In this document: one piece after another, positions 1 to 64,000 of the stretch
Numbering within the stretch: position 1 is the stretch's first letter
Layout of the letters: every line of letters begins with the position of its first letter
Assembly: GCA_023397215.1 (NCBI GenBank)
Contig: JAEWUG010000032.1
Span: 1,514 to 65,513, forward strand
Source: Nanobdellota archaeon
GTDB lineage: Archaea; Nanobdellota; Nanobdellia; Pacearchaeales; GW2011-AR1
DNA: 64,000 bases
Direction: 5' to 3'
Translations under genes and position numbers: made by a program
The notes under the pieces: generated by a model
What the model was told of the DNA's origin: nothing
Seen by the model: only the letters and a program-made list of their open reading frames with translations
Database searches by the model: none

Positions 1-910
1 CATTTTTTAATTCATTTAATAATTCTTTTGAATAAGATTTTACCTCTTTAAACCATGGTTGTTTGTCGTAACCCATTCTATCTCTTGAATAACCTACACT
101 TTTAAATCCTTTAATATGAATAAAGTCTGGATTTGCTTTTTTAATTAATAAAGCATATTCTTTTAAGTTCTCTTGAGACATATTTGTTATATCATTTAAT
201 TTAGGGGTGTCCCCTTTTCCCTTTTTAACTAGTGTTAATCGAATAACTCTTCTTACTTTTCCATCCAAACTATTGATTATATCTAAAGTTTTTAAAAATT
301 CTTCCCAAGCATTTTTTTTAGATGAATTGTGCCATCTTTGAAATAATTCTTTATTTGGTGCATTTAGTGAAACAGTTATTTGAGTAGGTAAACCTTTTTT
401 TTCCAATTCTTTTATTCTTGAAGGATTTTGTCCATTAGTTACTAAAAAGCTTACTGCCTTTCTTTTTCTTATTTCATTAAAGAGTTCACCTAATTTGGGA
501 TAAAGTGTAGGTTCTCCAGATAAAGACATTGTAAAAAGTTTGGGTTCTTTTGCATCTTCTAATAATTTTTTATTTACTTTTTTATTCCCTCCAAACCCTT
601 CTAATAGTTTTACTCTTTCTTTAATTATTCTGTCTAAAATTTCTTTTGGAGAATCTACTTTTCCAATATTTGTTCCTAGATTCATTTCAATAGGACGCCA
701 ACAATGAAGACAAGAATTCTCACACCACATTACTGAAGGAGTCATTTGACAACAACCGATTGTTTTAATACCATAAAATTTTTCTTTCCAACAAACACCC
801 TGGCCTCTTAATGCATTTTTTGTCCATCTACAAATTTGAACTGCAGAATGATTTCCTACAATTCTGTATTGCATTTTTTCTAGCTTTAATTTAACTTTAT
901 CAGGAATCAT
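1..910 (-). CDS. taw1: tRNA wybutosine/4-demethylwyosine synthase TYW1/Taw1 (radical SAM); C-terminus runs off the window start
   Basis: My own minus-strand translation from the ATG (complement at 908-910) gives MIPDKVKLKLEKMQYRIVGNHSAVQICRWTKNALRGQGVCWKEKFYGIKTIGCCQMTPSVMWCENSCLHCWRP... It contains a CxxxCxxC radical-SAM cluster (CENSCLHC) and an LSGEPTLYP segment typical of TYW1. The ORF has no stop before position 1, and was absent from the ORF track because it is edge-truncated. Confidence 0.75.
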   Translation of the reverse strand, partial: MIPDKVKLKLEKMQYRIVGNHSAVQICRWTKNALRGQGVCWKEKFYGIKTIGCCQMTPSVMWCENSCLHCWRPIEMNLGTNIGKVDSPKEILDRIIKERVKLLEGFGGNKKVNKKLLEDAKEPKLFTMSLSGEPTLYPKLGELFNEIRKRKAVSFLVTNGQNPSRIKELEKKGLPTQITVSLNAPNKELFQRWHNSSKKNAWEEFLKTLDIINSLDGKVRRVIRLTLVKKGKGDTPKLNDITNMSQENLKEYALLIKKANPDFIHIKGFKSVGYSRDRMGYDKQPWFKEVKSYSKELLNELKN

Positions 911-952
911 AAATTAATAAAGAAGGATTAATGTTTTAAATTTATAGATTAA

Positions 953-2335
953 TTAAATAATTCTAAATAACCAAATAACCATCATTAGAATAAATAAGAA
1001 AATAATAAATCTTCGAATAATATTAAATATAATCATTGCTGTTTTTTCTTTTTTAGTAAATTTTTCAATAGTTAAATAAAAGAATCTACCACCATCTAAA
1101 ATTCCTAAAGGTAACATATTAAATAAAGCTACTAAAAAATTGATAATCATTACCCACCAAAATAAATGATAAAAGAAATAAATTAAATCATTATTATATT
1201 TAGGTTTATAATAAGTTGAATCTTGACTAAAGCCCATTAACTCAGCTAAAAATAATTGTAATTTATTGTTTGAAGAACTAGATAAGTGGGTTATACCTAA
1301 AAAGGCTTTATCTTGATCAAGGGGATTTTTACCAAGAGTTATATTATATTCTAGAACTTCTTCTTCATATAAGGAATAAAGAGTGATATTATCATTTGGA
1401 GAATAATAAGATAATGTTTCTGAAAGTGTTTCTTGATCTTTAATTGTATAATTATTAATACCGATTATAATACCTTTTATTTTATTTAAATAAGCAGGAC
1501 TAGCATCATATGCATAAATTATTTCATAACTAGAATTTAATTGATTCATTAAATTACCTTCTAAAAAATAAGTTTGATTATTATTAATTAAATTAATTGT
1601 TGAATAATTTTCATAATGATTAATATCTTGAATTAAAGTTGAGTTTATTGGAGTTACAGCATAACTATTAAAAATAAATCCTCCAGAAGTAAAAGTTAAA
1701 TAAAAAAATCCTGTATAAATTAAATAAAATATAATAGCAAATAATACATTTGCGAAAACACCAGCACCTAATACACTCATTTGATTAAATCTATCTTTTG
1801 TATGAAAATTTTCTTTATCTTCTTCAACAAATGCTCCTAAAATAGGTCCTAAAAATGCAAGTCCTGTTGATTTTATTTTTGTTTTGCTATATCTCATATA
1901 AATTCCATGTGCAAATTCATGAACAATTGCGACAATTGCCAAAGCAACTAAGAAATAAGTAAAGTAAAAAGGTGGAAAATAACTTTCCATACCAAATAAC
2001 TCTGGGAAATAAGGAATTAAAGGAGCTATTGGCGGAGCTTTTATAGTATCTGTAATGTTTGGTTCACTAATATAGATATAAACTGTCTGTAATAACATAT
2101 AAATCATAATAGCCATTAGTAAATAACCCAATGTTACAATAACATATCTTAAATATCCTAAGATTTTATGATATTTTTCGTCGAATTTTTTCATAGAATT
2201 AATTCCCCATTTTGTTTTATATAAAAACATCCACCCATCTCTTGCTAAATTTTTTCTATTTTTATATAAGAAAAATGCTACTACTGCTGTAAATAATATT
2301 AAAAAAATTATATCATAAATAAAAAATTGTACCAT
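953..2335 (-). CDS. Site-2 protease family (M50) membrane zinc metalloprotease
   Basis: Polytopic membrane protein with an HEFAHG (HExxH) motif inside a TM segment and a large inserted loop, which is the M50/S2P architecture. Confidence 0.6.
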   Translation of the reverse strand: MVQFFIYDIIFLILFTAVVAFFLYKNRKNLARDGWMFLYKTKWGINSMKKFDEKYHKILGYLRYVIVTLGYLLMAIMIYMLLQTVYIYISEPNITDTIKAPPIAPLIPYFPELFGMESYFPPFYFTYFLVALAIVAIVHEFAHGIYMRYSKTKIKSTGLAFLGPILGAFVEEDKENFHTKDRFNQMSVLGAGVFANVLFAIIFYLIYTGFFYLTFTSGGFIFNSYAVTPINSTLIQDINHYENYSTINLINNNQTYFLEGNLMNQLNSSYEIIYAYDASPAYLNKIKGIIIGINNYTIKDQETLSETLSYYSPNDNITLYSLYEEEVLEYNITLGKNPLDQDKAFLGITHLSSSSNNKLQLFLAELMGFSQDSTYYKPKYNNDLIYFFYHLFWWVMIINFLVALFNMLPLGILDGGRFFYLTIEKFTKKEKTAMIIFNIIRRFIIFLFILMMVIWLFRII

Positions 2336-2433
2336 CTTTTTCTAATTTAAGAATAACTAATATGTTTTATAAAGTTATTTGAAAATGTAAAATAAATCCT
2401 AAAATTTATATACTATTCTAATTAAATATAATT

Positions 2434-2922
2434 ATGTTAAGAGGTAGATTAATTGAAGAACCATCATCTAAAAAGAAAATTATTTTATTTATTTTAATTG
2501 GTGTTGTGATTGTTTCTATTCTTTTGATTTTAATTTTAATAAATAATTATGAGAGATGTAATTCATGGGACTGCTTTAATTATAACTTAGAAAATTGTAA
2601 AAAAACAAAATTTGCTGGCGGGAGAGAAATGATATTTGGATATACTATTAATGGTAAGAACAAAGATACTTGTGAAATTGAAGTTGTGTTACTCCAAGGA
2701 GAATTAACAAATCAAGAAACATCAAAATTAAAAGATTTTTCTATGATCTGTAATATTCCTTTAGGTTCTATTATTTTACCTGAATCAGATTTAACCAATT
2801 GTCATGGCATTCTAAAAGAAAATTTACAAGAACAAACTATAATAAAATTACATAATTATATTTCACAAAATTTAGGACAAATAAATGCAGAAATGTTTAG
2901 CCCGTTAAATAATACAAATTAA
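2434..2922 (+). CDS. Hypothetical N-terminally anchored Cys-containing secreted/membrane protein
   Basis: N-terminal hydrophobic segment (IILFILIGVVIVSILLILILI) followed by a soluble domain with 5 Cys; no recognisable family. Confidence 0.35.
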   Translation: MLRGRLIEEPSSKKKIILFILIGVVIVSILLILILINNYERCNSWDCFNYNLENCKKTKFAGGREMIFGYTINGKNKDTCEIEVVLLQGELTNQETSKLKDFSMICNIPLGSIILPESDLTNCHGILKENLQEQTIIKLHNYISQNLGQINAEMFSPLNNTN

Positions 2923-3705
2923 ATGAAAATCAATTTTGGTCCTTCGGCACTTGGTTCTGTTAATGAAGCAATTAATACTTTAAGAGGATATTTGGAAATG
3001 GGTTTAAATGCATGTGAAATTCCTTTTACTTATAATATTTATATTAAAAAAGAAGATGCTATCAAAATTGGAGATTTTGTTAAAAAAAATAAAATAAAAT
3101 TATCAATACATGCACCTTATTTTGTAAATCTAAATTCTGAAGAAAAAGAGAAAATAGAAAATTCAAAAAAAAGGATATTAAAATGTTGTGAAATAGGTCA
3201 TTATTTAAATGCAGAAAATATTGTTTTTCATGCAGGATTTTACTCAAAAAAGTCTAAAGAAGAAACTTATGAAAATATAAAAAAGAACATAATAGAATTA
3301 CAAAAAGAGATAAAAAAAAATAAATGGAATGTTTTTCTTTGTCCTGAAATTATGGGTAAAATAAATGTTTTTGGTTCTATTGAAGAAATTTCAAGGTTAA
3401 CTAAAGAAACTAATTGTTCATTTACAATTGATTTTGCTCATGTATTAGCAAGATACAAAGAAGATAAATTTGATGAATTAAAATATGCTTTTCCTCAAAA
3501 GAATTGGCATTGTCATTTTTCAGGAATAGAATATGGAGAAAAAGGCGAGAGAAATCATATTTTAACAAGTGAGCAAAGATGGAAGGAATTATTAAAAGAA
3601 TTGAAAAAGATGGATAAGGAGTATACTATTATTAATGAATCTCCAAGCCCAGTAGAAGATTCTATTAAAGGATTAAAAATATTTAAAGAAGTAATTAAGA
3701 ACTAG
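2923..3705 (+). CDS. nfo: AP endonuclease family 2 (endonuclease IV-like, TIM barrel)
   Basis: Segments LSIHAPYFVNLNS, IVFHAGFYS, LCPEIMGK and FTIDFAHVLARY match the metal-binding strands of Endo IV / xylose-isomerase-like TIM barrels. Confidence 0.5.
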   Translation: MKINFGPSALGSVNEAINTLRGYLEMGLNACEIPFTYNIYIKKEDAIKIGDFVKKNKIKLSIHAPYFVNLNSEEKEKIENSKKRILKCCEIGHYLNAENIVFHAGFYSKKSKEETYENIKKNIIELQKEIKKNKWNVFLCPEIMGKINVFGSIEEISRLTKETNCSFTIDFAHVLARYKEDKFDELKYAFPQKNWHCHFSGIEYGEKGERNHILTSEQRWKELLKELKKMDKEYTIINESPSPVEDSIKGLKIFKEVIKN

Positions 3706-3970
3706 AAATTTTTTTAGAATTATTTTTTTTAAGATTTAATTTATCTTTCTTTTGTTCTTTTTTTTCTTCATTTTCTTCATCAAGCATTCTTTTTCTTAAT
3801 TCGTCTATTCTTTCTAAAATTAATTTTGCTTTATTAGGGTTATCTCTTGTTATATTCAAGACATATAATACTTTACGAAGAATATCATCATAACTTTCTC
3901 TTCTACTTTCTTTTAATTTTTCTAGTCTTTCTTTAGTTTCTTTTTGTAATTTTATTGTTGTAATATCCAT
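3695..3970 (-). CDS. Ribbon-helix-helix (CopG/Arc-like) putative transcription regulator with K/E-rich tail
   Basis: The N-terminus TIKLQKETKERLEKLKESRRESYDDILRKVLY fits the RHH beta-strand plus helix pattern. A perfect palindrome lies just upstream of its promoter (4000-4019). Confidence 0.45.
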   Translation of the reverse strand: MDITTIKLQKETKERLEKLKESRRESYDDILRKVLYVLNITRDNPNKAKLILERIDELRKRMLDEENEEKKEQKKDKLNLKKNNSKKISSS

Positions 3971-4115
3971 TTTTGTTATTCCTTTATTTTAATGATATAA
4001 AGTATACGATTGTATACTTTTTAAGTTTTTTTGTCATTCATTAATTACAACAAGATAACAATATTTATAAACTCTTTTCTGATTATATTATTAACTAAAT
4101 TAAAATGGTAAAACA

Positions 4116-5312
4116 ATGAAAAGTTACAAACTTTTAGTTCCATTCTTTGCAGTTCTAACTTTAATGTTAGTAAGTTTTGTTTCTGCTGCTGATTTAGCTT
4201 CATCTGTTTCAACAACATTTGATGGAGTTGAATTAAGTTCAGGTATAGAAATGGTTGGAGAATTATCTTCAGTTAGAGTACCTGTAGAAGTAGAATTTGT
4301 AGCAACAAAAGATGCAAGTGATGTTAAGGTTGTTGTAACAGTTTCTGGTTTAAAAAAAGATATCGAAGTCTCAACACAAAGATTTGATATTTTAGCTGGA
4401 AAAACATACAAAAAGGCCTTAACTGTTGAATTACCTTCTTCATTAAAAGAGTTACATCAAGATTTTACATTATATGTAAAAATTATTGATTCAACTGATA
4501 AAACTGAAGAAAGTTATTCATTAACTATGCAAAGAAACTCTTATGAATTAAGTGTATTAAGTGCTGACTTTAACACACAAGTTTCTGCTGGAGAAGTTTT
4601 TCCTATTAATGTTGTTTTAAAGAACGTTGGATTCAATAGATTAGATGATGTTTATGTAATAGTATCTATTCCTGAATTAGGCGTTTATACAAGAGCATAT
4701 GTAGGGGACTTATTAGAAAAAGAAGTATCAACAAGTGAAAAAGAAGATAGTTATAGTACTGTTGTTTACTTAAAAGTTCCAGAGAATGCTAAAGTAGGAA
4801 CTTATGAAACTTTAGTAAGAGTTTACAATTCAGATGCTGAAACAATAGTTACAAAACTTTTAACAGTTAAAGAATCTAGTGCGACAATAGTATCTCCAAC
4901 AATAAAAGATTTAGATTTAGTTGTTGGTGAAAAAACAACTTATGAGTTAATTGTTGCAAACAATGCTGATGAAGTTAGAATGTTTAATCTAAAAAGTGTT
5001 TCAGGAAGATTTTTAGATGTATCTGTTCCATCAGTAGTTACTGTTGGTGCAAATTCATATGAAGTTGTTCCTGTAAGTGTTACAGCATTAAAAGATGCAG
5101 ATTTAGGAACATACACTTTTTCAGTAGAAGTTAACAATGAACCTGTTAATTTTGTCGCAAATGTTGTTAAGACACAAGGAATTACACAAACACCTATGGT
5201 TACTTTAACAGTAATCTTAGCAGTAATCTTTGTAATACTTTTAGTAGTATTAGTAGTTTTAATGACAAAAAAGGATAAAGCTGTTGAAGAAGTAGAAACT
5301 AGTTATTATTAA
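4116..5312 (+). CDS. Cell-surface protein: signal peptide, V/T/S-rich beta-rich ectodomain, C-terminal TM anchor
   Basis: N-terminal signal peptide (MKSYKLLVPFFAVLTLMLVSFVSA), a long Val/Thr/Ser-rich region suggestive of Ig-like/CARDB-type folds, then a C-terminal hydrophobic helix followed by KKDK. Candidate S-layer or surface protein. Confidence 0.45.
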   Translation: MKSYKLLVPFFAVLTLMLVSFVSAADLASSVSTTFDGVELSSGIEMVGELSSVRVPVEVEFVATKDASDVKVVVTVSGLKKDIEVSTQRFDILAGKTYKKALTVELPSSLKELHQDFTLYVKIIDSTDKTEESYSLTMQRNSYELSVLSADFNTQVSAGEVFPINVVLKNVGFNRLDDVYVIVSIPELGVYTRAYVGDLLEKEVSTSEKEDSYSTVVYLKVPENAKVGTYETLVRVYNSDAETIVTKLLTVKESSATIVSPTIKDLDLVVGEKTTYELIVANNADEVRMFNLKSVSGRFLDVSVPSVVTVGANSYEVVPVSVTALKDADLGTYTFSVEVNNEPVNFVANVVKTQGITQTPMVTLTVILAVIFVILLVVLVVLMTKKDKAVEEVETSYY

Positions 5313-5353
5313 ATTTTAGGAATTTATTTTTTTTATTCCTTTTTTTATTTTAT

Positions 5354-6256
5354 TTATGCGGGGATTCCATCCCAATTATCACAAACACTATATGTAGTTG
5401 CAGTTGTTCCCCCTTCTTCTGGTAAAAAGATGGTATTAGATAATTGATCTATATCATTATAATGATAAAATAATAAATTATTAAAAACTGTATCAGCATT
5501 AATTATCCAAGAACTAATTGTAATATAAAACCCCTGATATGGATCAATTTCTTGAGGTAAAATAATTGTTCCTCCTAATCTATTAAAATAGTTATAAAGA
5601 GGATTTAACTTATCTAACCAATTTTCCTTTTTTGGTTTATCTTGAATAACTTTAAAGCTATTATCTAAATAACTATCTAAAGAACTATCTGAGTTCCACC
5701 ACTCTTGTTCAGTTACGGGGTGGGTGATAGAATATTTTAAGAAAGGATTATTCCCATCATTTGTTAGATAAGCCATATAACTTATTTGAGGTTGAATTTC
5801 ACTTAATAATGCTCTCTTTAAATTAATTTTATTTTCTGAATAACTATAATATTCTCTTACATCAGGAGTAAAATGAATCCTAGCACAAGTAAAACAACTA
5901 GTTGTTGCACGTAATAATTTTGAAGGAAAAATAGATGCTTCACCCCTATTGATTAAATACCAACAAGAAGCAATTGTATCCATTATTTCTTTTTGAGCTT
6001 TTTTTGTATCATTATAATTAATAGTAACTACTTGAGTCTTACAATTTAAGGGATAAGAATCTTTAAAACTTGTGAGAGGAATAGTTTCAGATAAACTTAT
6101 TTCAGGGATTGTATTTCTAATGATAATACTATTTCTACAAACATCCCAATCAGAATCTTGTCCTGTTTCATTTATCCAAATAAAAACAATAACTAATAAA
6201 AGAATTCCTAAGATTAATGAACTAATTACAGAAAAACCTATACCTCTTTTATTCAT
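5354..6256 (-). CDS. Class III signal peptide (type IV pilin-like) secreted protein
   Basis: N-terminus MNKRGIGFSVISSLILGILLLVIV is KRG followed by a hydrophobic helix, the prepilin-like pattern; the soluble domain has several Cys. Confidence 0.4.
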   Translation of the reverse strand: MNKRGIGFSVISSLILGILLLVIVFIWINETGQDSDWDVCRNSIIIRNTIPEISLSETIPLTSFKDSYPLNCKTQVVTINYNDTKKAQKEIMDTIASCWYLINRGEASIFPSKLLRATTSCFTCARIHFTPDVREYYSYSENKINLKRALLSEIQPQISYMAYLTNDGNNPFLKYSITHPVTEQEWWNSDSSLDSYLDNSFKVIQDKPKKENWLDKLNPLYNYFNRLGGTIILPQEIDPYQGFYITISSWIINADTVFNNLLFYHYNDIDQLSNTIFLPEEGGTTATTYSVCDNWDGIPA

Positions 6257-6318
6257 ATTATTTTAAAAAAACGAATATTAATAAATCTTTACAAAATAAT
6301 TAATCTTATAAGGATTTA

Positions 6319-7185
6319 ATGAATTTTAATAAGATGAAAGATATAATTGAATTAATTAATTTTGGGATTATTAATATAGATAAACCAATTGGCCCAACAA
6401 GTTTTAGTATTAGTAATTATGTTAGACGAGAATTTAATTTAAACAAGACATCTCATTTAGGAACATTAGACCCAAAAGTAAGTGGAGTGTTACCAATAGC
6501 ACTGGGTAGAGCATGTAAATTAGCAGGATTTTTAATAGGCAATGATAAAAAATATGTAGGTATACTTCATACTCATAAAGAACAAGATATAAATGAATTA
6601 CAGAGAATAATTAATATTCATTTTTTAGGAAAAATAAAACAAATTCCACCTCATAAAAGTGCTGTTAAAAGAGAGGAAAGAATTAGAGAAGTATTTGATT
6701 GGAAATTATTAGAATCTTCAAAAACTAAAAAAGATTTTTTATTTTATTGTAAGGTCCAAGGAGGAACATATATTAGGAAATTATGTAGTGATTTAGGAGA
6801 ATATATTGAAGGAGCTCATATGAGTGAATTAAGAAGAACAAAGGCAGGATATTTTGATGAAGAAAAGATGTATACCTTATATGAATTAGATGAAGCAATT
6901 TTGAAATATAAAAAAGGAGATGATGAACAGTTAAAAAATATGATTATACCAGCCATAGAGATAATTAAAAAGAAGTTTAAAATAATTTATGTTAAAAAAG
7001 AAGTTGTAAAAAGTTTGTTGACTGGAAAACCATTATTAAAGAATCATGTTTTAGACTTAAAACAAATTGAAAAATTAGATGAGGGAGAAGAATTTGCAAT
7101 TTTTGAAGGAGAAAAATTTATAGAAATTGCAAAAAAAGTTACACAAAATAGTGTTATAGCAAAATCTCTTTTTGTATATAATTAA
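6319..7185 (+). CDS. cbf5: tRNA/rRNA pseudouridine synthase Cbf5 (TruB family with PUA domain)
   Basis: GTLDPKVSGVLPIALGRACKL catalytic-Asp motif, an N-terminal IDKPIGPTS segment, GGTYIRKLCSDLG...GAHMSELRR, and a C-terminal PUA-like domain. Confidence 0.8.
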   Translation: MNFNKMKDIIELINFGIINIDKPIGPTSFSISNYVRREFNLNKTSHLGTLDPKVSGVLPIALGRACKLAGFLIGNDKKYVGILHTHKEQDINELQRIINIHFLGKIKQIPPHKSAVKREERIREVFDWKLLESSKTKKDFLFYCKVQGGTYIRKLCSDLGEYIEGAHMSELRRTKAGYFDEEKMYTLYELDEAILKYKKGDDEQLKNMIIPAIEIIKKKFKIIYVKKEVVKSLLTGKPLLKNHVLDLKQIEKLDEGEEFAIFEGEKFIEIAKKVTQNSVIAKSLFVYN

Positions 7186-7243
7186 TGGCTTAAACATTTT
7201 AGAAAACAACAATCTATAAAAAAGAAATTTATTTAAGATAATT

Positions 7244-9289
7244 ATGGATAAAGAGTTAGACAATAATAATGATTCTTTAGGACAATTTAATCAAGAAGAA
7301 TTTTTAATGGAAGCCAAGAGTTTTTTTGAAATGAATCGAAAAGAAATTGGTGATGCTGCAAAATCTGGTGAGAAAATAGTTAAGATTGATTTTCAAGAAT
7401 TTAGTGAATTTTCTCCAAAATTATCCGAATATTTATTAGAAAGACCTGAAGAAACTATTCAAATTTTAGAAGTTGCTTTAGAAGAATTAGAATGGGCACC
7501 TAAAAAAGCAAGAGTGAGATTTACATCTATTTCTCCATTACAAGAGATGTTTATTCGAAATATTAGAGCAGTTAATTTAGGGAAATTAATAGGTATAGAA
7601 GGTATTGTTAGACAAGCAAGTGAAGTTAGACCATTAGTTACAAATGCACGTTTTGAATGTCCAAGTTGTGGAACTATTATTTCTGTTTTACAATTTGATA
7701 AAAAATTCAAAGAACCTAGTAGATGTAGTTGTGGTAGAAGAGGAGGTTTTAAATTATTAGATAAAGAAATGGTTGATGCTCAAGTTTTAACAATTGAAGA
7801 AGCAAGTGATAATTTAAGTGGTGGAGAACAACCAAAAAGAATGACTATTTATCTAAAAGAAGATTTAGTTGATCCAAAAATGGAGATGAGAACAACACCA
7901 GGAAGTCGTGTTAAAATAATTGGAATTTTGAAAGAAATTGCTTTAACTTCATCAAGTGGAGCTTTACTTACAAGATTTGACTTAGCAATTGAAGCAAATA
8001 ATATTATTCCTTTAGAAGAAAGTTTTGAAGATATTAAGATCAGTGAAGAAGATGAAAGAGAAATAAAAGAATTAGCTGCTGATCCTAAAATTGTTGAAAG
8101 AATGGTAGACAGTATCGCCCCTTCAATTTGGGGTCATGAAAATGTGAAAAAAGCATTAGCTTTGCAATTATTTAGCGGAGTAAAAAAAGTTAGAAGTGAT
8201 GGAACAAAAATGAGAGGAGATATTCATGTTTTATTAGTTGGTGATCCTGGTGTTGCAAAATCAGTTATGCTTTCTTTTATATCAAAAATTGCTCCAAAAG
8301 CAAGGTATATTTCAGGAAAATCTGCTACTGGTGCTGGTATTACAGCTACTGTAGTAAAAGATGAAATCTTAAAAGGGTGGAGCTTGGAAGCAGGTGCAAT
8401 GGTTTTAGCAAATAAAGGTGTTGTTTGTATTGATGAATTTGATAAAATGAATGAAGAAGATAGGAGTGCTATGCATGAAGCTATGGAACAACAAACAGTA
8501 ACTATTTCAAAAGCAACAGTTCAAGCAACATTACGTTCTCAAACATCTGTTTTAGCTGCTGCAAACCCTAAATTTGGTAGATTTGATCCAACACAACCAA
8601 TTCCAAAACAAGTAAATTTAGCACCTTCTTTATTGTCAAGGTTCGATGCTATTTTTATTATGAGAGATATTCCTAAAAGAGATAGAGATGAATCAATTGC
8701 ATTACATGTATTAAAAGAACACCAACATGAACATAAACCAACAATGATTGATAAAGACATACTTAGAAAATATATTTCTTATTCTAAAACAAAATATGAT
8801 CCTGTATTAACTGATGAAGCTATTGAAGAAATGAAAAATTTCTATGTTAGTTTAAGAAGTCAAGCATATGATGATGAAAGTGCTGTTAAAGCTATTCCAA
8901 TAGGTGCAAGACAATTAGAAGCATTAGTAAGATTAGCTGAAGCCCATGCAAGAATTAGATTACATAAAGAAGTAAAAGTTGAAGATGCAAAAGTTGCAAT
9001 TGAAGTTATGAGAAGTTATTTGCTAGAAGTAGGTTATGATGAAGAAACTAAAAAAATTGATATTGATAAAATTAGTGGGAACACTGCTTCTCAAAGAAAT
9101 AAGATTGTAATTGTAAGAGATATTATAGCAGATTTAGAAAAAAGACTTGGAAAATTAATTCCATTAGAAGAACTTGAAAAAGAATTAGAAGGAAAAATGA
9201 GTCAAGTTGAAATTGAAGAAACAATTGACAGGTTATTAAAATCAGGAGATTTATTTAGGCCTAAAAGAGGATTTATTCAAAAGATGTGA
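7244..9289 (+). CDS. mcm: MCM replicative helicase
   Basis: Zn finger CPSCG...CSCG, Walker A IHVLLVGDPGVAKS, Walker B CIDEFDKM, sensor/arginine finger SVLAAANP and SRFDAIFI, and a C-terminal wHTH. Confidence 0.9.
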   Translation: MDKELDNNNDSLGQFNQEEFLMEAKSFFEMNRKEIGDAAKSGEKIVKIDFQEFSEFSPKLSEYLLERPEETIQILEVALEELEWAPKKARVRFTSISPLQEMFIRNIRAVNLGKLIGIEGIVRQASEVRPLVTNARFECPSCGTIISVLQFDKKFKEPSRCSCGRRGGFKLLDKEMVDAQVLTIEEASDNLSGGEQPKRMTIYLKEDLVDPKMEMRTTPGSRVKIIGILKEIALTSSSGALLTRFDLAIEANNIIPLEESFEDIKISEEDEREIKELAADPKIVERMVDSIAPSIWGHENVKKALALQLFSGVKKVRSDGTKMRGDIHVLLVGDPGVAKSVMLSFISKIAPKARYISGKSATGAGITATVVKDEILKGWSLEAGAMVLANKGVVCIDEFDKMNEEDRSAMHEAMEQQTVTISKATVQATLRSQTSVLAAANPKFGRFDPTQPIPKQVNLAPSLLSRFDAIFIMRDIPKRDRDESIALHVLKEHQHEHKPTMIDKDILRKYISYSKTKYDPVLTDEAIEEMKNFYVSLRSQAYDDESAVKAIPIGARQLEALVRLAEAHARIRLHKEVKVEDAKVAIEVMRSYLLEVGYDEETKKIDIDKISGNTASQRNKIVIVRDIIADLEKRLGKLIPLEELEKELEGKMSQVEIEETIDRLLKSGDLFRPKRGFIQKM

Positions 9290-9319
9290 TTAATTAACTA
9301 AAAACTTAAAAAGTATATA

Positions 9320-9667
9320 TTGCTTTGTATATACATGACTGATTTATTTGATAATACAATATTATGTAAAGATTGCAATAAAAAAATGCAACAAGTTATA
9401 ATAATAAAAAATGGATTTAAAATAAGAGAATTGAGATGTCCTTCTTGTTCAAATAAAATAACTCATCCAGAAGATTTAAAAGAATATGAAACATTTTTGA
9501 ATTTAAAGCAAAAACAATATCAAGTAAAATTAAGATTTGTTGGAAATAGTTATATTGTAAGTATTCCAAGAGAAATTGTTAATTTTTTGAATGAACAAGA
9601 AAAAGAATTAAATAATTTGGTGAATTTATGTTTAGAGGATATTGGAAGAATATCTTTAAGATTTTAA
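9320..9667 (+). CDS. Zn-ribbon plus AbrB/SpoVT-like (swapped-hairpin) putative DNA-binding protein
   Basis: CKDCNKKM...CPSCSNK zinc ribbon followed by KLRFVGNSYIVSIPREIVNFL, which resembles the AbrB/MazE looped-hinge-helix. The true start is probably the internal Met (MTDLFDN...). The stop lies 2 nt before the cdc48 start. Confidence 0.4.
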   Translation: MLCIYMTDLFDNTILCKDCNKKMQQVIIIKNGFKIRELRCPSCSNKITHPEDLKEYETFLNLKQKQYQVKLRFVGNSYIVSIPREIVNFLNEQEKELNNLVNLCLEDIGRISLRF

Positions 9668-9668
9668 A

Positions 9669-11978
9669 ATGGCAAAAATAGATGAAACTAATAAAATTGA
9701 AAGATTAAGAATTGTAGAAGCATTGCAAGATGATGCCTATAAAGGTATTGCTAGAGTTGACCCTCCTGTTATGAGAAAATTAGGTTTGGATAGAGGAGAT
9801 ATTATTTCTATTAAAGGAGAAAGAGAAAGTTATTGTATTGTTGATTATGGTTATCCTGCAGATAGTGGAGAAAATATTATTAGAATTGACGGAATAACTA
9901 GAAAAAATATTAAATCAGGAATTGGGGAAAATGTAGAAATTAAAAAAGTAAATAATATTTCTGAAGCCAAAAAAATAACAATTGCACCTTTACAACAAGG
10001 GATTAGTATAAAAGGAGATCCTGAAGCAATTAAAACAAGTTTATTAGGTAAACCATTTAACAAAGGAGATATATTTGTTTTAGGAAACTTAGGAAAAAGA
10101 AGAGATTTAATGGGAGAAGACTTCCAAGACTTTTTTAGTGATATTTTTAATCAAATGGGTATTGGAATGCCTGTTGGAATGTCTCAGATTCGTTTTATTG
10201 TTGTTTCTACAAATCCTTCTGTTCCTTGTATTATTAGTGAAAATACTTCAATTACATTAAGCAATAAATTAGTTGATATTGAAGAAGAAAAAATTCCTTC
10301 AATTACATACGAAGATATCGGAGGTTTAAAACAAGAAGTTAAAAAAGTTAGGGAAATGGTAGAATTACCTCTAAAAAGACCAGAAATATTCTCAAGATTA
10401 GGAATTGAACCTCCAAAAGGTGTTTTATTATATGGACCCCCTGGAACAGGAAAGACTTTACTTGCAAGGGCTGTTGCTAATGAAAGTGAAGCAAACTTTA
10501 TGGTAATTAATGGGCCTGAAATTATGAGTAAGTTTTATGGAGAAAGTGAAAAAAAGATTAGAGAAATATTTGATGAAGCCCAAAAAAACTCGCCTTCAAT
10601 TATTTTTATTGACGAAATAGATGCAATTGCACCAAAAAGAGAAGAAGGTAATGGTGATGTTGAAAAAAGAGTTGTAAGTCAATTATTAACAATGATGGAC
10701 GGTTTACAATCAAGAGGAAAAGTTATTGTAATAGGTGCAACTAACAGACCAAATGCAATTGACCCTGCACTTAGAAGACCTGGTAGATTTGATAGAGAAG
10801 TAGAATTATCTGTCCCAGGAAAAGAAGGAAGAGTTCAAATTTTAAAAATACACACAAGAAATATGCCTTTAACAAAAGGTATTAGTTTAGAAGAACTTGC
10901 TAATAAAACCCATGGTTTTGTTGGAGCTGATTTAGAAAGTTTAAGTAAAGAAGCTGCAATGAGTGTTCTAAGAAGAAATGTTCATAAATTTAATTTAGAA
11001 GAAGATAAAGAAATTCCAAAAGAAGTATTAGATGAATTAATTATTACAAAAAAAGACTTTGATGAAGCATTAAAAGTTGTAAGGCCTTCTGCAATGAGAG
11101 AAGTATTAGTTGAAACTCCAGATATTAATTGGGATGATATTGGTGGAATTAAAGAAGTTAAACAAGAATTAAAAGAGGCAGTAGAATGGCCATTAAAATT
11201 TCCTCAAAATTTCAAAAGATTAGGTATTAGACCACCAAAAGGTATTTTATTATATGGACCTCCAGGAACAGGAAAAACATTACTTGCTAAAGCAGTTGCT
11301 AAAGAAAGTGAATCAAATTTTATTCAAATCAAAGGACCATCTTTACTAAGTATGTGGGTTGGAAAAAGTGAAGAAGGAGTTAGAAAAATATTTGAAAGAG
11401 CTAGACAAGTTTCTCCTTGTGTTATATTTTTTGATGAAATAGATGCACTTGCTGGAAAAAGAGGTGTTATGAGTAGTTCGACAAAAGTAACCGAGAATGT
11501 TTTAAATCAATTATTAGCTGAAATGGATGGTATTGAAGATTTAAATAATGTTATTGTTCTTGGTGCAACTAATAGACCCGATATATTAGATCCTGCATTA
11601 ATGAGACCTGGTAGATTTGATAGAATAATTTATGTTTCTATACCAAATAAAGAAGAAAGATTAGATATTTTGAAAATACACACAAAAAATATGCCTATTA
11701 AAAATAAAGAAAGGATAATTGAAGATTTATCAGATAAAACAGAAGGTTATACTGGTGCTGATTTAGAAAATTTAGTAAGAGAAGCAGGTATGATTGCATT
11801 AAGAGATGACATTGAAACAAAAGAAGTTACAAAAAATAATTTTGACAAGGCAATGGAAAAAGTACTTCCAAGTGTAAGCCAGTCTGACGAAGAAAGATAT
11901 AAACAAATTGAGAAAAAATATCTTAGAAGTGCTTTATCTACATTAGATTATAATAATCAAAAGAGTTATTTAGCATAA
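9669..11978 (+). CDS. cdc48: Cdc48/VCP-like double AAA+ ATPase
   Basis: N-terminal double-psi barrel followed by two AAA modules with Walker A motifs [22 protein letters not shown] and [22 protein letters not shown], and two DExx boxes ([10 protein letters not shown] and [10 protein letters not shown]). Confidence 0.9.
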
Positions 11979-12265
11979 TGAAATATATTAATATAAAAAA
12001 ATATTTAACTAAAGAAGATTTAAGAGAATTAATTTGTTTTAAAGAAAATGAAAACTCTTTTTTATATTTTAATCCTGATTCTATTAATGAAATGAATATT
12101 GCTGATATGTTTGATAGTGAAAAAAGAAAAAAAATGAGATTAATTGCACATAATTCTTCTTATGAGGGCATTCAAAAAGATGGAAGAATATTAAATCCAT
12201 TTGAATTTTCTCCAAGAATATATAAAGGACCAATAGAAAATAGTTTTTATCTAAGAAAGAATTAA
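11978..12265 (+). CDS. Hypothetical small protein
   Basis: 95-aa ORF whose start overlaps the cdc48 stop; no recognisable motif. Confidence 0.3.
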   Translation: MKYINIKKYLTKEDLRELICFKENENSFLYFNPDSINEMNIADMFDSEKRKKMRLIAHNSSYEGIQKDGRILNPFEFSPRIYKGPIENSFYLRKN

Positions 12266-12267
12266 TT

Positions 12268-13335
12268 TTAGGTTAACTTTTCTAATTCTTTAAATAATTT
12301 TTTTTGTTCTTTTGATAAATTCTTAGGAGTTTTAACTTTTATATTAATAAATTGATCTCCAGTATTATAATATGAAAAATTCTTTATACCTTTTCCTTTT
12401 AATCTTAAAATAGTATTTGATTGAATACCTGCAGGAATTTTTATTTTAGTATTTCCATATAATGTAGGAACTAAAACAGTTGAGCCTAAAGCTGCTTGAG
12501 AAAAACTAATTTCAAAATCAAGAGAAATATCATCCCCATTTCTCTGAAAGAATTTATGAGGTTTTACATTAATAAATAATAATAAATCTCCTGTTTCTCC
12601 TTCATAAATCTCATTACCTGAATTTTGAACTCTTAATGTTTGATTATTATCAATCCCTGCAGGAATTTTTATTTTTATTTTTTCTTTTTTATTTAAAATT
12701 CCTTTACCAGAACAAGATGAACAAATTTGTTTTGGAATTTTTCCAGAACCAGAACAAGATGGACAAACTCTTGTCTGTCTAATTATACCAAAAGGTGTTC
12801 TTTGTTCTATATTTATTCTACCTTTACCAGAACATTTATCACATCTTACAAATTCTTTATTTTTTGCACCAGTACCTTCACATTTATCACATAAAATATC
12901 TCTTTTAATTTCTATCTCTTTTTCAACTCCAAAGACTGCCTCTTCAAATTCAATTGTTAATTTATATCTCAAATCATCTGCGACTTCTTCTCTTTCATAA
13001 AAATTTCTTTCTCTAAAATTATTAAAAAAACTTCCTCCAAATAAATCTTCAAAAATACTTGAAAAATCAGTACCTCTAAAAATATCTTCTTGGCTATATT
13101 GTCTATCAAAACCATTATGACCATAGGTATCATATTGATTTTTTTTAGAATCATCACTTAAAACAGCATATGCTTCACTTATTTCCTTGAATTTTTGTTC
13201 ATATTCTTGCTTTTTATCTTCAGGTGCTCTATCTGGGTGATATTTTAATGCTAATTTTTTATATGCTTTTTTTATTGTTTCTTTATCATCACCTTTTTTT
13301 ACTCCAAGAATTTCATAATAATCTTTTTTCTCCAT
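12268..13335 (-). CDS. dnaJ: Chaperone DnaJ (Hsp40)
   Basis: J-domain DYYEILGV...HPDR, a G/F region, and four CxxCxGxG zinc-finger repeats. Confidence 0.9.
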   Translation of the reverse strand: MEKKDYYEILGVKKGDDKETIKKAYKKLALKYHPDRAPEDKKQEYEQKFKEISEAYAVLSDDSKKNQYDTYGHNGFDRQYSQEDIFRGTDFSSIFEDLFGGSFFNNFRERNFYEREEVADDLRYKLTIEFEEAVFGVEKEIEIKRDILCDKCEGTGAKNKEFVRCDKCSGKGRINIEQRTPFGIIRQTRVCPSCSGSGKIPKQICSSCSGKGILNKKEKIKIKIPAGIDNNQTLRVQNSGNEIYEGETGDLLLFINVKPHKFFQRNGDDISLDFEISFSQAALGSTVLVPTLYGNTKIKIPAGIQSNTILRLKGKGIKNFSYYNTGDQFINIKVKTPKNLSKEQKKLFKELEKLT

Positions 13336-13381
13336 AATTAATTTTATTTTTCTTTCTTATTTAAGTTTTATTGAAAAAGAA

Positions 13382-15190
13382 TTATTCGTCATCAACAACT
13401 TGAGCATCTTCTACATTATCTTTCTTTTCTTTTGTTTCTTCTTTTTCTGTATTACTTTCTTGAGATGTTTGTTGATACATTTTTGTTCCTATTTCTTGAG
13501 ATATTTTTTGAATCTCTTCTAACTTTGATTTTATTTTTTCGATATCATCATTTTTCAATAATTCTTTTAGTTCACTTATTTCTTTTTCTACTTTTTCTTT
13601 TGTTTCTTTGTCTATTTTATCCTTATATTCATTTAACATTTTTTCAGTAGAATAAACTAAAGATTCTGCATTATTTTTTACTTCAATAGATTCTTTTCTT
13701 TTTTTATCTTCTTCTTTATATCTTTCTGATTCTTTTAACATTTTATCAATTTCATCTTTATTTAATCCTGAACCCCCTGTTATTGTAATTTTTTGTTCTT
13801 TGCCTGTTCCTAAATCTTTTGCAGAAACATTTACAATTCCATTTGCATCAATATCAAATGTTACTTCAATTTGAGGAACTCCTCTTGGAGCTGGAGGAAT
13901 ACCCACTAAGTCAAATCTTCCTAAGGATTTATTATCAGAAGCCATTTCTCTTTCTCCTTGTAAAACATTAATTGTTACTGCTGGTTGATTATCAGCAGCT
14001 GTTGAAAATGTTTGACTTTTTTTAGTAGGAATAGTTGTATTTCTTTCTATTAATGGAGTTCTAATACCTCCTAATGTTTCAATTCCTAAAGTTAATGGAG
14101 TAACATCTAATAACAAAATATCTTTTACATCTCCTCCTAAAATTCCTCCTTGAATTGCAGCACCTAATGAAACAGCTTCATCTGGATGAACCGATTTATC
14201 TGGAACCAAGCCAGTTAATTCTTCAACAATTTTTTGAACTTTTGGAATTCTTGTACTTCCACCAACTAAGATTATTTTATCAATTTTTTCAAGTTTAGCA
14301 TCTTTTATTGCTTGTTTAGTTGGGCCTTTTAATTTTTCAAAAATAGGGTCACAAATTTCTTCAAATTTTGCTCTTGTTAAATTAATATTCAAATGTTTAG
14401 GTCCTGTTGCATCTGCAGTAATATAAGGAATATTTATTGATGTTTGTTGTGAAGAACTTAATTCAATTTTTGCTTTTTCAGAAGCATCTTTTAATCTTTG
14501 TAAAGCAACTAAATCTTCTCTTAAATCAATTCCATTAAATTTTTTAAATTCTTTAGAAAGATAATCTATTATTGCTTCATCAACATCATCCCCACCTAAA
14601 TGATTATTTCCACTTGTTGCTTTTACTTCAAAAATTCCATCACCTAATTCTAAGACAGATACATCAAATGTTCCACCACCAAAATCAAAAACTAAAATAT
14701 TATGTGATTCTGATTTCTCTAAACCATATGCTAAAGCAGCAGCAGTTGGTTCATTTACAATTCTTTTTACATTTAATCCAGCAATTTGTCCAGCATCTTT
14801 TGTTGCTTGTCTTTGAGCATCTTCAAAATAAGCAGGAACTGTAATTACAGCATCTTTGACTTCATAACCTAAATAATTTTCAGCATCTTTCTTTAATTTT
14901 TGTAATATCATTGCTGAAATTTGCTCTGAAGTATATTCTTTTTCATCAACTTTTATTTTTGTTTTTTTACCCATTAATCGTTTTATACTTCTAATTGTAT
15001 TTTTTGGATTTGCAACTGCTTGTCTTCTTGCTATTTCTCCAACTAAAATTTCACCATTATTAATACTAACAACACTAGGAGTTGTATTATTTCCTTCTGA
15101 GTTTGGAATTATTTTTGGTTTTCCACCTTCTAATACACTCACAGCTGAGAATGTTGTTCCTAAATCAATTCCTATAATTTTATTTACCAT
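13382..15190 (-). CDS. dnaK: Chaperone DnaK (Hsp70)
   Basis: [14 protein letters not shown] and [12 protein letters not shown] signatures, with a C-terminal EEVD-like acidic tail. Confidence 0.95.
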
Positions 15191-15623
15191 CTTGTTTTTC
15201 TCCTTTTTTTGTGATTTTTACTTTTGAAACTCTAATAACTTTATCATTTAATAGATAACCTTTTTGTAATTCTTCTAATATCATATTTTCTTCTCCTTTA
15301 GCTTCTTGTTGCATTAAAGCTTCATGATATTTAGGGTTAAATTTTCCTTGACTATCAATTTTTCTTAATCCTCTTTTCTCCAAAAGTGAATATAATTCAG
15401 AATAAATCATTTTTATTCCTTCATCTTTTGAATATTTTAAGGATAATTCAAGGTCGTCTATTATGTCTAATAACTCTGTTATTAAACTTTCTTCTGCATT
15501 TTTAATAATTTCTATTTTCTCTTTTTCTGTTCTTTTTCTGAAATTATCAAATTCTGCTTGCAAACGCTGTAAAGTCTCTAAATATTCATTTTCTTTTGAC
15601 TTTTTTGTCTGCTCTTTGTTCAT
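15180..15623 (-). CDS. grpE: Nucleotide exchange factor GrpE
   Basis: Coiled-coil N-terminus followed by a GrpE-like C-terminal domain; overlaps the dnaK start by 11 nt, consistent with the grpE-dnaK-dnaJ operon order. Confidence 0.75.
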
Positions 15624-15710
15624 TTTTTCTTAAATTTGTTGACTTTAAATCAACAAATCTGGTTTATCTAAAATCAACAAGTATTTAAACTTTTCGTTTC
15701 TTATTTTAAT

Positions 15711-16130
15711 ATGGATTATTTTAGAGAAATAACAATAATAAATTTAAACAAATTAGAAAATAATGAACTGAATCAAGAGATTCAATGGATATCTAATTGT
15801 TTAGGTATGTTTAATAAAAGGGACAAAGAAAAATCTTGTTTTAGAATTTTTATAAATTTATTAAAAGAAGAAAACCCAATTTCATCAGACGAAATAGCAG
15901 AAAGATCAAATCTCTCAAGAGGAACAGTTATTCATCATATTTCAAAATTAAGAGATTCTGGAATTGTAATTAAAAAAAATAAAGGTTATACTTTAAAAAC
16001 AAGAAATTTTGAAGAATTGATTGAAGAAATTGAAAAGGATGTTTCTAATACAATGAAAAAAATAAAAGAAGTTTCAAAACAAATTGATAAAAGATTAGAA
16101 GAAGAATTTAAAGATAAATTTATTTCTTAA
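15711..16130 (+). CDS. Winged-helix transcription regulator, divergent from grpE
   Basis: SDEIAERSNLSRGTVIHHISKLRDSGIV reads as a helix-turn-helix plus wing. The intergenic region carries a TTGTTGA-N7-TCAACAA palindrome. Confidence 0.5.
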   Translation: MDYFREITIINLNKLENNELNQEIQWISNCLGMFNKRDKEKSCFRIFINLLKEENPISSDEIAERSNLSRGTVIHHISKLRDSGIVIKKNKGYTLKTRNFEELIEEIEKDVSNTMKKIKEVSKQIDKRLEEEFKDKFIS

Positions 16131-16629
16131 GGCAAAGTGTTAATGTTACTTTGATATTGTTAGTACTAGACAAGTATATATTATAAGGATAAGACCCATA
16201 GATATTTCCACCAAAACATTCACCACCAATTATAGGGTCTATTAAATTTGTTATTTGAGAAGATTCGTTTTGCAAAATATCTAATTGATATGCTAAAATA
16301 GAGTTATCAATTTCTATAATATCTTTCATTATTTTATTTATAGAATCGTTTAATACATTACAAGAACTTCTACTTTCTAAATTATTACAAGAAAAACCTT
16401 TTGCACAACTACTTATTAAACCTTCATAGGTTTCTGTTGCACCATAAGTTATAACACAGGAAGAACTTGTTTTCATTATTGAATCTAATAATGTATTGGC
16501 TATGGGGTTTTCAGTTATTTCTACTGGTTTATTTACTTGAATCACTAAAAAGATTAAAGCAGCTATGATAACTACTACAACTATTAAAACAAAACCAATA
16601 ATTTCTTGTTGTGCTTTTTTCTCTTTCAT
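16120..16629 (-). CDS. Cys-rich secreted protein with class III (prepilin-like) signal peptide
   Basis: N-terminus MKEKKAQQEIIGFVLIVVVVIIAALIFLVI is KKA/Q followed by a hydrophobic helix; 4 Cys in the mature part. Confidence 0.45.
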   Translation of the reverse strand: MKEKKAQQEIIGFVLIVVVVIIAALIFLVIQVNKPVEITENPIANTLLDSIMKTSSSCVITYGATETYEGLISSCAKGFSCNNLESRSSCNVLNDSINKIMKDIIEIDNSILAYQLDILQNESSQITNLIDPIIGGECFGGNIYGSYPYNIYLSSTNNIKVTLTLCLKK

Positions 16630-17129
16630 ATTCCAATAATTAATTGAGCTAATTTACATTTATCTATATTTATTTTTTCTTTTTCACAAAGAGTAATATA
16701 AGAAGAATATTTTATTATATCTGTTTTATTCTCTTGATATACTTCATAATAATTACAATTATCTAAATTTTTGTTTTTACAAGAGACAATTTCATTAAAT
16801 GTTGAATCTATAATTCTAATTTCAATAGAAGATACTGGCCAAAAATTTTCATAAAGAGAATAATATTTTTCTTGTCCTAATATTTTTATTTTATCAAAAT
16901 CAACACAAAGAGAAGAACTAGAGGAACAATGAAATTCAGGGGAATTTGCAATAGAACTAATTAAACCAATTGTCTTTTGTTCATTTGCAATTTGAGCTGA
17001 TTCTTTAACATTCTGAATTTGAAAATTAAAAAAGAAAATTCCCACCATTAAAAAGAAAATAAATACAGCTACAATCATAAAAGCCATTTGCATTATTTTA
17101 TATTGTGCTTTTTTTACCATACTCTGCAA
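16626..17129 (-). CDS. Cys-rich secreted protein with class III (prepilin-like) signal peptide
   Basis: N-terminus ...VKKAQYKIMQMAFMIVAVFIFFLMVGIFFF shares the KKAQ motif with its neighbour; 6 Cys. Confidence 0.45.
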   Translation of the reverse strand: MQSMVKKAQYKIMQMAFMIVAVFIFFLMVGIFFFNFQIQNVKESAQIANEQKTIGLISSIANSPEFHCSSSSSLCVDFDKIKILGQEKYYSLYENFWPVSSIEIRIIDSTFNEIVSCKNKNLDNCNYYEVYQENKTDIIKYSSYITLCEKEKINIDKCKLAQLIIGI

Positions 17130-18058
17130 GAACCTTCTCTATTTTTAATTAATAAATTATATTGAATCGAATGTAAAGACCTTATATCAGCATTAGAATC
17201 AATTTGTTGTTTAAAACTATCTAAATCACTTTGTAAGTAATTAATACAATCTTTTTGATTTAAAATTAAAGCTTTTTCAGAATAAATATCTGTTAAAAAT
17301 GATGCTTTTTGTAATAATCTGTTTACATTACAATTGTAAATAGAAGGATTAGAAAAAATAGCAGGTAATAATAAATCTTTTTGATAATAAAGTATTATTC
17401 CTTCTTTTGATACTGCTCCAATATCATATTCATTCTCACAGTCAGGACCATTACAACCACCACTAACATAAATATCACAAGCAGAATCACTAAAACAAAC
17501 TTGTGTATAATATTCATTATTTTTACACTCTCTAAATTTTAATACAGGAATTTCTAAATTTTGTAATTGTTGTTTAAACCAATCAGGAGAGTCTTCAAGA
17601 CAAAAATGATCTTCTTCTGAAAAGAATATTAAATAATCTGATACTTTAAATGGGAAACTAAATGATTTAGACAAAGAATAGATTTTTCTCCCACCGATAT
17701 ATTCTGATGAAAAAATATATTTATCATTTATTTTTATAGGAATCCCATATTTTTCCTGACCTAAATCCATGTCAATTAATACAGATAAATCATTAGAACC
17801 AAATTCTGTAAAATTTTCACAAGAACTTTTTATTGTAACATTTTGATTAAAAGAAATTTCATTTTTTTGAGCTGAAGCAAAACCTGCTTGAAAAGGATCT
17901 GTTAAAATATCTAATTGTTTTGCTACCAATGTACTTGTTTGAAATCTACCTGTACTCGCAAATTGAGATGCACCATAAATTGCTAATATTAAAATAGCAA
18001 CACCTGCAAAAATTGCAAAAAGTAAGACAAAGTTAAATTCACCTCTTGAATAATTCAT
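17114..18058 (-). CDS. Cys-rich secreted protein with prepilin-like N-terminus
   Basis: N-terminus MNYSRGEFNFVLLFAIFAGVAILILAIYG is RG/E followed by a hydrophobic helix; about 14 Cys, including a CNGPDC segment. Confidence 0.45.
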   Translation of the reverse strand: MNYSRGEFNFVLLFAIFAGVAILILAIYGASQFASTGRFQTSTLVAKQLDILTDPFQAGFASAQKNEISFNQNVTIKSSCENFTEFGSNDLSVLIDMDLGQEKYGIPIKINDKYIFSSEYIGGRKIYSLSKSFSFPFKVSDYLIFFSEEDHFCLEDSPDWFKQQLQNLEIPVLKFRECKNNEYYTQVCFSDSACDIYVSGGCNGPDCENEYDIGAVSKEGIILYYQKDLLLPAIFSNPSIYNCNVNRLLQKASFLTDIYSEKALILNQKDCINYLQSDLDSFKQQIDSNADIRSLHSIQYNLLIKNREGSCRVW

Positions 18059-18100
18059 AGAAATATTAAATTTTAGAATATTATAAATCTAGTGGAAAAA

Positions 18101-18173
18101 TAGTCCTGCGCGGATTCGAACCGCGGTTGCGAGAGTCAGAGTCTCGTATCCTTGACCACTAGATTACAGGACT
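18101..18173 (-). tRNA. tRNA-Gln (anticodon CUG)
   Basis: The reverse complement folds as a cloverleaf: acceptor AGTCCTG/CAGGACT, anticodon stem CGAGA/TCTCG with loop CTCTGAC (U33, CUG, A37), T-arm CGCGG-TTCGAAT-CCGCG, discriminator A. No CCA is encoded. Confidence 0.8.
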
Positions 18174-18265
18174 TTAATTTAAAATAATATTATTAAATTA
18201 ATATTAAAATTTAACTAATTTTAGACCACAAGAATAATTATAAATTAAATTCTCTTTTTAAAATT

Positions 18266-18745
18266 ATGACAAAAATAAGTTTAATTGAAAGTATTTATTA
18301 TGCTTCAAAAGGTCTTTTTAAGGAAATATTGTTTGAGAGAAATATTAAAATATTAATATTATTTTCTATATTGGTACTTAGTATTGCTTTTGTTTTTAAT
18401 GTTTCCTTATTTTATTTCTTGATTTTATTTTTGGCTTGTTCTTCTTTAATTTTATTAGAAATATTAAATCATTTTTATGAAAAATTATTAGATTTACTTT
18501 GTCCTGGATACAATAAAAGAGTAGGTCAATTAAAAGATCATCTTGCAGGCATGGTTTTATTCACATTAATTATTGTTTTAATTACAAGTTTTATTATTTT
18601 ATTTAAACCTATTTTAATTTTATTTGAGATATTATCTCAGAATTTAATTTTAAGTTCTTTTTTCATTTTAAATTTTGTTTTATTAGTATTAATTGATTTT
18701 GTAATTTTCAAAAAAAGTAAGTTAAAAAAAGCCAAATTAAATTAA
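18266..18745 (+). CDS. dgkA: DgkA-family membrane kinase (diacylglycerol/undecaprenol kinase-like)
   Basis: The N-terminus ISLIESIYYASKGLFKEIL, then LEILNHFYEKLLDLL...QLKDHLAGMVLFTLIIVL, parallels E. coli DgkA (RIIKAAGYSWKGL... LEILNSAIEAVVDRI...RAKDMGSAAVLIAIIV). Confidence 0.55.
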   Translation: MTKISLIESIYYASKGLFKEILFERNIKILILFSILVLSIAFVFNVSLFYFLILFLACSSLILLEILNHFYEKLLDLLCPGYNKRVGQLKDHLAGMVLFTLIIVLITSFIILFKPILILFEILSQNLILSSFFILNFVLLVLIDFVIFKKSKLKKAKLN

Positions 18746-18781
18746 CCAAATATTTATAAATGTAATTTTGAAATAGATATT

Positions 18782-18892
18782 ATGAAAAGAAGTTCTAGAA
18801 GATGGAAAAAGAAAGGCCAAATGCGTTGGAAATGGCAAAGAAAAAGATTAAAGAAAGAAAAGCATAAGAGAAAATTACAAAGAAATAGATAA
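18782..18892 (+). CDS. rpl41e: Ribosomal protein L41e (eL41)
   Basis: Unlisted 36-aa ORF MKRSSRRWKKKGQMRWKWQRKRLKKEKHKRKLQRNR, matching the archaeal eL41 pattern RRWKKKGRMRWKW..KR.RRLKRQRKK. Confidence 0.75.
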   Translation: MKRSSRRWKKKGQMRWKWQRKRLKKEKHKRKLQRNR

Positions 18893-18932
18893 TTTTGAAA
18901 AGGTTTATAATATTGTTTTTAGTTTTAATTTT

Positions 18933-19454
18933 ATGGTTATTAATGCAATATTTAATTCTGATAAAATAAGTTCAAATAATAATGAAGCAGTGGAACTTTT
19001 CTCTAAACAAAGATTTGGTGAAAAAGACAATGAAAAAATATATTATATGTTAGAAGAAGCTTATTTTTTAGTTGAACAAAAAAAAATGATAATTTTAAAT
19101 CACAATTTAAAAGAATTAACTAAAGAAGAAATTTTAAAAAAGTTTGTTAGAATTGATAAAGAATTTTTATTGAATTATTTTGTATTTAGAGATTTAAGAA
19201 AAAAAAGCTATATTATTAAATCAGGTTTAAAATTTGGAGTTAAATTTAGAGTTTATGATAAAGGGAATAAAATAGAAAGAGATCATTCAAAATGGCTTTG
19301 TTTTATTGTTAAAGAAAGTGAAAAAATAAATTGGTATGATTTTGCTGCAAAGAATAGAATCGCAAATTCTACTAAAAAAGGTTTACTTATTTGTATTGTG
19401 GATTTAGAAAATGATATAACTTATTATGAGTCTAATTGGAAAAAAATAATGTAA
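18933..19454 (+). CDS. endA: tRNA-splicing endonuclease EndA
   Basis: VFRDLRKKSYIIKSGLKFGVKFRVY...HSKWLCFIV matches the catalytic C-terminal domain (Tyr/His/Lys triad region) of archaeal EndA; the size (173 aa) is typical of the homotetrameric form. Confidence 0.8.
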   Translation: MVINAIFNSDKISSNNNEAVELFSKQRFGEKDNEKIYYMLEEAYFLVEQKKMIILNHNLKELTKEEILKKFVRIDKEFLLNYFVFRDLRKKSYIIKSGLKFGVKFRVYDKGNKIERDHSKWLCFIVKESEKINWYDFAAKNRIANSTKKGLLICIVDLENDITYYESNWKKIM

Positions 19455-19478
19455 CCTAAATCTTATAAAGTATAATTC

Positions 19479-20954
19479 TTGAATATTAATATGAAACAAG
19501 AGATTAATTTTGATGAAATAACAAATTTTTGTAAAAGAAAAGGATTTGTTTTTCCTAGTGGAGATTTATATGGATCTTTTGCTGGTTTTTGTGATTTTGG
19601 TAATTTAGGTGTTGAACTTAAGAATAATATTAAATCTTCTTGGTGGAATTTTTATGTAAGACAAAGAGAAGATGTTATAGGATTAGACGGTGCAATTATT
19701 ACAAATCCTAAAGTTTGGGAAGCATCAGGCCATGTTGATTGTTTTTTAGATTATGCTGTTGAATGTAAAAAATGTTCCCACAAATTTAAAGTTGACAAAG
19801 CTGAACTAAAAACTGCAAAATGTGAGAAATGTGGGGGAGAAATAATAAATAAAGGAGAATTTAATCCAATGTTCATAACTGAAGTTGGACCAATAAAAGA
19901 AGACTCAATTAAATCATATTTAAGACCTGAAACTGCACAATTAATATTTGCTAATTTTAAAAATATTCTAGACACAAATAGACTAAAATTACCTTTTGGT
20001 GTTGCTCAAATTGGAAAGAGTTTTAGAAATGAAATTGCACCAAGAAATTTTTTATTTAGATTAAGAGAATTTGAACAAATGGAAATTGAATATTTTATTA
20101 ATCCAAAAGAAAAAAGAAGATGCCCTTATGAAATACAAGATTTAGAAGTATTAGTTTATTCTGCTGAAATGCAAGAAAAGAAAAAAGAACCAGAAAAAAT
20201 GAAATTAACAGAAGCTTTGAAAAAAGGAATTATTAAATTGTCATGGCATGCTTATTGGCTATCAAATAGTTTAAATTGGTTTAAAGAAAATGGAGCAAAT
20301 TTAGATAATTTTAGGATTAGGCAACATGAAAAAAATGAACTTGCACATTATTCTAGTGATTGTTGGGATATTGAATATAAATTTCCTTTTGGATATAAAG
20401 AACTTCAAGGTATTGCAGATAGAGGAACTTATGATTTAACAAGCCATCAAAATAAAAGTTCAAAATCTTTAGAGTTACTTGAAGAAGAAACAAAAGAAAA
20501 GATTTTACCAATGGTAATATGTGAACCTAGTTTTGGAGTCGAAAGAGCATTTTTAGTTTATTTGTTAGAAGCATATTCAAAAAATGATAAAGGAGAAGTG
20601 ATCTTGAAATTACATCCAAGAATCTCACCAATAAAAGTAGCTATTTTTCCATTAGTTAAAAAAGATGAAGAATTAGTTAAAAAAGCAAGAGAAATTTATT
20701 ATGATTTAAGAAAAGAATTTAATTGTATATACGATGAGAAAGGAAGTGTTGGAAGACGTTATGCAAGAAATGATGAAATTGGAACACCATATTGTATTGT
20801 AACTGATACTCAAACATTAGAAGATAATACTGCTACAATTAGAAATAGAAATGATGGGAAACAAATAAGAATAAATATTGAAAAAATAAAAGATACAATT
20901 AGAAAATTAATTAATCAAGAAATGAACTTTGAAGAATCAGGTATTTTAGTTTAA
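19479..20954 (+). CDS. glyS: Glycine--tRNA ligase (archaeal/eukaryal alpha2 type)
   Basis: KRKGFVFPSGDLYGSFAGFCDFGNLGVELKNNI N-terminal signature, class II motifs, and a C-terminal anticodon-binding domain. Confidence 0.85.
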   Translation: MNINMKQEINFDEITNFCKRKGFVFPSGDLYGSFAGFCDFGNLGVELKNNIKSSWWNFYVRQREDVIGLDGAIITNPKVWEASGHVDCFLDYAVECKKCSHKFKVDKAELKTAKCEKCGGEIINKGEFNPMFITEVGPIKEDSIKSYLRPETAQLIFANFKNILDTNRLKLPFGVAQIGKSFRNEIAPRNFLFRLREFEQMEIEYFINPKEKRRCPYEIQDLEVLVYSAEMQEKKKEPEKMKLTEALKKGIIKLSWHAYWLSNSLNWFKENGANLDNFRIRQHEKNELAHYSSDCWDIEYKFPFGYKELQGIADRGTYDLTSHQNKSSKSLELLEEETKEKILPMVICEPSFGVERAFLVYLLEAYSKNDKGEVILKLHPRISPIKVAIFPLVKKDEELVKKAREIYYDLRKEFNCIYDEKGSVGRRYARNDEIGTPYCIVTDTQTLEDNTATIRNRNDGKQIRINIEKIKDTIRKLINQEMNFEESGILV

Positions 20955-20987
20955 GAAAATTTAGATTATTTTAGACTTTTAATTAAA

Positions 20988-21296
20988 TTATTCACAAATT
21001 TCTTTACATTTTTGATTGATGCATTCTACTTCTTGACAAGACAAGCATCCATAAACACAATTTGAGTTATAAGAATCTACTAAATTAAACATCTTTTTTG
21101 CTTCTTTTTTATTTACGTAGATATAACAACCAAAAGGGCATTTTCCTCCAATATCAATACAATCAGATGCAGTATTACAATAATTAGCTTTATTTATTTT
21201 TGATTGAATGATTAATTTGTTTAAAATTGGAGTTGTAAAAATTAAACTTAAGATTAGAAGAACTAAGATAAATTTAACTATAAAATTCTTATTCAT
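20988..21296 (-). CDS. Small secreted Cys-rich protein (12 Cys in about 70 mature residues)
   Basis: Signal peptide or anchor MNKNFIVKFILVLLILSLIF followed by a dense Cys pattern (CNTASDC, CPFGCY, CVYGCLSCQEVEC, CKEIC). Confidence 0.4.
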   Translation of the reverse strand: MNKNFIVKFILVLLILSLIFTTPILNKLIIQSKINKANYCNTASDCIDIGGKCPFGCYIYVNKKEAKKMFNLVDSYNSNCVYGCLSCQEVECINQKCKEICE

Positions 21297-21395
21297 TTTA
21301 AGAAAAAGATTAAGTGAATTATAAATGTTTTTGAAATAATTTAAATTGTATTTTATTAAACCAACAAATTTAAAAAGGGTTTTTGATAAGATTTA

Positions 21396-22397
21396 TTGTG
21401 TTCAGGTGCGGAATCTTATAAAAATAAGAAAGTAGCTTTTACTCCTGAATCTTGTTATAAAATGGTTAAAGAAAAAAAAGAAAATTTAATTGAGAAAGTT
21501 AAGGAAGCTGTTGAAGATATAAAGGAAAAGGTTCAAGATGCTTTTGAAAAAGACGATGAGTCAAAAACTAAAAAGAAAAAAGAAGAATCAAAAATGGTTG
21601 AGGACGGAGGAGATATTGATTTAAAGGAAAATACAATTTTAACTTCAATTGAAGATTATATTAAAACTGCATCTTATTTAGGTACAAAAGTTATTACTCC
21701 ATCTATGAGAAAATATATTTATAGAAGAAGATTAGATGGTCTTGCAATATTGAATACTTTAGTTATTGATGAAAAACTTGCTGGTGCAATTGATTTTGTT
21801 AAACAATATAAGCCAGATGAATGGACTTTAGTTTGTAAAAGAGAAGCAGGTTGGAGAGCTGCTAAAATGTTTAGTGAATTAACAGGAGTAAGACTTTTCA
21901 CTAAAAAATATCCTTCTGGTATCTTAACAAATACTAAATTAGATAATTTTATTGAGACAAATATGATCTTTATTTGTGATCCTTGGCTTGATAAAAATGC
22001 ATTAACAGATGCTAAAAAAATTAGAATACCTGTTGTTGGAATTTGTGATACAAATAATCATACAAAAGATATAGATGTTGTTATTATTTCAAATAATAAA
22101 TCAAATAAATCTTTAGGTTTAATATTTTGGTTACTTGCAAAAGAATATATGAAAGTTCATAATATTGATAAACCATTACCAAGCTTAGAAGATTTTGTTG
22201 GTGAAAAGTTAATTTTAGAAGAACCTAAGAAGAAAAAGAGATTAAGAGAGAAAAAAGAGCAAGAATTGAAAAGTGCACAAGAAGCAATAGAAGAAAAAAT
22301 GAGACAAATTGCTGAAAAAGAAGATGAAAACTTGAAAAAACAAAAAAAATCTGAAGAAGATGTTTTTGTTAGTGAAGCAGTAAAAGAAGGAGTTTAA
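21396..22397 (+). CDS. rps2: Ribosomal protein S2 (uS2) with K/E-rich N- and C-terminal extensions
   Basis: Core FIYRRRLDGLAILNT...ILTNTKL...FICDPWLDKNALTDAKKIRIPVVGICDTNN...SLGLIFWLLAKEY aligns with archaeal uS2. The start codon is uncertain: the long N-terminal K/E-rich region may be an extension or a mis-call. Confidence 0.8.
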   Translation: MCSGAESYKNKKVAFTPESCYKMVKEKKENLIEKVKEAVEDIKEKVQDAFEKDDESKTKKKKEESKMVEDGGDIDLKENTILTSIEDYIKTASYLGTKVITPSMRKYIYRRRLDGLAILNTLVIDEKLAGAIDFVKQYKPDEWTLVCKREAGWRAAKMFSELTGVRLFTKKYPSGILTNTKLDNFIETNMIFICDPWLDKNALTDAKKIRIPVVGICDTNNHTKDIDVVIISNNKSNKSLGLIFWLLAKEYMKVHNIDKPLPSLEDFVGEKLILEEPKKKKRLREKKEQELKSAQEAIEEKMRQIAEKEDENLKKQKKSEEDVFVSEAVKEGV

Positions 22398-22528
22398 ATT
22401 TTTATTAAAAGCTATTTTTCAATTAAAAGCCTTATTTTTAGATGATTTTTAGAAAAAATATAAAAAAATATAAAAAGGTACTTGTTTTTAATTTGAATAC
22501 AGCTAAATTTTGATTTTAATAGATTTAT

Positions 22529-22969
22529 ATGATTAGAGAAGTAATAAAGGAAAAAACAAGTGCAGACCATCTACTTTATGTTAGTTTAAAATATACTAAA
22601 ACTTGTGATGTAATCTTAAATTTAATTGAAAGATGGAAATATCTTATTGAGAAATCTTTTGATGCACTTTTACAAAATTTAATTGATAAAGATAAATTAG
22701 TTGGTTTACCAAATTCTCCTAAACAAAGAATTGATTTTATTCGAACTAATTTTAAAAAATCTTCTTCTATACAAAATATTATCCCATTATATGTTTTTTT
22801 CAAAAGAGTGCCAGAACTAAGTAAAAAAAGAGAATGTGAATTTAGAAAAAATGTATGCCTAAAAGTAAAATTGCCAAATGAAGAAATTTCAATAAATATG
22901 GAAAAATTGACTGAATATTCTTCGATAATTGATTCTTTTATCGATGAGGTAAAAAAGATTTTAATTTAA
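22529..22969 (+). CDS. Hypothetical protein
   Basis: 146-aa ORF with no recognisable motif. Confidence 0.3.
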   Translation: MIREVIKEKTSADHLLYVSLKYTKTCDVILNLIERWKYLIEKSFDALLQNLIDKDKLVGLPNSPKQRIDFIRTNFKKSSSIQNIIPLYVFFKRVPELSKKRECEFRKNVCLKVKLPNEEISINMEKLTEYSSIIDSFIDEVKKILI

Positions 22970-22975
22970 TATCTT

Positions 22976-24529
22976 TTAACTTTGAATACTAAACCTTCTT
23001 AAAACACTCTCAGGATTTTTAGCATATTCATTAATTACTCTTTGTACATCATCATAACTTAAAACTTTTTGATTATATAATTGACTTATTAATTGTGTTC
23101 TTATTTGATATTCTTTAATTAATTTATCTATTGGGATACCTATTTTTTCAGAAATTTTTTGAAAAACAAAACTTTTACCTTGGAAAAAAAATTTATCTTG
23201 TGCTGGATCCCATCTAAAAGGAGTATTTGTAGTATATGTCCCATCAGGGTTTACTTTAATTATTTCAACAATTTCTCTTACTTTCCTTGTTTCTTCTCCT
23301 TTAACAATTGCATGTGTTTGTATTGCTACAATATCTAAACCATTTATTAAAGTAGGACTTAGATTAATTGGAGGTGTTGAAAGTCTATTTATTATTGCTT
23401 GAACTGAATCTGCATGAAGTGTAGAAATTGAAGCATGACCTGAAGCCATTCCCTGAAATAAAACAGATGCTTCTGCACCTCTTACTTCACCAACAATTAC
23501 ATAATCAGGATTTTGTCTGAAAGAACCTCTTAATAAACTAAACATATCAACTTCTCCGACTTGACCTCCACTCACTCCAGTTCTAACAACACTTGGAAGC
23601 CAATTTTCTCTAGGTAAATTCAATTCTCGAGTATCTTCAATAGAAACAACCCTATTTTCTTGAGGAATAAAAAATGCAACTGCATTTAACAAAGTGGTTT
23701 TACCTGAAGCTGTTCCACCTACAATCATAATATTTGTTTGATATTGTAAACTCATCCAAAAATAAGCTAAAATTTCCGCATTTAAAGTATTAAATCCTAT
23801 TAATTGAATTGGAGTCCAAGGAACCTTTGTAAATTTTCTTATTGTAAAAGTTGGGCCCTTACTAGAAATATCTTTAGTATATGTAGCATTAACTCTACTA
23901 CCATCAGGTAATGTACCATCTAAAATAGGAGATGCATATGAAACATATTTACCTGTTTTTTGAGCAAGTTTTTCAACAAATGAAGCAAGAGGATCAATTT
24001 CTTTAAATCGGATATTTGTTCTTAAATTCCTAAAAACTCTATGAACTACATAAATTGGTTCATTTGCACCATTACATTCTACATCTTCAATAAAATAATC
24101 TTTCATAATAGGTTCAATTTCATTTAAACCAATAAAATTTCGATATAAATAATAAAATATTTTTTTATAATCTTCTTCAGATATTTTCATACCTAATTCA
24201 GCTATTACTTTTTTTGTATGTTTATTAATATAATCAATTAAACTATCAACAGGTTTATTTTCTTCTGTTAGTGTAAAATTAATTGTCTCTTTTAACACTT
24301 CTTCAATTTTTTTAAAATTAATTTTATTTTGTTCAGATAACAAAGGTTCTTCAACTTCATAAACTAATTCTGATTTTTCATTATCCCAAAAAACATGAAT
24401 AGAAACATAAGGAGCTATAACCATATATCTAACATTTATTTTTGTTTTATCTTCGTATTTTGGAATAGGAGGAATTTTAGGATTTAGGTTTATTTTTATT
24501 TCTTCTTGCATTTTATTAAAATTCATCAA
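22976..24529 (-). CDS. Type IV pilus/archaellum-type secretion ATPase (FlaI/PilB/GspE family)
   Basis: Walker A VGGTASGKTTLLNAVAFFIP, a SIEDTRELNL Asp box, and Walker B/His box regions; 517 aa with an N-terminal domain, typical of archaeal FlaI/ArlI-like ATPases. Confidence 0.8.
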   Translation of the reverse strand: MMNFNKMQEEIKINLNPKIPPIPKYEDKTKINVRYMVIAPYVSIHVFWDNEKSELVYEVEEPLLSEQNKINFKKIEEVLKETINFTLTEENKPVDSLIDYINKHTKKVIAELGMKISEEDYKKIFYYLYRNFIGLNEIEPIMKDYFIEDVECNGANEPIYVVHRVFRNLRTNIRFKEIDPLASFVEKLAQKTGKYVSYASPILDGTLPDGSRVNATYTKDISSKGPTFTIRKFTKVPWTPIQLIGFNTLNAEILAYFWMSLQYQTNIMIVGGTASGKTTLLNAVAFFIPQENRVVSIEDTRELNLPRENWLPSVVRTGVSGGQVGEVDMFSLLRGSFRQNPDYVIVGEVRGAEASVLFQGMASGHASISTLHADSVQAIINRLSTPPINLSPTLINGLDIVAIQTHAIVKGEETRKVREIVEIIKVNPDGTYTTNTPFRWDPAQDKFFFQGKSFVFQKISEKIGIPIDKLIKEYQIRTQLISQLYNQKVLSYDDVQRVINEYAKNPESVLRRFSIQS

Positions 24530-25067
24530 AATTTATTATAGGTTTGTTATTTGAATTTAAACTTAAATATTCTAATGAAACTCTATAAGGTGTAGAACTT
24601 TCATAAAATTCTTTAACAATATCTTGATTATTAAATTTAATATCTAAATTAGAATAATCCACTTCGAGAGTTATAAACCAAGGATCATTTCCTGTTGTAG
24701 TTACATTAACGATTCCCACTTTTATAGAAACTCCTGATTCAGAATATTGTTTTGTAGATTCTAATTCCCAACGAAGTTTATTTTTTTCTCCATCAATAAA
24801 GAAACTACCTTTTCCAATATTTAATTGTTGGATTACTCTTCTATTTCCTGGAGCTTTTAATGCATCATAAATTTGTTCATTTATTTTTCCAAGACTTTGA
24901 ATAGATTGTTCTATTAATGATTGGTCTTTCATTTCTTCTATCCTTGGTAAAGTTGCTACAAGTAAAATTCCAATAATAGTTAATCCTATTAAAGTATAAA
25001 TAACTGTTTCAACCCATACTTGAGCATTTTTATTTTTAAAAAAAATACTAAAACCTCTTTTATTCAT
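24516..25067 (-). CDS. Pilin-like protein with class III signal peptide
   Basis: N-terminus MNKRGFSIFFKNKNAQVWVETVIYTLIGLTIIGILLVATLP is a prepilin-like hydrophobic N-terminus with Q/E near the putative cleavage site. Overlaps the ATPase gene by 14 nt. Confidence 0.5.
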   Translation of the reverse strand: MNKRGFSIFFKNKNAQVWVETVIYTLIGLTIIGILLVATLPRIEEMKDQSLIEQSIQSLGKINEQIYDALKAPGNRRVIQQLNIGKGSFFIDGEKNKLRWELESTKQYSESGVSIKVGIVNVTTTGNDPWFITLEVDYSNLDIKFNNQDIVKEFYESSTPYRVSLEYLSLNSNNKPIINFDEF

Positions 25068-25148
25068 ACTTATTAAAAAAAGAATATTGTTTAAATATTT
25101 ATCTTTTAAAAAAACAAAAAAAGCCTAAAAATAAAAGGCTAAAAAAAT

Positions 25149-25733
25149 TTATGCAAGTGGACAAGCAGATAAAGTAATTGTCTTTGTTGTATCTCCACAA
25201 CTTGATTTCTTATCATTTCTCATTGTTAAAACAGTTAATGAAAAATCGATTGAATCACCTATAATTTGATTTCCAGGATTTACAAATGTTTCTGTAAGAG
25301 AAATTGTTTTAGTTCCTCCTAAAGAAGGCAAATTTGCAGAATCAGTTATTTCTCCAGAGAATGATTCTTCATATTCTGTACTAAAACCACCTTGAATTGT
25401 TTTAAAATTAGTAGCATAACTTAATCCATAAAAATTAAAATCTTTTCCACCTAATTTTGTAGGAATATTCAATGTAACAGTATTACCTGTTAAAGAATAA
25501 CAAGCATTTTCATTTTCAAGAATTTGAAATTGCTCAGCAGCATAGATACAATCAGTGAAAGATTCTGCTTGACCTAAGTTATCTTGAACCATTGGAACAA
25601 CTACTGTCCAAACAATAGTTACTGTTGCAATTGTAATCAAGATAAGTAAAACAGTTGCAATAATTGCAGAAACACCTTTTTTATTAAACATTGTTAAACC
25701 TCCTTTCACCTTTTTTACTTTTATTTGATTCAT
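25149..25733 (-). CDS. Archaeal type IV pilin (class III signal peptide, arch-flag N-terminal domain)
   Basis: KKGVSAIIATVLLILITIATVTIV is the canonical archaeal pilin/flagellin N-terminal domain, i.e. K(K/R)G followed by a hydrophobic stretch. Confidence 0.75.
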   Translation of the reverse strand: MNQIKVKKVKGGLTMFNKKGVSAIIATVLLILITIATVTIVWTVVVPMVQDNLGQAESFTDCIYAAEQFQILENENACYSLTGNTVTLNIPTKLGGKDFNFYGLSYATNFKTIQGGFSTEYEESFSGEITDSANLPSLGGTKTISLTETFVNPGNQIIGDSIDFSLTVLTMRNDKKSSCGDTTKTITLSACPLA

Positions 25734-25832
25734 AACGATATTTAAATGATTTTAATAGTTATAAATGTTTCGACAATAAAGTATAATAAAATTTTAGTTA
25801 ATTTTATAATATCATTTTTCTTAAAGAAAGTT

Positions 25833-26558
25833 ATGAATCAAAAAGAACAAGTGATAAGATTAGATAATGTAAAAAAATATTATTATCTTGGACAAAATGT
25901 TGTAAAAGCATTGGATGGAATAAATGTTTCAGTTAATCTTGGTGACTTTGTTGCAATAATGGGCCCATCTGGATCAGGGAAATCTACTGCAATGAATATG
26001 ATTGGTTCTTTAGATAAACCTAGTGGTGGAAGAATTTATTTAGATGGTAAAGATATCAATTCATTTGAAGAAAGTAAGCTTGCTCAGTTAAGAGGGAAGA
26101 AAATAGGTTTTATATTTCAACAATTTAATTTAATCCCTAATTTAACAGCTTTAGAAAATGTAGCATTACCCTTATTATTCCAAGGGATAGATGAAATTAC
26201 TCGTATCAAAAAAGCTAAACAATTATTAGAAATGATGGAATTAAAAGATAGATTAAATCACTATCCAAACCAACTTTCAGGAGGTCAACAACAAAGAGTT
26301 GCTATTGCTCGTTCACTTGCAAATGAACCAGAAGTAATTTTAGCAGACGAGCCTACAGGAAATTTAGATACTAAAACAGGTGAAATTGTAATGGAATTTT
26401 TAGAAAAAATGCATAAAAAAGGTAAAACAATTATTATTGTAACTCATGATCCTGAACTTGCACTTGAATATGCAAATAAAATTTATTGGATTAAAGATGG
26501 TAAAGTTGAAAAGATTACAAAAAAACAAAACAATAAATGGCTAACAATAAAAGAGTAA
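25833..26558 (+). CDS. ABC transporter ATP-binding protein (MacB/LolD/FtsE-like)
   Basis: Walker A GPSGSGKST, Q-loop, signature LSGGQQQRVAIARSL, Walker B ILADEPTGNLD and H-loop. Start placed at the internal Met MNQKEQVIRLDNV; the track ORF starts 87 nt earlier with a low-complexity leader. Confidence 0.8.
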   Translation: MNQKEQVIRLDNVKKYYYLGQNVVKALDGINVSVNLGDFVAIMGPSGSGKSTAMNMIGSLDKPSGGRIYLDGKDINSFEESKLAQLRGKKIGFIFQQFNLIPNLTALENVALPLLFQGIDEITRIKKAKQLLEMMELKDRLNHYPNQLSGGQQQRVAIARSLANEPEVILADEPTGNLDTKTGEIVMEFLEKMHKKGKTIIIVTHDPELALEYANKIYWIKDGKVEKITKKQNNKWLTIKE

Positions 26559-26561
26559 AAT

Positions 26562-27773
26562 ATGAAAGATTATTTTTTATTAAGTTTTAGAAATCTAAAA
26601 AGAAGGGGTTTACGTAGTTGGTTAACAGTTATTGGAATTTTTATTGGGATTGCAGCAGTAGTTGCCTTAATTAGTTTAGGTCAAGCATTACAATTAGCAA
26701 TTTCTTCACAATTTACAAGTTTAGAACCGGATAAAATTCAATTGAAAAATGCAGATAATGGTATGGCTCCTCCAGGTTCTACTGCTGCAAAATCATTAAC
26801 TCAAGATGAAATAGATTTGATTTCAAATATAAAATATATTAATGCTATTTATGGAACTTATCTTCGTCCTGTAACATTAAATTATAATGATAAATCTCAA
26901 TTTACTTTTGTTCAATCTCTTCCGAGTAATAATGAATACTTAGAATTGATTTATAGAAAATATAATAAACCAGAACAAGGAAATTTTCTTTTATCTTATA
27001 ATAATCATAGAATATTATTAGGAAACTCTTTTTTAACAAATAATATCTTCGGTAAAGAAATAAAAGTAGGAGACAATCTTAAGATAAATAATAAAGAATT
27101 TAGAGTTGTTGGATTTTTAGAAGAAACAGGTTCGTTTACAATTAATCAGGCTGTTTATTTGTTAGATGTTGATTTAGAAGATTTATTAAATTTAAAACAG
27201 AATTATGATTTAATTGAAATATATGTTGAAGATCAAAAATATATTGATGAAGTATCAAATCAAATTAAAGAAATAATCAGAAAAGAAAGAAAAGAAGAGG
27301 TTGGAGATGAATCTTTTTCAATAGATACTCCTGGTTCCACATTAAGTAATATTAATACAGTTTTAATTATGGTCAATGCAGTAGTAATTGCTATTGCTTC
27401 TATTGCATTATTAATTGGAGGTATAGGAGTTGCAAATACAATGTTTACTTCAATTGTTGAAAGAAAAAAAGAAATTGGGATTATGAAAGCAATCGGTGCA
27501 AAAAATAAAGATATAATGAAGATTTTTTTGATTGAATCAGGTTTATTAGGATTTTTTGGTGGACTTGCAGGAGCATTATTTGGTTTAACAATAGCTTATT
27601 TAGTTTCAAGCATCGCAAGACAAATCATTGGAGGAGAATTATTCAAAGTTACTTTATCTTGGCCATTATTAATTGGAGCTTCTTTATTCTCATTTATAAT
27701 CGGTTTAATTGCAGGTTATATTCCTGCAAGGCAAGCATCTAAATTAAATCCAGTACAAGCATTAAGAGGCTAA
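26562..27773 (+). CDS. ABC exporter permease, FtsX/MacB family
   Basis: N-terminal TM helix, a large extracytoplasmic domain, and a C-terminal three-TM FtsX-like domain (GIGVANTMFTSIVERKKEIGIMKAIGA). Confidence 0.7.
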   Translation: MKDYFLLSFRNLKRRGLRSWLTVIGIFIGIAAVVALISLGQALQLAISSQFTSLEPDKIQLKNADNGMAPPGSTAAKSLTQDEIDLISNIKYINAIYGTYLRPVTLNYNDKSQFTFVQSLPSNNEYLELIYRKYNKPEQGNFLLSYNNHRILLGNSFLTNNIFGKEIKVGDNLKINNKEFRVVGFLEETGSFTINQAVYLLDVDLEDLLNLKQNYDLIEIYVEDQKYIDEVSNQIKEIIRKERKEEVGDESFSIDTPGSTLSNINTVLIMVNAVVIAIASIALLIGGIGVANTMFTSIVERKKEIGIMKAIGAKNKDIMKIFLIESGLLGFFGGLAGALFGLTIAYLVSSIARQIIGGELFKVTLSWPLLIGASLFSFIIGLIAGYIPARQASKLNPVQALRG

Positions 27774-27774
27774 A

Positions 27775-28983
27775 ATGGTAAATAAAGAGTTTTTAAAATT
27801 AGCAAGTGCAAATTTAAGAAAAAGGAAATTAAGAAGTGGATTAACTCTTTTAGGGATAATTATTTCTGTAATTGTTATTTTTCTTCTTATTAGTTTATCT
27901 TTAGGATTACAACAAGGAATTGAAAATTTATTTAATCAAATGGGTCGAGATAAATTCTTTATTTATCCTATGGGTATCCCTGGTATTGCAAGTTCTTCTG
28001 ATTTAACACTTAAAGATATTAATATTATTAACAAAGTTTCTGGAGTTGAAGAAACATTTTATGCAACAATGGATACTACAGAAATAACTTTTAAAAATGA
28101 AAAAAGATATTTACAAACATTAGGTATTGTAGACGAAGATAATAAGGTTATTGATTTAACCTTTGATAGTTTTACATTAGAATTAAAAGAAGGATATTTT
28201 TTAAAACCACAAGAGAATAGAAAAGTAGTATTAGGTTTTAAAATCCCTTTTATCTTTGAAGAAATTAAAATTGGAGATTCTATCTTAATAAATAATCAAA
28301 GATTTCAAATAATTGGAATTTTAGAATCATTAGGCAATGATATTGATGACTCTTCGATTTATATAAGTTATTCTGATTCCAAAAATTTATTTAATAATAC
28401 AAAAGATAAAATTGACTTTGTAGGAATAAAAATAAAAGATATTAATAATATGAATTTGACAGTAGAAGAAACTAAAGATAAATTAGATAAATATAGGAAT
28501 GTTACAGAAGACACAAGAGATTATATTATTCAAACTCCTGAAGATATTTTAAATATTTTTAATTCTATTTTATCAATTATTACAATTTTTTTAATTGGAA
28601 TTGGGAGTATTAGTGTTTTAGTAGGTGCTGTTGGAATTGCTAACACAATGTATACTTCTGTTCTTGAAAGAACAAGAGAAATTGGTGTAATGAAAGCAAT
28701 CGGTGCAACTAATTTTTCAATTACTAAAATCTTTTTATTTGAATCAGTTTTATTAGGTTTAATCGGTGGAATAATTGGAATGTTTATTGGTTTTTTATTT
28801 GCAGAATTAATTGGGTATTTAGTTTTAAATCTAGCAAATATTTCATATTTAAAACCAATATATCCTTTATACTTAATAATAGGAGTTTTAATATTTAGTA
28901 TTTTAATTGGAATTATAAGCGGATTTTTACCTTCAAAAAATGCTTCAAAAACAAATATTGTAAATGCATTAAGATATGAGTAA
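27775..28983 (+). CDS. ABC exporter permease, FtsX/MacB family (second paralog)
   Basis: Same architecture as its neighbour (VGAVGIANTMYTSVLERTREIGVMKAIGA); a tandem pair downstream of the ATPase. Confidence 0.7.
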   Translation: MVNKEFLKLASANLRKRKLRSGLTLLGIIISVIVIFLLISLSLGLQQGIENLFNQMGRDKFFIYPMGIPGIASSSDLTLKDINIINKVSGVEETFYATMDTTEITFKNEKRYLQTLGIVDEDNKVIDLTFDSFTLELKEGYFLKPQENRKVVLGFKIPFIFEEIKIGDSILINNQRFQIIGILESLGNDIDDSSIYISYSDSKNLFNNTKDKIDFVGIKIKDINNMNLTVEETKDKLDKYRNVTEDTRDYIIQTPEDILNIFNSILSIITIFLIGIGSISVLVGAVGIANTMYTSVLERTREIGVMKAIGATNFSITKIFLFESVLLGLIGGIIGMFIGFLFAELIGYLVLNLANISYLKPIYPLYLIIGVLIFSILIGIISGFLPSKNASKTNIVNALRYE

Positions 28984-30573
28984 TTAATCGTAATCTAACA
29001 TAGAATTTGGATTATTCAAATTATTTCCTTTTCTTTTTTTTGCAGCAATTAAATCATCAATTCTAAGTATCATTATTGCTACTTCACTTGCAGAACCAAT
29101 TGCTTGAGTTTTAACTTTTAAAGGTTCAATAATTCCTTGTTTTAACATATCTTCAATTTTATTATTAAAAAGATTTAAACCAAAATTAGGATTATTAGAT
29201 TCATGAGCAACTTTTAATTCTGTTAGAATGTCTATAGGATCTAGTCCTGCATTTTCTGCTAATGTAATTGGAATAAACTCTAGACTCTCAGCAAAAATTT
29301 CTACTGCTAATTGTTCTCTACCATTTAAAGTTTTTGCAAATTCTTTTAATCTACGTGATAGTTCTATTTCAATTGCTCCTCCTCCTGCAACAACTTTTGA
29401 ATCTTTTAAAATGGAAGCAACATCACCTAATGCATCTTCAATAGCTCTTTGTATTTCATCTAAAATATGATCACTACTTCCCTTAATTAAAATTGTCAAA
29501 TTTTGTGGATTTTCACAGCCTATGATATAAGTAAATTCGTCGTCATTAATTCTCTTCTCAAATACTTTTTGAGCAGAACCAAGACTTTCTAAATCTAAAT
29601 CTTCTAATCTTGCAACAATTTTTGCATTTGTAGCTTTTGAAACAGCTTGCATATCTGATTTAGGAACTCTTCTTATTGCATAAATTCCTGCTTTTGCTAA
29701 ATAAAATTGAACTGATTCGTCAATTCCTTTTTGACAAAGAATTAAATTAGCCCCAGTCTTTTTTATTTTTTCAACTTTATTTTTTAAAATAATATCTTCT
29801 TGGGAAATAAAACTTTGTAATTGTTCTGGAGAAGCAATTGAAATTTTACTTGTATTTTCTAAGGATCTTAATTCTAAGGCTTCTTCAATTAAAGCAACTT
29901 TAACATTTTGAATTTCTTTAGGCATATCCATTGAAACTCTTCCTTTATCTAAAATTATCCCTTGAATTAATTCTGTTTCTTCTATTGATTCTCCTTTTTG
30001 TTTTTCTATTCTAATATTTTTTATATCAAAATCTTTTCCTTGGTTTAATAAGGTGATTGCTTGGAGAATAATAGATGAAAATTTTTCTTTTAAATATTCA
30101 GCACTTTTTCCAGTCATTGCAGTCTTTGCAACTTGTATTAATTCTTCTTCTGTACTAATATCTATTGTTAAACTTTCTAAAATTTCAATTGCTTTTTTTT
30201 GGGCGAGCCTGTAACCTTGAGTGATAATTGTAGGATGTATTTTAAGGTCTAATAATTTCTCTGCATTTTCTAATAATTTACCTGCGATCATTACTACTGT
30301 TGTTGTACCATCTCCAACTTCTTTTTCTTGAGTTTTAGAAACTTCAACTAACATTTTTGCAGCAGGATGTTCTATTTCCATTTCTTCTAAAATTGTCACA
30401 CCATCATTTGTTATTGTAATGTTCCCTGCATTATCTAACAACATTTTATCCATTCCCTTTGGTCCTAAAGTTGTTTTTAATGTTTCTGCTAAGATTTTTG
30501 CTGCTAATATATTATTCCTTTGTGTATTTCTTTTAGAAACTCCTTGTAAAGATTCATCATTTTCTTCCATCAT
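28984..30573 (-). CDS. ths: Thermosome subunit (group II chaperonin)
   Basis: [28 protein letters not shown]-binding motif, VAGGGA motif; 529 aa. Confidence 0.9.
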
Positions 30574-30674
30574 TATTAAAATAAGTAATTTTATCTTTTA
30601 AGAATTTATACACTCTAGAGATATAATCTATTATTAAAAGTAATATTTATAAATACTTTAATTATTTTTAATAT

Positions 30675-31382
30675 ATGATTATTCAAAATATATTTGAGGG
30701 TGATTTTAATGATGAAGTGCATAATGATTTTATAAAATTTTCAAGAGGAGAATTTAAAGATAGATATTTAATTGAAGCAAAAAAACAAACAAATAAATGG
30801 TCTATAAAAACTAGTTTTGAGTTTACAAATTCTTTTGTTAAATCTTGTTTAGAAAAAGAGAAGAACACTTTTAAAGTTACAGGTATTATTTCAACAACAT
30901 TAGATATTAAAGATGATATCCCCTTTGAAATATCTAAAGTAAGTCAATTTCAAGGAGTTAAAAAATATATTATAAATACAGAAGTTAAATCTGAAGAAAT
31001 ATTAAATTTAATAAAAAAGTATCCAAGAGTTTTTTTTGCATTAAGTTTTAAAGGAAAAGACTTTGAATTAAAAGTAAAAGCTAAACCTCCAAAAAGTGGC
31101 TCTTCAAATAAAAAAGATGATGAAGAAACTAAAGCTGATTTTTGTACATTAAAAACAGATGATAAAGATTTATTAAATCAAATTTTTTTTGATGTAGGTT
31201 TAAATTGGAAAGAAGCTAAAATAAATCATACAATTAAAGTAGAAAACATTATTTATCCAAATGATATGGATAAGTTAAAACCTGCACAAGTAAGAGAATT
31301 ATCTAAAAGAGAAGGAATTCTAATAAGAAATATTACTTTAGATGATAAAAAACAAGTAAAAGAAGCAAAGTTTATTGCTTAA
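30675..31382 (+). CDS. Hypothetical protein
   Basis: 235-aa soluble ORF with no recognisable motif. Confidence 0.3.
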   Translation: MIIQNIFEGDFNDEVHNDFIKFSRGEFKDRYLIEAKKQTNKWSIKTSFEFTNSFVKSCLEKEKNTFKVTGIISTTLDIKDDIPFEISKVSQFQGVKKYIINTEVKSEEILNLIKKYPRVFFALSFKGKDFELKVKAKPPKSGSSNKKDDEETKADFCTLKTDDKDLLNQIFFDVGLNWKEAKINHTIKVENIIYPNDMDKLKPAQVRELSKREGILIRNITLDDKKQVKEAKFIA

Positions 31383-31384
31383 AA

Positions 31385-33778
31385 TTATTCTAAGAACTCT
31401 ATTTTAAAATCACCTTCTAAAATTTCTCGAGCATTACTTACATTTTTGAAATCATCTAACATTCCATTTAAAAGTTCTAATTTTTCTGATGGTAAATACA
31501 GTTTAATTTCTGTTTTCATTGATTTTTGAGCATCACTTTTATTTTGTCTTACTTCTTTTAAAATATCTAAAAATGCATCATAAATTTTTAAGTCTGTTTC
31601 ATCACTTTCTATTTGAGAAGGCCATGATGTCAAATGAATTGATTTAATCTTTTCATTTAAAATAAAATATTTTTGATATAATTCTTCTGTAATAAAAGGA
31701 ATAATTGGTGCAAACATCTTTAATATATTTAATAAAGCTTTATACAAAACATATTTAGCAGATTCTTTTTCTGAATCATTTCCATTATAAATCCTTTTTT
31801 TAATAATTTCTAAATAATTATCACAAAAATCTTTAAAGAAAAATTGTTCAGTTTCATATTTTGCTTTTGAATATTCATATAACTCAAAATAATTTGTAGT
31901 ATTTTGAATTGTTTGATTTAATTTTTTTAAGAATAAATTATCAAATTTCTTTAATTCCTTAGGTTTGATAGGAGAATAATTTTCTAAATTTAAAAAAACA
32001 AAATTTGTTGCATTTATTATTTTTGTAATTAATTTTTTACCAGATTTTAATTCATTTTCTGGGAAGCTTAAATCTTCACCAGGTTTTGAATAAGAAGATA
32101 AATATCTTAAAACATCAGAACCCCATTCATTAATTACTTCTTGAGGAGAAATACCATTTCCTAGAGATTTAGACATCTTTTTTCCATCTGAACTTAACAT
32201 CCAACCATTAATGAATAATTCTTCCCAAGGTTTTTGATTATAATGAAGATATGATTTTAAAATAGTATTAAAATCCCAAAATGTGATTATATCATGACCA
32301 TTTCTTCTTATATTTAATGGTTTATCTTTGATTTTATTATAAATTTTAGTTTCTTTCAAAATATCTTTAATTATTGTAGGTGTTAAAGATGAAGTTGCCC
32401 ATGTATTCATAATGTCTGTTTCAGGAATAAACTCTTCACAACCACAATTAGGACATTTTTTTAATGAAGGCTTTGATTCTAAAGGGTCTATTGGTAAATC
32501 TTCTTTTCTGGCTAGAATAACCTCATCACAATTTTTACAATACCATACTGGAAAAGGAATTCCAAAAGGAATTTGCCTTGAAATACACCAATCCCACTTT
32601 AATCCATTAACCCAATTATTATATCTTGTTTTCATAAAATCAGGATACCATTTTATTTCGTCGCCCCATTTCAACATTTCTTCTTTTAAATCTAAATATT
32701 TAACAAACCATTGCTTTGTAGTTATAAATTCAACAGGAGTATGACATCTTTCACAAACATTTACAACTTGAAAAATTTTTTCTTGTTTAATTAAAAGATT
32801 TTCTTTTTTTAAATCTTCAATAATCTTTTTTCTAGCTTCTGTGATTTCAAGGCCCTTATAATTCTCACAAATTTCACTCATTGTTCCATCTAAATTTAAA
32901 GCATTTTTAATCTCTAAATCATATTGTTTTTGCCATTCCATATCTGTTTGATCTCCAAAAGTACAGCACATAACAATTCCAGAACCTTTGTTTGGGTCTG
33001 CTTTCTCATCAGATAAAATAGGAACTTCAAAATTAAATAAAGGGACTTTAGCTTTTTTACCAACTAATTCTTTTGCTCTTACATCTTTTGGATTGATAAA
33101 TAAACATACACATGCAGGTAATAATTCTGGACGAGTTGTAGAAATAATTATATCTTTAGTTTTTACTTTAAAAATAATATCATTAAATAAAGTCTCTTTT
33201 TCAAAATCAACTAATTCTACTTGAGCTATTGTTGTTTGACAATTAACACACCAAAGAGATGGAGATTTTGTTCTATATTCTCTTCCTTTATTATATAAGT
33301 CAATAAAACTCTCTTGAGAAATCCTTCTAGAACGATCATCTATTGTTGAATAAAATAAATCTAAATCAGCAGACATTCCAGACCTTTGATAGTCTTTAAT
33401 AAATGAAGGAACATATTCTTCTTGGATTGTTTTATGACATAAATTAATAAAATCTTCTCTAGACATATTCTTTGCTTTGATATTTTTTTCTTTTTCAATT
33501 AATTTTAATGTTGGGAGTCCATTGTTATCTGTTCCAAAAGGATTCAATACATTAAAACCTCTCATTCTTTTATATCGAGCAATAAAATCTTGTTGAGAAT
33601 CACCAAAAAAATGTCCCATATGCAATTTTCCAGAAACTGTTGGAGGAGGTGTATCAATTGAAAAAATAGGTTTTTCTGAATTAAAATCAAATTTGTAAAT
33701 TTTCTCTTTATTCCAATATTCTAACCACTTATTCTCTACTTCATTGAAATCATAAATTTCTTTTTTTTCTTTTTTCAT
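31385..33778 (-). CDS. valS: Class I aminoacyl-tRNA ligase, most likely valine--tRNA ligase
   Basis: PPPTVSGKLHMGH (HIGH-type motif) and KMSKSLGN (KMSKS); the editing-domain region and the 797-aa length fit archaeal ValRS better than Leu/IleRS. The assignment within the subclass is inferred. Confidence 0.6.
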   Translation of the reverse strand: MKKEKKEIYDFNEVENKWLEYWNKEKIYKFDFNSEKPIFSIDTPPPTVSGKLHMGHFFGDSQQDFIARYKRMRGFNVLNPFGTDNNGLPTLKLIEKEKNIKAKNMSREDFINLCHKTIQEEYVPSFIKDYQRSGMSADLDLFYSTIDDRSRRISQESFIDLYNKGREYRTKSPSLWCVNCQTTIAQVELVDFEKETLFNDIIFKVKTKDIIISTTRPELLPACVCLFINPKDVRAKELVGKKAKVPLFNFEVPILSDEKADPNKGSGIVMCCTFGDQTDMEWQKQYDLEIKNALNLDGTMSEICENYKGLEITEARKKIIEDLKKENLLIKQEKIFQVVNVCERCHTPVEFITTKQWFVKYLDLKEEMLKWGDEIKWYPDFMKTRYNNWVNGLKWDWCISRQIPFGIPFPVWYCKNCDEVILARKEDLPIDPLESKPSLKKCPNCGCEEFIPETDIMNTWATSSLTPTIIKDILKETKIYNKIKDKPLNIRRNGHDIITFWDFNTILKSYLHYNQKPWEELFINGWMLSSDGKKMSKSLGNGISPQEVINEWGSDVLRYLSSYSKPGEDLSFPENELKSGKKLITKIINATNFVFLNLENYSPIKPKELKKFDNLFLKKLNQTIQNTTNYFELYEYSKAKYETEQFFFKDFCDNYLEIIKKRIYNGNDSEKESAKYVLYKALLNILKMFAPIIPFITEELYQKYFILNEKIKSIHLTSWPSQIESDETDLKIYDAFLDILKEVRQNKSDAQKSMKTEIKLYLPSEKLELLNGMLDDFKNVSNAREILEGDFKIEFLE

Positions 33779-33859
33779 ATAATAAAATATAAATTACTCT
33801 TTAAAAAATTGTTGATATTATTTAATTAAATTTATTAATGAAAAATAATCCTTTAATTT

Positions 33860-34441
33860 ATGAAAAAAGTACTTATTGCAAGTGATATACATAATGATAA
33901 AAGGGTTATTGAACATTTATTAAATCTATCAAATAAACATAAAATTGATTTAATTATTTTAGCAGGAGATATTGCTACATATGATTCTTTTAATCCAGAG
34001 TTAATTAAACCTTTAATAGAAAATTACAAAGTTTTGTTTATCCCTGGAAATTGTGACTTTGACGAAGATTTAAAGAAATTTGATAAAAAAGCAATAAATA
34101 TTGACAAAGAAATTTATTTTTTAGAAGATATTGCAATTATTGGGATTGGATGTAAAAATTGGAAATTAAAATTAACTAAAAAAGATTTTAATGAATTAGA
34201 TTTAAAATTTAAAGAAATTAAACCAAAAAAAACAATTTTAATTTCTCATTTACATATTAAAGACACAATTGCAGAATTTTCAGGAATTCAAGGAGATGAT
34301 TATTTAAAAAAAATAATATTAAATCATCAACCGATGATTGCATTTTGTGGACATGTTCATGAAGCAGAAGGAATGATTGATAAAATAGAAAAAACAAAAA
34401 TTATTCAAGTAGGAAAAAAAGGATTAATAATTGAAATATAA
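33860..34441 (+). CDS. Calcineurin-like metallophosphoesterase
   Basis: IASDIHND, LILAGDIA, IPGNCD and GHVHE motifs of the MPP superfamily. Confidence 0.65.
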   Translation: MKKVLIASDIHNDKRVIEHLLNLSNKHKIDLIILAGDIATYDSFNPELIKPLIENYKVLFIPGNCDFDEDLKKFDKKAINIDKEIYFLEDIAIIGIGCKNWKLKLTKKDFNELDLKFKEIKPKKTILISHLHIKDTIAEFSGIQGDDYLKKIILNHQPMIAFCGHVHEAEGMIDKIEKTKIIQVGKKGLIIEI

Positions 34442-34487
34442 TTTATTAAACAAAAAGTAATTAAAAGCTTATTATTTTGAGTTAAAC

Positions 34488-36590
34488 ATGAAAACAAGTA
34501 AAACAACATTAATTATTACTGAAAAACCTCAAGCAGCACAAAAAATTGCATTTGCACTTTCTAATGGAAAAGATGAAAAAATAACAACAAAAGATAAAGT
34601 CTCTTATTATACATTTCAAAAAAATAAAGAAAACTATATTGTTGGTTGTGCTGTTGGACATTTATTTAGTATTCAACAAATTGAAAAAAGAGGACCTTTT
34701 CCTAATTTTAATGTTGAATGGCAACCTGCTTACAACAAAAAAGACTCTTCATTTACAAAAAAATATTTTAGTGTTCTAAAAAAATTAGCAAAGGATGCTG
34801 AGAATTTTATTGTGGCAACAGACTTTGATAGAGAAGGTGAAGTAATTGGATGGAATGTTATTAGACATATTTGTAAAAAGAAAGATGCTAAGAGAATGAA
34901 ATTTTCTACACTTACAAAAGAAGAATTAGAAAAATCATTTGAGAAATTATTACCTTCTATTCAAAAAGGACAAGCATATGCGGGAGAAACAAGACATTAT
35001 TTAGATTGGTTTTATGGTATTAATTTATCTCGTGGTTTAATGAAAGCTCTTTCACAAACAGGCCATTTTAAGATTTTATCTATTGGTAGAATTCAAGGAC
35101 CAGCATTACATCTTTTAGTTGAAAAAGAAAAAGAAATTCAGAAGTTTATTCCAACTCCTTATTGGCAGATTTTTCTTCAAGTTCAAGATATTAAAAATCA
35201 AAAATTAGAAGTTAAATTTATTCAAGATATTACAAAAGAATCTGAACTATTAAAATTTCAACATTTAAAAGGTAAAAAGGCAATTGCAGAAACAACAATT
35301 AAAAATGAAGAAGTTCCTGCTCCTATTCCATTTGATTTGACAACTCTTCAAACAGAAAGTTATAAAAGACATAAATTCACTCCATCTCAAACATTACAAA
35401 TTGCTCAAAAATTATATACTGAAGGAATTATTTCTTATCCAAGAACATCTTCTCAAGAATATCCTGATTCAATAGGTTATGATAAAATATTAAAACAATT
35501 AAAGAAATATACTACTCTCGTAAAATATGCAACTAAAAAGAAACCAACAAAAGGAAATAAAACAGACCCTGCTCATCCTGCAATTTATCCAACTGGAGAA
35601 ATGAAAAAATTAACTCCAAGTGATAAAAAAATATATGATTTAATAGTAAAAAGATTTATTTCTTGTTTTTGTGAGCCAGCAATTGTTGAGAATAAAAAAG
35701 TAGAAGTTAAAGTCAATGATTTATTATTTAGAGCAAAAGGATATCAAATTAAAGAAAAGAACTGGATGAATGTATACCCTAGTGATATTAAAGAAGAAGA
35801 GATTTTTGCATTAAATGGAGATGTAAATATTAATGAAATTAGAATTGAAGAAAAAATGACTAAACCTCCAAAAAGATATACTCAAGCTTCTTTGATTAAA
35901 GAACTTGAAAAAAGAAATTTAGGAACAAAAGCTACAAGAGCACAAATTATTGATACACTCTTTTCAAGAGGATATGCTAAAGGAAAATCTGTTGAAGTTA
36001 CAGAATTAGGTTTAAAACTAGATGAAACCCTCACAAAATTTGCTCCTTTAATCTTAGATGAAAAATTAACAAGTGATATGGAAATAGAAATGGAAAAAAT
36101 AGAATTATCAAAAAAGGATTTTGAAAAACAACAAGAGAAATTATTAGATAAATCAAAAAAAACAATTGAGATTATTGCTAAAGATTTCACTAAAAACTTA
36201 GAAAAGATTGGCGAATTATTATCAGATGCAAACCAACAAGTAATCAAAGAAGAAATTGAAGAAAATACAATGACTCAATGTCCCAAATGTAAAAAAGGTC
36301 AACTAACAATAAAATATGCTAGACAATATAATAGATATTTTGTTGCTTGTAATAATTATCCTGAATGTAAAACAACTTATTCCTTACCTCCAAATGGATT
36401 TATGAAACCTGCAAGAGACAAAGAAGGAAATTTAGAAATGTGTCAAGAGTGTAATTTCCCTTTAATTGTATCTATGAGAAAAGGAAGAGCACCTTGGAAA
36501 TTTTGTTTTAATCCTGATTGTTCAACAAATGAAGAATTAAAAAAGAAAAAAGAAGAATTTAAAAAAAGTTTAAAGAAAAAGAAAAATTAA
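34488..36590 (+). CDS. topA: Type IA DNA topoisomerase (TopA/Topo III-like) with C-terminal zinc ribbons
   Basis: N-terminal Toprim (LIITEKPQAAQKIA, ATDFDREGE), the catalytic-Tyr region ISYPRTSS, and C-terminal CPKC...C and C..C...C.C zinc ribbons. Confidence 0.85.
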   Translation: MKTSKTTLIITEKPQAAQKIAFALSNGKDEKITTKDKVSYYTFQKNKENYIVGCAVGHLFSIQQIEKRGPFPNFNVEWQPAYNKKDSSFTKKYFSVLKKLAKDAENFIVATDFDREGEVIGWNVIRHICKKKDAKRMKFSTLTKEELEKSFEKLLPSIQKGQAYAGETRHYLDWFYGINLSRGLMKALSQTGHFKILSIGRIQGPALHLLVEKEKEIQKFIPTPYWQIFLQVQDIKNQKLEVKFIQDITKESELLKFQHLKGKKAIAETTIKNEEVPAPIPFDLTTLQTESYKRHKFTPSQTLQIAQKLYTEGIISYPRTSSQEYPDSIGYDKILKQLKKYTTLVKYATKKKPTKGNKTDPAHPAIYPTGEMKKLTPSDKKIYDLIVKRFISCFCEPAIVENKKVEVKVNDLLFRAKGYQIKEKNWMNVYPSDIKEEEIFALNGDVNINEIRIEEKMTKPPKRYTQASLIKELEKRNLGTKATRAQIIDTLFSRGYAKGKSVEVTELGLKLDETLTKFAPLILDEKLTSDMEIEMEKIELSKKDFEKQQEKLLDKSKKTIEIIAKDFTKNLEKIGELLSDANQQVIKEEIEENTMTQCPKCKKGQLTIKYARQYNRYFVACNNYPECKTTYSLPPNGFMKPARDKEGNLEMCQECNFPLIVSMRKGRAPWKFCFNPDCSTNEELKKKKEEFKKSLKKKKN

Positions 36591-37312
36591 TTTAAACCGA
36601 ATTTATAATCTATTTTCTTTGAATCGTAAATTTCTTTTTTAAATAATAATCTTTGTAAGTTTACTTTAATTATTTTAAACAATAAAGAAAAATAATTCTT
36701 TTTAAATCTTCTAGCAGAAGTATAATTATATATTTTTAATATTTTAAATTTACCAATTTTAGAAGATTCATTAAAATAATGACTATCTTCTCCATAAATT
36801 ATTCTTTCATCAAAACCATTTATTTTTTTATGAATTTCTTTTGTAGATAATATCCCTGCTGCTCCAGTACATAACTTCCTAGAGAAATATCTTGAAGAAT
36901 AAATAAAAAAATTATTTAATGCAAATAAAATTCTATATTTTAATTTATCATCTACCTTTAATAAAAATGTTGCAACTTCTATTCCTTGATTAAGTAAAAT
37001 ATTTATTCTCTCTATAAAATTTTGTTTTAAAATAATATCAGAATCTAGAAATAGAATATTATTATAATTAGCATTTTTTTCACCTTGGTTTCTTGCATAA
37101 CCAGGACCTTTTGCTGATTTTAATTTTATAATTTTAAACTTATTAAACTTTCTAGAATAATCTTTTGCAATTTTAAGAGTATTATCTTTACTTTTACTAT
37201 CTACAAAAATTATTTCAAAGTTTTGTTTTGTTTGATTTAATAAAGACTCAAATAAAGGCGAAAGATATTTTTCTTCATTTAATGCAATAATGATTATACT
37301 TATGTTTTTCAT
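36587..37312 (-). CDS. Family 2 glycosyltransferase
   Basis: ISIIIIALNEEKYL...FEIIFVDSKSKDNT...LFLDSDI (DxD) is the GT-A fold pattern. Confidence 0.7.
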   Translation of the reverse strand: MKNISIIIIALNEEKYLSPLFESLLNQTKQNFEIIFVDSKSKDNTLKIAKDYSRKFNKFKIIKLKSAKGPGYARNQGEKNANYNNILFLDSDIILKQNFIERINILLNQGIEVATFLLKVDDKLKYRILFALNNFFIYSSRYFSRKLCTGAAGILSTKEIHKKINGFDERIIYGEDSHYFNESSKIGKFKILKIYNYTSARRFKKNYFSLLFKIIKVNLQRLLFKKEIYDSKKIDYKFGLN

Positions 37313-37344
37313 ATTTTATTTTGAAATAAAAAGTTTATATAATT

Positions 37345-38076
37345 TTAGAAAAGAGTAGATTTCTTTTTTATACCTAGATTATTAATTTCAAAGATCATTT
37401 CTTTTTCTTTTATACTTCTATGTTTTTTTAAAATCATTTTTCGTTTACCAAAATTAAATTGTAACTCAATTAAACATTTACTCCAGTATTTTAATAAATC
37501 CCCACCAACCATATTAACAGATTTTTCAATTTTATCTAAATCTTGAACAAAATTAGAATAAACTTGATTTGTTACTAAAATACAAATATTCTTTTTTCTT
37601 GCAATTTCATTTAAGAGCATTAATTGTTTTGCTAATTTTTGATTTACTTTTTGTATCTCCTCTGTTTTTTTTGTTTGAATAGCATTTGCTAATTCAATTC
37701 TGTATAACATGCCTATAGAATCTACGATAATTAAAGAAAAGTTTGTATTTTTTATTTTTTCATTTAATTCTTCAAAAATTTTCTCTTGTTCTAAAAAATT
37801 TGTTGGTTTGAAAATAAAAACATTTTTTAAATCTTTTTTTATCTCTTCAGAAGAACCATTATGAATTTGTTTATAACGATCTATAGAAAAACTTGCTTCT
37901 GTATCTATAAATAAAACTTTATTACCCTTTTTTGATTGGCTTACACAAACACACATACAAAAATTACTTTTTCCACTACCACCAGGTCCATAAACAGTAT
38001 TAATAATATCTGTTTCATAACCACCATATAAAAATTTGTTCAAGTCATAGCTACCTGCTGATATTTTATTCTCCAT
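37345..38076 (-). CDS. radB: RecA-superfamily recombinase paralog RadB (or KaiC-like)
   Basis: Walker A GPGGSGKSNFCM, a Walker B-like LIIVDSI, and 243 aa with no N-terminal HhH domain, typical of RadB. Confidence 0.6.
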   Translation of the reverse strand: MENKISAGSYDLNKFLYGGYETDIINTVYGPGGSGKSNFCMCVCVSQSKKGNKVLFIDTEASFSIDRYKQIHNGSSEEIKKDLKNVFIFKPTNFLEQEKIFEELNEKIKNTNFSLIIVDSIGMLYRIELANAIQTKKTEEIQKVNQKLAKQLMLLNEIARKKNICILVTNQVYSNFVQDLDKIEKSVNMVGGDLLKYWSKCLIELQFNFGKRKMILKKHRSIKEKEMIFEINNLGIKKKSTLF

Positions 38077-38115
38077 TTATATAAAGAGAATTTTAAAGTT
38101 AAAAGTATTTAGATT

Positions 38116-38907
38116 CTAAATATTATTTATAAGTTCTAATTCTTCCTTAAGCTTAATTTTTTCTTCAGGATGCATTTCTTTAGAAATATGGATATCTTCA
38201 AAATGTATGGGTTGCCATAAATAAATTTTTTTATCATTTGCTAAATGAAGTAAAGGTAAAAATAAAGATAATTTTTGATCTTTTTCATAAGCAATCTCTT
38301 GAAATTTCATTAAGTTTCTTCCAGAAATTAGAATATTCTGAGTTATAACTGAATACATTTTTTGAATCCTAATTGTTAATGGAACTTGTTTTTTAGGAAG
38401 TAAATTTGAAGTTGCTTTTTGTGTTTGAAATGTTTTAATTTGTCTTTTAATTCTTTTATTTTCAGTATTAATTGCATGATTTAAGGCTTTCATTAATTCA
38501 TCAAGAGTTACTTTTTTGTGTCTTGCTAAAGGTGTTTTTAAAACAAGAATAGGTAAACTTTCTTCGTCTATTTCTTCAAAAGAACTAAAATTCAAGATTG
38601 ACTGTATTTCTTTTTTTCCATAAAGTGAATCATTTAATTCTTGAATATAATCATCAGCTAAAATGTCAGACTTTAATCTTAAAATTAAAGCACAAGCAAG
38701 TAAAACTTTAGAAGAAATAAAAAAATTTTCTTCTTCAAGCCTCTTAATTGTTTCAATATATTTATCTGCTAAAATGGTTAAGTCAATATCCCAAGGATCT
38801 AATTGTTCTGTTTTAATTAAATCATAAATAATAGACTGCCAACTTAGTTCATTACTTGTTATTAAATCAAAAAATTGATTCTGATTAATTTTATCCTCTT
38901 TTTTCAT
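38116..38907 (-). CDS. scpA: Segregation and condensation protein A (kleisin ScpA)
   Basis: N-terminal LDPWDIDLTILADKYIETIKRLEE...SSKVLLACALILRLKSDIL matches the ScpA N-terminal domain. Confidence 0.6.
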   Translation of the reverse strand: MKKEDKINQNQFFDLITSNELSWQSIIYDLIKTEQLDPWDIDLTILADKYIETIKRLEEENFFISSKVLLACALILRLKSDILADDYIQELNDSLYGKKEIQSILNFSSFEEIDEESLPILVLKTPLARHKKVTLDELMKALNHAINTENKRIKRQIKTFQTQKATSNLLPKKQVPLTIRIQKMYSVITQNILISGRNLMKFQEIAYEKDQKLSLFLPLLHLANDKKIYLWQPIHFEDIHISKEMHPEEKIKLKEELELINNI

Positions 38908-39026
38908 AAATAAAATTATCTTAATTGTTTAATAAAGGTTAGGATAAATTTATTGTCACTAACCAATCATAACAAACCAAAAGATTTATAAACTATGTAT
39001 CTTTAATTATATTATCACCTCTTTTT

Positions 39027-39082
39027 CCCCAGGAGAGAGCGATAAGGCCACTATTTAGCTCGCTTTATCGCATCTCCCAGGG
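39027..39082. ncRNA. GC-rich imperfect hairpin (candidate structured RNA element); function and strand unknown
   Basis: CCC-a-GGAGA-ga-GCGATAAGG-[15-nt loop]-CTTTATCGC-a-TCTCC-ca-GGG, a stem of 3 + 5 + 9 bp with small internal loops. It sits as a GC island in an AT-rich 250-nt intergenic spacer between rps27ae and scpA. Confidence 0.3.
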
Positions 39083-39161
39083 TTATAATTATTTTAAAAG
39101 TACTTTATTAATTTAAAAATAATATTATTTAAAATTAAATATATTTAAGAAAAGTTAGATT

Positions 39162-39386
39162 TTATGCTAATTTTGCTTCAACTTCTTTTTTATCAAATTC
39201 AGTAAAGTGACATCTTCCACAATAAGCTCTTCCTTTTCCAAGAGATAAAAAAATACCAGGACCACATCTTGGACAAGTTCTTGCTTTAATTAATTTTTCA
39301 CCTTCAACTTTGTATTTTGTATATTTTTTAGAAGGTTTATTATTAATATGTTTTTTCTTTCCTTTAATTTTTGATTTAATTGCCAT
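39162..39386 (-). CDS. rps27ae: Ribosomal protein S27ae (eS31)
   Basis: Basic N-terminus followed by a C4 zinc ribbon CPRCGPGIFLSLGKGRAYCGRCHFTEF. Confidence 0.8.
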   Translation of the reverse strand: MAIKSKIKGKKKHINNKPSKKYTKYKVEGEKLIKARTCPRCGPGIFLSLGKGRAYCGRCHFTEFDKKEVEAKLA

Positions 39387-39750
39387 CTTTTATTTCTTCT
39401 CCTTTTTTTAATTCTAATTCCTTTTCTTTTGCTTCTTTTTCCTGTTGTTTTTTCTTTTTTAATTCAGCTTCAAGAGCTCTTTTTTCTTCTGCTAATTTTA
39501 ATCTAACTTTTTTAGGTATTATTGTATATTTTTCTTTTGATTCTTTACTTTTATAAACATAAATTTTAATGCTAAAAGAATTTTTCCCAAAATTATTATT
39601 TATTTTTTGAATAACTGTTAATTCAGGATCTTTTCCCAATTCTGCTATAATTTCTTTTTTTGTAGGTAATGTTTCATTAATTATTTCAAATAAAAATTCA
39701 TCTCTTTCTAAAAAAGGATTTTCAATTTGTTCAATTATTTTTGATTTCAT
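39376..39750 (-). CDS. rps24e: Ribosomal protein S24e (eS24)
   Basis: NPFLERDEFLFEI...TKKEIIAELGK...FGKNSFSIKIYVYKSKES aligns with eS24; conserved neighbour of S27ae. Confidence 0.8.
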   Translation of the reverse strand: MKSKIIEQIENPFLERDEFLFEIINETLPTKKEIIAELGKDPELTVIQKINNNFGKNSFSIKIYVYKSKESKEKYTIIPKKVRLKLAEEKRALEAELKKKKQQEKEAKEKELELKKGEEIKDGN

Positions 39751-39935
39751 TTTGTTTTAATAGCAAACTCTCCTTTTTTATGTATTTCTAATTTATTCGC
39801 AATTTCAGATTTTTCAGGATTAAAAACATAAACTCTTCCTTTAAATGAATCATTTGAAGGTGTTTCTCCACAAATAGGACATTTATCTCCTTGATATATT
39901 GCTTTACAATTTAAACATGCTTTTTCTTTTGCCAT
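39747..39935 (-). CDS. spt4: Transcription elongation factor Spt4 / RNAP subunit E''
   Basis: CLNCKAIYQGDKCPICG zinc ribbon followed by a PEKSEIAKKL-like segment (FNPEKSEIANKLEI); 62 aa. Confidence 0.8.
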   Translation of the reverse strand: MAKEKACLNCKAIYQGDKCPICGETPSNDSFKGRVYVFNPEKSEIANKLEIHKKGEFAIKTK

Positions 39936-39936
39936 T

Positions 39937-40518
39937 TTATTTTTTCTTTTCTAATTTTTCTTTTTTAATTGGTAATTTCTTTGCTCTTTCTTTTTCTTGA
40001 GTAACCCATTCTAATTTTCCTAATCCAGGTTGTCTCATAGTAAGACCAATTTTAGGCTGTTCTCCCCTATAAGATATTGCAACAATTCTCGCAATACAAT
40101 TATCTCCTTTTAATAAAGATCTTTTACTTTCTTTTCCTGATAAAGTACCTGTATCTGAAAATGAAACAAAGTCATCCATTGTTTGAGAAATATGAATCAT
40201 TCCTTTAATAACTCCTAAATTGATAAAAGCACCAAAATTTGTGATTTCGTCTAAGGTTCCATAAACTACTTCTTGTAACTCTGGTCTAAAAACAATTATC
40301 TTGAATGTAGATTCATAATAAGCTGCACCGTCACCTGGAATAATTACGCCTTCTTTTACATCTAATACATCTAAAACTGCAACAGTTACTCCAATATCTT
40401 TATCTTGAAAACCAATATAAGATTCTTCTAATTGTTTTTTCACAGCTTCATCAGTATCTTCCCCAAATTTTTCAGGACTTACTCTAACATAGTCTGTTAC
40501 TAATAATTCATAGAACAT
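39937..40518 (-). CDS. rpoE: DNA-directed RNA polymerase subunit E' (Rpo7)
   Basis: N-terminal Rpb7-like domain plus a C-terminal S1 domain; conserved rpoE'-spt4-rps24e-rps27ae operon order. Confidence 0.8.
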   Translation of the reverse strand: MFYELLVTDYVRVSPEKFGEDTDEAVKKQLEESYIGFQDKDIGVTVAVLDVLDVKEGVIIPGDGAAYYESTFKIIVFRPELQEVVYGTLDEITNFGAFINLGVIKGMIHISQTMDDFVSFSDTGTLSGKESKRSLLKGDNCIARIVAISYRGEQPKIGLTMRQPGLGKLEWVTQEKERAKKLPIKKEKLEKKK

Positions 40519-40773
40519 AAACTATTGAAAAAAAATTAATTTATAAATCTTGCTATTAAAAACATTAAGACAAGTTTAATTAAAATAATTAAAGGAAAAA
40601 TTTATAAATTAATTTTTTCTGTTTATTTTGTAGAAAAAGTGACTTCACAATAAGAATTCATGATTATACACTTATCACAATCATATTCAGTTTAGAGTTT
40701 AATTAGTTAGACTTAATAAGAATCTAGTGACGAATTTTTTCTACAAATATTAACTAAATTAAAGGAGAAAAAC

Positions 40774-41913
40774 ATGGCAAAAATTAGTCCGTCGTCTATA
40801 AAATATTCTATAATTGCAGACTTTGTTGCAGATGGGCCTTTTCAAAAACCTGATGTAATTGGTGCAATTTTTGGTCAAACAGAAGGGTTATTAGGCTCTG
40901 ATATGGAATTAAGAGAATTACAAAAAAATGGAAAAATAGGTAGAGTAGATGTTGATTTAATCAGTGAAAATGGAAAAACTAAGGGAGAGATAATTATTCC
41001 AACAGCACTTGATAGAACAGAAACAACAATTATTGCAGCTTCAATTGAAACAATTGATAAAATTGGCCCAACTGATGCTAAAATTACTGTAAGAGAAATA
41101 GAAGATGTTAGAGGAAGTAAAAGAGATTATATCATGGAAAGAGCAAAACAACTTTTATCCAATATTAAAAATGAAGGTATGAATTCTCGTGAAATGGAAA
41201 CAGAATTAAGAGATTCTACTAGAACATCAAAAATTGTTTCTTATGGTGATGAAGGACTTGCAGCAGGACCTGAAGTTGAAAGTTCTAATGAAATTATAGT
41301 TGTTGAAGGAAGAGCAGATGTTGTTAATTTACTAAAAGCAGGAATTAATAATGTAATAGGCATGCAAGGAACAAAACTTCCAAAAACAATTGCAATATTA
41401 GGCAATGAGAAAGAATTAACTTTATTTGTTGACGGAGATAGAGGAGGAAAATTAATCATTGAAAATGTTTGTGCTAATGCAAGAGTAGCATATATAACTA
41501 GTGCTCCTGATGGAAAGGAAGTAGAAGAATTAACTAGCAAAGAAATTCTTCAAGCTTTAAGAAAAAAAGTAACTTATGAAGAATATTTTAAAAATTCAAA
41601 GAATACTTCTTCAAGTGAAGAAAATATCCAAAAAAGAGCAATAACTAATGAAGATAAAAAGAAAATTAGAGAATTTGAATCTGAAATTAAGGGAAAGAAT
41701 GTCTTAATATTAGATGAAAATTTAAATGTAATCAAGAATATTCCTATTTCAAGATTATCTTCAACTAGAACAAAAAATGCATTTATTTTGGTAACATCTA
41801 GTGTTACAATGAGTATAATTAATTTTGCAGAAGATCTTAATGCAAAAGCAATAGCAGCTAAAACATTTGGAAGAATACCTCAAAATACAAATCTTGAATT
41901 TATCTCAATTTAA
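40774..41913 (+). CDS. dnaG: Archaeal DnaG-like primase (Toprim; exosome-associated)
   Basis: PDVIGAIFGQTEGLLGSDMELRELQKNGKIGRV is the archaeal DnaG N-terminal signature; Toprim VVEGRADVVNL...DGDRGG. Confidence 0.85.
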   Translation: MAKISPSSIKYSIIADFVADGPFQKPDVIGAIFGQTEGLLGSDMELRELQKNGKIGRVDVDLISENGKTKGEIIIPTALDRTETTIIAASIETIDKIGPTDAKITVREIEDVRGSKRDYIMERAKQLLSNIKNEGMNSREMETELRDSTRTSKIVSYGDEGLAAGPEVESSNEIIVVEGRADVVNLLKAGINNVIGMQGTKLPKTIAILGNEKELTLFVDGDRGGKLIIENVCANARVAYITSAPDGKEVEELTSKEILQALRKKVTYEEYFKNSKNTSSSEENIQKRAITNEDKKKIREFESEIKGKNVLILDENLNVIKNIPISRLSSTRTKNAFILVTSSVTMSIINFAEDLNAKAIAAKTFGRIPQNTNLEFISI

Positions 41914-41961
41914 TTTTTTAGGAAATTTATTTTTTTATTTCCCTTTTTTTATTTTTTAGAA

Positions 41962-42126
41962 TTATTTCTTTCTTACAGGTCTAAAATCTTTACTAGAACA
42001 CTTTCTACATCTAGCTTTACCACTTAAAATTTTTAAGTTGTCTAATTTCATTTTATGTTTACAAACCTTACAGACTACTGCATTCTTGAATAATCTATTC
42101 TGTGCTGCAGGAATTTTTGATGCCAT
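41962..42126 (-). CDS. rpl40e: Ribosomal protein L40e (eL40)
   Basis: Unlisted 54-aa ORF MASKIPAAQNRLFKNAVVCKVCKHKMKLDNLKILSGKARCRKCSSKDFRPVRKK, a C4 zinc ribbon typical of eL40. Confidence 0.7.
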   Translation of the reverse strand: MASKIPAAQNRLFKNAVVCKVCKHKMKLDNLKILSGKARCRKCSSKDFRPVRKK

Positions 42127-42243
42127 ATTAATCTATTCAAATTAAGGTTTTTAAGTCTTATGATTATTTAATTATTAAAAATTTTATAAATAATTAAAAA
42201 TAGCAAACTTTAAAAATTAAATAAAACTTCGTGTTATTATATT

Positions 42244-42258
42244 GCTCTCGTAGTCTAG
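42244..42258 (+). repeat. 15-nt direct duplicate of the 5' end of tRNA-Glu (GCTCTCGTAGTCTAG), 43 nt upstream of the tRNA
   Basis: Exact copy of tRNA positions 1-15; candidate att-site remnant of integrase-mediated recombination. Confidence 0.5.
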
Positions 42259-42301
42259 AGTAACATTAAAATGTTTCACAAAAGACAACGAGTGTAAGAA
42301 T

Positions 42302-42374
42302 GCTCTCGTAGTCTAGTGGCCAAGGATGCTGCCCTTTCACGGCAGTGACCCGGGTTCAAATCCCGGCGGGAGCA
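42302..42374 (+). tRNA. tRNA-Glu (anticodon UUC)
   Basis: Acceptor GCTCTCG/CGGGAGC, anticodon stem CTGCC/GGCAG with loop CTTTCAC (U33, UUC, A37), T-arm CCGGG-TTCAAAT-CCCGG, discriminator A; no CCA is encoded. Confidence 0.85.
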
Positions 42375-42589
42375 TATAGCATTCTGAGCATTTCTTGGAA
42401 CAAAAAATTTATTTTTATCGACGCTGAACATAAAAATATATCAAAAAGACACTACGATAAAATAACATAGAAAATGTTGTACAAAATTAGACAACTTTTG
42501 ATTTTTGATTATATTTATAATCGGATTATTTGTGTCACAAGTAGGTGGTCGACAAGATATATATATGTCCATCCAGCACACAACACACG

Positions 42590-43765
42590 ATGGCGAAACT
42601 AGATCCATATAATACAAAAGAATCATTTATGAAATGGAAAAATAAAGTTCATGAATTAGGGAAAATTCCGGACTTATCTCAAGAAAATTCTGAGCTTGTT
42701 TTAAGGTATTTAAGTGATATGGAATTAGGGATAAATACCTCATTAAATAGTAAAAAGGGTTCTAGAAGTTACATTAGACTAAATGCTGTTAGAATTAGAT
42801 TGATATTTTTATTAAAGAAATTTCAAGGATATTACAATTTAGATAATATAATTACTATCACAGAAACTCAATTATGTTCATTCTTTGTAGATATGCGTAA
42901 CGGCGTAATAAGACGACTTGACGGGCGTGAATATCGGGCAATAAGGGACTTTGTTAAAATATTTAAGGCATTCTGGCACTGGTGGATGCTTGTATCAAGA
43001 AAGGTAGGAAAAGATGTTCCAGATATAACTCTTTATATAGATTCTTCAGGAGAGAAACCAAGATGGGTTTACTTAAATGAGGAACAAATCAAAAAATTAT
43101 GTGATAATCTTACATTCAAATATAGAGTTCTTGCAATGTTTTTATTTGATACTGGAATTAGAGCTCCAACTGAATTAATGAATATAAAAAAATCGGATTT
43201 TTCGCAAGATTATAAAGAATTAAACATAAGGGATGAAATAAGCAAAACTTTTGGTAGAAGAATAAAATTAATGCTATCTTCAGATTTAATTAAGCGGTAT
43301 ATTGAAGATTTTCAAATAAAGGATGACGATTATTTATTTACGACTTTGCCTTGTAATGTAAATCGTTACTTGAAGAATAATGCTAGAAAAATATTAGGAG
43401 AAGGATTGAGTCTAGCTGGTCAAAGATATTCCGAGCTTACAATGTATGATTTTAGGCATTGTTCATGTTGTTATTGGTTACCTAGATATAAATCTGAGTC
43501 TGCATTAAAGTATAGATTTGGCTGGAAGAAATCTGACAAGATACACTATTACTCTGAATTATTAGGAATGAGAGATACAATAAGTGAAGATGATTTACTT
43601 ACTCCAGATGTAAAAACAGAAGTAGAAAAAGAACTTGTTGAAACAAAAAATGAAAATTCATTACTAAAAGAAGAATTAATAGCATTACAAGAACAAATGA
43701 AAGAGATATTTAGTCAAGTAACTAAATTATCAAATAATTCTTCAATATCCTTAATGTCTAAATAA
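42590..43765 (+). CDS. int: Tyrosine recombinase/integrase (intact; element integrated next to tRNA-Glu)
   Basis: LFDTGIRAPTELMNIKKSDF (box I Arg), YDFRHCSCCYWL (H-x-x-R) and GW...IHYYSEL (catalytic Tyr). Start moved to the internal Met (MAKLDPYN...) because a TATA-like ATATATATA sits 25-30 nt upstream at 42557-42566. The gene is noticeably GC-richer than its surroundings. Confidence 0.7.
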   Translation: MAKLDPYNTKESFMKWKNKVHELGKIPDLSQENSELVLRYLSDMELGINTSLNSKKGSRSYIRLNAVRIRLIFLLKKFQGYYNLDNIITITETQLCSFFVDMRNGVIRRLDGREYRAIRDFVKIFKAFWHWWMLVSRKVGKDVPDITLYIDSSGEKPRWVYLNEEQIKKLCDNLTFKYRVLAMFLFDTGIRAPTELMNIKKSDFSQDYKELNIRDEISKTFGRRIKLMLSSDLIKRYIEDFQIKDDDYLFTTLPCNVNRYLKNNARKILGEGLSLAGQRYSELTMYDFRHCSCCYWLPRYKSESALKYRFGWKKSDKIHYYSELLGMRDTISEDDLLTPDVKTEVEKELVETKNENSLLKEELIALQEQMKEIFSQVTKLSNNSSISLMSK

Positions 43766-45126
43766 ATTGCTTTCATTTCCTGCATTCTTTTAATAGCTTT
43801 TTCTGTAAATCCACTTTTTGATACAAAAATAAAATTATAACTTCCAGGATGATTAATATATTTCAATTTTTTTTCTAATTCTTCAATAACATCAATATTT
43901 AACGGTTTATTAGTCCATTTAACTTCTCCTACCAAAAAATTCTTTTCTTTTAAATTATATGCAAGAATATCTATTTCATTAGCTCTTCTGTCCCACCATG
44001 AGCCAATATTTTCGAAGTTTAATTTTAAACCTCTTAGCTCTTTTGTATTATAAAGAATAAGTAATTCTTTTACTATATTTTCAAAAATTCTCCCAACATA
44101 TCCATTCAAATCTTGTTTTATATATTCAGAAACTAGCTTAGTATTCCCTAAACTTAAGGCTGTTTGATTTGGAAGAATAAATTTGTACCAAAATTTAAAA
44201 AAATTATCTTTTATTTGATACCTCCCAAGTCTTTCTTTCCCTAATATTGGATCATTCCTTCCAACTAAATCAAGAAGGCTATCCAATTTGTTAAGATAGG
44301 CTGGCATCACTTGTGAATTTATATTTGTAATATCTTCTATCTCTTTCATTGTCTCTTTTCCAGAGGAAATAGCTCCTAAAATGGCATTATATTTTGCATG
44401 AACTCTAACATTCTCATATTCTAGTAAATTCTTAGGCTCTTCAAATAGTATAGCTCCTTTTTTTAATATTAAATCGAAGATTCTCTCATAAATATCTCCG
44501 TTACTTTTTTGAAATTTGTCTAAATAATCTGGAGTTCCACCAAAGACAGAATAAATAAGTATTTTTTCTTCTTCAGACATATTTTTAAACATTAATCTAA
44601 AATCTGAATATCTAAATGGGGAAATTTTTATTTTTTGTGCTCTTCCATAAAGAGCCCCATTCCTACTATCCAATATTTTTTGAATCATACCAATAGAAGA
44701 CCCCAAAAGAATAATCATAATTTTTTTATTCTTTAGTTTTGAATCCCATGCATTTTGTAGACTACTAATATATTCTGGAGCGATATTCGAGAATCTTTGA
44801 AATTCATCAATTGCTAAGACAAATTTTTCTTTATTTGCTTTTTCTCCAATATAGTCAAGAAATTCATAAAAGTCTTTAAAAATTATTTTATCTCCCAATT
44901 GCTCTTCAACCGCTTTAGATAAATAATTTAATATATCACTTTTTTGAGTAACTTCTACATAAAAATAAAATTGATTCTTTATTCCACTCAAAAATTGTTT
45001 AACTAACTCAGTTTTTCCAACTCTTCTTCTTCCATATAAGACTAACATATTAGAGGAGGATTCTGCATACTTTTCTCGTAAAAACTTCAATTCATTCTTT
45101 CTATCAAAAAATTCTTTTTCTGCCAT
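43714..45126 (-). CDS. Archaeal-type AAA ATPase (Arch_ATPase, PF01637-like) with C-terminal DUF234 (restriction-endonuclease-like) domain
   Basis: FFDRKNELKFL...LVLYGRRRVGKTELVKQFL Walker A region, Walker B LAIDEFQ, and a C-terminal ...EIDILAY...VGEVKW segment resembling PD-(D/E)xK. Its 3' end overlaps the integrase 3' end (convergent). Confidence 0.6.
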   Translation of the reverse strand: MAEKEFFDRKNELKFLREKYAESSSNMLVLYGRRRVGKTELVKQFLSGIKNQFYFYVEVTQKSDILNYLSKAVEEQLGDKIIFKDFYEFLDYIGEKANKEKFVLAIDEFQRFSNIAPEYISSLQNAWDSKLKNKKIMIILLGSSIGMIQKILDSRNGALYGRAQKIKISPFRYSDFRLMFKNMSEEEKILIYSVFGGTPDYLDKFQKSNGDIYERIFDLILKKGAILFEEPKNLLEYENVRVHAKYNAILGAISSGKETMKEIEDITNINSQVMPAYLNKLDSLLDLVGRNDPILGKERLGRYQIKDNFFKFWYKFILPNQTALSLGNTKLVSEYIKQDLNGYVGRIFENIVKELLILYNTKELRGLKLNFENIGSWWDRRANEIDILAYNLKEKNFLVGEVKWTNKPLNIDVIEELEKKLKYINHPGSYNFIFVSKSGFTEKAIKRMQEMKAIYLDIKDIEELFDNLVT

Positions 45127-45130
45127 TTAG

Positions 45131-45250
45131 TATTATCACAATAATGTTATAACATTATTATGATAATGTTACTATATAAATGTTTCTTTTTATTATTAAT
45201 GTAATGATTTATATTATTCCTTTACCTCAAATTACTAGTAATTTGAGATA
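45131..45250. promoter_or_regulatory. Two palindromic operator-like sites upstream of the Arch_ATPase gene
   Basis: A near-perfect 19-bp-arm inverted repeat, TATTATCACAATAATGTTAT/ATAACATTATTATGATAAT, lies between a TATA-like box and the start codon. A second perfect 11-bp-arm palindrome is CTCAAATTACT|AGTAATTTGAG at 45226-45247. Confidence 0.45.
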
Positions 45251-45531
45251 GTAGAAAAATTATTTTCTCAACATATCGATTCAATCTCGACAAAATTTAT
45301 AAAGTTTGGAAACAACATTCTTTTAGTTTATTTTATATTCGCTGTCTAATCGAAAGAAAAAATATTTTTGTCTTATGAGAAGACACATCAACGACCGATC
45401 CGGACGGAGCATGAGACCTTTTTGACATATCTTGGGGACAAACTTTAATTAAAAAATTAACTGAAAAAGAGTAGAAAATTTTTCAATCATTAACTTATAG
45501 CAAATATTCAGAACAAGAAATTTATTCTTTT

Positions 45532-46839
45532 TTAACAATGTTTATTCCTTGTTACAATTTTATTAAATAAACTATTCTTTGCATTTGTTTGAGAAGTTTT
45601 TGCATTTTTTGAATATAATAAAGCATATCCTTTATTTTTAGAATTATATAGAGAATGTTGATTATTTATTGAATTATTAACTGCATATTTATTATTTTTT
45701 GAGAAGAATAATGAATATTCACTATTTGTTGAATAACATAAAGAATAATCAGTATTTTGCGAAAAATCTAAAGAACATCCACTATTCTTAGAACGCATTA
45801 AAGATTTTCTATTATTTTTTGAACGAAATAATGTATGTTCTTTATTTTTTGAATCTTCTAATGAACGATCTGTATTCCTTGAATTAGATAAGGATTCTCC
45901 TGAATTATCTGAGTATTTCAATGATTTGCCTGAATTTAAAGAAGAACACAATGACTTGCCTGAATTCATTGAACCATATAAAGAATAATCAGTATTTATG
46001 GAATTAAATAATGATTCTTCTGAATTATTTGATTCTTCTAATGAATAATTAGAATTTATAGAATCACATAATGATTTTCCAGTATTTATTGATTTTTTTA
46101 GAGTAAAATTTCTATTTTCTGATGAAAGTAAAGAATCTTCTGTATTTACTGAATCCTCTAATGAATTTTCTGAATTATTTGAGTTATATAAAGAGTGTCC
46201 ACTATTATTAGATCTACAAAGAGAACAAGATGAATTATTAGAAGATAAAAATGATTTATCAGTATTTATGGAATTGTATAAAGAATATCCCCTATTTTTA
46301 GAACTACGAAAAGTAAAATTGCTATTTCTTGATTCTTCTAATGAATTTTCTACATTTGTTGAATTACTAAATGAATTTCCTTTATTATATGCTCTTTTAA
46401 ATGAATGTCCTTTATTTCGTGAACCAAAGAAAGAATTATCTGAATTTTGTGAACCAAAAAAAGAATTATCGTTATTCTCTGAAAATTTAAAAGATTCATC
46501 ATTATTCTCTGAAAATCTAAAAGAATTTCCATTATTCTTTGAAAACCACAATTGTCTTTGACTAAAAATTAATCCTTCTGTTGTACTATCAATTATAGCT
46601 CCAAGTCCTCCATATTTTAAACAATGAATATGAGAAATATCTTTTGTTATTAAAGCATAGGCAGATGCAGCTATACCTGAAAGATATTGATTTTCATGTA
46701 TAAAGAACCCACATAAATCTTTTGGTTTATCCTTATATGAATTTGCAATTATTCTTGTTAAATGTCTAACTCTATTTCCATTTTCATCTTGAACTGCTTG
46801 GTTTAGTAATTTTATTAATCGTTGAGTTTTTTCTTTCAT
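45532..46839 (-). CDS. Decapeptide tandem-repeat protein: about 110-aa N-terminal domain plus about 32 repeats of x-S-x-N-[ST]-x-x-S-[LF]-x
   Basis: Protein reads ...FSKNNGNSFR FSENNDESFK ... NSINTDYSLY GSMNSGKSLC SSLNSGKSLK ... with strict 10-residue periodicity. The DNA shows the matching 30-bp tandem periodicity across 45.6-46.55 kb. Confidence 0.55.
   Translation of the reverse strand: MKEKTQRLIKLLNQAVQDENGNRVRHLTRIIANSYKDKPKDLCGFFIHENQYLSGIAASAYALITKDISHIHCLKYGGLGAIIDSTTEGLIFSQRQLWFSKNNGNSFRFSENNDESFKFSENNDNSFFGSQNSDNSFFGSRNKGHSFKRAYNKGNSFSNSTNVENSLEESRNSNFTFRSSKNRGYSLYNSINTDKSFLSSNNSSCSLCRSNNSGHSLYNSNNSENSLEDSVNTEDSLLSSENRNFTLKKSINTGKSLCDSINSNYSLEESNNSEESLFNSINTDYSLYGSMNSGKSLCSSLNSGKSLKYSDNSGESLSNSRNTDRSLEDSKNKEHTLFRSKNNRKSLMRSKNSGCSLDFSQNTDYSLCYSTNSEYSLFFSKNNKYAVNNSINNQHSLYNSKNKGYALLYSKNAKTSQTNAKNSLFNKIVTRNKHC
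45640..46560. repeat. Approximately 30-bp imperfect tandem DNA repeat (coding; underlies the decapeptide-repeat protein)
   Basis: Units such as attattctctgaaaatttaaaagattcatc and attattctctgaaaatctaaaagaatttcc recur about 30 times; no unique spacers. Confidence 0.7.
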
Positions 46840-46946
46840 AAAGACATTTTAATTTAGACCTTTATAAATCTTAGTTATAGTCATTTAATAGTAATTAATT
46901 GGATTGTTTATTTAAAAATAAAAGAAGATTTATAAATTGAAATTAA

Positions 46947-47231
46947 ATGAATTTTATTGGTAAATACAATATGAACGAAAAATATAATGTAGAAATAATT
47001 TATTCAAAAGAAAGTCAATCAAATTTAGAAAAAACTATTTCTGAATTAAAATTTATCTCAGGAATACAACCTGAAATTAAAATAATATTAGATGAAAATT
47101 TAGAAAAATATAGTCTTATGTACAATAGCTTAGCTTATTATAAAGCATATGACATTTTTAATTATATTATGAGAGATGTTTTAACAAAAAAGAATGAAGT
47201 TCATTTTTTTATTAATCCATCAAAAGAATAA
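46947..47231 (+). CDS. Hypothetical protein
   Basis: 94-aa ORF with no motif; inside the putative island. Confidence 0.3.
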   Translation: MNFIGKYNMNEKYNVEIIYSKESQSNLEKTISELKFISGIQPEIKIILDENLEKYSLMYNSLAYYKAYDIFNYIMRDVLTKKNEVHFFINPSKE

Positions 47232-47507
47232 ATATTCTTTTTTAGGGATTTAGATTGAATAAATAATAAAGTAAAAAATAAATTATACAAATATTAATAA
47301 AGAAGTTGTACTTTTCTTTTTAATGTCACAGAGATATACTATAAGAAATAGACAATATAATTTGAAGAATCAGTCTATTAGACCTTCTTTAAAACAAGGA
47401 AACTTAGAAACAGGCTTAAGTTTAGGACAGGTTATTGAAGAATCCCCAATAACTTCATTTCAAGATGTATTGAGATGTCAATATTTTATTTATTCTAATA
47501 AAAATAA

Positions 47508-48140
47508 TTAACATAATCCTCTTTGGGATTGTTCTTTGAATATATCAAAAAAGAATAATTTTATCCAACCTAAAGAAGGAACTCTAAATATTGCTTTTCC
47601 TATTATTTGATTTTCATATATTTTTTTCTCATTTTCTAATTGATGATAATTTGTTATTGGGTTATCACCTTTTGTAGCATAAGGTTCTATATCATCTATA
47701 AGCCTATGAATAATCGGATGATTTGCTCCTCCTTCAAAAATAATAACATCACCTTTTTCTAAATTTTTTGGATTAATTGCTATAATAATATCTCCTTTAT
47801 TTAATCCATTCTTAAAGGGCCAATTTTTAGTATCTTCTAATGAAATATCTTCTTCAAAATAAATATTATTCAATATATTTTCAAAACCTTTATTCGGGTG
47901 ATACATAGAACAAGATTCTACAATTACTAGAGGTAATGAAGTTCCAGTAATAAAAGATAAAATAGGAAAAAGAATCAATTTAATAAAAATTGCAGCTAAT
48001 ATTAAAAATGCAATTGTTGACGGCCAAGAATCTTCTTTTAAAAAAGTAATTATTTTCTTTAAAATAATTTTTATATCCTCTTTTTTCATAAAATCAAGTA
48101 AAATAAATATCTTTATATAACTTATGTAAATTAAAACCAT
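47508..48140 (-). CDS. Signal peptidase I, archaeal/ER (Sec11) type
   Basis: N-terminal TM helix, then VIVESCSMYHP (Ser box), GDVIIFEGGANHPIIHRLID (His box) and TKGDNP (Asp box). The true start is probably the internal MKKEDIKII. Confidence 0.6.
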   Translation of the reverse strand: MVLIYISYIKIFILLDFMKKEDIKIILKKIITFLKEDSWPSTIAFLILAAIFIKLILFPILSFITGTSLPLVIVESCSMYHPNKGFENILNNIYFEEDISLEDTKNWPFKNGLNKGDIIIAINPKNLEKGDVIIFEGGANHPIIHRLIDDIEPYATKGDNPITNYHQLENEKKIYENQIIGKAIFRVPSLGWIKLFFFDIFKEQSQRGLC

Positions 48141-48176
48141 AAAAAAGTATATAAACTTGTTTTTTCTTTTTTAGTT

Positions 48177-48392
48177 ATGATGGATTTAATTTCTAATAGT
48201 CTTTTCTTAACATTAATTATAATTCTTTCTATTTGGGAAAGTGTTTGGAAAGGAATTGCATTATGGAAAACAGGTAGGAATAATCAATTAACTTGGTTTG
48301 TTTGTATTTTAATATTTAATACAATAGGTATTTTGCCAATATTATATTTATTGTTTTTTCAAAAGAAAATTATTGTTAAAAAGAAAAAATAA
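48177..48392 (+). CDS. Small two-TM membrane protein
   Basis: 71 aa with two hydrophobic helices and a KKKK tail; no family recognised. Confidence 0.3.
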   Translation: MMDLISNSLFLTLIIILSIWESVWKGIALWKTGRNNQLTWFVCILIFNTIGILPILYLLFFQKKIIVKKKK

Positions 48393-48394
48393 AT

Positions 48395-49381
48395 TTATTT
48401 CCAAGTTACATTAACTTGATCTGTTCTTTGTTTTGGATTAATATCTATTTTATTTAAATCTTGAATAGAGTAATAAATCTTTTTCTTAAACATTTTCCAA
48501 CCTAAGTAAGCAATCATTCCAGCATTATCAACTAATAAACTATTATCTGGACAGAAAAATTTCACATTTCTTTTATCACACATTTCTTTACACATTTGTT
48601 TTAATCTTGTATTACAAGCAACACCTCCACCTAACAACAATTCTTTTTTACCTGTGTGGGCTAAAGCTCTTTCTGAAGCTTCAACTAACATTGCAAAAAC
48701 TGTTTCTTGCAAACTAAAACTAATATCTTCTAAAGGATATTTTTTATCTAACAATTCTTTTATTTTTGTTTGAAGTCCACTAAAACTAATATCCATACCT
48801 TTAATTGTATAAGGAAGTTCAATTAAATTATTACTTTTATTTGCTAATTCTTGAATTTTAGGTCCACCTGGAAAACCTAAATTTGCATATCTTGCTATTG
48901 TATCTATAAAGTTTCCAACACCTAAATCAAGAGTTTCTCCAAAAACTCTATATTTATTAGATTCATATGCAATTATTTGGGTATTAGCACCACTAGCATA
49001 AAGCATAACAGGATCTTTTGCTCCAACAGTTTCTCCTATTTCTAAATGAGCAATACAATGATTTACAGGAATTATTGAGACCTTTAATTCTTTAACTTTT
49101 TCTTTAACAAAGTTCATTCCTGCAATTAAACACGGAGCAAGTCCTGGTGCATTTGAAAAACTAATTGCATTAATTTCTTTATCAAGAATATTTGCTTTAT
49201 TTAATGCTTCTTCATAAATTTTATTTGCAATATTTTCATGATGTTTTTTTACTTCTAAAGGGATTAAACCACCTGATTTAGTAGTATAAGAATCTTTAAC
49301 ATTACTTAATATTTTTCCGTCTTTTACAACACTTACACCAAATGTATGTGCTGTAGACTCAACACCTAAGATGATTACCAT
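48395..49381 (-). CDS. kae1: tRNA N6-adenosine threonylcarbamoyltransferase Kae1/TsaD
   Basis: MVIILGVESTAHTFGVSVV N-terminus, HCIAHLEIG metal-binding His pair, an ASGANT-like motif, GGVACN; ASKHA fold. Confidence 0.85.
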   Translation of the reverse strand: MVIILGVESTAHTFGVSVVKDGKILSNVKDSYTTKSGGLIPLEVKKHHENIANKIYEEALNKANILDKEINAISFSNAPGLAPCLIAGMNFVKEKVKELKVSIIPVNHCIAHLEIGETVGAKDPVMLYASGANTQIIAYESNKYRVFGETLDLGVGNFIDTIARYANLGFPGGPKIQELANKSNNLIELPYTIKGMDISFSGLQTKIKELLDKKYPLEDISFSLQETVFAMLVEASERALAHTGKKELLLGGGVACNTRLKQMCKEMCDKRNVKFFCPDNSLLVDNAGMIAYLGWKMFKKKIYYSIQDLNKIDINPKQRTDQVNVTWK

Positions 49382-49484
49382 AATTAAATAATTAAATAAG
49401 ATTATAAAAATATAAGGGTATTATCACTTCTAATGGCTTTGTAGTCAAAAAAGCATTTATATATTATATTTATGTTAAAATAAC

Positions 49485-50096
49485 ATGGTAGAAAATACAG
49501 ATATTTCAGTATCAATTGATGACAATCGAATTAAAGATATTGCAGAGGCTATTACAAATAAAACTTGTAAAAGAATATTAAACTATTTAACTGAAAATGA
49601 AAAAACAATTAGTGAAATCTCTATTGAATTGGATATTCCAATTAATACTGTTGAATATAATATTAAAAAATTATTGAACACTGGTTTAATTGAAAAAAAA
49701 TCTTTTTGGTGGAGTATAAAAGGGAAAAAAATGCCAACTTATACTGTTTCAAATAAAAGAATAATTATTTCTCCAAAAAAAGAAATTAATAATTTAAAGT
49801 ATTTAATAGCTTTAGGAGTAACAGGTATTATCTCATTAATTATTAAAAATATAACTCAACCTGCGAAAATAGTTTATGAAAAGACTATTCCTTTATTAAA
49901 TGATTTTTCAAATGAATTGATTAAAAGTACAGCAGACTCTTTTTTAGAAAATGCTCCCCAACAAACAAGTCAAATTATTAATACAGTTACTTATTTCCCA
50001 AAAATTGGTTTTGGAGAATGGTTTTTATTTGGAGCGTGGTTTGTGATTCTACTTTTTTTTATATTTAGTATAGTAAGTGAAAGGAGGTCTAAATAA
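49485..50096 (+). CDS. ArsR-like wHTH regulator fused to C-terminal TM segments
   Basis: TISEISIELDIPINTVEYNIKKLLNTGLI helix-turn-helix, followed by two hydrophobic helices. Confidence 0.5.
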   Translation: MVENTDISVSIDDNRIKDIAEAITNKTCKRILNYLTENEKTISEISIELDIPINTVEYNIKKLLNTGLIEKKSFWWSIKGKKMPTYTVSNKRIIISPKKEINNLKYLIALGVTGIISLIIKNITQPAKIVYEKTIPLLNDFSNELIKSTADSFLENAPQQTSQIINTVTYFPKIGFGEWFLFGAWFVILLFFIFSIVSERRSK

Positions 50097-50844
50097 AATG
50101 AAAGAAAATGACAAATTAAAAATGACTGGATTAATTATTATAGGGGTTATCTTATTAACATTAATAATAATTTATTCAGTGTATAGTTTTCAACCAAGAA
50201 GTACAATTAATGTTGAAGGTTTAGGAGAAATTAAAGTTACTCCAAATGAAATTAATTTAAATTTTAATATTGAAAAAAATGCAAGTACATCAAAAGAAGC
50301 TACTAACTTAAACTTTGAAACAACAGAAAAAGTTAAAGAAGCTTTAATTGCTATTGGTATTGCAGAAGAAGATATTAAAACAACAAACTTTAATGTATAT
50401 GAAGAATTTGATTGGTCTAAAGATGAAAGAAAATCTCTAGGTTATAAGGCTAGTCAAGTTTTAACATTAAAATTGTCTATTGATGAAAAAGAAAAAATTA
50501 GTCAATCCATTAATGCAGCAATAGAAAATGATGCAACAATTAGTTATATTTATTATTCATTAAGCGAAGATCTTGAAAAAGAAACTAAGGCTTTAGCAAT
50601 AAATAAAGCTACAGAAGATGCAAAAGAAAAAGCTACAGAAATGACTAAAACACTTTCTGCAAAACTTGGTAGAATTATACAAATAAGTGATTCATATAAC
50701 ACACCTTCTTACTATTATGGAACATATGCTAAAGATGCTGTATTAACAGAATCTATTAGTGCTAGAGGTTTAAGTGAAGTTTCATTTAATCCAGATGAAC
50801 AAACAGTAAGTGCAAGTGTTTCAATATTATATGAAATCAAATAA
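50077..50844 (+). CDS. SIMPL/DUF541-domain secreted protein
   Basis: N-terminal TM/signal anchor followed by ...INVEGLGEIKVTPNEINLNFNIE... and the overall pattern of SIMPL (26-kDa periplasmic immunogenic protein) family. Confidence 0.5.
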   Translation: MKGGLNKMKENDKLKMTGLIIIGVILLTLIIIYSVYSFQPRSTINVEGLGEIKVTPNEINLNFNIEKNASTSKEATNLNFETTEKVKEALIAIGIAEEDIKTTNFNVYEEFDWSKDERKSLGYKASQVLTLKLSIDEKEKISQSINAAIENDATISYIYYSLSEDLEKETKALAINKATEDAKEKATEMTKTLSAKLGRIIQISDSYNTPSYYYGTYAKDAVLTESISARGLSEVSFNPDEQTVSASVSILYEIK

Positions 50845-50861
50845 ATAAATTTTTTATTTTT

Positions 50862-52253
50862 TTATTCTTTTTTTAATATTTTTTCTAATTCTTCTTTAGC
50901 TAATTTAAAATCAGCTCTTCTTTGACTTTGTTTCATTACTTGACCAATTAAAAAGTTTAAAGAATTTTCTTGACCTTCTTTGTAATCTTGAACTGCTTTT
51001 GGATTTTGTTCTATTACTTTTTGACAAATATTTTGAACAGCATCTTCTGCAATTTTAAATATATCTTTTTTTTCTTTAATAGAAAAACTTTTAGGAATAA
51101 AATCATTCATTATTTGTTTTGCTTTTAATGTTGTTAACTCTTTTTTCTCTACTAAATTAATTAACTCAGCTAAATGATTTGGTTTTATATCTATATCTGA
51201 GTCATCTAATGTTTTTTTATTATAATTTAAAATTCTTAATAATTCTATTGTAATCCAACTTAAATTCTTTTTAACATCTATTCCTTCTTTAGCCAACTCT
51301 TCAAAAAATTCAACTAATTCTAAATTTTTCATAATTATTTGTGCATCACTTTTTTCAACTTCATAAATCAAAAGAAGTTTCTTTAATTTTTCATCAGGAG
51401 TTTCAGGTAATGCTTTTTTTATTTCTTGAACAAAATCAGAGTTTAATTTCATAATTGGTAAATCTGGATCAGGAATAAATCTATAATCTTGAGCATTTTC
51501 TTTTGTTCTCATTCTAATTGTCTTCCCTTTTGATTCATCATATCTACGAGTTTCTTGTATTATTTTTTCATTATTTTTATTTGCATCTAATTGACGAGAA
51601 ATTTCATAGTTAATTGCTTTTTGTATCTTATCTAAAGAATTTAAATTTTTTATTTCAACTCTTTCTCCATATGTTGAAATATTTACATCAACTTTGATTC
51701 CGGCATTTTTCTTTATTGCTTTAATATAACTTAAACTTAAAATGAAACTTTTTAACCAAGAAATAACTTCATCAACTTTTTTAAAATCTGGAGCTGTGAC
51801 TACTTCTACTAAAGGTAAACCACTTCTATTATAATTAATATGACCATTTTCAGGATTCCATTGTGCAGGATCTTCTTCTAAATGACATTCCCAAATATTT
51901 ATACCTTTAAAATTACCTTTATATGCTGGAAAAGAACAATGTGCTCCAGAAATAGTATTTTGAAATCCTTTAGGTAAATCAGGCCAATTATAATGTTTTC
52001 TTTGAAAAATTAAATCTTTTTCTTCTTCAATTTTACAATTTAATATCAAACTAACTTGAATTAATTTTTTTATTGCTTCCTTATTCACTAACATTGGTTT
52101 ACTTCCCGGTGTTCCTGTACAAATGGGGCAAATATTTGAATTAGGTTCATCAAATTCAAAAGTAGAACATTTACAAAATAATTTTTCTTGAGTATTTAAG
52201 TAACAATGAATTTCTAAACCAATTTTTAAAGGATGTTGTGTTATTAATTCCAT
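50862..52253 (-). CDS. gatB: Asp/Glu-tRNA amidotransferase subunit B (GatB)
   Basis: GLEIHCYLNTQEKLFCKC N-terminal signature, 463 aa, and a C-terminal GatB/YqeY domain. Confidence 0.8.
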   Translation of the reverse strand: MELITQHPLKIGLEIHCYLNTQEKLFCKCSTFEFDEPNSNICPICTGTPGSKPMLVNKEAIKKLIQVSLILNCKIEEEKDLIFQRKHYNWPDLPKGFQNTISGAHCSFPAYKGNFKGINIWECHLEEDPAQWNPENGHINYNRSGLPLVEVVTAPDFKKVDEVISWLKSFILSLSYIKAIKKNAGIKVDVNISTYGERVEIKNLNSLDKIQKAINYEISRQLDANKNNEKIIQETRRYDESKGKTIRMRTKENAQDYRFIPDPDLPIMKLNSDFVQEIKKALPETPDEKLKKLLLIYEVEKSDAQIIMKNLELVEFFEELAKEGIDVKKNLSWITIELLRILNYNKKTLDDSDIDIKPNHLAELINLVEKKELTTLKAKQIMNDFIPKSFSIKEKKDIFKIAEDAVQNICQKVIEQNPKAVQDYKEGQENSLNFLIGQVMKQSQRRADFKLAKEELEKILKKE

Positions 52254-52424
52254 TATAAAAAAAGTAAATAAGAGTTTTTAAGATTTGTTAAACTATTTTT
52301 GGCTTCATTAAAAAATAAATGCCAAACTAATATTGGCGTCATTTTTTATTTAAATAAAGAAAAGCAAAGTACAAGCTAAGTCGGCTTCACTTTCTTAAAA
52401 TAAGATTAGTAATTTAAACTAATT

Positions 52425-52712
52425 TTATCCAAATAATGAAGCCAAACCTTCAGCTGCTTCAGCCTTTGGTTCTTCTTTCTTTGGTTCTTCTTTTGGTGCT
52501 TCTGTAGGAGCAGAAGAGCTAGCAGCAGGAGCTGCAATAGAAGCATTAGCTAACTTTTCGTCAATGTTAACACCTTGTAAAGATGCAATAAGAACCTTTA
52601 CTTTGGATTCGTCAACAGTTACGCCAGTAGCTGAAATAACTTTTTTTAAGTTATCTTCACTTACTTCTTGCCCTAACTTGTGCAATAAAAGAGCTGCATA
52701 AATGTATTCCAT
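52425..52712 (-). CDS. rpl12: Ribosomal stalk protein P1 (L12e)
   Basis: MEYIYAALLLH... N-terminus, Ala-rich hinge, and a C-terminal acidic tail ...EGLASLFG. Confidence 0.85.
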   Translation of the reverse strand: MEYIYAALLLHKLGQEVSEDNLKKVISATGVTVDESKVKVLIASLQGVNIDEKLANASIAAPAASSSAPTEAPKEEPKKEEPKAEAAEGLASLFG

Positions 52713-52727
52713 TTTTTTTATTTTTAT

Positions 52728-53528
52728 TTAGTTTGAATTTGATTCATTATTTAATTTTTGTGTATTTAAGCATTGTTGAATTGCTTTTTCATGAATACTT
52801 GCTTTTGCTAAAATAAAATCAATTGTTTCTGTATTGAAATAACTTAATTCAATTGCAAAAGGTAAAGCTCTTGAAAAAGCATACTCTAAATCTTGAATTG
52901 TCTTCTCTTTATCAATTTTAATATTATTATAAACTTTACCATTCATATAAGCAGCTATTGGTTCTATTCCTATTTCAAAAGGGATTATTTCTAATTTAGC
53001 CATTATTGAAGCTAACTTTTGATTTATCTTATCTCCTTTTTTAACTATAACTTTGTCTTGCATAATAGAAATTTTACCACTTTCTACTTTGGGTATAAGA
53101 CCAACAGCGGATAATGCTGAAATATCTGGACCTGGAACCAAACTAGTTGGACCTGCTTTAACAACAATATCTTCTGGAGCAATATCCCCTTCTTTTGCTT
53201 TTGCAGGACTTTTATTTTCAGATAATAAATTTGAAATAATAAATGCATCTTCTTCTGAAAATAACATTGCAGTAGAATCTTGAACATAAGGAACTAATTC
53301 ATGTAATTCTTGAATTCCACAATGATCTAATGCAAAATCAATTAAACTTTTTTTTGTAACTTTTATTTTAGCATTTTCTCTTAATTTTTTTTTCAAATCT
53401 TGAAATTGTGCAGAAGGTAATCCTTTTATTGAAACTACCATCACTGTTTTTTTCTTCATTAAATTTGACAAATCTTTTACAAGAGATTTTTTAAATTCGC
53501 TAACATGATGAGATTCTTTACCTTTCAT
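52728..53528 (-). CDS. rpl10: Ribosomal protein L10 (uL10 / P0)
   Basis: Position immediately upstream of P1 and downstream of L1; the 266-aa size and N-terminal region fit the P0 family. Confidence 0.7.
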   Translation of the reverse strand: MKGKESHHVSEFKKSLVKDLSNLMKKKTVMVVSIKGLPSAQFQDLKKKLRENAKIKVTKKSLIDFALDHCGIQELHELVPYVQDSTAMLFSEEDAFIISNLLSENKSPAKAKEGDIAPEDIVVKAGPTSLVPGPDISALSAVGLIPKVESGKISIMQDKVIVKKGDKINQKLASIMAKLEIIPFEIGIEPIAAYMNGKVYNNIKIDKEKTIQDLEYAFSRALPFAIELSYFNTETIDFILAKASIHEKAIQQCLNTQKLNNESNSN

Positions 53529-53529
53529 T

Positions 53530-54165
53530 TTATTTTGTTTTATTATCTAAAAATTTAATTGGTTTTGACATTGTCAATTTTACATAAGCATTTTTTATAT
53601 TTTCTTTTCCTCGAGGTAAATTTTTTTCTAAACCTATCAATAAAGCTTCTATATTTTCAATTAAATCTTTATCAGACATGTTTTCTTTACCTACAATTAA
53701 TTTAATACTTGCTTCCTTATTTCTTACACGAACTAAACTTTTCATTTTTTCTGCTGTTTCTTTTATTGTAGTTTCATCTTCTTTTGAAATGATTCCTCCT
53801 TGTGGAGAGGGCATTTTAGCTAATGGACCAAACACTCTTCCAAATTTTGAAGCAATTTTACTCATTAAAGGAGGTGTTGCAATAAAAAAATCAAAAGAAT
53901 TAGCAAGTTTTTTAATATCTTTTTTATCTTTATATTTTACAAAATCATCTTCTGTTAAACAAGGAATTGTCTTTATTTTCTTTGTTAAAAATGCACAAAC
54001 TTTTTTTTCAGAAGGATGTGGAACTTTTAAGAAAGTGTTTAATGCTTCTTTTCGAACATCATAATAGTGCAAATTCACAATCAGATCTACAGATTGAACA
54101 AACTTTCTTTTCTTTTCCTTTCTTAATTCTTTAAATGCTTCTTGTAATTTGTTTTCTTCAGCCAT
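53530..54165 (-). CDS. rpl1: Ribosomal protein L1 (uL1)
   Basis: N-terminus AFKELRKEKKRKFVQSVDLIVNL and the 211-aa size fit uL1; conserved L1-L10-L12 order. Confidence 0.8.
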   Translation of the reverse strand: MAEENKLQEAFKELRKEKKRKFVQSVDLIVNLHYYDVRKEALNTFLKVPHPSEKKVCAFLTKKIKTIPCLTEDDFVKYKDKKDIKKLANSFDFFIATPPLMSKIASKFGRVFGPLAKMPSPQGGIISKEDETTIKETAEKMKSLVRVRNKEASIKLIVGKENMSDKDLIENIEALLIGLEKNLPRGKENIKNAYVKLTMSKPIKFLDNKTK

Positions 54166-54267
54166 ATTATTAATTATCCACGAGAATTATTATTTAATCC
54201 TCCTACAAATGTAGTAATAGCGGAATAATATTTAACAGATTAGAAGCTTTTTAAAGGTTATGCTTAA

Positions 54268-56100
54268 TTATTTTAAAAGTTTAGATAAAGTATCAGATAA
54301 GATTTTCCCATTTACAATACCTTTATATTGATTCATTAAAAGTCCCATATAAGCACTTTTTGAAAGATTTGGTTTTTCTTCAATTAACTTAAGAATATCT
54401 TCTTCTAAATTTAAATCATTATTCTTTTTAGAAATAATTTCTTCTAAATTTTGATTATTTAATAAAGAATAAAGTATATTTTTAACATCATTTGGAGAAA
54501 TTTCTTCTGGGACTTTTTGAAAGATTTGTGTTAAAACATTTAAATTAATTTTTTCTTCAATATTTTTAAGAGGTAAATTCAATCTTTTTGAAAACTCTTT
54601 AGGAAAAATTGTTAAACATTTTGCAATTAGATTATAATGATCACAAATAGATGTTAATGTTTTAAAATCTTCTATTTTATTTTGTTTTAATAATAATTGT
54701 ATTAATTCTAAATTTAGCCCAAACTCTTGTAAATACTTTTTATTTTCTTTTGCTAATTTAGGTAAATTTTTCTTTAAATTATCAATTAAATCTTTTTTTA
54801 TTCTTAATAATTTTAAATCTGTTTCAGGATACATTCTAGAAGAGCCAGGCATTGGACGAAGAAATTTTGTAGTTGAATCAGTATTTACTTGTCTTACTTC
54901 TTTTGGTACTTCATTAGATAATAAGGTTATCCTCTTTGAGATGCATGAATAGGCTTCTTTTGCTTGTAAAGCTTCTGCAATAAATAAAATAAATGCATCT
55001 TTATTTGTTATTTGAAGTTCTTTATTGATATTTAATATTTCTTCATTAGAAAAATTATATTTTCCTAAATTTTCATCAGAATGAATAATTCCTCCAATTT
55101 TAGATGTTGGTTTTGCAGAGTCACTTAAATCAGTACCTATTCTTTTATTTGGTTGTAATTCTTGTTTTAATAATCCTGAAGCATTTGTTAATTTTAAACC
55201 ATAAACTTGTTTTTTTTGACCAAATCCATTTTTAATTAAATTGCATTTTGTGTTTTGAAAATATTTTGAGAGATCTTTTAATTCATTTAACTTAATTTTT
55301 TTAATTAAAGGTCTTAGTTTAATTAAGTTTGTTTGTCTTTGAATTTCATTTTCAATTGTTTGAATCATAATTCTAGGATCTTGAAAACCTTTTATTTCAA
55401 CCCTATTTCCACCCTTTATTGAAATATTCAAATCTTGTCTTATTGTTCCAATACCTCTTTTAATTTCACAAGATCTCAAAACTTCACCAATTTTAAGAGC
55501 TGCTTCTTTAATTTGTTCTGGACTTTTTAAATCAGGGTATGTTGTAATTTCAACTAATGGAAAACCAAGTCTATCTAATTTATATTGTGTTATTGCACTT
55601 ATTTTTTCAGAATCTAATTTCCTAGCAGAATCTTCTTCTAATGCAATTGTTTCAATTCTCACAATCCCTTGTGTTGTATTAACATAACCATCATACCCTA
55701 TTAAAACTGTTCTTTGAAATCCAGAAGTATTACTACCATCAATAACTGTTTTTCTCATTACTTGAGTTACAGGAAAAATTTTACAGTTAAATAATAATGC
55801 AATTTGTATTGCTATTTTTAAAGAATCTTGATTAATTTCATGAGGAGGTTCTTCATCTAATTCAACTAAACAATTTGTATCATAAACTAAATACTCAAAT
55901 ATTTGTTTTTTTTCATTTTCATATAATGCTGCAGAATCAATCTTTCCTGTTTCTCCAACTACTGGATTTAATTTTCTCTTTACTTTAAATATAGGTTCAT
56001 CATTTCTTAAAATAGTAGGACAATTACAAAATAATTTATTTGTATTTAACTGTTGATGAATTTCTAAACCTGCTTTTAATCCAATTTTTTCATAATCCAT
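54268..56100 (-). CDS. gatE: Glu-tRNA(Gln) amidotransferase subunit E (GatE)
   Basis: GLEIHQQLNTNKLFCNCPT N-terminus, an inserted AspRS-like domain, and the 610-aa length specific to archaeal GatE. Confidence 0.8.
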   Translation of the reverse strand: MDYEKIGLKAGLEIHQQLNTNKLFCNCPTILRNDEPIFKVKRKLNPVVGETGKIDSAALYENEKKQIFEYLVYDTNCLVELDEEPPHEINQDSLKIAIQIALLFNCKIFPVTQVMRKTVIDGSNTSGFQRTVLIGYDGYVNTTQGIVRIETIALEEDSARKLDSEKISAITQYKLDRLGFPLVEITTYPDLKSPEQIKEAALKIGEVLRSCEIKRGIGTIRQDLNISIKGGNRVEIKGFQDPRIMIQTIENEIQRQTNLIKLRPLIKKIKLNELKDLSKYFQNTKCNLIKNGFGQKKQVYGLKLTNASGLLKQELQPNKRIGTDLSDSAKPTSKIGGIIHSDENLGKYNFSNEEILNINKELQITNKDAFILFIAEALQAKEAYSCISKRITLLSNEVPKEVRQVNTDSTTKFLRPMPGSSRMYPETDLKLLRIKKDLIDNLKKNLPKLAKENKKYLQEFGLNLELIQLLLKQNKIEDFKTLTSICDHYNLIAKCLTIFPKEFSKRLNLPLKNIEEKINLNVLTQIFQKVPEEISPNDVKNILYSLLNNQNLEEIISKKNNDLNLEEDILKLIEEKPNLSKSAYMGLLMNQYKGIVNGKILSDTLSKLLK

Positions 56101-56185
56101 ATTATACTTAAAATGTTTAATATTTTAAATGTTTTTAAGGCAACTTTCCCAAAAGATTTATAAATTAATATTGATATTTGATAGT

Positions 56186-56575
56186 ATGGTTGCAAAAGTT
56201 ATTGAAGCTACTGAAATGAGAAATGGAACATATATTCTTATCGACGGTGTAACACATCAAGTAAAAAAGTTTGATGTTTCTAAAACAGGAAAACATGGTC
56301 ATGCAAAAGTTCGATTTGAAGCTATTTCAATAACAAATGGTAAAAAGAAAGTTCAAGTTGTTCCAGGACATGATAAATTTGAAGTTCCTATGATTGAAAA
56401 AAGAGAAGGTCAAGTATTAAGTATTCATGGGGAAATGGCTAGTATTATGGATAATCAATCTTTTGAAAATTTAGAATTGCCTATTTCTGAAGAAGTAAAA
56501 GAAACTATTAATGAAGGTTGTAGTGTTGAATATTGGAATGTTGAAGGCGATAAATTAATTAAGAAAGTAATGTAA
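56186..56575 (+). CDS. eif5a: Translation initiation factor 5A (aIF5A)
   Basis: Hypusine loop SKTGKHGHAKV plus a C-terminal OB fold. Start placed at the internal Met MVAKVIEATE; the track ORF begins 57 nt earlier. Confidence 0.85.
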   Translation: MVAKVIEATEMRNGTYILIDGVTHQVKKFDVSKTGKHGHAKVRFEAISITNGKKKVQVVPGHDKFEVPMIEKREGQVLSIHGEMASIMDNQSFENLELPISEEVKETINEGCSVEYWNVEGDKLIKKVM

Positions 56576-56594
56576 AAATTCTAAAATATTATTA

Positions 56595-56885
56595 TTACCA
56601 AGATATTGTTTTTGGTTCTCTTTTAACATACTGAAATTCTTCTTGTAATTCATATATTTCAATACTTGTTTCAACTTGATCATCAAAATATCTTAATTGA
56701 TATTCTCTGTTATTTTCTGGATTAAAAAATTCAATTATCATTTCATTAGTATCCTTATGAGCAATGAATAAATAATGGGAATCTATTATCATTTTTTTAT
56801 CATTTATAAAAATAAAATCATTATTTTTTAATTCTTTAATTGGCTTACTCATTTTTGTAATTTTTAATTCACCTACCATAAACAA
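56595..56885 (-). CDS. Hypothetical small protein
   Basis: 96-aa ORF immediately downstream of, and co-oriented with, the receptor-like gene. Confidence 0.3.
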   Translation of the reverse strand: MFMVGELKITKMSKPIKELKNNDFIFINDKKMIIDSHYLFIAHKDTNEMIIEFFNPENNREYQLRYFDDQVETSIEIYELQEEFQYVKREPKTISW

Positions 56886-56891
56886 ATATAA

Positions 56892-58952
56892 TTAAACTCG
56901 ATTTAATAAATCTTTTAGTTTTTCTTGATTTTTAGATTTATCTTTTAATTCTTCTAATTTATAAAAATCTTTTCCTTGAAATGTTAATCTTTGTTCTTTT
57001 TTTATTTCTCCTAAGTTTTTTCTCCGCATTTTTGATGTTAATAAAACATCTTGTTTAGATAAAGTAGATGTCTTTTGAGCTAAACTAATTGTATCTTCTA
57101 TTGTTGTATACTCTAGAATATTTTGTTTTCTTAATGAAACTAAATCACCATTATTAACACCAATACCAAAGTCTATTTTATTTGAATGTGTTTTATTAAA
57201 TTCGTTTAATAATCTTAATAATTTTAAACTAGAAGATAAGGCTAAAGAATCATTATTAAATGTTTTTGTAATTAAAGGTGAAAAAATTAAGTTAATAAAA
57301 TTCTCTTTAGAGTCTATAGCTACCTTACCCTCTGTTGAATCTTTGATTATTTGATTTAATTGTTCTAATGTAGATTCACCAAGGTTTTCTAAATTTTTTA
57401 GATGAATAGATATTATTGTAGACATAATTTTATCTGCATTTAGAACTAAACTAGACTTTGCAATATAAGCTGTTGAATTAGGTGTTAATTTAATAATTCC
57501 TTCATTATCTTTTTTTTGTTGATTTTCTCTTTTTAGTGGTTTAGTTAATATAAACCATTTTTTGATTTTATTAAAAAAGTGTTCATTAGAATCAGATTTC
57601 ATTTTTTTATTTGAATCTTTTTTAATAGAACTGCCACCTTTAGAAATCTTATACCTAAAATAAAAGATTAATCCCACAATTAAAATTATTAATAATATCC
57701 ATAAAAAAGAAAAATTTAAATTTATCCAGGATACTTTATTTTCATCTTTAATATCAATAGCATTTCCTGTTAAAAAAGCTGAACGTTGTATTGTTTCTCC
57801 ATTATTAGAATCTATTGCAATATCATACTCTCCGTCAGGTGCATAAAGAGTATATGTTTTTTGTTCTCCTTGTTTTAAAGAAATATCTAATTTTTTTATT
57901 TCTCCTCCAATTGACAAATTTAAAATATTATTATAAGGAGAATTACCATTATTTTTTATAATTAAGGTACTTCCTTCGAAAAAATAATCTAATTTAGGTA
58001 ATTCTTTTATTTCAAAATTTGCTTCTTTAGAGAGTAAATTTTCATAAGCACTATATACCTTCCAAATACCTGCTGAAGAATTTGAACTTGTATTAATTTC
58101 GAAAAATTCATTGGATTGGATATTATAAGAAAAAGATTCTTTTGTTGGTGATTCTAATGTAACTAAAATTTCATTGTTAATATTATTATTTGTTTGATCT
58201 AAAAGCGAAGGATAAATTCTTATTTGCTCTTCTGGATTTATTTCATTTTTTGAGATGCTTATTTCTAATTTAGTGGGTTTTTGATTTATATAAAACTCTA
58301 ATTGAATATTATCTTGGTTTAAAATAGAAGAATTTTTATCTAAGTCATAAATTTTTATGTTCAATTTATGATTCCCAAATTTTTGGTTTTCTACAATATT
58401 TATTTTTAATTGCGAAATCCCCTGAATAATTTCTCCTTTAGTTGAATAAAAGTTAGAAGTTTCATAAAAACCATTTAAAAGTTCATTATTCATTTTATTT
58501 GCTTGAATATCTAAGATTATTTCTTCACCAGGATTATATTTTTGTTTATTTAATTTAACATTTAAATCTAATTTTTCAGTGATTTTGAATTCTTTTGTTT
58601 TTGCTTGTAGTGAATTTATTGAAGCTATAATTTTACATGTTCCAACAATCTCTTGAAGATTATTTATTTCTAAATCTTCTTTTGTTAAAGTTTTATAAGG
58701 TATAGAATAATACTGATCTCTATCTTTAGAAAAAGCCCTTGCAGAAATTCTCAATAAATTATAATTTTGGTTATTACAAACAAGATCTATATTCAAATTT
58801 CCTTCATCAGAACCTCTAATTCCTTCTAATGAAACATATAATTTATCACCCAAATTATAAACTTCTTCAGGTTCACTAATTGTTAATTGAGCTAATGAAA
58901 AATTAATTAAAAAAATAAGACTTAAGAATGTAAATATTAATTTGTATTTCAT
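56892..58952 (-). CDS. Single-pass membrane receptor-like protein: signal peptide, about 400-aa extracellular beta-rich domain, TM, cytoplasmic class III nucleotidyl cyclase-like (possibly degenerate) domain
   Basis: Signal peptide MKYKLIFTFLSLIFLINFSLAQ; TM helix WINLNFSFLWILLIILIVGLIFYF. Cytoplasmic segments KIDFGIGVNNGDLV and EYTTIEDTISLAQKTS resemble the cyclase-homology R[IV]GIHTGxV and YDVWGDTVNxASRMES signatures, but the first metal-binding Asp position seems to be replaced. Confidence 0.4.
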   Translation of the reverse strand: MKYKLIFTFLSLIFLINFSLAQLTISEPEEVYNLGDKLYVSLEGIRGSDEGNLNIDLVCNNQNYNLLRISARAFSKDRDQYYSIPYKTLTKEDLEINNLQEIVGTCKIIASINSLQAKTKEFKITEKLDLNVKLNKQKYNPGEEIILDIQANKMNNELLNGFYETSNFYSTKGEIIQGISQLKINIVENQKFGNHKLNIKIYDLDKNSSILNQDNIQLEFYINQKPTKLEISISKNEINPEEQIRIYPSLLDQTNNNINNEILVTLESPTKESFSYNIQSNEFFEINTSSNSSAGIWKVYSAYENLLSKEANFEIKELPKLDYFFEGSTLIIKNNGNSPYNNILNLSIGGEIKKLDISLKQGEQKTYTLYAPDGEYDIAIDSNNGETIQRSAFLTGNAIDIKDENKVSWINLNFSFLWILLIILIVGLIFYFRYKISKGGSSIKKDSNKKMKSDSNEHFFNKIKKWFILTKPLKRENQQKKDNEGIIKLTPNSTAYIAKSSLVLNADKIMSTIISIHLKNLENLGESTLEQLNQIIKDSTEGKVAIDSKENFINLIFSPLITKTFNNDSLALSSSLKLLRLLNEFNKTHSNKIDFGIGVNNGDLVSLRKQNILEYTTIEDTISLAQKTSTLSKQDVLLTSKMRRKNLGEIKKEQRLTFQGKDFYKLEELKDKSKNQEKLKDLLNRV

Positions 58953-59003
58953 AATATAATTGATTAAAAATAGTATTTAAACATTATTAAAATAAAGAAT
59001 AAA

Positions 59004-60404
59004 TTAACCTTTAATCACTGCTAAAGGAACTAATTTTGCTATCTTCTTTGAAAGATTTAACTTATCACAAACATTTACTACTTCTTCAATATCTTTATAT
59101 GCTTCGGGGGCTTCATCAATAATATCTTTAATAGAATTTGTTTTTAATTGAATATTTTTTTTATTTAAATCATTTAAAATTTTTTGTGGACTTAAAATTT
59201 GTTTTGCTTTGGTTCTACTTAAAACTCTTCCAGCACCGTGAGCTGTTGTAGAAAAAGAAAGTTCTTCACTTTTATTGGTTCCTACTAAAATATATGACGC
59301 AGTTCCCATTGATCCGGGGATTATAACTGGTTGACCTGTATTTTGATATTTAAATGGTAATTTTTTTGATGGGCCAAAACTTCTAGTTGCACCTTTTCTA
59401 TGAATACAAACAGTTTTAATTTGATTATTTATTTTATGTTCTTCAAATTTAGCAATATTATGACAAATATCATAAAGTAAAACATTTTTAGAATTTGGAA
59501 ACTCGGCTTGTAAAATTTCTCTAATTTTATGCATAATTATTTGTCTATTTGCAAATGCAAAATTTACTGCACAATTCATTGCAGAAAGATAATCTTTAGC
59601 TAATTTTGAATCTAATTCTGCATAAGCTAATTGTTTATCTTTTAATTCTGGATTTTGCATTTTTTGAATATAATCTGAAGCAATTTGATGGCCTAATCCT
59701 CTAGAGCCACAATGGATCATAATACAGATGTTATCTTTTTCTAAATCAAAAACATTTGCAATTTTAGAATCAAATATTTCTGAGATTTTTTGAATTTCAA
59801 TAAAGTGATTACCAGAACCTAATGTTCCTAATTGAGGTTTCCCTCTTTTTTTTGCTCTTAATGAAACTTTAGAAGGATCTGCATTTTTTATTTTTCCATT
59901 TTCTTCACAATATTCCAAATCTTGTGCTATTCCAAATCCTTTTTTGATAGCATATTCTGCACCATAAACCAAATAATTATCAAGTTCTTTTTCATCTAAT
60001 TTTAAATTATGTTCTTGACCTAACCCTGATGGGATTTTATTGTAAATTTGATTTAGAATTTCTTGTTTTTTTAATAAAAATTCTTTTTCTTTAATGTTTG
60101 TTAATAAAACTCTAACACCACAATTAATATCAAAACCTACTCCTCCAGGAGAAACAATACCTTTTTCTAAATCAAAAGCAGCAACACCACCAATACAAAA
60201 ACCATAACCTTCATGAATATCGGGCATTGCAAGAGAATAATTAATTATTCCAGGTAATTTTGAAACATTAACTACTTGATTTAAACTATTATCTTCTTTA
60301 ATTTTATCTAAAATTTTTTTTGATGCAAATATCCTACAAGGTACATTCATATCATCTTGTTTTTCTATTTCCCAAATAAAGTCATTAATTTTTGTTATAT
60401 TCAT
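59004..60404 (-). CDS. rtcB: RNA-splicing ligase RtcB
   Basis: SPGGVGFDINCGVRVL, GSRGLGHQIASDY and TTAHGAGRV conserved metal/GMP-binding motifs. Confidence 0.9.
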   Translation of the reverse strand: MNITKINDFIWEIEKQDDMNVPCRIFASKKILDKIKEDNSLNQVVNVSKLPGIINYSLAMPDIHEGYGFCIGGVAAFDLEKGIVSPGGVGFDINCGVRVLLTNIKEKEFLLKKQEILNQIYNKIPSGLGQEHNLKLDEKELDNYLVYGAEYAIKKGFGIAQDLEYCEENGKIKNADPSKVSLRAKKRGKPQLGTLGSGNHFIEIQKISEIFDSKIANVFDLEKDNICIMIHCGSRGLGHQIASDYIQKMQNPELKDKQLAYAELDSKLAKDYLSAMNCAVNFAFANRQIIMHKIREILQAEFPNSKNVLLYDICHNIAKFEEHKINNQIKTVCIHRKGATRSFGPSKKLPFKYQNTGQPVIIPGSMGTASYILVGTNKSEELSFSTTAHGAGRVLSRTKAKQILSPQKILNDLNKKNIQLKTNSIKDIIDEAPEAYKDIEEVVNVCDKLNLSKKIAKLVPLAVIKG

Positions 60405-60441
60405 TTTATTTTAAAGAAAAAAGATTATATAAGGTTGATTA

Positions 60442-60855
60442 CTAAACATCTAAAACACAAGTAATCAACCAGAAATTATTTTGTTTTTTTACTTCTAAAT
60501 CATTGTATGTTATTGCCTTAACTTTATTATTAATATTGTATTTTTGATTATCGTCTCCTCTGAGAATACATTCTAATTTAAAATTATTCTTATCAATTTT
60601 TAAATTATGTATTGTTTCAGTTATAAAATTTTGAGAATCTAATAAAAATAAAAATTCTTCGAGAAATTTGTATAAAAGATTTTCAAGATTATTTGATTTG
60701 ATTTTTATTTTTTTTAATTTATTAAAACTAATCTTTTTATCTTCTTTTATTATATTTAAAAGGGCATATGCAGAATCTTTAAATGTTTTATTTAAGGTTT
60801 TAGATTTAGCTACAAATTTAATATCAGCAGTATGTTCTAAAAAAGTATAATTCAT
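60442..60855 (-). CDS. Archease (RtcB activator)
   Basis: MNYTFLEHTADIKFVAKSKTLNKTFKDSAYALLNII matches the archease N-terminal signature; 137 aa, immediately downstream of rtcB. Confidence 0.85.
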   Translation of the reverse strand: MNYTFLEHTADIKFVAKSKTLNKTFKDSAYALLNIIKEDKKISFNKLKKIKIKSNNLENLLYKFLEEFLFLLDSQNFITETIHNLKIDKNNFKLECILRGDDNQKYNINNKVKAITYNDLEVKKQNNFWLITCVLDV

Positions 60856-60889
60856 AAATAAAAGAAATTTATTTAATTTAAATAATTAG

Positions 60890-61516
60890 TTATTTTAAGA
60901 CTTTCCCGGTCTCCATATACCATAAATATAAATCTAATCTTGCAAGGTCTAATTTTGTTTTTAATGAAATTTCTTTAAGGATATTTTCTATTTCTAAATA
61001 TTTTCTAGGGGTTAAACTTTTTAATTCTGAAATGAGATTATATTTAACTAAAATATTAATTATATGAAAATCAATTATTGCTAAATTTTTGTAACCAATA
61101 TTCCTTAAAAAATGACTTGCTTCTTTTAATCCTAAACCTTGAATATTTTTTACAATCCAATTTCTAAGAATTTGTTCATTTTTTTCTAATTTTAATAGTT
61201 TAATTAAATCTTTTTTTTTATTTCGTGCAAGAATAATTCTTTTAGCTCTTTGTTCCCAAAAACGATGTCCATATTCTTTTAATTCTAAAGCTAATTTTTG
61301 TTCATTAGAATATAAGAAATCTTTAGATAAATTATTTTGCATTTCTATAGACTTATCTGCCTTAAAATTTGCTGTTAAAAGACAAAAACATAATTCTGAG
61401 AAAATTTTATCTGGACTTTTTATTTTTTCAAATTCTGAAATTCTTTGTTCGATTAAACTTTTGATAGAAGATTTTTTTAAAAAATCAATTTTTAAGATTA
61501 AATCATTCTTTTTCAT
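60890..61516 (-). CDS. ogg: N-glycosylase/DNA lyase, HhH-GPD family (archaeal Ogg-like)
   Basis: HhH motif IQGLGLKEASHFLRNIGYKNLAIIDFHI; 208 aa. Confidence 0.65.
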   Translation of the reverse strand: MKKNDLILKIDFLKKSSIKSLIEQRISEFEKIKSPDKIFSELCFCLLTANFKADKSIEMQNNLSKDFLYSNEQKLALELKEYGHRFWEQRAKRIILARNKKKDLIKLLKLEKNEQILRNWIVKNIQGLGLKEASHFLRNIGYKNLAIIDFHIINILVKYNLISELKSLTPRKYLEIENILKEISLKTKLDLARLDLYLWYMETGKVLK

Positions 61517-61517
61517 A

Positions 61518-61910
61518 TTAATTTAATGTTGTTTCCCAAAGACCATGTAAATTACAATAAGTTCTTATTCTTTCTATATCTACAAGTTTTATATTTGAAA
61601 CAGAAGTTATTGGTTTTTCATCAAAATTTAAAGTCCTTCTAATTGTTTTATTTTTTGTTTGTATTTCAATCCATTCAATATGATGTTCATTTGTCATAGG
61701 ATGTTCTATTTCTCCAACCTGTATTTTAATGCTATCATCTTCTTGAGAAATAATGGGTAAATGTTTTTCTTCTAAACCTTGTTCTTGTTTCTTTTCGATT
61801 AACAAATCCATTTTTTGACCACAACAAACTAATTCTCCAGGTCCTGAATGTAAAACTTCTACGATATTACCACAAACCTTACATTTGTAAATTTCTTTTA
61901 ATTTTGTCAT
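61518..61910 (-). CDS. dfx: Desulfoferrodoxin / superoxide reductase (2Fe type)
   Basis: N-terminal desulforedoxin-like YKCKVCGNIVEV...CCGQKM and C-terminal HPMTNEHHIEWIE centre II motifs. Confidence 0.8.
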   Translation of the reverse strand: MTKLKEIYKCKVCGNIVEVLHSGPGELVCCGQKMDLLIEKKQEQGLEEKHLPIISQEDDSIKIQVGEIEHPMTNEHHIEWIEIQTKNKTIRRTLNFDEKPITSVSNIKLVDIERIRTYCNLHGLWETTLN

Positions 61911-61934
61911 TTTTTATTTTTATTTTTTTAATTA

Positions 61935-62531
61935 TTAATAATTCTCACACAATAATTCATAATGAGCTCTTGGATGTTTACAAGCAGGACATTCTTCAGG
62001 AGCTTGATTACCTTCATGAACATATCCACAATTTCTACATTTCCATCTTACAACAGTATCTTTTTTAAAAACAGAATTTTCCTTAATATTTTTATATATT
62101 TTTCTATATCTTTTTTCATGTTCTTCTTCTACTTCAGCTATTTCCTTAAATGAATCTGCAATCTCTTCAAAACCTTCTTCTCTAGCTATTTTTTCAAATT
62201 CAGGATATAATTCTCCCCATTCTTCTTTTTCTCCGTCTGCAGCAGCTTTCAAATTATCAAGAGTTGTTGAAATTAATCCTGAAGGATATCTTGCTGTAAT
62301 TTCTAAAGCTTCTCCATTTCCTTCTTTTAAATATTTAAAAAAAATCTTAGCATGTTCTTTTTCATTATCTGCTGTTTCATTAAAGATAGCTGAAATTTGT
62401 TCATAACCTTCTTTTTTTGCAACTGATGCAAAATAGGTATATCTATTTCTTGCTTGACTTTCACCAGCAAAAGATTTTAATAAATTTTTTTCTGTTTCAC
62501 TTCCTTTTAATTCCATATGTATAGAATCCAC
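61935..62531 (-). CDS. rbr: Rubrerythrin
   Basis: Ferritin-like diiron ExxH motifs (EKEHAKIFF, EEEHEKRY) and a C-terminal rubredoxin-like CRNCGY...CPACKHP. Confidence 0.85.
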   Translation of the reverse strand: MDSIHMELKGSETEKNLLKSFAGESQARNRYTYFASVAKKEGYEQISAIFNETADNEKEHAKIFFKYLKEGNGEALEITARYPSGLISTTLDNLKAAADGEKEEWGELYPEFEKIAREEGFEEIADSFKEIAEVEEEHEKRYRKIYKNIKENSVFKKDTVVRWKCRNCGYVHEGNQAPEECPACKHPRAHYELLCENY

Positions 62532-62567
62532 TAAAGGTTTTTATATCTTTTTGTATACTGTATTTTA

Positions 62568-63356
62568 ATGAAAAATATTTCATGTGATCTTATAGGAAAC
62601 ATTGCTATTTTAAACTTTAAAAGAAATACTTTTTTTTTAAAGAAAAAAATAAATGCATATATTTTACTTAGAAAGAATACAAACATTAAAACAATTTTAG
62701 AAAAAAAAGAAAAAATAGAAGGAATTTTAAGAATTCCAAAATTAAAATTTTTAGCTGGTAAGAAAGATTATGAAACATATTATAAAGAAAATAATTGTTT
62801 ATTCAAATTTAATGTAAAAGAAACTTATTTCTCTCCTCGTTTGAGTAATGAAAGAAATAGAATTAGTGAAGAAGTATTAAACTTATCTAAAAAAATTAAA
62901 AATCCTAGAATTTTAGTTATGTTTGCAGGAGTATATCCTTATCCAATTGTTCTTGCAAAAAAATTAAAATTGAACAAGATAAAAGCAAAAATTTATGTTA
63001 ATGAATTAAACAAAAAAGCAAATTTTTATGGAAAAGAAAATATTAAATTAAATAAAGTTGATGATTATATTCAAATTTGTGAAGGAGATGCTAAAGATTT
63101 ACCAAAAAAATTAAATCAAAAATTTGATATTATTCTAATGCCTCGTCCTAATTTGGAAGAAACTTTTTTGGATATTTGTTTAAAGTTATCCAAAAAGGGT
63201 ACAAAAGTATTTTATCATGGATTTGGTAAAAAAGAAGAGGTTATTAATGAAATTGAAAAAAAATTAAAGGGAAAATATCAAAACTTTGTAATAAGAAAAG
63301 CAGGAGATATTGCACCTTATAAATATAGGTGGCAAGTTAATTTTAGTATCAAATAA
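62568..63356 (+). CDS. Class I SAM-dependent methyltransferase, Trm5/Taw2 (TYW2)-like
   Basis: ILVMFAGVYPYPIVLAKK resembles the Trm5/Taw2 D/V-x-FAGVGPF SAM-binding motif; the overall 262-aa size fits. Confidence 0.45.
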   Translation: MKNISCDLIGNIAILNFKRNTFFLKKKINAYILLRKNTNIKTILEKKEKIEGILRIPKLKFLAGKKDYETYYKENNCLFKFNVKETYFSPRLSNERNRISEEVLNLSKKIKNPRILVMFAGVYPYPIVLAKKLKLNKIKAKIYVNELNKKANFYGKENIKLNKVDDYIQICEGDAKDLPKKLNQKFDIILMPRPNLEETFLDICLKLSKKGTKVFYHGFGKKEEVINEIEKKLKGKYQNFVIRKAGDIAPYKYRWQVNFSIK

Positions 63357-64000
63357 TTAATTTGAATTATGTAAGTATTCATGAATTGCATAAGCTGCAG
63401 TTGCTCCTTGTGCTGACGAAGTTATTAATTGTTTTAATGGTTCATCAGTAATATCTCCAGCAGCATAAATTCCCGGAAGATTTGTTTGCATTTTTTTGTT
63501 TACTTTGATATAGCCGTCTTCATTACAATGAACTCCTAATTCTTTTGCTAAATTTGAAGAGGGTATAGAACCAATCTCAATAAAAATTCCATTAGTTTTT
63601 ATTATTTGTTCTTCTCCTTTTTGTGTTTTAATCTTTATTGCTTCAACATTTTTATCCCCAATTATTTCTAAAGGAACTGAATTATAAATAACTTTAATAT
63701 TTTCTTTTAAGTCTATTTTATTTAAATAAATAGCTTCACATCTTAATTTTTGTTTTCTATAAAGAACAGTTACATTATTTGCAATTTCAGATAAATAAAG
63801 TGCTGCTTTTGCAGCAGTATCATTACCCCCAATAATGATAGCATCTTTATTTTTGTAAAACATTCCATCACAAGTAACACAATAACTAACTCCTCTCCCA
63901 ATTAATTCATTCTCTTTTGGAATGTTTAATTTTTTGTGTAAAGATCCATTTGCAAAAATAACTGTCTTAGAATTAAAAATATTTTTTTCTGTGAAAACAG
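63357..64000 (-). CDS. trxB: Thioredoxin reductase-like flavoprotein (N-terminus beyond window end)
   Basis: Reading upstream in frame from the listed Met gives ...GRGVSYCVTCDGMFYKNKD..., i.e. the CxxC redox-active site, so the true start lies past 64000. The C-terminal part has GIYAAGDI and the NAD(P)-binding region. Confidence 0.7.
   Translation of the reverse strand, partial: VFTEKNIFNSKTVIFANGSLHKKLNIPKENELIGRGVSYCVTCDGMFYKNKDAIIIGGNDTAAKAALYLSEIANNVTVLYRKQKLRCEAIYLNKIDLKENIKVIYNSVPLEIIGDKNVEAIKIKTQKGEEQIIKTNGIFIEIGSIPSSNLAKELGVHCNEDGYIKVNKKMQTNLPGIYAAGDITDEPLKQLITSSAQGATAAYAIHEYLHNSN

Follow-up and report, generated by a model that had tools for sequence, protein, structure and literature searches.

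The window, by which we mean the whole 64,000-nt stretch of DNA analysed here, carries an intact tRNA-Glu(UUC) gene that is followed on the same strand by a gene for a tyrosine integrase and on the opposite strand by one for an ATPase_2/DUF234 protein (Table 1). Further downstream lie genes for a decapeptide-repeat protein (30-nt period), ORFs of 94 and 62 aa, a signal-peptidase-like protein (weak archaeal signal-peptidase match), a DUF5652 protein and Kae1, and an orphan copy of tRNA-Glu nucleotides 1-15 precedes the tRNA gene. A preliminary description, made by eye, had placed the tRNA and the intact integrase correctly and had proposed an integrated mobile element spanning 42244-48392. Comparison with related genomes confirms that an element is inserted here, but at 42376-45412.

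Table 1. Features at the tRNA-Glu locus (window coordinates).
Feature	Position	Strand	Basis
Host BRE/TATA-like box AAACTTTAAAAAT	42205..42217	+	read from sequence
Orphan copy of tRNA-Glu nucleotides 1-15	42244..42258	+	exact repeat
Spacer, 43 nt, 5' fragment to tRNA	42259..42301	+	folds, alignment
tRNA-Glu(UUC), intact, integration target (attB/attL)	42301/2-42374/5	+	ARAGORN
attL core GGAGCAT	42369..42375	+	three-way alignment of attB (L083), attL, attR
Insertion, 3,037 bp	42376-45412	.	comparison with empty-site strains
Integrase-proximal arm (P')	42376..42589	+	alignments
Tyrosine integrase, 391 aa	42590..43765	+	ORF, motifs, profile match, fold
ATPase_2 + DUF234 protein, 470 aa, sole cargo gene	43714..45126	-	Pfam, PADLOC
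Perfect 20-bp palindrome AATAATGTTATAACATTATT	45140..45159	.	read from sequence
attR, imperfect element-borne copy of tRNA-Glu 3' end, ATCCGGACGGAGCAT	45398..45412	+	sequence match
Host-side flank (B'), P'-arm-like	45413..45480	+	alignment with P' arms of L002, L004, L006
Flanking genes outside the polymorphic element	45532..48392	.	kept in empty-site strains

The integrase ORF is intact and starts 215 nt past the tRNA. The TATA-like box suggested for this gene is present as a ATATATATAT run at 42557-42566, which places it 24-33 nt upstream of the ATG; it forms the end of a 40-nt block of the P' arm (42527-42566), which the related species L081 shares without a difference. Profile searches matched the PHROG 1 integrase (5.6e-18) and, weakly, NCBIfam XerA (7e-9). 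Pfam PF00589 gave no match in the window integrase at E<=0.01, and many homologues carry a precomputed PF00589 match. An alignment of 25 homologues shows no variation at R191, K219/K226, Y286-D-F-R289-H290, W312 and Y320/Y321, the first His of the HxxR motif being replaced by Tyr (YxxR). An AlphaFold model (pLDDT 76) has a core-binding and a catalytic domain and a long C-terminal helix, and almost all of the best 50 of 62 Foldseek PDB matches (E<=1e-3) are tyrosine recombinases, led by XerA and followed by Cre, Tn1549 Int, XerH, lambda Int and IntI. Both the catalytic residues and the two-domain fold place the protein in the tyrosine recombinase superfamily, and the model resembles Xer/Cre in its two-domain layout.

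The second gene matches PF01637 (9e-30), PF03008 (7e-24) and, over residues 1-421, the PADLOC model PDC-S27 (1e-39). The full-length model match, together with the ATPase_2 and DUF234 architecture, makes it a PDC-S27 member. This system, an unvalidated defence candidate (validation is pending for most PDC systems), is reported to be especially abundant in Archaea, and DPANN archaea are reported to be enriched in compact single-gene systems (PMC12988326). The protein would probably act as a single-gene anti-virus system. The palindrome AATAATGTTATAACATTATT lies 14 nt upstream of the ATPase start codon and is possibly an operator or promoter element.

The limits of the element were obtained from conspecific strains that lack it. 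Contig L083 is 99.6-99.7% identical to the window on both flanks and misses only 42376-45412, its positions 1-11632 aligning to window 30774-42404 and 11590-21137 to window 45400-54939. Alignment of L171 gave the same limits (99.5-99.8% flank identity for the two strains), and the empty allele is found in at least four contigs besides L083 (L171, L172, L174 and L177). The filled allele was found again in independent samples (L163-L165 and L167). All genes at 45532-48392 follow tRNA-Glu directly in L083, with 98-100% protein identity, and are likewise present in L171, L172, L174 and L177, while the ATPase_2/DUF234 gene is missing from the empty-site strains. The downstream genes are as listed in the preliminary description, but only the ATPase_2/DUF234 gene is cargo, and the insertion therefore measures 3.04 kb instead of 6.1 kb. 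With its two genes, and with PHROGs matches to an integrase and a weak ATPase only, the element does not qualify as a provirus; no relatives were found in IMG/VR or INPHARED.

Both ends of the insertion correspond to the same sequence, the left being the 3' terminus of tRNA-Glu(UUC) and the right an imperfect copy of that terminus. The empty junction in L083 reads GGGAGCAT joined to GAGACC, and GGAGCAT is common to attL, attR and attB; on this alignment, the crossover must lie within GGAGCAT, at the extreme 3' end of the tRNA-Glu gene. The two att sites share 7 identical nt, or 15 nt with 3 differences, and attR is the sole match with up to 3 errors to the 16-nt tRNA 3' end on either strand of the 64 kb. 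Inspection by eye had found no second copy of the tRNA 3' end because this copy is imperfect. Twelve nucleotides of attR, CGGACGGAGCAT, differ from the host tRNA and equal the tRNA-Glu 3' end of L081, so that attR arrived with the element; apart from the chimeric L082 allele and the copies in the window's own species, the closest integrase (85% identity) is that of L081. The predicted attP is CGGACGGAGCAT followed by ATAGCATTCTGAGC, and the predicted attB is GGGAGCAT followed by GAGACCTTTTTG. Thus, the locus has an empty site in a close relative whose junction equals attB, and a direct (imperfect) target repeat at both ends, as expected of an element that has integrated site-specifically at a tRNA.

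The tRNA-Glu site is a population hotspot in the window's species, in which we found empty, filled, chimeric, tandem and integrase-deleted alleles. L082, L166 with L175, and L173 are identical to the window up to exactly 42375, where they part from it with three different sequences. L173 has two integrases in tandem, and the L166-type allele occurs in at least two independent assemblies (L175, and L166 with L176, which are the same scaffold).

Directly to the right of the element, the B' flank carries ACCTTTTTGACAT...GGGGAC. The P' arms of other family members have CCTTYTTGGCA and GGGGAC motifs in common, which are missing at integrase-less tRNAs. By eye, ACCTTTTTGACAT...GGGGAC was not seen 3' of tRNAs unconnected to family integrases, the apparent exceptions (L008, L013 and L023) having an integrase gene a few kb away. 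The B' flank is probably a relic of an earlier element. It is possible, although we hold it only tentatively, that the entire stretch from tRNA-Glu to kae1 consists of stacked insertions, of which the 3-kb element is the newest and 45413-48392 is an older one that lost its integrase and became fixed; this would be compatible with the insertion described above. Such accretion is favoured by the resemblance of 45413-45480 to integrase-proximal arms in the family and by the tandem stacks and integrase-deleted derivatives at the same site (L173 and L166), and the genes at 45.5-48.4 kb have no homologues beside dnaG in about 80 related genomes. However, gene order around dnaG is unconserved in relatives anyway, so that absence elsewhere says little, and every conspecific contig seen has the genes, which are thus fixed among them. 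Moreover, no second tRNA 3' fragment or integrase remnant was found in 45413-56000, and the tetranucleotide distance of 45.4-48.4 kb is unremarkable (11th percentile).

On the other side of the tRNA, an exact repeat, GCTCTCGTAGTCTAG, has its two copies at 42244-42258 and 42302-42316 (16 nt including the preceding T). No further copies at up to 2 mismatches exist in the window, and none occurred in 100 shuffles. The repeat had been taken for an att core; it is real and non-random, but L083 and L171, in which the site is empty, carry it unchanged, and we reject it as an att site of the present element. The orphan copy is kept in L082 as well and absent from L081. Nor can the two 15-mers flank the integrase, as they are 43 nt apart and both to its left. 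A single island of approximately 6.1 kb (42244-48392), with the 5' 15-mer as its left end and cargo running from the ATPase gene to the DUF5652 gene up to kae1, would accommodate the non-random repeat, the slightly low GC content of 45.4-48.4 kb (22.5%) and the observation that the genes at 43.7-48.4 kb recur in no other fetched loci except those of the window's own species. We nevertheless reject it in this form, given that strains with 99.5-99.8% identity retain the 15-mer, spacer, tRNA and 45532-48392 genes and that the true right repeat is at 45398-45412.

The orphan copy has the look of an older scar. Most likely it is the stump that an earlier insertion left 5' of the gene, a separate and older event. 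The box AAACTTTAAAAAT is approximately 27 nt upstream of the 5' fragment and not of the intact tRNA. The same box is present approximately 24 nt upstream of the tRNA-Glu start in L081, where there is no duplication, and 5' of the 5' fragments in L004 and L027. Within the spacer, AACAT-N4-ATGTT can form a small hairpin, and AGACAACGAGTGT repeats the fragment imperfectly in inverted orientation. The spacer has a homologue at the corresponding position of tRNA-Gly in L004 (score of 22 in local alignment, versus 12.8 +/- 2.3 for shuffles) and is no tandem copy of the promoter region. As a separate observation, orphan copies of tRNA nucleotides 1 to 13-15 are recurrent, always ending at the start of the D-loop and continuing into a homologous spacer of approximately 43 nt.

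Composition is not a strong argument for or against the element. The GC shift reported for the integrase gene exists (28.7% for the gene and 27.5% for the element, against 25.2% for the window) but is small, and an equal or higher GC content occurs in 8% of 1.2-kb and 13% of 3-kb windows. The tetranucleotide distance of the element falls in the top 5% of windows; overall, the compositional signal is weak.

The integrase has 2,342 homologues (56-85% identity), forming about 185 clusters at 50% identity and all from DPANN or unclassified archaeal metagenome assemblies. As far as these sequences go, the family is confined to DPANN archaea (Pacearchaeota/Woesearchaeota), and a literature search found no published description of it. 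Up to four copies occur per genome (four in JAHJSH01, three in CAZETU01). At least 44 of 80 loci (31 via ARAGORN plus 13 intron-containing ones via BLAST) have a same-strand tRNA ending approximately 80-350 nt upstream of the integrase, the tRNAs being Asp, Gly, Glu, Gln, Tyr, Cys, Ser, Leu and Met. About a third of the 80 loci have no adjacent tRNA, some of them having too little upstream sequence and others (L008, L013, L023 and L173) a distal, inverted integrase. Repeats of the tRNA 3' end are present 3.4-11 kb downstream in L004, L027, L055 and L028. Restriction-modification and reverse-transcriptase genes are frequent neighbours: among the ORFs within 4.5 kb 3' of the integrase genes, 13 of 150 encode DNA methylases, and others encode restriction enzymes, SWI2/SNF2 proteins and five reverse transcriptases; an RT-16 RNA is also present at the L004 locus.

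Could the recombinase instead be a domesticated housekeeping enzyme, i.e., a XerA-like dimer resolvase or a regulator of the tRNA locus, with the 3-kb difference being an ordinary deletion? Archaeal XerA (Thermoplasma 5HXY, Pyrococcus 4A8E) provides both the best structure match and the best NCBIfam profile match, and like XerA the integrase has two domains and lacks an N-terminal arm-binding domain. Searches of IMG/VR, plasmids and phages yielded no homologue, and the family is strongly conserved (about 60% identity among the homologues listed, with a uniform length near 390 aa). Such conservation is atypical for the integrases of selfish elements. However, the XerA score of 35.6 bits is far below the NCBIfam equivalog cut-off of 220, and the window protein is about 100 residues longer than XerA, with a C-terminal coiled helix and YxxR for HxxR. 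Unlike XerA, the family is multi-copy, linked to many different tRNAs and variably present: the genes neighbouring the window copy recur beside none of 80 other family copies, the integrase gene is missing in conspecific strains, and the segment that differs between strains ends precisely at a tRNA 3'-end repeat, the right copy of which is not that of the host tRNA. A housekeeping role is hence highly unlikely.

Equally slim are the chances that the presence/absence and mosaic alleles are metagenome mis-joins through the conserved tRNA and integrase core. The L168-L170 contigs stop inside the integrase gene, and L082 is a contig that Logan assembled from a public run, which means that its mosaic, with breakpoints at the end of the tRNA and in the best-conserved region of the integrase, could be chimeric. 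However, the empty allele occurs in independent JGI, ENA and Logan assemblies with equal junctions in the two that were aligned (L083 and L171), the filled allele is on contigs of 108-163 kb, the 7-nt core at the empty junction is too short for a de Bruijn mis-join, and the L166-type allele recurs.

We therefore put a probability of about 85% on 42376-45412 being a minimal two-gene integrative element with defence-type cargo, inserted at the 3' end of tRNA-Glu by its own integrase. In the proposed mechanism, the integrase would recombine the attP of the element, a tRNA-Glu-like 3' segment ending in CGGACGGAGCAT, with the chromosomal tRNA-Glu(UUC) 3' end, the strand exchange falling inside the common core. 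This would leave the tRNA gene intact at attL with the integrase gene, whole and not split, 215 nt downstream, and would move the tRNA-like segment of the element to attR. The family as a whole is directed at the 3' ends of many different tRNAs, usually with defence-type genes downstream. Elements at tRNA-Glu come and go, stack in tandem and are trimmed by homologous and microhomology-mediated deletions, which can strand cargo without an integrase.

The insertion mechanism is of the classical kind. SSV-type (type I) elements carry attP within the integrase gene, and their integration splits that gene in two. The window element resembles these in having a tyrosine recombinase that targets archaeal tRNA genes, but its ORF is intact and both att sites are outside it, the nearer one 215 nt upstream. 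This makes its behaviour pNOB8-like rather than SSV-like, as anticipated from the sequence. pNOB8-type (type II) elements, in the scheme of She and colleagues, are archaeal integrative elements with an intact, non-partitioned integrase; the assignment is by the behavioural criterion of an intact gene after integration only. Other shared traits are the att site outside the integrase gene, the direct repeat of the tRNA 3' end and a whole integrase that could excise the element. In contrast to pNOB8-type elements, the window element is only 3 kb, has no replication, conjugation or virion genes, and has a very short core (7 nt identical) at the extreme tRNA 3' end. Its integrase has no detectable similarity to plasmid or phage records (tblastn, E<=1e-3), including 72,556 plasmid records, a collection that may or may not include pNOB8. 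Bacterial P4-type tRNA islets and defence hotspots have the same order of tRNA, integrase, cargo and 3' fragment, and share the defence-dominated cargo, presence/absence polymorphism and tandem stacking at one tRNA. The differences are the DPANN host with its reduced genome, an integrase family that has no sequence relationship to theirs, and the extremely small size of the elements, with one cargo gene in the window element.

A broader, rather doubtful generalisation is that tRNA genes of Pacearchaeota/Woesearchaeota are cassette exchange platforms at which a DPANN-specific, unusually conserved recombinase family installs, stacks and overwrites single-gene defence cassettes at tRNA 3' ends and, separately, that orphan tRNA 5' copies mark a second, undescribed insertion mode on the 5' side. 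Candidates for the latter may be a recombinase with a 5' core or staggered-cut, casposase-like integration with a 13-16 bp target duplication. The genomes of DPANN archaea are tiny and contain few CRISPR systems, and, to our knowledge, almost no mobile elements have been described from them. The present locus shows that very small, integrase-driven elements at tRNA genes allow these archaea to acquire single defence-type genes and to lose them again, and the allele series within one species shows how cargo can become an "orphan" chromosomal gene. The integrase family could serve as a marker for variable defence loci in DPANN metagenome assemblies.

Scanning metagenomes with the DnaG of the window, we recovered a conspecific contig, L083 (DnaG identity 100%), which lacks both the integrase and the ATPase. 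Its positions 1-11632 correspond to window 30774-42404 at 99.6% and its positions 11590-21137 to window 45400-54939 at 99.7%, and immediately after tRNA-Glu come the repeat protein, two small ORFs and the signal-peptidase-like gene, then DUF5652 and kae1. Comparison of the three junctions (see table; attB, empty site; attL and attR, element ends) therefore places the insertion at 42376-45412 (3,037 bp), with GGAGCAT as the common sequence. The feature in the window is a genuine integrated element, with boundaries and an att site other than those first proposed. The preliminary description had drawn a larger island, 42244-48392, and had counted the repeat protein, the small ORFs and the signal-peptidase-like gene as cargo beyond the ATPase; all of these except the ATPase are present in L083, which lacks only the 3.04-kb, two-gene element.

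Coordinates and junctions of the tRNA-Glu locus and its alleles
Feature	Position	Strand	Description
tRNA-Glu(UUC)	42301-42375	+	ARAGORN; acceptor stem pairs as 42302-42374, discriminator A
ATATATATAT run	42557-42566		upstream of integrase ATG
Integrase ORF	ATG at 42590	+	391 aa
ATPase_2 + DUF234 gene	43714-45126	-	
Degenerate decapeptide-repeat protein	45532-46839	-	435 aa, 30-nt period
Beyond repeat protein			two small ORFs, weak archaeal signal-peptidase I match, DUF5652, Kae1
attB			...AATCCCGGCGGGAGCAT joined to GAGACCTTTTTGAC; junction comparison
attL			...AATCCCGGCGGGAGCAT joined to ATAGCATTCTGAGC; junction comparison
attR			...ACGACCGATCCGGACGGAGCAT joined to GAGACCTTTTTGAC; junction comparison
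L082 allele			identity to window through 42375, resuming at about 43258; 55-75% identity between
L173 allele (ENA ERZ3460576 NODE_2943)			tRNA, HNH gene, 319-aa protein, inverted integrase, second integrase region
L166, L175, L176 alleles			identity to window through 42375, resuming at 43609; HNH segment between

A second copy of the tRNA 3' end, which had earlier escaped notice, was identified at attR by empty-site comparison and fuzzy search. It is imperfect, and it is the sole match in the window to the tRNA 3' 16-mer at at most 3 errors; an exact-match repeat search (11-mers or longer, tRNA region against window) found only the 5' duplication. The attR sequence CGGACGGAGCAT differs from the host tRNA (CGGCGGGAGCAT) but is the very sequence that ends tRNA-Glu in L081, a related species in which an 85%-identical integrase follows that tRNA, so that the right-hand copy came in with the element. 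Such an element-borne copy is what attP x attB recombination would leave, and the circular attP junction is predicted as …ACGACCGATCCGGACGGAGCAT joined to ATAGCATTCTGAGCATTTC…. Within the element arm at 42376-42395, the final 6 nt of the tRNA region recur (GAGCAT ATAGCATTCT GAGCAT TTCT), unlike L082, where TTCT follows GAGCAT directly; a micro-duplication where crossover took place may account for this.

Across about 80 related metagenome contigs, gene order around dnaG is not kept beyond the species, so only conspecific contigs are informative, and the synteny check near dnaG reveals the insertion within the species. The empty allele is common (L171, with its junction confirmed by alignment, plus ten similar places; L172, L174 and L177), and the filled allele occurs in other samples on contigs of up to 163 kb. 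Divergence from the window in L082, L173 and L166/L175/L176 sets in exactly at 42375. In L082, the integrase-proximal arm and the N-terminal two-thirds of the integrase derive from another element. L173 is a tandem array, in which the inverted integrase is 56% identical to that of the window and the second integrase region is 83% identical (DNA) to window 42483-43509; its 319-aa protein has, by eye, a PD-(D/E)xK-like C-terminus. L166, L175 and L176 represent a deletion derivative that keeps the ATPase and has no functional integrase; a common 'VKTE' joins the start of the 319-aa gene, in frame, to the C-terminal tail of the integrase. Within one species, GGGAGCAT is followed by four different sequences, and the recombination point is therefore the tRNA 3' terminus. 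It follows from the allelic series that elements were stacked and then trimmed by homologous or microhomology-mediated events, and the tRNA-Glu site is a population-level hotspot. On the host side, window 45413-45480 aligns with the integrase-proximal arms of the integrase loci L002, L004 and L006 (ACCTTTTTGACAT...GGGGAC) and is also the post-tRNA sequence in the empty allele; its sequence suggests a relic of an earlier element, and searches of the window gave no further tRNA fragment or integrase remnant marking the end of such a relic. The stretch 45.5-48.4 kb may be ancient cargo.

Both tRNA-Glu and an intact tyrosine integrase ORF 3' of it were located as described before (ARAGORN, ORF reading). 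In GC content the integrase gene reaches 28.7% against 25.2% for the window, but the compositional argument is weak, because 8% of equal-size windows reach the same value. A sigma-70 promoter/terminator scan was set aside as not applicable to an archaeon. When run against profile collections, the integrase has no Pfam match at E<=0.01, matches PHROG 1 'integrase' at 5.6e-18 and scores 35.6 bits with the archaeal XerA model, far under the cut-off of 220. A profile of 25 homologues has XerA (5HXY, E=2e-4) as its sole match among solved structures, and R191, K219/K226, Y286-x-x-R289-H290, W312 and Y320/Y321 are invariant across the aligned family. The AlphaFold model (pLDDT 76) resembles XerA, Cre, Tn1549 Int, XerH, lambda Int and IntI, and adds a long C-terminal helix (residues 339-390). 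The protein is a real though divergent tyrosine recombinase. Elsewhere in the window, a 173-aa ORF (18933-19454) resembles tRNA-splicing endonuclease; it accounts for a weak tblastn match (19005-19163) considered as an integrase pseudogene near tRNA-Gln, and its matches to the integrase C-terminus (E about 0.2-0.9) are spurious.

A large protein collection holds 2,342 homologues at E<=1e-3, the best 120 of which are 58-85% identical, with one at 100% from the window's own genome; they measure about 390 aa, and their sources are DPANN or unclassified archaeal assemblies. An exhaustive profile search of 50%-identity representatives returned only 953 at E<=1e-3 (185 at E<=1e-30), and the family is thus discrete. 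No relatives were found in IMG/VR viral contigs, PLSDB plasmids or INPHARED phages.

The integrase family is tRNA-linked, multi-copy and mobile. Several genomes among the 80 loci carry two to four copies (JAHJSH01 four, CAZETU01 three), and in 31/80 loci ARAGORN detects a tRNA on the integrase strand that precedes the integrase start by about 80-350 nt. BLAST against the collected tRNAs added 13 loci where ARAGORN had missed tRNAs with long introns at position 37/38, and three with merely a tRNA 3' fragment; the targets comprise Asp, Gly, Glu, Gln, Tyr, Cys, Ser, Leu and Met. Introns of this kind (about 60-110 nt) are common in the clade, and since ARAGORN misses these tRNAs, tRNA counts of these genomes are underestimated. 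Eleven loci (L002, L006, L018, L032, L036, L048, L051, L060, L072, L075 and L080) have intron tRNAs that precede the integrase start by about 100-330 nt. Motifs of the CCTTYTTGGCA and GGGGAC-like kind are common to the first about 40 nt that follow integrase-linked tRNAs, and by eye are not seen after tRNAs without a nearby integrase. Separately, a sequence like GTGATTT(GAACAA), similar to part of a T-arm or to a 3' fragment, lies just 3' of tRNA-Met(CAT) in several species (L110, L116, L125, L129 and L133, with the GAACAA part kept in L110, L125 and L133), often preceding tRNA-Leu(TAA).

In L004, L027, L055 and L028, 12-14 nt of the tRNA 3' end recur exactly at a distance of 3.4-11 kb downstream. 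A family-wide attR search (16-nt tRNA ends, at most 2 errors) gave a match in only 3/45 loci, and att cores are too short for delimiting most family elements. Neighbouring and cargo genes of the window had no match beside the other integrases in the 80 loci, so no element backbone is conserved beyond the integrase.

The 15-nt copy of the tRNA 5' end, GCTCTCGTAGTCTAG, had been read as the att core. It is exact and non-random, occurring exactly twice in the window (42244 and 42302; 16 nt with the preceding T), with no third copy even when 2 mismatches are allowed and none in shuffles, but it is not the core, since every conspecific contig carries the duplication, empty-site ones included. L081 does not have the duplication, nor apparently does L088, where the interval between tRNA and L40e is about 89 nt shorter. 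A AAACTTTAAAAA box precedes the tRNA by about 24 nt in L081 and the orphan fragment by about 27 nt in the window, a spacing that identifies the fragment as the ancestral tRNA start, with 58 nt inserted.

A like layout is seen at tRNA-Gly (L004), tRNA-Asp (L027) and tRNA-Glu (L052), all beside family integrases, where fragments run from tRNA nucleotide 1 to 13-15 (D-loop start) and are followed by a 42-53-nt spacer; the spacers of the window and L004 are homologous. There are longer versions as well. L019 has a 29-nt fragment at -140, and in its spacer a decayed T-arm can be made out by eye, together with an arm-like motif and another TATA-like box; L046 has two fragment pieces. In L076 (14780-16620, minus-strand reading), a 42-nt copy of the tRNA-Gly(GCC) 5' end lies 1.6 kb upstream of the intact gene, with a 385-aa Fic-motif (HPFSDGNSR) gene and no integrase between them; this looks like a 5'-side insertion whose gene is of toxin or defence type. 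The clade also frequently has short 3' fragments at 10-90 nt beyond its tRNAs. We give roughly even odds to the 5' fragments being stumps of earlier 5'-side insertions, since almost wholly deleted. Tandem duplication of promoter and tRNA start was rejected as the origin of the 5' copy, as the spacers of the window, L004 and L027 resemble their upstream sequence no more than shuffles do. A lox/dif-like palindrome at the tRNA 5' boundary is clear in the window only (10/13 positions) and not general. A hairpin motif (GTAACAT..ATGTTTCA) was rejected as a widespread mobile mini-element: it has just one extra exact match, in L115 upstream of rps12, fuzzy searches being uninformative in AT-rich DNA.

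With regard to cargo, the ATPase matches PADLOC PDC-S27 over its full length (1e-39). PDC-S27 is described as a candidate that still awaits validation and is particularly abundant among Archaea, and DPANN are described as enriched in compact single-gene systems (PMC12988326). We infer a defence role for the ATPase. A perfect 20-bp palindrome, AATAATGTTATAACATTATT, lies at 45140-45159, 14 nt upstream of the ATPase start codon and followed by a partial third repeat, and may be an operator. The 435-aa repeat protein, for which Pfam, NCBIfam, PADLOC and PHROGs gave no family, is also carried by empty-site strains. Among 150 ORFs scanned within 4.5 kb downstream of family integrases, 13 encode N6/N4 DNA methylases and five reverse transcriptases, others being Eco57I-type, type I R subunits, MvaI/BcnI nucleases and SWI2/SNF2 proteins; the L004 element contains, 3' of its integrase, an Rfam RT-16 RNA (12817-12950, 82.8 bits).

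The integration mechanism is classical and already known; the integrase family appears to be undescribed in the literature searched.

What the first reader, a model, noticed from the sequence alone, without database searches (positions are those of the whole stretch)
45532..46839. Protein made of about 32 tandem decapeptides (x-S-x-N-S/T-x-x-S-L/F-x) after a roughly 110-aa N-terminal domain
A strict 10-residue periodicity runs for about 320 residues. Ser at positions 2 and 8, Asn at 4, and Leu/Phe at 9 are invariant; the other positions vary. The DNA shows the matching 30-bp periodicity. The pattern reads as two alternating pentads (S-x-N-T-x and x-S-L-x-x). That is reminiscent of, but not identical to, the pentapeptide-repeat (Rfr) quadrilateral beta-helix consensus A(D/N)LXX, with an Asn replacing the usual hydrophobic centre in every second pentad (a possible Asn ladder). 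Candidate roles: a beta-solenoid rod; a DNA-mimic such as Qnr/MfpA-type pentapeptide proteins, plausible as anti-restriction cargo on a mobile element; or an ice-binding/adhesin-like S/N/T-rich surface. There is no signal peptide, so it is probably cytoplasmic. The N-terminal domain (…DLCGFFIHENQYLSGIAASAYALITKDISHIHCLKYGGLG…) has a Cys…His pair but no family I can name.
Basis: seen in the sequence. Interest (0 to 1): 0.7.

Follow-up and report, generated by a model that had tools for sequence, protein, structure and literature searches.

The report
Asn/Leu-cored pentapeptide-type beta-helix rod protein
This archaeal gene encodes a small helical head followed by a long rigid beta-helix rod, a divergent version of the known pentapeptide-repeat fold in which every second core leucine is replaced by asparagine; it belongs to an unannotated family whose function is still unknown.

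Summary

It is not a canonical PRP. No Pfam pentapeptide model reaches significance, 0 of 66 pentads fit the published consensus, Asn occupies the centre position in every second pentad, and charged residues occur at i-2.

It belongs to an unannotated family (159 cluster representatives, about 96 with the same N-domain; 2-33 repeats; some fused to a kinase, sigma-70 region 4 or a GHKL ATPase).

Against a Woesearchaeota ortholog, indels are whole units. dN/dS is 0.09 at core positions and 0.82 at surface positions.

The DNA-mimic and mobile-cargo ideas are not supported: the protein is basic, it sits at a conserved chromosomal position where the ortholog has no integrase, and it has no phage or plasmid relatives.

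Most likely it is a capped rigid rod or scaffold carrying a conserved head. It is a new variant of a known fold.

The parts
45532..46839 (-). Complete gene (435 codons plus stop) for the head-plus-rod protein
   Evidence: ORF list. Ortholog at 60% identity in a Woesearchaeota MAG, with overall dN/dS 0.44. Family of 159 cluster representatives.
46615..46839 (-). Residues 1-75: conserved five-helix N-terminal head domain (motifs NGNRVRHL, ANSYKDKP, GIAASAY)
   Evidence: AlphaFold helices at 2-17, 21-34, 39-45, 51-65 and 69-73, with pLDDT 94-99. An N-domain HMM finds 96 other proteins among those retrieved. dN/dS for residues 1-98 is 0.30. No Pfam, NCBIfam or PDB-sequence match.
46546..46614 (-). 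Residues 76-98: transition (YGGLGAIIDSTTEGLIFSQRQLW), the non-periodic first turns of the beta-helix packed against the head
   Evidence: Beta strands at 82-85 and 101-105 in the model. YGGLG and QLxF are among the most conserved family motifs. In most relatives the next unit is a canonical pentad pair, FAKLSGxAL.
45586..46545 (-). Residues 99-418: 32 well-formed decapeptides x-S-x-N-(S/T/N)-(G/D/E)-x-S-(L/F)-x. This is 64 pentapeptides, or 16 coils of a quadrilateral beta-helix, about 77 A long at 4.8 A per coil.
   Evidence: periodicity. (fold; only residues 99-258 were modelled). (core positions dN/dS 0.09). The 4.8 A rise per coil is general knowledge of beta-helices, not measured here.
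45535..45585 (-). Residues 419-435: degenerate last unit plus C-terminal tail (NAKNSLFNKIVTRNKHC), a putative C-terminal cap
   Evidence: The motif S-L-F-N-x-I-(F/V) lies within 25 residues of the C-terminus in 7 of 98 proteins, counting this one and its L003 ortholog. This region was not modelled, so the cap function is inferred.

Best explanation
The gene encodes a soluble cytoplasmic protein with two parts. The first is a conserved five-helix head of about 75 residues. The second is a long right-handed quadrilateral beta-helix of the pentapeptide-repeat (Rfr) type.

Each 10-residue unit is two non-equivalent pentapeptides. Pentad A is x-(S/A)-(L/F)-x-x and pentad B is S-x-N-(S/T)-(G/D/E). 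Two units make one 20-residue coil. Opposite faces therefore alternate between a Leu/Phe centre and an Asn centre, which gives a core of two hydrophobic stacks and two Asn ladders. About 16.5 coils give a rigid rod of roughly 80 A. The head caps the N-terminal end and a short tail caps the C-terminal end.

Selection maintains the core and the head, while the rod surface is nearly free to change. The most likely working model is a rigid spacer or scaffold whose conserved head makes the specific contact with a partner. The rod would set distance or geometry, or offer a fast-evolving secondary binding surface. In relatives the same head-plus-rod module is attached to a Ser/Thr kinase, a sigma-70 region-4 DNA-binding domain or a GHKL ATPase.

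Shown: the periodicity, the family, the selection pattern and the predicted fold with its closest structural relatives. Inferred: the inward orientation of Asn4, the monomeric state and the scaffold function.
For: Periodicity and conservation.

Fold:
- The AlphaFold model of residues 1-258, built from a 49-row family alignment, has mean pLDDT 95.8 and pTM 0.90. All five models score 92.8-95.8.

Register:
- phmmer and profile alignments to PRPs place S/A8-L9 on (D/N)-L, and N4 on the centre L/F of the next pentad.
- The top eight PDB-sequence hits of the family profile are all PRPs (best E 1.2e-3).
- The repeat region of P0005 hits the PipB2 PRP-effector model at E 4.7e-4.

Buried nature of position 4: over 718 family units it is N 58%, I 10%, L 7%, F 3%, V 3%. 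The first unit of most relatives is a canonical A-K-L-S-G pentad.

Selection against the L003 ortholog: indels of exactly 10, 10 and 20 residues; dN/dS 0.09 at positions 2, 4, 8 and 9, 0.82 at the other repeat positions, and 0.30 in the head.

Family and fusions: 159 representatives, about 96 with the head domain. Fusions to Pkinase, Sigma70_r4 and HATPase_c_3.

No TM segment or signal peptide.
Against: - The structure is a prediction, and only for residues 1-258. I could not inspect coordinates, so the Asn ladder and the fate of the non-small, sometimes charged, i-2 residue of pentad A are inferred from alignment register, not seen.
- Sequence-level homology to PRPs is marginal (Pfam best E 0.054 in 2 of 49 members; hhalign probability 1.3% against a HetL fragment). 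Convergence on the fold cannot be excluded.
- AlphaFold has seen many PRPs and may favour that fold for any 5n-periodic sequence.
- Nothing tested here shows a binding partner. No conserved neighbouring gene was found. The scaffold function is a default reading from PRP biology (PMC8145042) and from the domain fusions.
Confidence: 0.6

Rival explanations
1. DNA mimic of the MfpA/Qnr/AlbG type. The beta-helix rod imitates B-DNA and binds a topoisomerase or a restriction/modification enzyme, possibly as anti-restriction cargo of the adjacent integrase island.
For: The closest structural neighbours include MfpA, Qnr, AlbG and EfsQnr. A tRNA-Glu, an integrase (phrog_1, E 5.7e-18) and a candidate defence ATPase (PADLOC PDC-S27, E 1e-39) lie directly next to the gene.
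Against: - The rod is net +10 and the protein has pI 9.2; the family median pI is 8.9. DNA mimicry by MfpA/Qnr depends on a DNA-like electrostatic surface and a head-to-head dimer through a C-terminal helix (PMC8145042).
- No Qnr/MfpA model matches.
- The ortholog in L003 keeps the Kae1 / signal-peptidase neighbourhood but lacks the integrase and the ATPase.
- No att repeat.
- No phage, plasmid or viral-contig relatives.
- The rod surface evolves almost neutrally (dN/dS 0.82), which fits poorly with a surface that must keep mimicking DNA.
Confidence: 0.06
2. Oligomeric fibre or filament. The decapeptide tract forms a trimeric fibre (triple beta-helix or three bundled rods), or monomers stack end to end into filaments, as in tail-fibre shafts.
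For: - The same STNSGxALxY decapeptide occurs in P0042 and P0050. These have unrelated N- and C-terminal regions, with sequence features that read to me like phage tail fibres (inference only).
- AlphaFold was run as a monomer only.
Against: - The monomer model is very confident and closes its own core.
- The conserved N-terminal head, and in a subfamily a C-terminal tail, look like end caps. In soluble solenoids such caps usually prevent end-to-end stacking (general knowledge).
- P0042 and P0050 have no Pfam or NCBIfam support for a fibre identity.
- No viral relatives of this protein.
Confidence: 0.1
3. Nucleic-acid-binding rod. The basic beta-helix, or the Arg-rich NGNRxR motif of the head, binds RNA or DNA directly.
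For: Net positive charge. Conserved NGNRxRxL motif. Some relatives are fused to a sigma-70 region-4 helix-turn-helix.
Against: - The charge is modest (+10 over 337 residues) and not conserved: family members range from pI 4.9 to 9.9.
- No known nucleic-acid-binding domain was detected.
- Surface positions are not conserved.
Confidence: 0.1
4. Ice-binding, adhesin-like, or merely low-complexity. The S/N/T-rich tract is either an exposed ice- or surface-binding array, or a disordered linker with no defined fold.
For: The composition is S 23% and N 19% in the repeat region. Single-sequence AlphaFold gave pLDDT 34.5.
Against: - With an alignment the fold is confident.
- The phase is perfectly kept over 330 residues, and indels between orthologs are whole units.
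- Core positions are under strong purifying selection.
- No signal peptide, TM segment or anchor.
- In the wider family position 8 is more often Ala than Ser, so a Ser/Thr ice-binding array is not the conserved feature.
Confidence: 0.04

Closest known systems
Pentapeptide repeat proteins (Rfr fold; Pfam PF00805 clan), e.g. MfpA (2bm4), AhQnr (3pss), AlbG (2xt2), EfsQnr (2w7z), C. botulinum PENT (6fls), Rfr32 (2g0y), HetL (3du1), designed beta1 (4yfo)
   Same: - Leu/Phe at centre position i of one pentad type.
- Small Ser at i-2 and S-G/T-D at i+1/i+2 of the other pentad type.
- Weak, in-register sequence hits.
- Helical capping of the helix end, as in PENT, Rfr23 and AlbG (PMC8145042).
   Different: - The true period is 10, not 5.
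- Asn occupies the centre position i in every second pentad (33/33). Solved PRPs have L/F or another strongly hydrophobic residue there (PMC7337050).
[quoted passage not shown]
- i-1 is Ser/Ala rather than Asp/Asn.
- 0 of 66 pentads fit the published consensus.
- No Pfam pentapeptide model reaches significance.
- A unique five-helix N-terminal domain.
- 16.5 coils in one chain, about twice the 8 coils reported for PENT (PMC8145042).
Asn-ladder beta-solenoids (pectate lyase-type right-handed parallel beta-helix; leucine-rich repeats)
PRP domains used as modules in multidomain proteins (SopA/NleL E3 ligases, PipB2 effector)
   Different: No sequence family membership. The partner domains differ. 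The window protein is a stand-alone head plus rod.

Membership tests
Pentapeptide repeat protein superfamily (PF00805 and relatives) | At least eight contiguous pentapeptides fitting the consensus (A/C/S/V/T/L/I)(D/N/S/K/E/I/R)(L/F)(S/T/R/E/Q/K/V/D)(G/D/E/N/R/Q/K) (PMC8145042) | tested here: not met
   0 of 66 pentads fit all five positions. Pentad B has Asn at i in 33/33. Pentad A fits i-2 in only 9%.
Pentapeptide repeat protein superfamily (PF00805 and relatives) | Right-handed quadrilateral beta-helix, four pentapeptides per coil | tested here: met
   [not shown]
Pentapeptide repeat protein superfamily (PF00805 and relatives) | Significant match to a Pfam pentapeptide HMM (Pentapeptide, _3, _4) | tested here: not met
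   No hit for the window protein at E <= 10. Only 2 of 49 family members touch Pentapeptide_4, best E 0.054.
Pentapeptide repeat protein superfamily (PF00805 and relatives) | Detectable sequence homology to solved PRPs | tested here: inconclusive
   The family profile's top eight PDB-sequence hits are all PRPs and are in register, but E ranges from 1.2e-3 to 0.18. hhalign against a HetL fragment gives probability 1.3%.
Pentapeptide repeat protein superfamily (PF00805 and relatives) | Hydrophobic (L/F/I/M/W/V/A/C) side chain at i on every face, and uncharged i-2 (PMC7337050) | tested here: not met
   Asn at i on two of the four faces. K/R/D/E at i-2 of pentad A in 10 of 33 units.
Qnr/MfpA/AlbG-type DNA-mimic PRPs | DNA-like (negative) electrostatic surface | tested here: not met
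   Net charge +10 in the rod and pI 9.2; family median pI 8.9. This comes from sequence only; no surface map was computed.
Qnr/MfpA/AlbG-type DNA-mimic PRPs | Head-to-head dimer through a C-terminal alpha-helix (PMC8145042) | tested here: inconclusive
   The C-terminus (residues 419-435) was not in the confident model. The tail is only about 14 residues. No multimer prediction was possible.
Qnr/MfpA/AlbG-type DNA-mimic PRPs | Match to the curated Qnr/MfpA/McbG family models | tested here: not met
   NCBIfam gives 0 families at E <= 10. Pfam gives none.
Cargo of an integrated mobile element | Lies between att repeats with the integrase and is absent from the empty site in relatives | tested here: not met
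   No second copy of the tRNA-Glu 3' end in the window. The ortholog is present in L003 in the same neighbourhood, while the integrase and ATPase are absent. Homolog contexts are housekeeping genes.
Ice-binding / antifreeze beta-solenoids | Secreted or surface-exposed, with a flat face carrying a conserved regular Thr/Ser/Asn array | tested here: inconclusive
   No signal peptide or TM segment. Outward-facing positions are poorly conserved (dN/dS 0.82), and position 8 is Ala in 48% of family units. Activity cannot be tested here.

The most novel reading that the evidence does not exclude
This is the founding example of a distinct structural subclass of the quadrilateral beta-helix: a 'decapeptide-repeat' helix with a half-polar core made of two Leu/Phe stacks and two buried Asn ladders. 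It is coupled to a previously undescribed five-helix head domain. The head-plus-rod cassette would be a portable recognition or ruler module that uncultivated archaea and other lineages plug onto kinases, sigma-like DNA-binding domains and GHKL-ATPase/HExxH proteins. The near-neutral or diversifying rod surface might then reflect an arms-race or specificity-switching role, not a passive spacer.
Probability: 0.25. Interest if true: 0.65.

Novelty: new variant of a known kind. Interest (0 to 1): 0.45.

Why it matters
It shows that the pentapeptide-repeat fold tolerates, and a whole family maintains, a core in which half the hydrophobic centre residues are replaced by asparagine. It also tolerates charged residues at a position where none has been seen in solved structures. 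That is useful for understanding and designing beta-solenoids.

It also defines an unannotated protein family, a new head domain plus a divergent rod, which current Pfam, NCBIfam, PHROG and PADLOC models miss completely and which word-indexed searches barely detect. About a hundred 50%-identity clusters of 'hypothetical proteins' in DPANN-type archaea and other uncultivated organisms can therefore now be given a fold.

It does not by itself answer any long-standing biological question, because the function remains unknown.

Tried and rejected
- Single-sequence AlphaFold failed (pLDDT 34.5). It says nothing about disorder, because the alignment-based run was confident.
- afdb50 was unavailable.
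- The word-indexed homology search found only 2, 7 and 2 proteins, because repeat words swamp the candidate list or the family is too sparse. The exhaustive HMMER scan was needed.
- Low-ranking hits of that scan (P0044, P0053, P0061, P0069, P0079 and others) are unrelated eukaryotic decapeptide low-complexity tracts.
- The N-domain profile against PDB sequences found nothing (best E 0.11, Vps4 MIT domain).
- There is no conserved neighbouring gene across 14 loci. The small divergent ORFs upstream are homologous only between the window and L003.
- PADLOC and PHROGs gave no hit for the protein.
- The Ser-codon-switch test was uninformative. Ser2 and Ser8 use only TCN codons, although the third base varies; only Ser5 mixes TCN and AGY.
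- I first noted a 'second copy' in L001. It was L002's own gene, read from a shared file, and I withdrew it.
- The tail-fibre reading of P0042/P0050 has no database support.
- The first two related-loci runs, with the 43-sequence alignment, failed because no stretch was conserved enough.

Full report
**1. The observation**

The minus-strand ORF 45532..46839 encodes 435 residues.
- From residue 99 the sequence falls into 33 consecutive decapeptides in a single phase, with no indel.
- Asn at position 4 is invariant (33/33). Ser2 is 31/33, Ser/Thr8 is 30/33 and Leu/Phe9 is 30/33.
- Identity at lag 10 is 0.425, against 0.115 +/- 0.017 in shuffles (z 18.7). The first 100 residues are aperiodic.
- The DNA has the matching 30-nt period.
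- Units are old and diverged. Mean pairwise DNA identity is 0.58, independent of distance, except for the first three units at 0.8. There is no 20-residue super-period in sequence.
- The protein has no hydrophobic segment.

The finding is therefore real. There are 33 units after a roughly 98-residue non-repetitive part.

**2. Host and genomic setting**

The window is 22-30% G+C. It encodes archaeal housekeeping genes around the locus: Rpb7/RpoE, S24e, ScpA, a Toprim (DnaG-like) protein and Kae1.

The closest genome hit is a Candidatus Woesearchaeota MAG (L003), so the host is a DPANN-type archaeon.

On one side of the gene lie three features:
- A tRNA-Glu (42301-42375).
- A tyrosine-integrase-like gene (42545-43765; PHROG integrase E 5.7e-18).
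- An ATPase_2/DUF234 protein (43714-45126) that matches the PADLOC candidate defence family PDC-S27 (E 1e-39).

This looks like a small integrated island, but the repeat gene is not part of it:
- The 3' end of the tRNA has no second copy in the window.
- In L003 the ortholog sits in the same Kae1 / signal peptidase / small-ORF neighbourhood, while the integrase and ATPase are absent.
- Two other homologs lie among housekeeping genes.
- No relative exists in the phage, plasmid or viral-contig collections.

**3. The family**

No Pfam, NCBIfam, PHROG or PADLOC model matches the protein. The word-indexed search found only two relatives.

An exhaustive HMMER scan of 1.84 billion cluster representatives, using a three-sequence profile, found 159 proteins at E <= 1e-3 and 35 at E <= 1e-30. 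About 96 of them carry the same N-terminal domain. Its motifs are NGNRxRxL, AxAYxxNPExLxxYF, GIATSAYxxLTGDIxPIQ, EYGGLG and QLxFAKLSG. That domain is followed by 2 to 33 decapeptides with consensus x-S-x-N-S-G-x-(A/S)-L-x.

Over 718 family units the position frequencies are (positions 8 and 9 were restricted by the parsing filter to small and hydrophobic residues respectively):
- Position 2: S 67%, A 21%.
- Position 4: N 58%, otherwise mostly I, L, F or V.
- Position 6: G, D or E.
- Position 8: A 48%, S 37%.
- Position 9: L 71%, F 16%.

Some members carry the module fused to other domains. These are a protein kinase (P0005), sigma-70 region 4 (P0036, P0037) and a GHKL ATPase (P0018). P0018 and the similar P0003 and P0006 also carry an HExxH motif before the module, by my reading of the sequences. 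Low-ranking hits are unrelated eukaryotic low-complexity tracts.

**4. The fold**

Single-sequence AlphaFold failed (pLDDT 34.5).

A second job used a 49-row family alignment, which also included the second half of this protein's own array. It modelled residues 1-258 with mean pLDDT 95.8 and pTM 0.90, and all five models scored at least 92.8. The model has five helices (2-17, 21-34, 39-45, 51-65, 69-73). These are followed by a regular structure with a short beta-bridge every ten residues.

Foldseek found nothing significant in the PDB, although its weak list was enriched in pentapeptide-repeat proteins and other solenoids.

[quoted passage not shown] One coil is 20 residues, or two decapeptides.

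**5. Register and the core**

Sequence alignments to PRPs are individually weak, but they are all in the same register:
- phmmer to 4yfo, E 0.27.
- Family profile to HetL (E 1.2e-3), Np275/276 (6.3e-3), AlbG, MfpA, Rfr32 and PENT. These make up all eight top hits.

In these alignments (S/A)8-L9 falls on (D/N)-L. N4 falls on the centre L/F of the next pentad, and S2 falls on i-2.

So pentad A is x7-(S/A)8-(L/F)9-x10-x1, and pentad B is S2-x3-N4-(S/T)5-(G/D/E)6. Three observations fit a buried position 4. Asn alternates with I, L, V or F at that position across the family. Most relatives begin the array with a canonical A-K-L-S-G pentad. Constraint at positions 2, 4, 8 and 9 is very strong (section 6). 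I could not inspect coordinates, so the Asn ladder is an inference.

**6. Selection**

Against the L003 ortholog (60% identity), alignment gaps are exactly 10, 10 and 20 residues, and both proteins end up with 33 units.

Nei-Gojobori dN/dS values are:
- 0.09 at positions 2, 4, 8 and 9.
- 0.82 at the other repeat positions.
- 0.30 in the head (residues 1-98).

This refutes the idea of a sloppy low-complexity linker. It shows that the scaffold and the head are what selection keeps, while the rod surface is nearly free.

**7. Comparison with what is known**

The protein works like, and is predicted to be shaped like, a pentapeptide-repeat protein, but it fails the sequence definition of that family:
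- None of its 66 pentads fits the published five-position consensus (consensus from PMC8145042).
- Asn occupies position i in half of them. In solved PRPs that position is L/F or another strongly hydrophobic residue.
- Charged residues occur at i-2 of pentad A in 10 of 33 units, although none has been observed there in solved PRPs (PMC7337050).
- Pfam pentapeptide models miss the whole family, and profile-profile comparison with a HetL fragment is insignificant.

I therefore file it as a new variant of a known fold, not as a member of PF00805. Whether it diverged from PRPs or converged on the fold cannot be decided here.

I found no paper holding both 'pentapeptide repeat' and 'asparagine ladder'. 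None of the ten top-listed DPANN/Woesearchaeota papers mentions pentapeptide repeats.

**8. Function**

The DNA-mimic model requires a DNA-like negative surface and a C-terminal-helix dimer (PMC8145042). This protein is basic (pI 9.2, rod net +10), and the family median pI is 8.9 with a wide spread. The rod surface is also not conserved. I consider that model unlikely, at about 0.06.

No conserved gene neighbour exists.

The best-supported reading rests on three points: the conserved head, the capped and strongly maintained but surface-variable rod, and the fusions to signalling and DNA-binding domains. Together they point to a rigid scaffold or spacer of about 80 A, whose head makes the specific contact. 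This functional step is an inference.

Oligomeric fibre and nucleic-acid-binding alternatives remain open at about 0.1 each.

**9. Verdict**

The functional suggestions (DNA mimic, mobile cargo, Cys-His site) are not.

This is a new variant of a known kind and the representative of an unannotated family. Interest is moderate: structurally instructive, with biological meaning still unknown.

Noticed in passing
window 42243-45126: A small island-like segment next to the gene. It holds tRNA-Glu (42301-42375), a tyrosine-integrase-like gene (42545-43765, PHROG integrase E 5.7e-18) and an ATPase_2/DUF234 gene (43714-45126) that matches the PADLOC candidate defence family PDC-S27 (E 1e-39). Integrase and ATPase are absent from the corresponding place in the related MAG (L003). 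No att copy of the tRNA 3' end was found. However, the first 16 nt of the tRNA (TGCTCTCGTAGTCTAG) are duplicated 58 nt upstream, at 42243-42258.
   Followed up: partly
window 43714-43765: The integrase-like ORF (+ strand) and the ATPase ORF (- strand) are convergent, and their 3' ends overlap by 52 nt as called by the mechanical ORF list.
   Followed up: no
window 46414-46545 (repeat units 1-4) and L003 8001-9293: The first units of the array are much more alike at DNA level (80%, TRF 84-92%) than the rest (about 58%). The L003 ortholog has extra near-identical units (FLGSKNSDNS, three copies) at the same end. Unit gain and loss seems to be active at the head-proximal end, while the total stays at 33 units in both genomes.
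   Followed up: partly
window 46268-46561 (+) and 46350-46532 (-): The 97-aa antisense and 60-aa out-of-frame same-strand ORFs inside the repeat region are by-products of the 30-nt periodicity in AT-rich DNA. They are not separate genes.
   Followed up: no
L003 7273-7947 (+): Directly upstream of the ortholog, on the same strand, lies a 224-aa ORF with an HExxH motif (VHEYTHSY) and no Pfam match. Three family members (P0003, P0006, P0018) have the head-plus-rod module fused after a GHKL-ATPase region that also carries an HExxH motif. This could be a functional link to a metallopeptidase-like domain. The window has no such ORF.
   Followed up: partly
proteins P0042 and P0050: The same decapeptide (STNSGxALxY, 10-20 copies) occurs in proteins with entirely different N- and C-terminal regions and no head domain. 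These regions read like fibre or receptor-binding proteins. Pfam and NCBIfam give nothing.
   Followed up: partly
window 46947-47231 (+) and L003 7068-7328: A 94-aa ORF next to the gene is conserved in the related MAG (28% identity, E 2e-10), but in inverted orientation relative to the repeat gene. It has no family match.
   Followed up: partly
proteins P0004, P0036, P0037, P0058: The members fused to sigma-70 region 4 share a further conserved C-terminal tail (...YSTDxR...SNLVSWFxxGFTSRxxWAxRNG...) of unknown nature.
   Followed up: no
model m2bd765412d64, residues 201-210: This is the only dip in model confidence (block mean pLDDT 75, with a three-residue helix at 206-208). It falls in unit 11 (SSNNSSCSLC), where position 6 is Ser instead of G/D/E/N. 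It may be a local kink or bulge in the rod.
   Followed up: no

What the first reader, a model, noticed from the sequence alone, without database searches (positions are those of the whole stretch)
56892..58952. Receptor-like membrane protein with an extracellular beta-rich domain and a cytoplasmic class III nucleotidyl-cyclase-like domain
The cytoplasmic 250 residues contain segments that align with the cyclase homology domain: KIDFGIGVNNGDLV versus R[IV]GIHTGxVV, and EYTTIEDTISLAQKTS versus Y(D/T)xWGDTVNxASRxES. The position of the first metal-binding Asp motif (F-x-D-I-x-GFT) reads ISIHLKNL, so the domain may be catalytically degenerate (a pseudo-cyclase or sensor) or a divergent cyclase. 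Membrane-anchored cyclase-domain proteins are unusual in small-genome archaea. A 96-aa ORF follows immediately on the same strand.
Basis: inference. Interest (0 to 1): 0.55.

Follow-up and report, generated by a model that had tools for sequence, protein, structure and literature searches.

The report
DPANN surface receptor with dead cyclase domain
This gene encodes a single-pass membrane protein of tiny symbiotic (DPANN) archaea that carries four immunoglobulin-like "macroglobulin" domains outside the cell and, inside, a well-conserved copy of the adenylyl/guanylyl-cyclase fold that has lost its catalytic residues; it belongs to a large, undescribed family that looks like a receptor cyclase but almost certainly makes no cyclic nucleotide.

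Summary
ORF 56892-58952 (minus strand, 686 aa) encodes signal peptide, about 375 aa of all-beta ectodomain, one TM helix, a Lys-rich linker and a 190-aa C-terminal domain. The window protein alone is sub-threshold for PF00211 (16.2 vs 21.9 bits). However, 22/39 homologs hit PF00211, hhalign against genuine cyclases gives 97 % probability, and a confident AF2 model (pLDDT 88.7) matches only class III cyclase domains in the PDB (top 50, E 1.6e-9).

The domain is catalytically degenerate:
- Metal Asp1 is His.
- Metal Asp2 is Asn.
- The substrate Lys is Asp.
- The transition-state Asn is Ser.
- The alpha1/GFT phosphate loop is deleted.

None of 187 family members keeps a full catalytic set. The domain is nevertheless as conserved as the ectodomain. 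The ectodomain models as four macroglobulin-like beta-sandwiches (pLDDT 91.1) with no thioester or bait region.

The family has at least 454 clusters at 50 % identity and is restricted to Pacearchaeota/Woesearchaeota/Nanoarchaeota. I found no description of it in the literature. Most likely it is a dimeric, non-enzymatic surface receptor or scaffold. It is a new variant of a known kind, of moderate interest.

The parts
56892..58952 (-). Whole gene: 686-aa type I membrane protein (MG-like ectodomain, TM, pseudo-cyclase domain)
   Evidence: ORF list; 40 full-length homologs; at least 454 representative clusters at E<=1e-30
58887..58952 (-). Signal peptide, residues 1-22 (hydrophobic core 3-21, invariant A21, SLA|Q)
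   Evidence: Hydropathy; A21 invariant or nearly so; helix 2-15 in the model
58575..58886 (-). MG-like beta-sandwich D1, residues 23-126; membrane-distal; the most conserved part of the protein; invariant C59/C106 pair, VYNLGD and ISARAFS motifs
   Evidence: AF2 pLDDT 91.1; Foldseek hits to A2M/complement MG arrays; mean pairwise column identity 0.447; invariant columns
58281..58574 (-). MG-like beta-sandwich D2, residues 127-224 (the region that hits Pfam MG2/A2M_BRD)
   Evidence: (MG2 in 23/39 members, best 2.5e-12)
57999..58280 (-). MG/Ig-like beta-sandwich D3, residues 225-318
   Evidence: weak similarity of this region to an S-layer Ig-like domain (8s80)
57756..57998 (-). Beta-sandwich D4, residues 319-399, membrane-proximal, ending in the invariant L394-T395-G396 motif
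   Evidence: conservation 0.428
57657..57728 (-). Single transmembrane helix, residues about 409-432, followed by R433/K435 (positive-inside)
   Evidence: Kyte-Doolittle peak 2.8
57471..57656 (-). Cytoplasmic juxtamembrane linker, residues 433-494, 24 % Lys, poorly conserved; homologs carry an NFTNKSPxVQGLD motif here that is degraded in the window protein
   Evidence: Composition; alignment; conservation 0.30; first 10 modelled residues pLDDT 38
56943..57470 (-). Cyclase-homology-domain (CHD) fold, residues 495-670, catalytically degenerate: H517 (Asp1), D547 (Lys), N551 (Asp2), T616 (Asp/Thr), S623 (Asn), K627 (Arg); alpha1/GFT loop deleted
   Evidence: AF2 pLDDT 88.7; Foldseek top 50 all class III cyclases; hhalign 97 %; residue statistics over 187 sequences
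56895..56942 (-). Family-specific C-terminal amphipathic helix, residues 671-686 (KLKDLLxR, near-invariant R685)
   Evidence: Helix 190-202 of the model; R685 conserved in 162/187
56595..56885 (-). Downstream 96-aa gene: a highly conserved small DPANN protein; adjacent to the target only in the window's sub-clade
   Evidence: 120 homolog clusters at 55-78 % identity; adjacency repeated in L038 and L041; absent from 27 other loci

Best explanation
The gene encodes a type I, single-pass membrane protein specific to DPANN archaea (Pacearchaeota/Woesearchaeota/Nanoarchaeota). A cleaved signal peptide exports a stalk of four macroglobulin/Ig-like beta-sandwich domains. The membrane-distal domain D1, with a conserved cysteine pair, is the most conserved part of the protein and presumably binds a conserved extracellular partner. 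One TM helix and a flexible, Lys-rich linker connect the stalk to a cytoplasmic domain with the class III cyclase fold, probably descended from a bacterial class IIIb-type cyclase because it keeps the Thr at the second substrate position. This domain has lost both metal-binding aspartates, the substrate lysine, the transition-state asparagine and the alpha1 phosphate-binding segment. It therefore cannot make cAMP or cGMP by the canonical two-metal mechanism.

Shown here: the topology, both folds, the loss of catalytic residues across the family, and strong purifying constraint on the dead domain.

Inferred: like all cyclase homology domains, it forms a head-to-tail dimer beneath the membrane and so holds two chains together. 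It acts as a non-enzymatic dimerisation and docking module. It may still bind a phosphate-bearing ligand through the retained K519/N520 and K626/K627 cluster at the vestigial pocket. In this view the protein works as a paired surface receptor or scaffold whose output is protein-protein contact, not a second messenger.
For: Topology: two hydrophobic segments only, positive-inside after the TM, and the only two Cys residues lie in the ectodomain.

CHD fold: AF2 pLDDT 88.7, pTM 0.83. Foldseek against the PDB gives class III cyclases for all top 50 hits, E 1.6e-9, probability 1.0, about 190 aligned columns. The domain profile against PDB sequences gives cyclases for 17/19 hits. hhalign against six annotated cyclases gives 96.5-97.3 %. 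A 6-sequence HMM of genuine CHDs hits 26 family genes directly, best 2e-9. PF00211 matches 22/39 members.

Degeneracy: the hhalign register gives H517, D547, N551, T616, S623 and K627. Over 187 sequences, 0 have a full catalytic set and 0 have Lys/Arg at 547. Only 14 have any acidic residue at 517-521 together with an acidic residue at 551. Asp1-to-Asp2 spacing is 32-37 residues against 44-46 in genuine cyclases. [quoted passage not shown]

Constraint: the CHD has mean pairwise column identity 0.40, against 0.32-0.45 for the ectodomain domains. G602 is invariant in 187/187, N520 is kept in 167/187, and position 627 is basic in 184/187.

Ectodomain: AF2 pLDDT 91.1 with four beta-sandwiches. The top 50 PDB hits are all A2M/C3/C4/C5/CD109/TEP MG arrays. 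Pfam MG2 matches 23/39 members.

Distribution: at least 454 clusters at E<=1e-30. 26 of 27 species-representative loci are from DPANN MAGs.

No second CHD is encoded in the 64-kb window or in 368 kb of homolog flanks.
Against: No biochemical data exist. Dimerisation was not modelled because only monomer prediction is available. The register at beta1 is not certain. A helix-based register would place the conserved N520 at the Asp1 position (Asp in 8/187 members), and Asn or Glu can sometimes ligate metals. About two thirds of members keep Asp/Glu at the second metal position and nearly all keep a basic residue at the Arg position, so residual nucleotide binding or an unconventional chemistry cannot be excluded. 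Active cyclases lacking the Asn are known (Ma1120 with Ala, Rv1900c with His; PMC4215837, PMC4886424). The linker between TM and CHD is not a recognisable coiled-coil transducer. That weakens any allosteric 'receptor' reading and leaves a purely structural role equally possible. The extracellular partner is unknown.
Confidence: 0.6

Rival explanations
1. Purely structural envelope or adhesion protein. The MG-like stalk is a spacer or adhesin in the cell envelope, for example anchoring the S-layer or contacting a host. The dead cyclase domain is only a cytoplasmic plug or dimerisation anchor, with no ligand binding and no signalling output.
For: The family is near-ubiquitous in reduced genomes and mostly single-copy. 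It is embedded among housekeeping genes: a class Ib aaRS in 23/26 loci and ThrRS in 18/26. The linker is flexible, Lys-rich, poorly conserved (0.30) and has no evident coiled-coil transducer. No other signalling domain is present.
Against: A mere anchor would not need conserved polar residues at the vestigial nucleotide pocket: K519, N520 (167/187) and basic 626/627. It would also not need overall constraint equal to that of the ectodomain. The most conserved domain is the distal D1, which is unlike adhesins that track variable hosts.
Confidence: 0.25
2. A divergent but active nucleotidyl cyclase. It would use non-canonical ligands (N520 or a nearby residue, plus D/E/N551) for metal binding and K/R627 for the transition state, so that extracellular binding controls cNMP synthesis as in receptor guanylyl cyclases.
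For: The architecture matches receptor-type cyclases. D/E is found at position 551 in 125/187 members, position 627 is basic in 184/187, and Thr occupies the second substrate position in 123/187, as in class IIIb enzymes. Asn is dispensable in some active cyclases (PMC4215837, PMC4886424). NCBI auto-annotates one member as an adenylate/guanylate cyclase domain protein.
Against: The window protein has neither Asp (H517/N520 and N551). 0/187 members have the substrate Lys/Arg, and only 14/187 have an acidic pair under any register. The alpha1/GFT triphosphate-binding segment is deleted by 7-12 residues. Position 551 varies freely (D/E/N/G/S/K), which is not the behaviour of a catalytic residue. 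The metal aspartates are described as indispensable (PMC4886424).
Confidence: 0.07
3. A C2-like, non-catalytic subunit that forms a heterodimer with a second, Asp-bearing CHD protein encoded elsewhere in the genome. This would mirror mammalian C1/C2 or soluble guanylyl cyclase alpha/beta, giving one active and one degenerate site.
For: It retains the residues that a C2-type subunit contributes in part: Thr616 and a basic residue at 627. It lacks those that a C1-type subunit contributes, the two Asp. Heterodimeric CHDs with one degenerate site are established for mammalian adenylyl cyclase (structures 1azs and 1cjk are among the hits).
Against: It also lacks the Lys and Asn that a C2-type subunit should supply. 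No second CHD was found in the 64-kb window or in 368 kb flanking 36 homolog loci. Whole genomes could not be searched.
Confidence: 0.05

Closest known systems
Receptor-type class III cyclases (membrane guanylyl cyclases such as GC-A, PDB 9bcv; trypanosomal receptor adenylyl cyclases; mycobacterial Rv1625c, PDB 7yz9/4p2f)
   Same: The overall plan is the same: an extracellular ligand-binding domain, a single (or N-terminal) membrane anchor and a cytoplasmic CHD. The CHD fold matches with TM-score 0.6-0.67 over about 185-190 columns.
   Different: The catalytic residues and the alpha1 phosphate loop are lost. There is no recognisable helical transducer between TM and CHD. The ectodomain is an MG/Ig-like array, not a periplasmic-binding-protein-like or 6-TM module. 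The family is archaeal (DPANN).
Bacterial class IIIb adenylyl cyclases (Thr at the second substrate position), e.g. CyaC of Spirulina (1wc0-1wc6), and the rhizobial plasmid cyclases used here as references (L005-L010)
   Same: These are the best sequence and structure matches. They share the YT(A/S)xG(D/N)T(V/I)xxAxR helix with Thr616, the GxxxG strand with invariant G602, and the pre-beta1 'GE' motif.
   Different: The family has H/K/S at Asp1, variable D/E/N/G at Asp2, D/Y/E instead of Lys, and S/T/I/P instead of Asn. It is 7-12 residues shorter between the two Asp positions, and it has an extra conserved C-terminal helix.
Degenerate (pseudo-symmetric) CHD sites and subunits: mammalian adenylyl cyclase C2 (1azs_B, 1cjv_B), soluble guanylyl cyclase beta1 (4ni2_B)
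   Same: These are CHD folds in which part of the catalytic hexad is missing, and which serve as structural or regulatory halves of a dimer. They appear among the hits.
   Different: Those always pair with a complementary catalytic partner within the same protein or complex. Here no partner is evident, and more of the hexad is missing.
Alpha2-macroglobulin / complement C3-C4-C5 / CD109 / TEP thioester-containing proteins
   Same: The ectodomain shares their tandem macroglobulin (MG) beta-sandwich fold. The top 50 PDB hits have E 6e-13 to 3e-10, and Pfam MG2 matches 23/39 members.
   Different: There are only four domains (about 375 aa). There is no thioester domain or CGEQ motif, since the only cysteines are C59 and C106. 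There is no bait region and no CUB or receptor-binding domain. The protein is membrane-anchored with a cytoplasmic domain, so it cannot act as a protease trap.

Membership tests
Class III nucleotidyl cyclase (PF00211, catalytically competent) | Cyclase homology domain fold | tested here: met
   AF2 model pLDDT 88.7. Foldseek against the PDB: top 50 all class III cyclase domains, probability 1.0, E down to 1.6e-9.
Class III nucleotidyl cyclase (PF00211, catalytically competent) | Profile match to PF00211 at or above the curated gathering score | tested here: inconclusive
   The window protein scores 16.2 bits against a cutoff of 21.9, covering only profile positions 78-156. Homology is nevertheless established at family level: 22/39 members match, hhalign gives 97 %, and a genuine-CHD HMM hits 26 family genes.
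Class III nucleotidyl cyclase (PF00211, catalytically competent) | Two metal-binding aspartates (beta1 FxDIxGFT and beta2-beta3 GD) | tested here: not met
   The window protein has H517 (alternative registers L518 or N520) and N551. In the family, position 517 is K/S/N/H, 520 is N in 167/187, and 551 is D92/E33/N32/G15. Only 14/187 have any acidic pair.
Class III nucleotidyl cyclase (PF00211, catalytically competent) | Substrate-specifying pair (Lys or Glu, plus Asp/Thr/Cys/Gly) | tested here: not met
   The first position is D547 (family Y93/D58/E21; 0/187 Lys/Arg). The second position, T616, is retained (T in 123/187), as in class IIIb.
Class III nucleotidyl cyclase (PF00211, catalytically competent) | Transition-state Asn-Arg pair (NxxxR) | tested here: not met
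   The window protein has S623 and K627. In the family the Asn position is S63/T44/I16/P15/N14 and the Arg position is K122/R62. Caveat: Asn is replaced in the active Ma1120 and Rv1900c (PMC4215837, PMC4886424).
Class III nucleotidyl cyclase (PF00211, catalytically competent) | [quoted passage not shown] | tested here: not met
   The model has a single helix (526-540) between beta1 and beta2. hhalign needs an 11-residue gap there. Asp1-to-Asp2 spacing is 32-37 against 44-46. The signature is taken from PMC4886424.
Class III nucleotidyl cyclase (PF00211, catalytically competent) | Head-to-tail dimer with active sites at the interface; cNMP synthesis | not testable with these tools
   Only monomer prediction is available, and there is no biochemistry.
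Receptor-type (single-pass) cyclase architecture | Signal peptide, extracellular domain, one TM, cytoplasmic CHD | tested here: met
   Hydropathy, positive-inside rule and Cys distribution; domain folds.
Receptor-type (single-pass) cyclase architecture | Helical/coiled-coil transducer linking TM to CHD | tested here: inconclusive
   The linker 433-494 is 24 % Lys with conservation 0.30. Homologs carry a Pro/Gly-containing motif (NFTNKSPxVQGLD), and the first modelled residues have pLDDT 38. Residues 433-483 were not modelled.
Alpha2-macroglobulin / thioester-containing protein family | Tandem macroglobulin (MG) domains | tested here: met
   Four beta-sandwiches, pLDDT 91.1. The top 50 PDB hits are A2M/C3/C4/C5/CD109/TEP1. 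MG2 matches 23/39 members.
Alpha2-macroglobulin / thioester-containing protein family | Thioester domain (CGEQ), bait region, about 1,200-1,800 aa multi-domain body | tested here: not met
   The ectodomain is only about 375 aa and the only cysteines are C59 and C106. A2M_BRD is only a weak hit (E 0.03 in the window protein; 4/39 members).

The most novel reading that the evidence does not exclude
The family is a core, lineage-defining cell-surface receptor of Pacearchaeota/Woesearchaeota. Its conserved distal MG domain would recognise a conserved partner, either a host-envelope component or a component of its own envelope. Its pseudo-cyclase dimer would have been repurposed as a nucleotide- or phosphate-ligand sensor or docking platform, possibly for the syntenic KaiC-like ATPase or the small orf96 protein. 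That would couple surface contact to the physiology of these host-dependent archaea without any cyclic-nucleotide second messenger: a new type of pseudoenzyme-based transmembrane signalling in archaea.
Probability: 0.15. Interest if true: 0.75.

Novelty: new variant of a known kind. Interest (0 to 1): 0.45.

Why it matters
Class III cyclases are the universal cAMP/cGMP synthases of bacteria and eukaryotes, but they are barely documented in archaea. A 2023 review of archaeal second messengers notes that the enzymes making archaeal cAMP are still unidentified (PMC10249747). This work shows that the 'adenylate/guanylate cyclase domain' annotation attached automatically to some DPANN proteins should not be read as evidence for cAMP signalling, because the whole family is catalytically dead. 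A pseudo-cyclase that stays under strong constraint in hundreds of lineages with minimal genomes, fused to a conserved macroglobulin-like surface stalk, is also a good candidate for a key envelope or contact protein of DPANN archaea. The mechanisms by which these archaea interact with hosts are largely unknown. The family gives a concrete, testable target for binding assays, pull-downs, cryo-ET labelling and metaproteomics.

Tried and rejected
1. Direct phmmer of the full protein against PDB sequences found nothing. A family profile was needed.
2. NCBIfam gave no meaningful hit. The weak PEF-CTERM match at the TM (E 0.56) was rejected, because a 250-aa domain follows the TM, so this is not a C-terminal sorting signal.
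3. My first by-eye register for metal Asp1 (L518) and a helix-start register (N520) were both replaced by the hhalign register (H517). That register is anchored on the conserved pre-beta1 'GE' motif and has high posterior confidence. All three registers are reported because none supplies a conserved Asp.
5. The full 39-sequence alignment was too diverse for the genome scan. A 10-sequence subset worked.
6. The hypothesis that the 96-aa ORF is an obligate partner was rejected as a general rule: it is absent from 27 homolog loci. It was kept as a sub-clade feature.
7. The window's other neighbours (RtcB, archease, aIF5A, GatE) are not conserved neighbours outside the sub-clade.
8. Literature searches for DPANN plus macroglobulin/cyclase and for degenerate cyclase homology domains found no description of this family. 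The held text of PMC2447327 contained none of the terms sought.
9. The thioester-protein (protease-trap) reading of the MG hits was rejected: there is no thioester and no bait region.
Full report
**1. What is at the coordinates**

The window has about 25 % G+C. It carries archaeal housekeeping genes. Those confirmed by Pfam are GatE, aIF5A, RtcB, archease, an 8-oxoguanine DNA glycosylase (Ogg), desulfoferrodoxin and rubrerythrin. From the ORF translations, without a profile check, I read three adjoining ribosomal-stalk genes as P0, P1 and L1, and the ORF at 50862-52253 as a GatB-like protein.

A 100 %-identical copy of the neighbouring small protein is deposited from a 'Candidatus Nanoarchaeia archaeon' MAG. 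The ORF named in the finding exists exactly as described: 56892-58952, minus strand, ATG start, 686 aa.

Hydropathy gives only two hydrophobic segments. One is an N-terminal signal peptide (about 3-21). The other is a TM helix (about 409-432) followed by Arg/Lys. The only two cysteines (C59, C106) lie in the N-terminal part. This is the topology of a type I membrane protein with about 385 residues outside and about 250 inside.

**2. Is the C-terminal domain a cyclase homology domain?**

On its own the window protein is sub-threshold for Pfam PF00211. The score is 16.2 bits against a gathering score of 21.9, E 0.008, and only profile positions 78-156 are covered. phmmer against PDB sequences finds nothing. 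The case becomes solid at family level:

- The protein has 40 mostly full-length homologs of 650-770 aa at 26-57 % identity. Of 39 scanned, 22 match PF00211 individually, best 3.8e-6.
- A profile of the C-terminal 200 residues finds class III cyclases for 17 of its 19 PDB sequence hits, best Cya2 (2w01) at E 2e-4.
- I retrieved six genuine, annotated cyclase genes from rhizobial and other plasmids. They show every canonical motif. hhalign aligns them to the family domain with 96.5-97.3 % probability over 181-186 columns.
- A small HMM built from those six sequences directly detects 26 family genes in fetched loci, best E 2e-9. It does not detect the window protein, which is one of the more divergent members.
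- An AlphaFold2 model of residues 484-686 is confident (pLDDT 88.7, pTM 0.83). Its 50 best Foldseek matches in the PDB are all class III cyclase catalytic domains: Cya2, CyaC, rhodopsin-guanylyl cyclases, Rv1625c, mammalian C2, GC-A and soluble GC. E reaches 1.6e-9, probability is 1.00, and about 190 columns align.

The domain is a CHD.

**3. Is it catalytically competent?**

Class III cyclases need six residues (PMC4886424, PMC4215837): two metal-binding aspartates described as indispensable, a substrate-specifying pair, and an Asn-Arg pair that stabilises the transition state.

| Canonical residue | Window protein | Family (187 sequences) |
|---|---|---|
| Metal Asp1 | H517 | K106/S22/N15/H13 |
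| Substrate Lys | D547 | Y93/D58/E21; 0 Lys/Arg |
| Metal Asp2 | N551 | D92/E33/N32/G15 |
| Substrate Asp/Thr | T616 | T123/M53 |
| Transition-state Asn | S623 | S63/T44/I16/P15/N14 |
| Transition-state Arg | K627 | K122/R62 |

- No member has the complete set.
- Only 14/187 have any acidic residue at 517-521 together with an acidic residue at 551.
- The segment between the two Asp positions is 32-37 residues, against 44-46 in genuine cyclases.
- hhalign opens an 11-residue gap there. [quoted passage not shown] So the alpha1/'GFT' triphosphate-binding element is missing.

The register at beta1 is the least certain step. Alternative registers place L518 or the conserved N520 opposite Asp1, but none provides a conserved Asp. 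Loss of the Asn alone would not be decisive, since the active Ma1120 has Ala and Rv1900c has His (PMC4215837, PMC4886424). The combined loss of the Asp pair, the Lys and alpha1 is decisive. I conclude with about 85 % confidence that the domain does not cyclise nucleotides.

The retained Thr616 and the YT(S/A)xG(N/D)T(I/V)xxAxR-like helix resemble class IIIb bacterial enzymes. This suggests that origin, which is an inference.

**4. The dead domain is not decaying**

Mean pairwise column identity is 0.40 for the CHD. The four ectodomain modules score 0.45, 0.34, 0.32 and 0.43, and the linker scores 0.30. Conserved positions include:

- G602, invariant in 187/187.
- N567, T562 and N586, each above 97 %.
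- N520, 167/187.
- K508.
- K at position 626 (K162/R18).
- A basic residue at position 627, 184/187.
- R685, in a family-specific C-terminal helix.

Several of these (K519/N520, T616, 626/627) sit at the vestigial nucleotide pocket. That is the main reason to suspect retained ligand binding, which is inferred and untested.

**5. The ectodomain**

An AF2 model of residues 1-399 is confident (pLDDT 91.1). It shows a signal helix followed by four all-beta modules at about 23-126, 127-224, 225-318 and 319-399. Its 50 best PDB matches are all macroglobulin-domain arrays of alpha2-macroglobulin, A2ML1, complement C3/C4/C5, CD109 and insect TEP1, with E 6e-13 to 3e-10. Global TM-scores are low because the inter-domain geometry differs. 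Pfam MG2 matches 23/39 members, best 2.5e-12.

There is no thioester motif, no bait region and no room for them. The protein shares the MG fold but is not a thioester-type protease trap. The membrane-distal D1, with the invariant C59/C106 pair and the VYNLGD and ISARAFS motifs, is the most conserved part of the whole protein. D4 ends in an invariant LTG motif just before the membrane.

**6. Distribution and genomic context**

An exhaustive profile search of 1.84 billion representatives finds 454 clusters at E<=1e-30, 613 at E<=1e-10 and 2,530 at E<=1e-3. The weaker tail presumably includes genuine cyclases, which I did not check. The top 150 are nearly all 650-800 aa, apart from fragments, with the domain at the C-terminus.

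In species-representative genomes, 25 full-length and 2 partial loci were recovered. All but one come from MAGs labelled Pacearchaeota, Woesearchaeota, Nanoarchaeota or 'archaeon'. One of these family loci is a 2-kb contig binned as Izemoplasmatales, probably a binning error. The exception is a weak MG-only match in a Flavivirga genome, which is not a family member. One MAG has two copies.

Most homologs lie in a conserved block:

- A class Ib aminoacyl-tRNA synthetase gene, divergent and immediately upstream, in 23/26 loci.
- A KaiC-like ATPase (PF06745) in 20/26.
- ThrRS in 18/26.
- ThiI in 13/26.

None of these genes is anywhere in the 64-kb window. The window, its closest relative P0002 (57 % identity) and L041 instead show (archease-)RtcB then target. 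The window, L038 and L041 show target then orf96 on the same strand. None of the window's neighbours recurs in the other 27 loci. No neighbouring gene is universally linked, so context gives no firm functional partner.

No second CHD gene is present in the window or in 368 kb of flanks.

**7. How it most likely works**

Shown: export signal, MG stalk, single TM, cytoplasmic CHD fold, loss of the catalytic machinery, and strong constraint.

Inferred from what is established for CHDs, which are obligate head-to-tail dimers with the functional cleft at the interface: the cytoplasmic domains pair beneath the membrane, so the protein is a dimer presenting two MG stalks. The distal D1 binds a conserved extracellular partner. 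The pseudo-cyclase acts as a dimerisation and docking module and possibly as a sensor of a phosphate-bearing ligand. Output is by protein contacts, not by cNMP.

Because the linker looks flexible rather than like a helical transducer, I favour clustering or scaffolding over rigid allosteric transmission. The purely structural rival (0.25) cannot be separated from this with sequence tools. Active-cyclase (0.07) and heterodimer-subunit (0.05) readings are disfavoured for the reasons in section 3 and.

**8. Comparison with known systems, and novelty**

The protein works like, or is built like, a receptor-type class III cyclase. It fails the membership test for a competent cyclase on four of the defining features tested. 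It shares only the MG fold with alpha2-macroglobulin/complement proteins.

Searches of the held literature found no description of an MG-plus-CHD protein or of this DPANN family. A review of archaeal second messengers states that the enzymes producing archaeal cAMP are still unknown and discusses only CYTH-type candidates (PMC10249747). Databases already carry automatic labels for a few members: PF00211 hits, and one 'adenylate/guanylate cyclase domain-containing protein'.

I therefore rate it a new variant of a known kind. It is a lineage-specific, widespread receptor-like pseudo-cyclase of moderate interest (0.45). It has a more exciting but unproven reading as a core DPANN contact receptor (probability about 0.15).

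Noticed in passing
window 56595-56885 (-); also L038:4583-4858, L041:4001-4297, L042:4001-4279, L043:4001-4279: The 96-aa ORF is a real and very strongly conserved small DPANN protein: about 120 clusters, 55-78 % identity, 91-99 aa, no Pfam family. Apart from following the MG-CHD gene in three loci, it sits after ProRS in two loci. It lies next to, or within 3 kb of, the arginine decarboxylase-deoxyhypusine synthase-agmatinase trio in two loci, and it is convergent with aIF5A in the window. This hints at a link to aIF5A hypusination or translation rather than to the target.
   Followed up: partly
L001/L002, L003, L011-L035 (homolog loci), about 1-5 kb upstream of the target homolog: There is a deeply conserved gene block around most family members: ThrRS, a KaiC-like ATPase (PF06745, E 3e-47), then a class Ib aaRS divergent from the MG-CHD gene, with a 160-aa ORF, ThiI and a second class Ib aaRS downstream. 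It persists at about 30-37 % protein identity, yet it is completely absent from the 64-kb window.
   Followed up: partly
window 59004-62531 (-): An upstream co-directional run of rubrerythrin, desulfoferrodoxin, 8-oxoguanine glycosylase (Ogg), archease and RtcB leads into the target gene. The same order is found in the closest relative's contig, L039. It is an oxidative-stress and RNA-repair cluster in a presumably anaerobic DPANN archaeon.
   Followed up: partly
P0005, P0006, P0008 (homologs, C-terminal about 80-95 residues): Three homologs of 759-770 aa carry an extra His/Asn/Ser/Pro-rich low-complexity tail (e.g. '...HNPYARS...HNSHQPSHHTNEHKK') after the conserved C-terminal helix. Its function is unknown and it could be a metal-binding tail.
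   Followed up: no
L027 and L034 (both from MAG CSMAG_2002); L030: One Nanoarchaeota MAG carries two paralogs of the family on different contigs, each with the aaRS/ThrRS/KaiC block nearby. One 2-kb contig carrying a 39 %-identical homolog is binned as an Izemoplasmatales bacterium, which is probably mis-binning.
   Followed up: no
L038:11947-12448 and 10878-11906: Near one homolog (P0004 genome) lie a DisA-type diadenylate cyclase (PF02457 DAC) and a DHH/DHHA1 phosphoesterase, that is, c-di-AMP synthesis and degradation genes. This is relevant if the pseudo-cyclase domain binds a nucleotide messenger.
   Followed up: no
window 53053-53283 (+), 53084-53287 (-), 53678-54064 (+), 60668-60850 (+), 61962-62153 (+): Several ORFs of 60-128 aa lie wholly inside, and antisense or out of frame to, the genes I read as ribosomal P0 and L1, the archease gene and the rubrerythrin gene. 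They look like spurious ORFs typical of AT-rich DNA.
   Followed up: no
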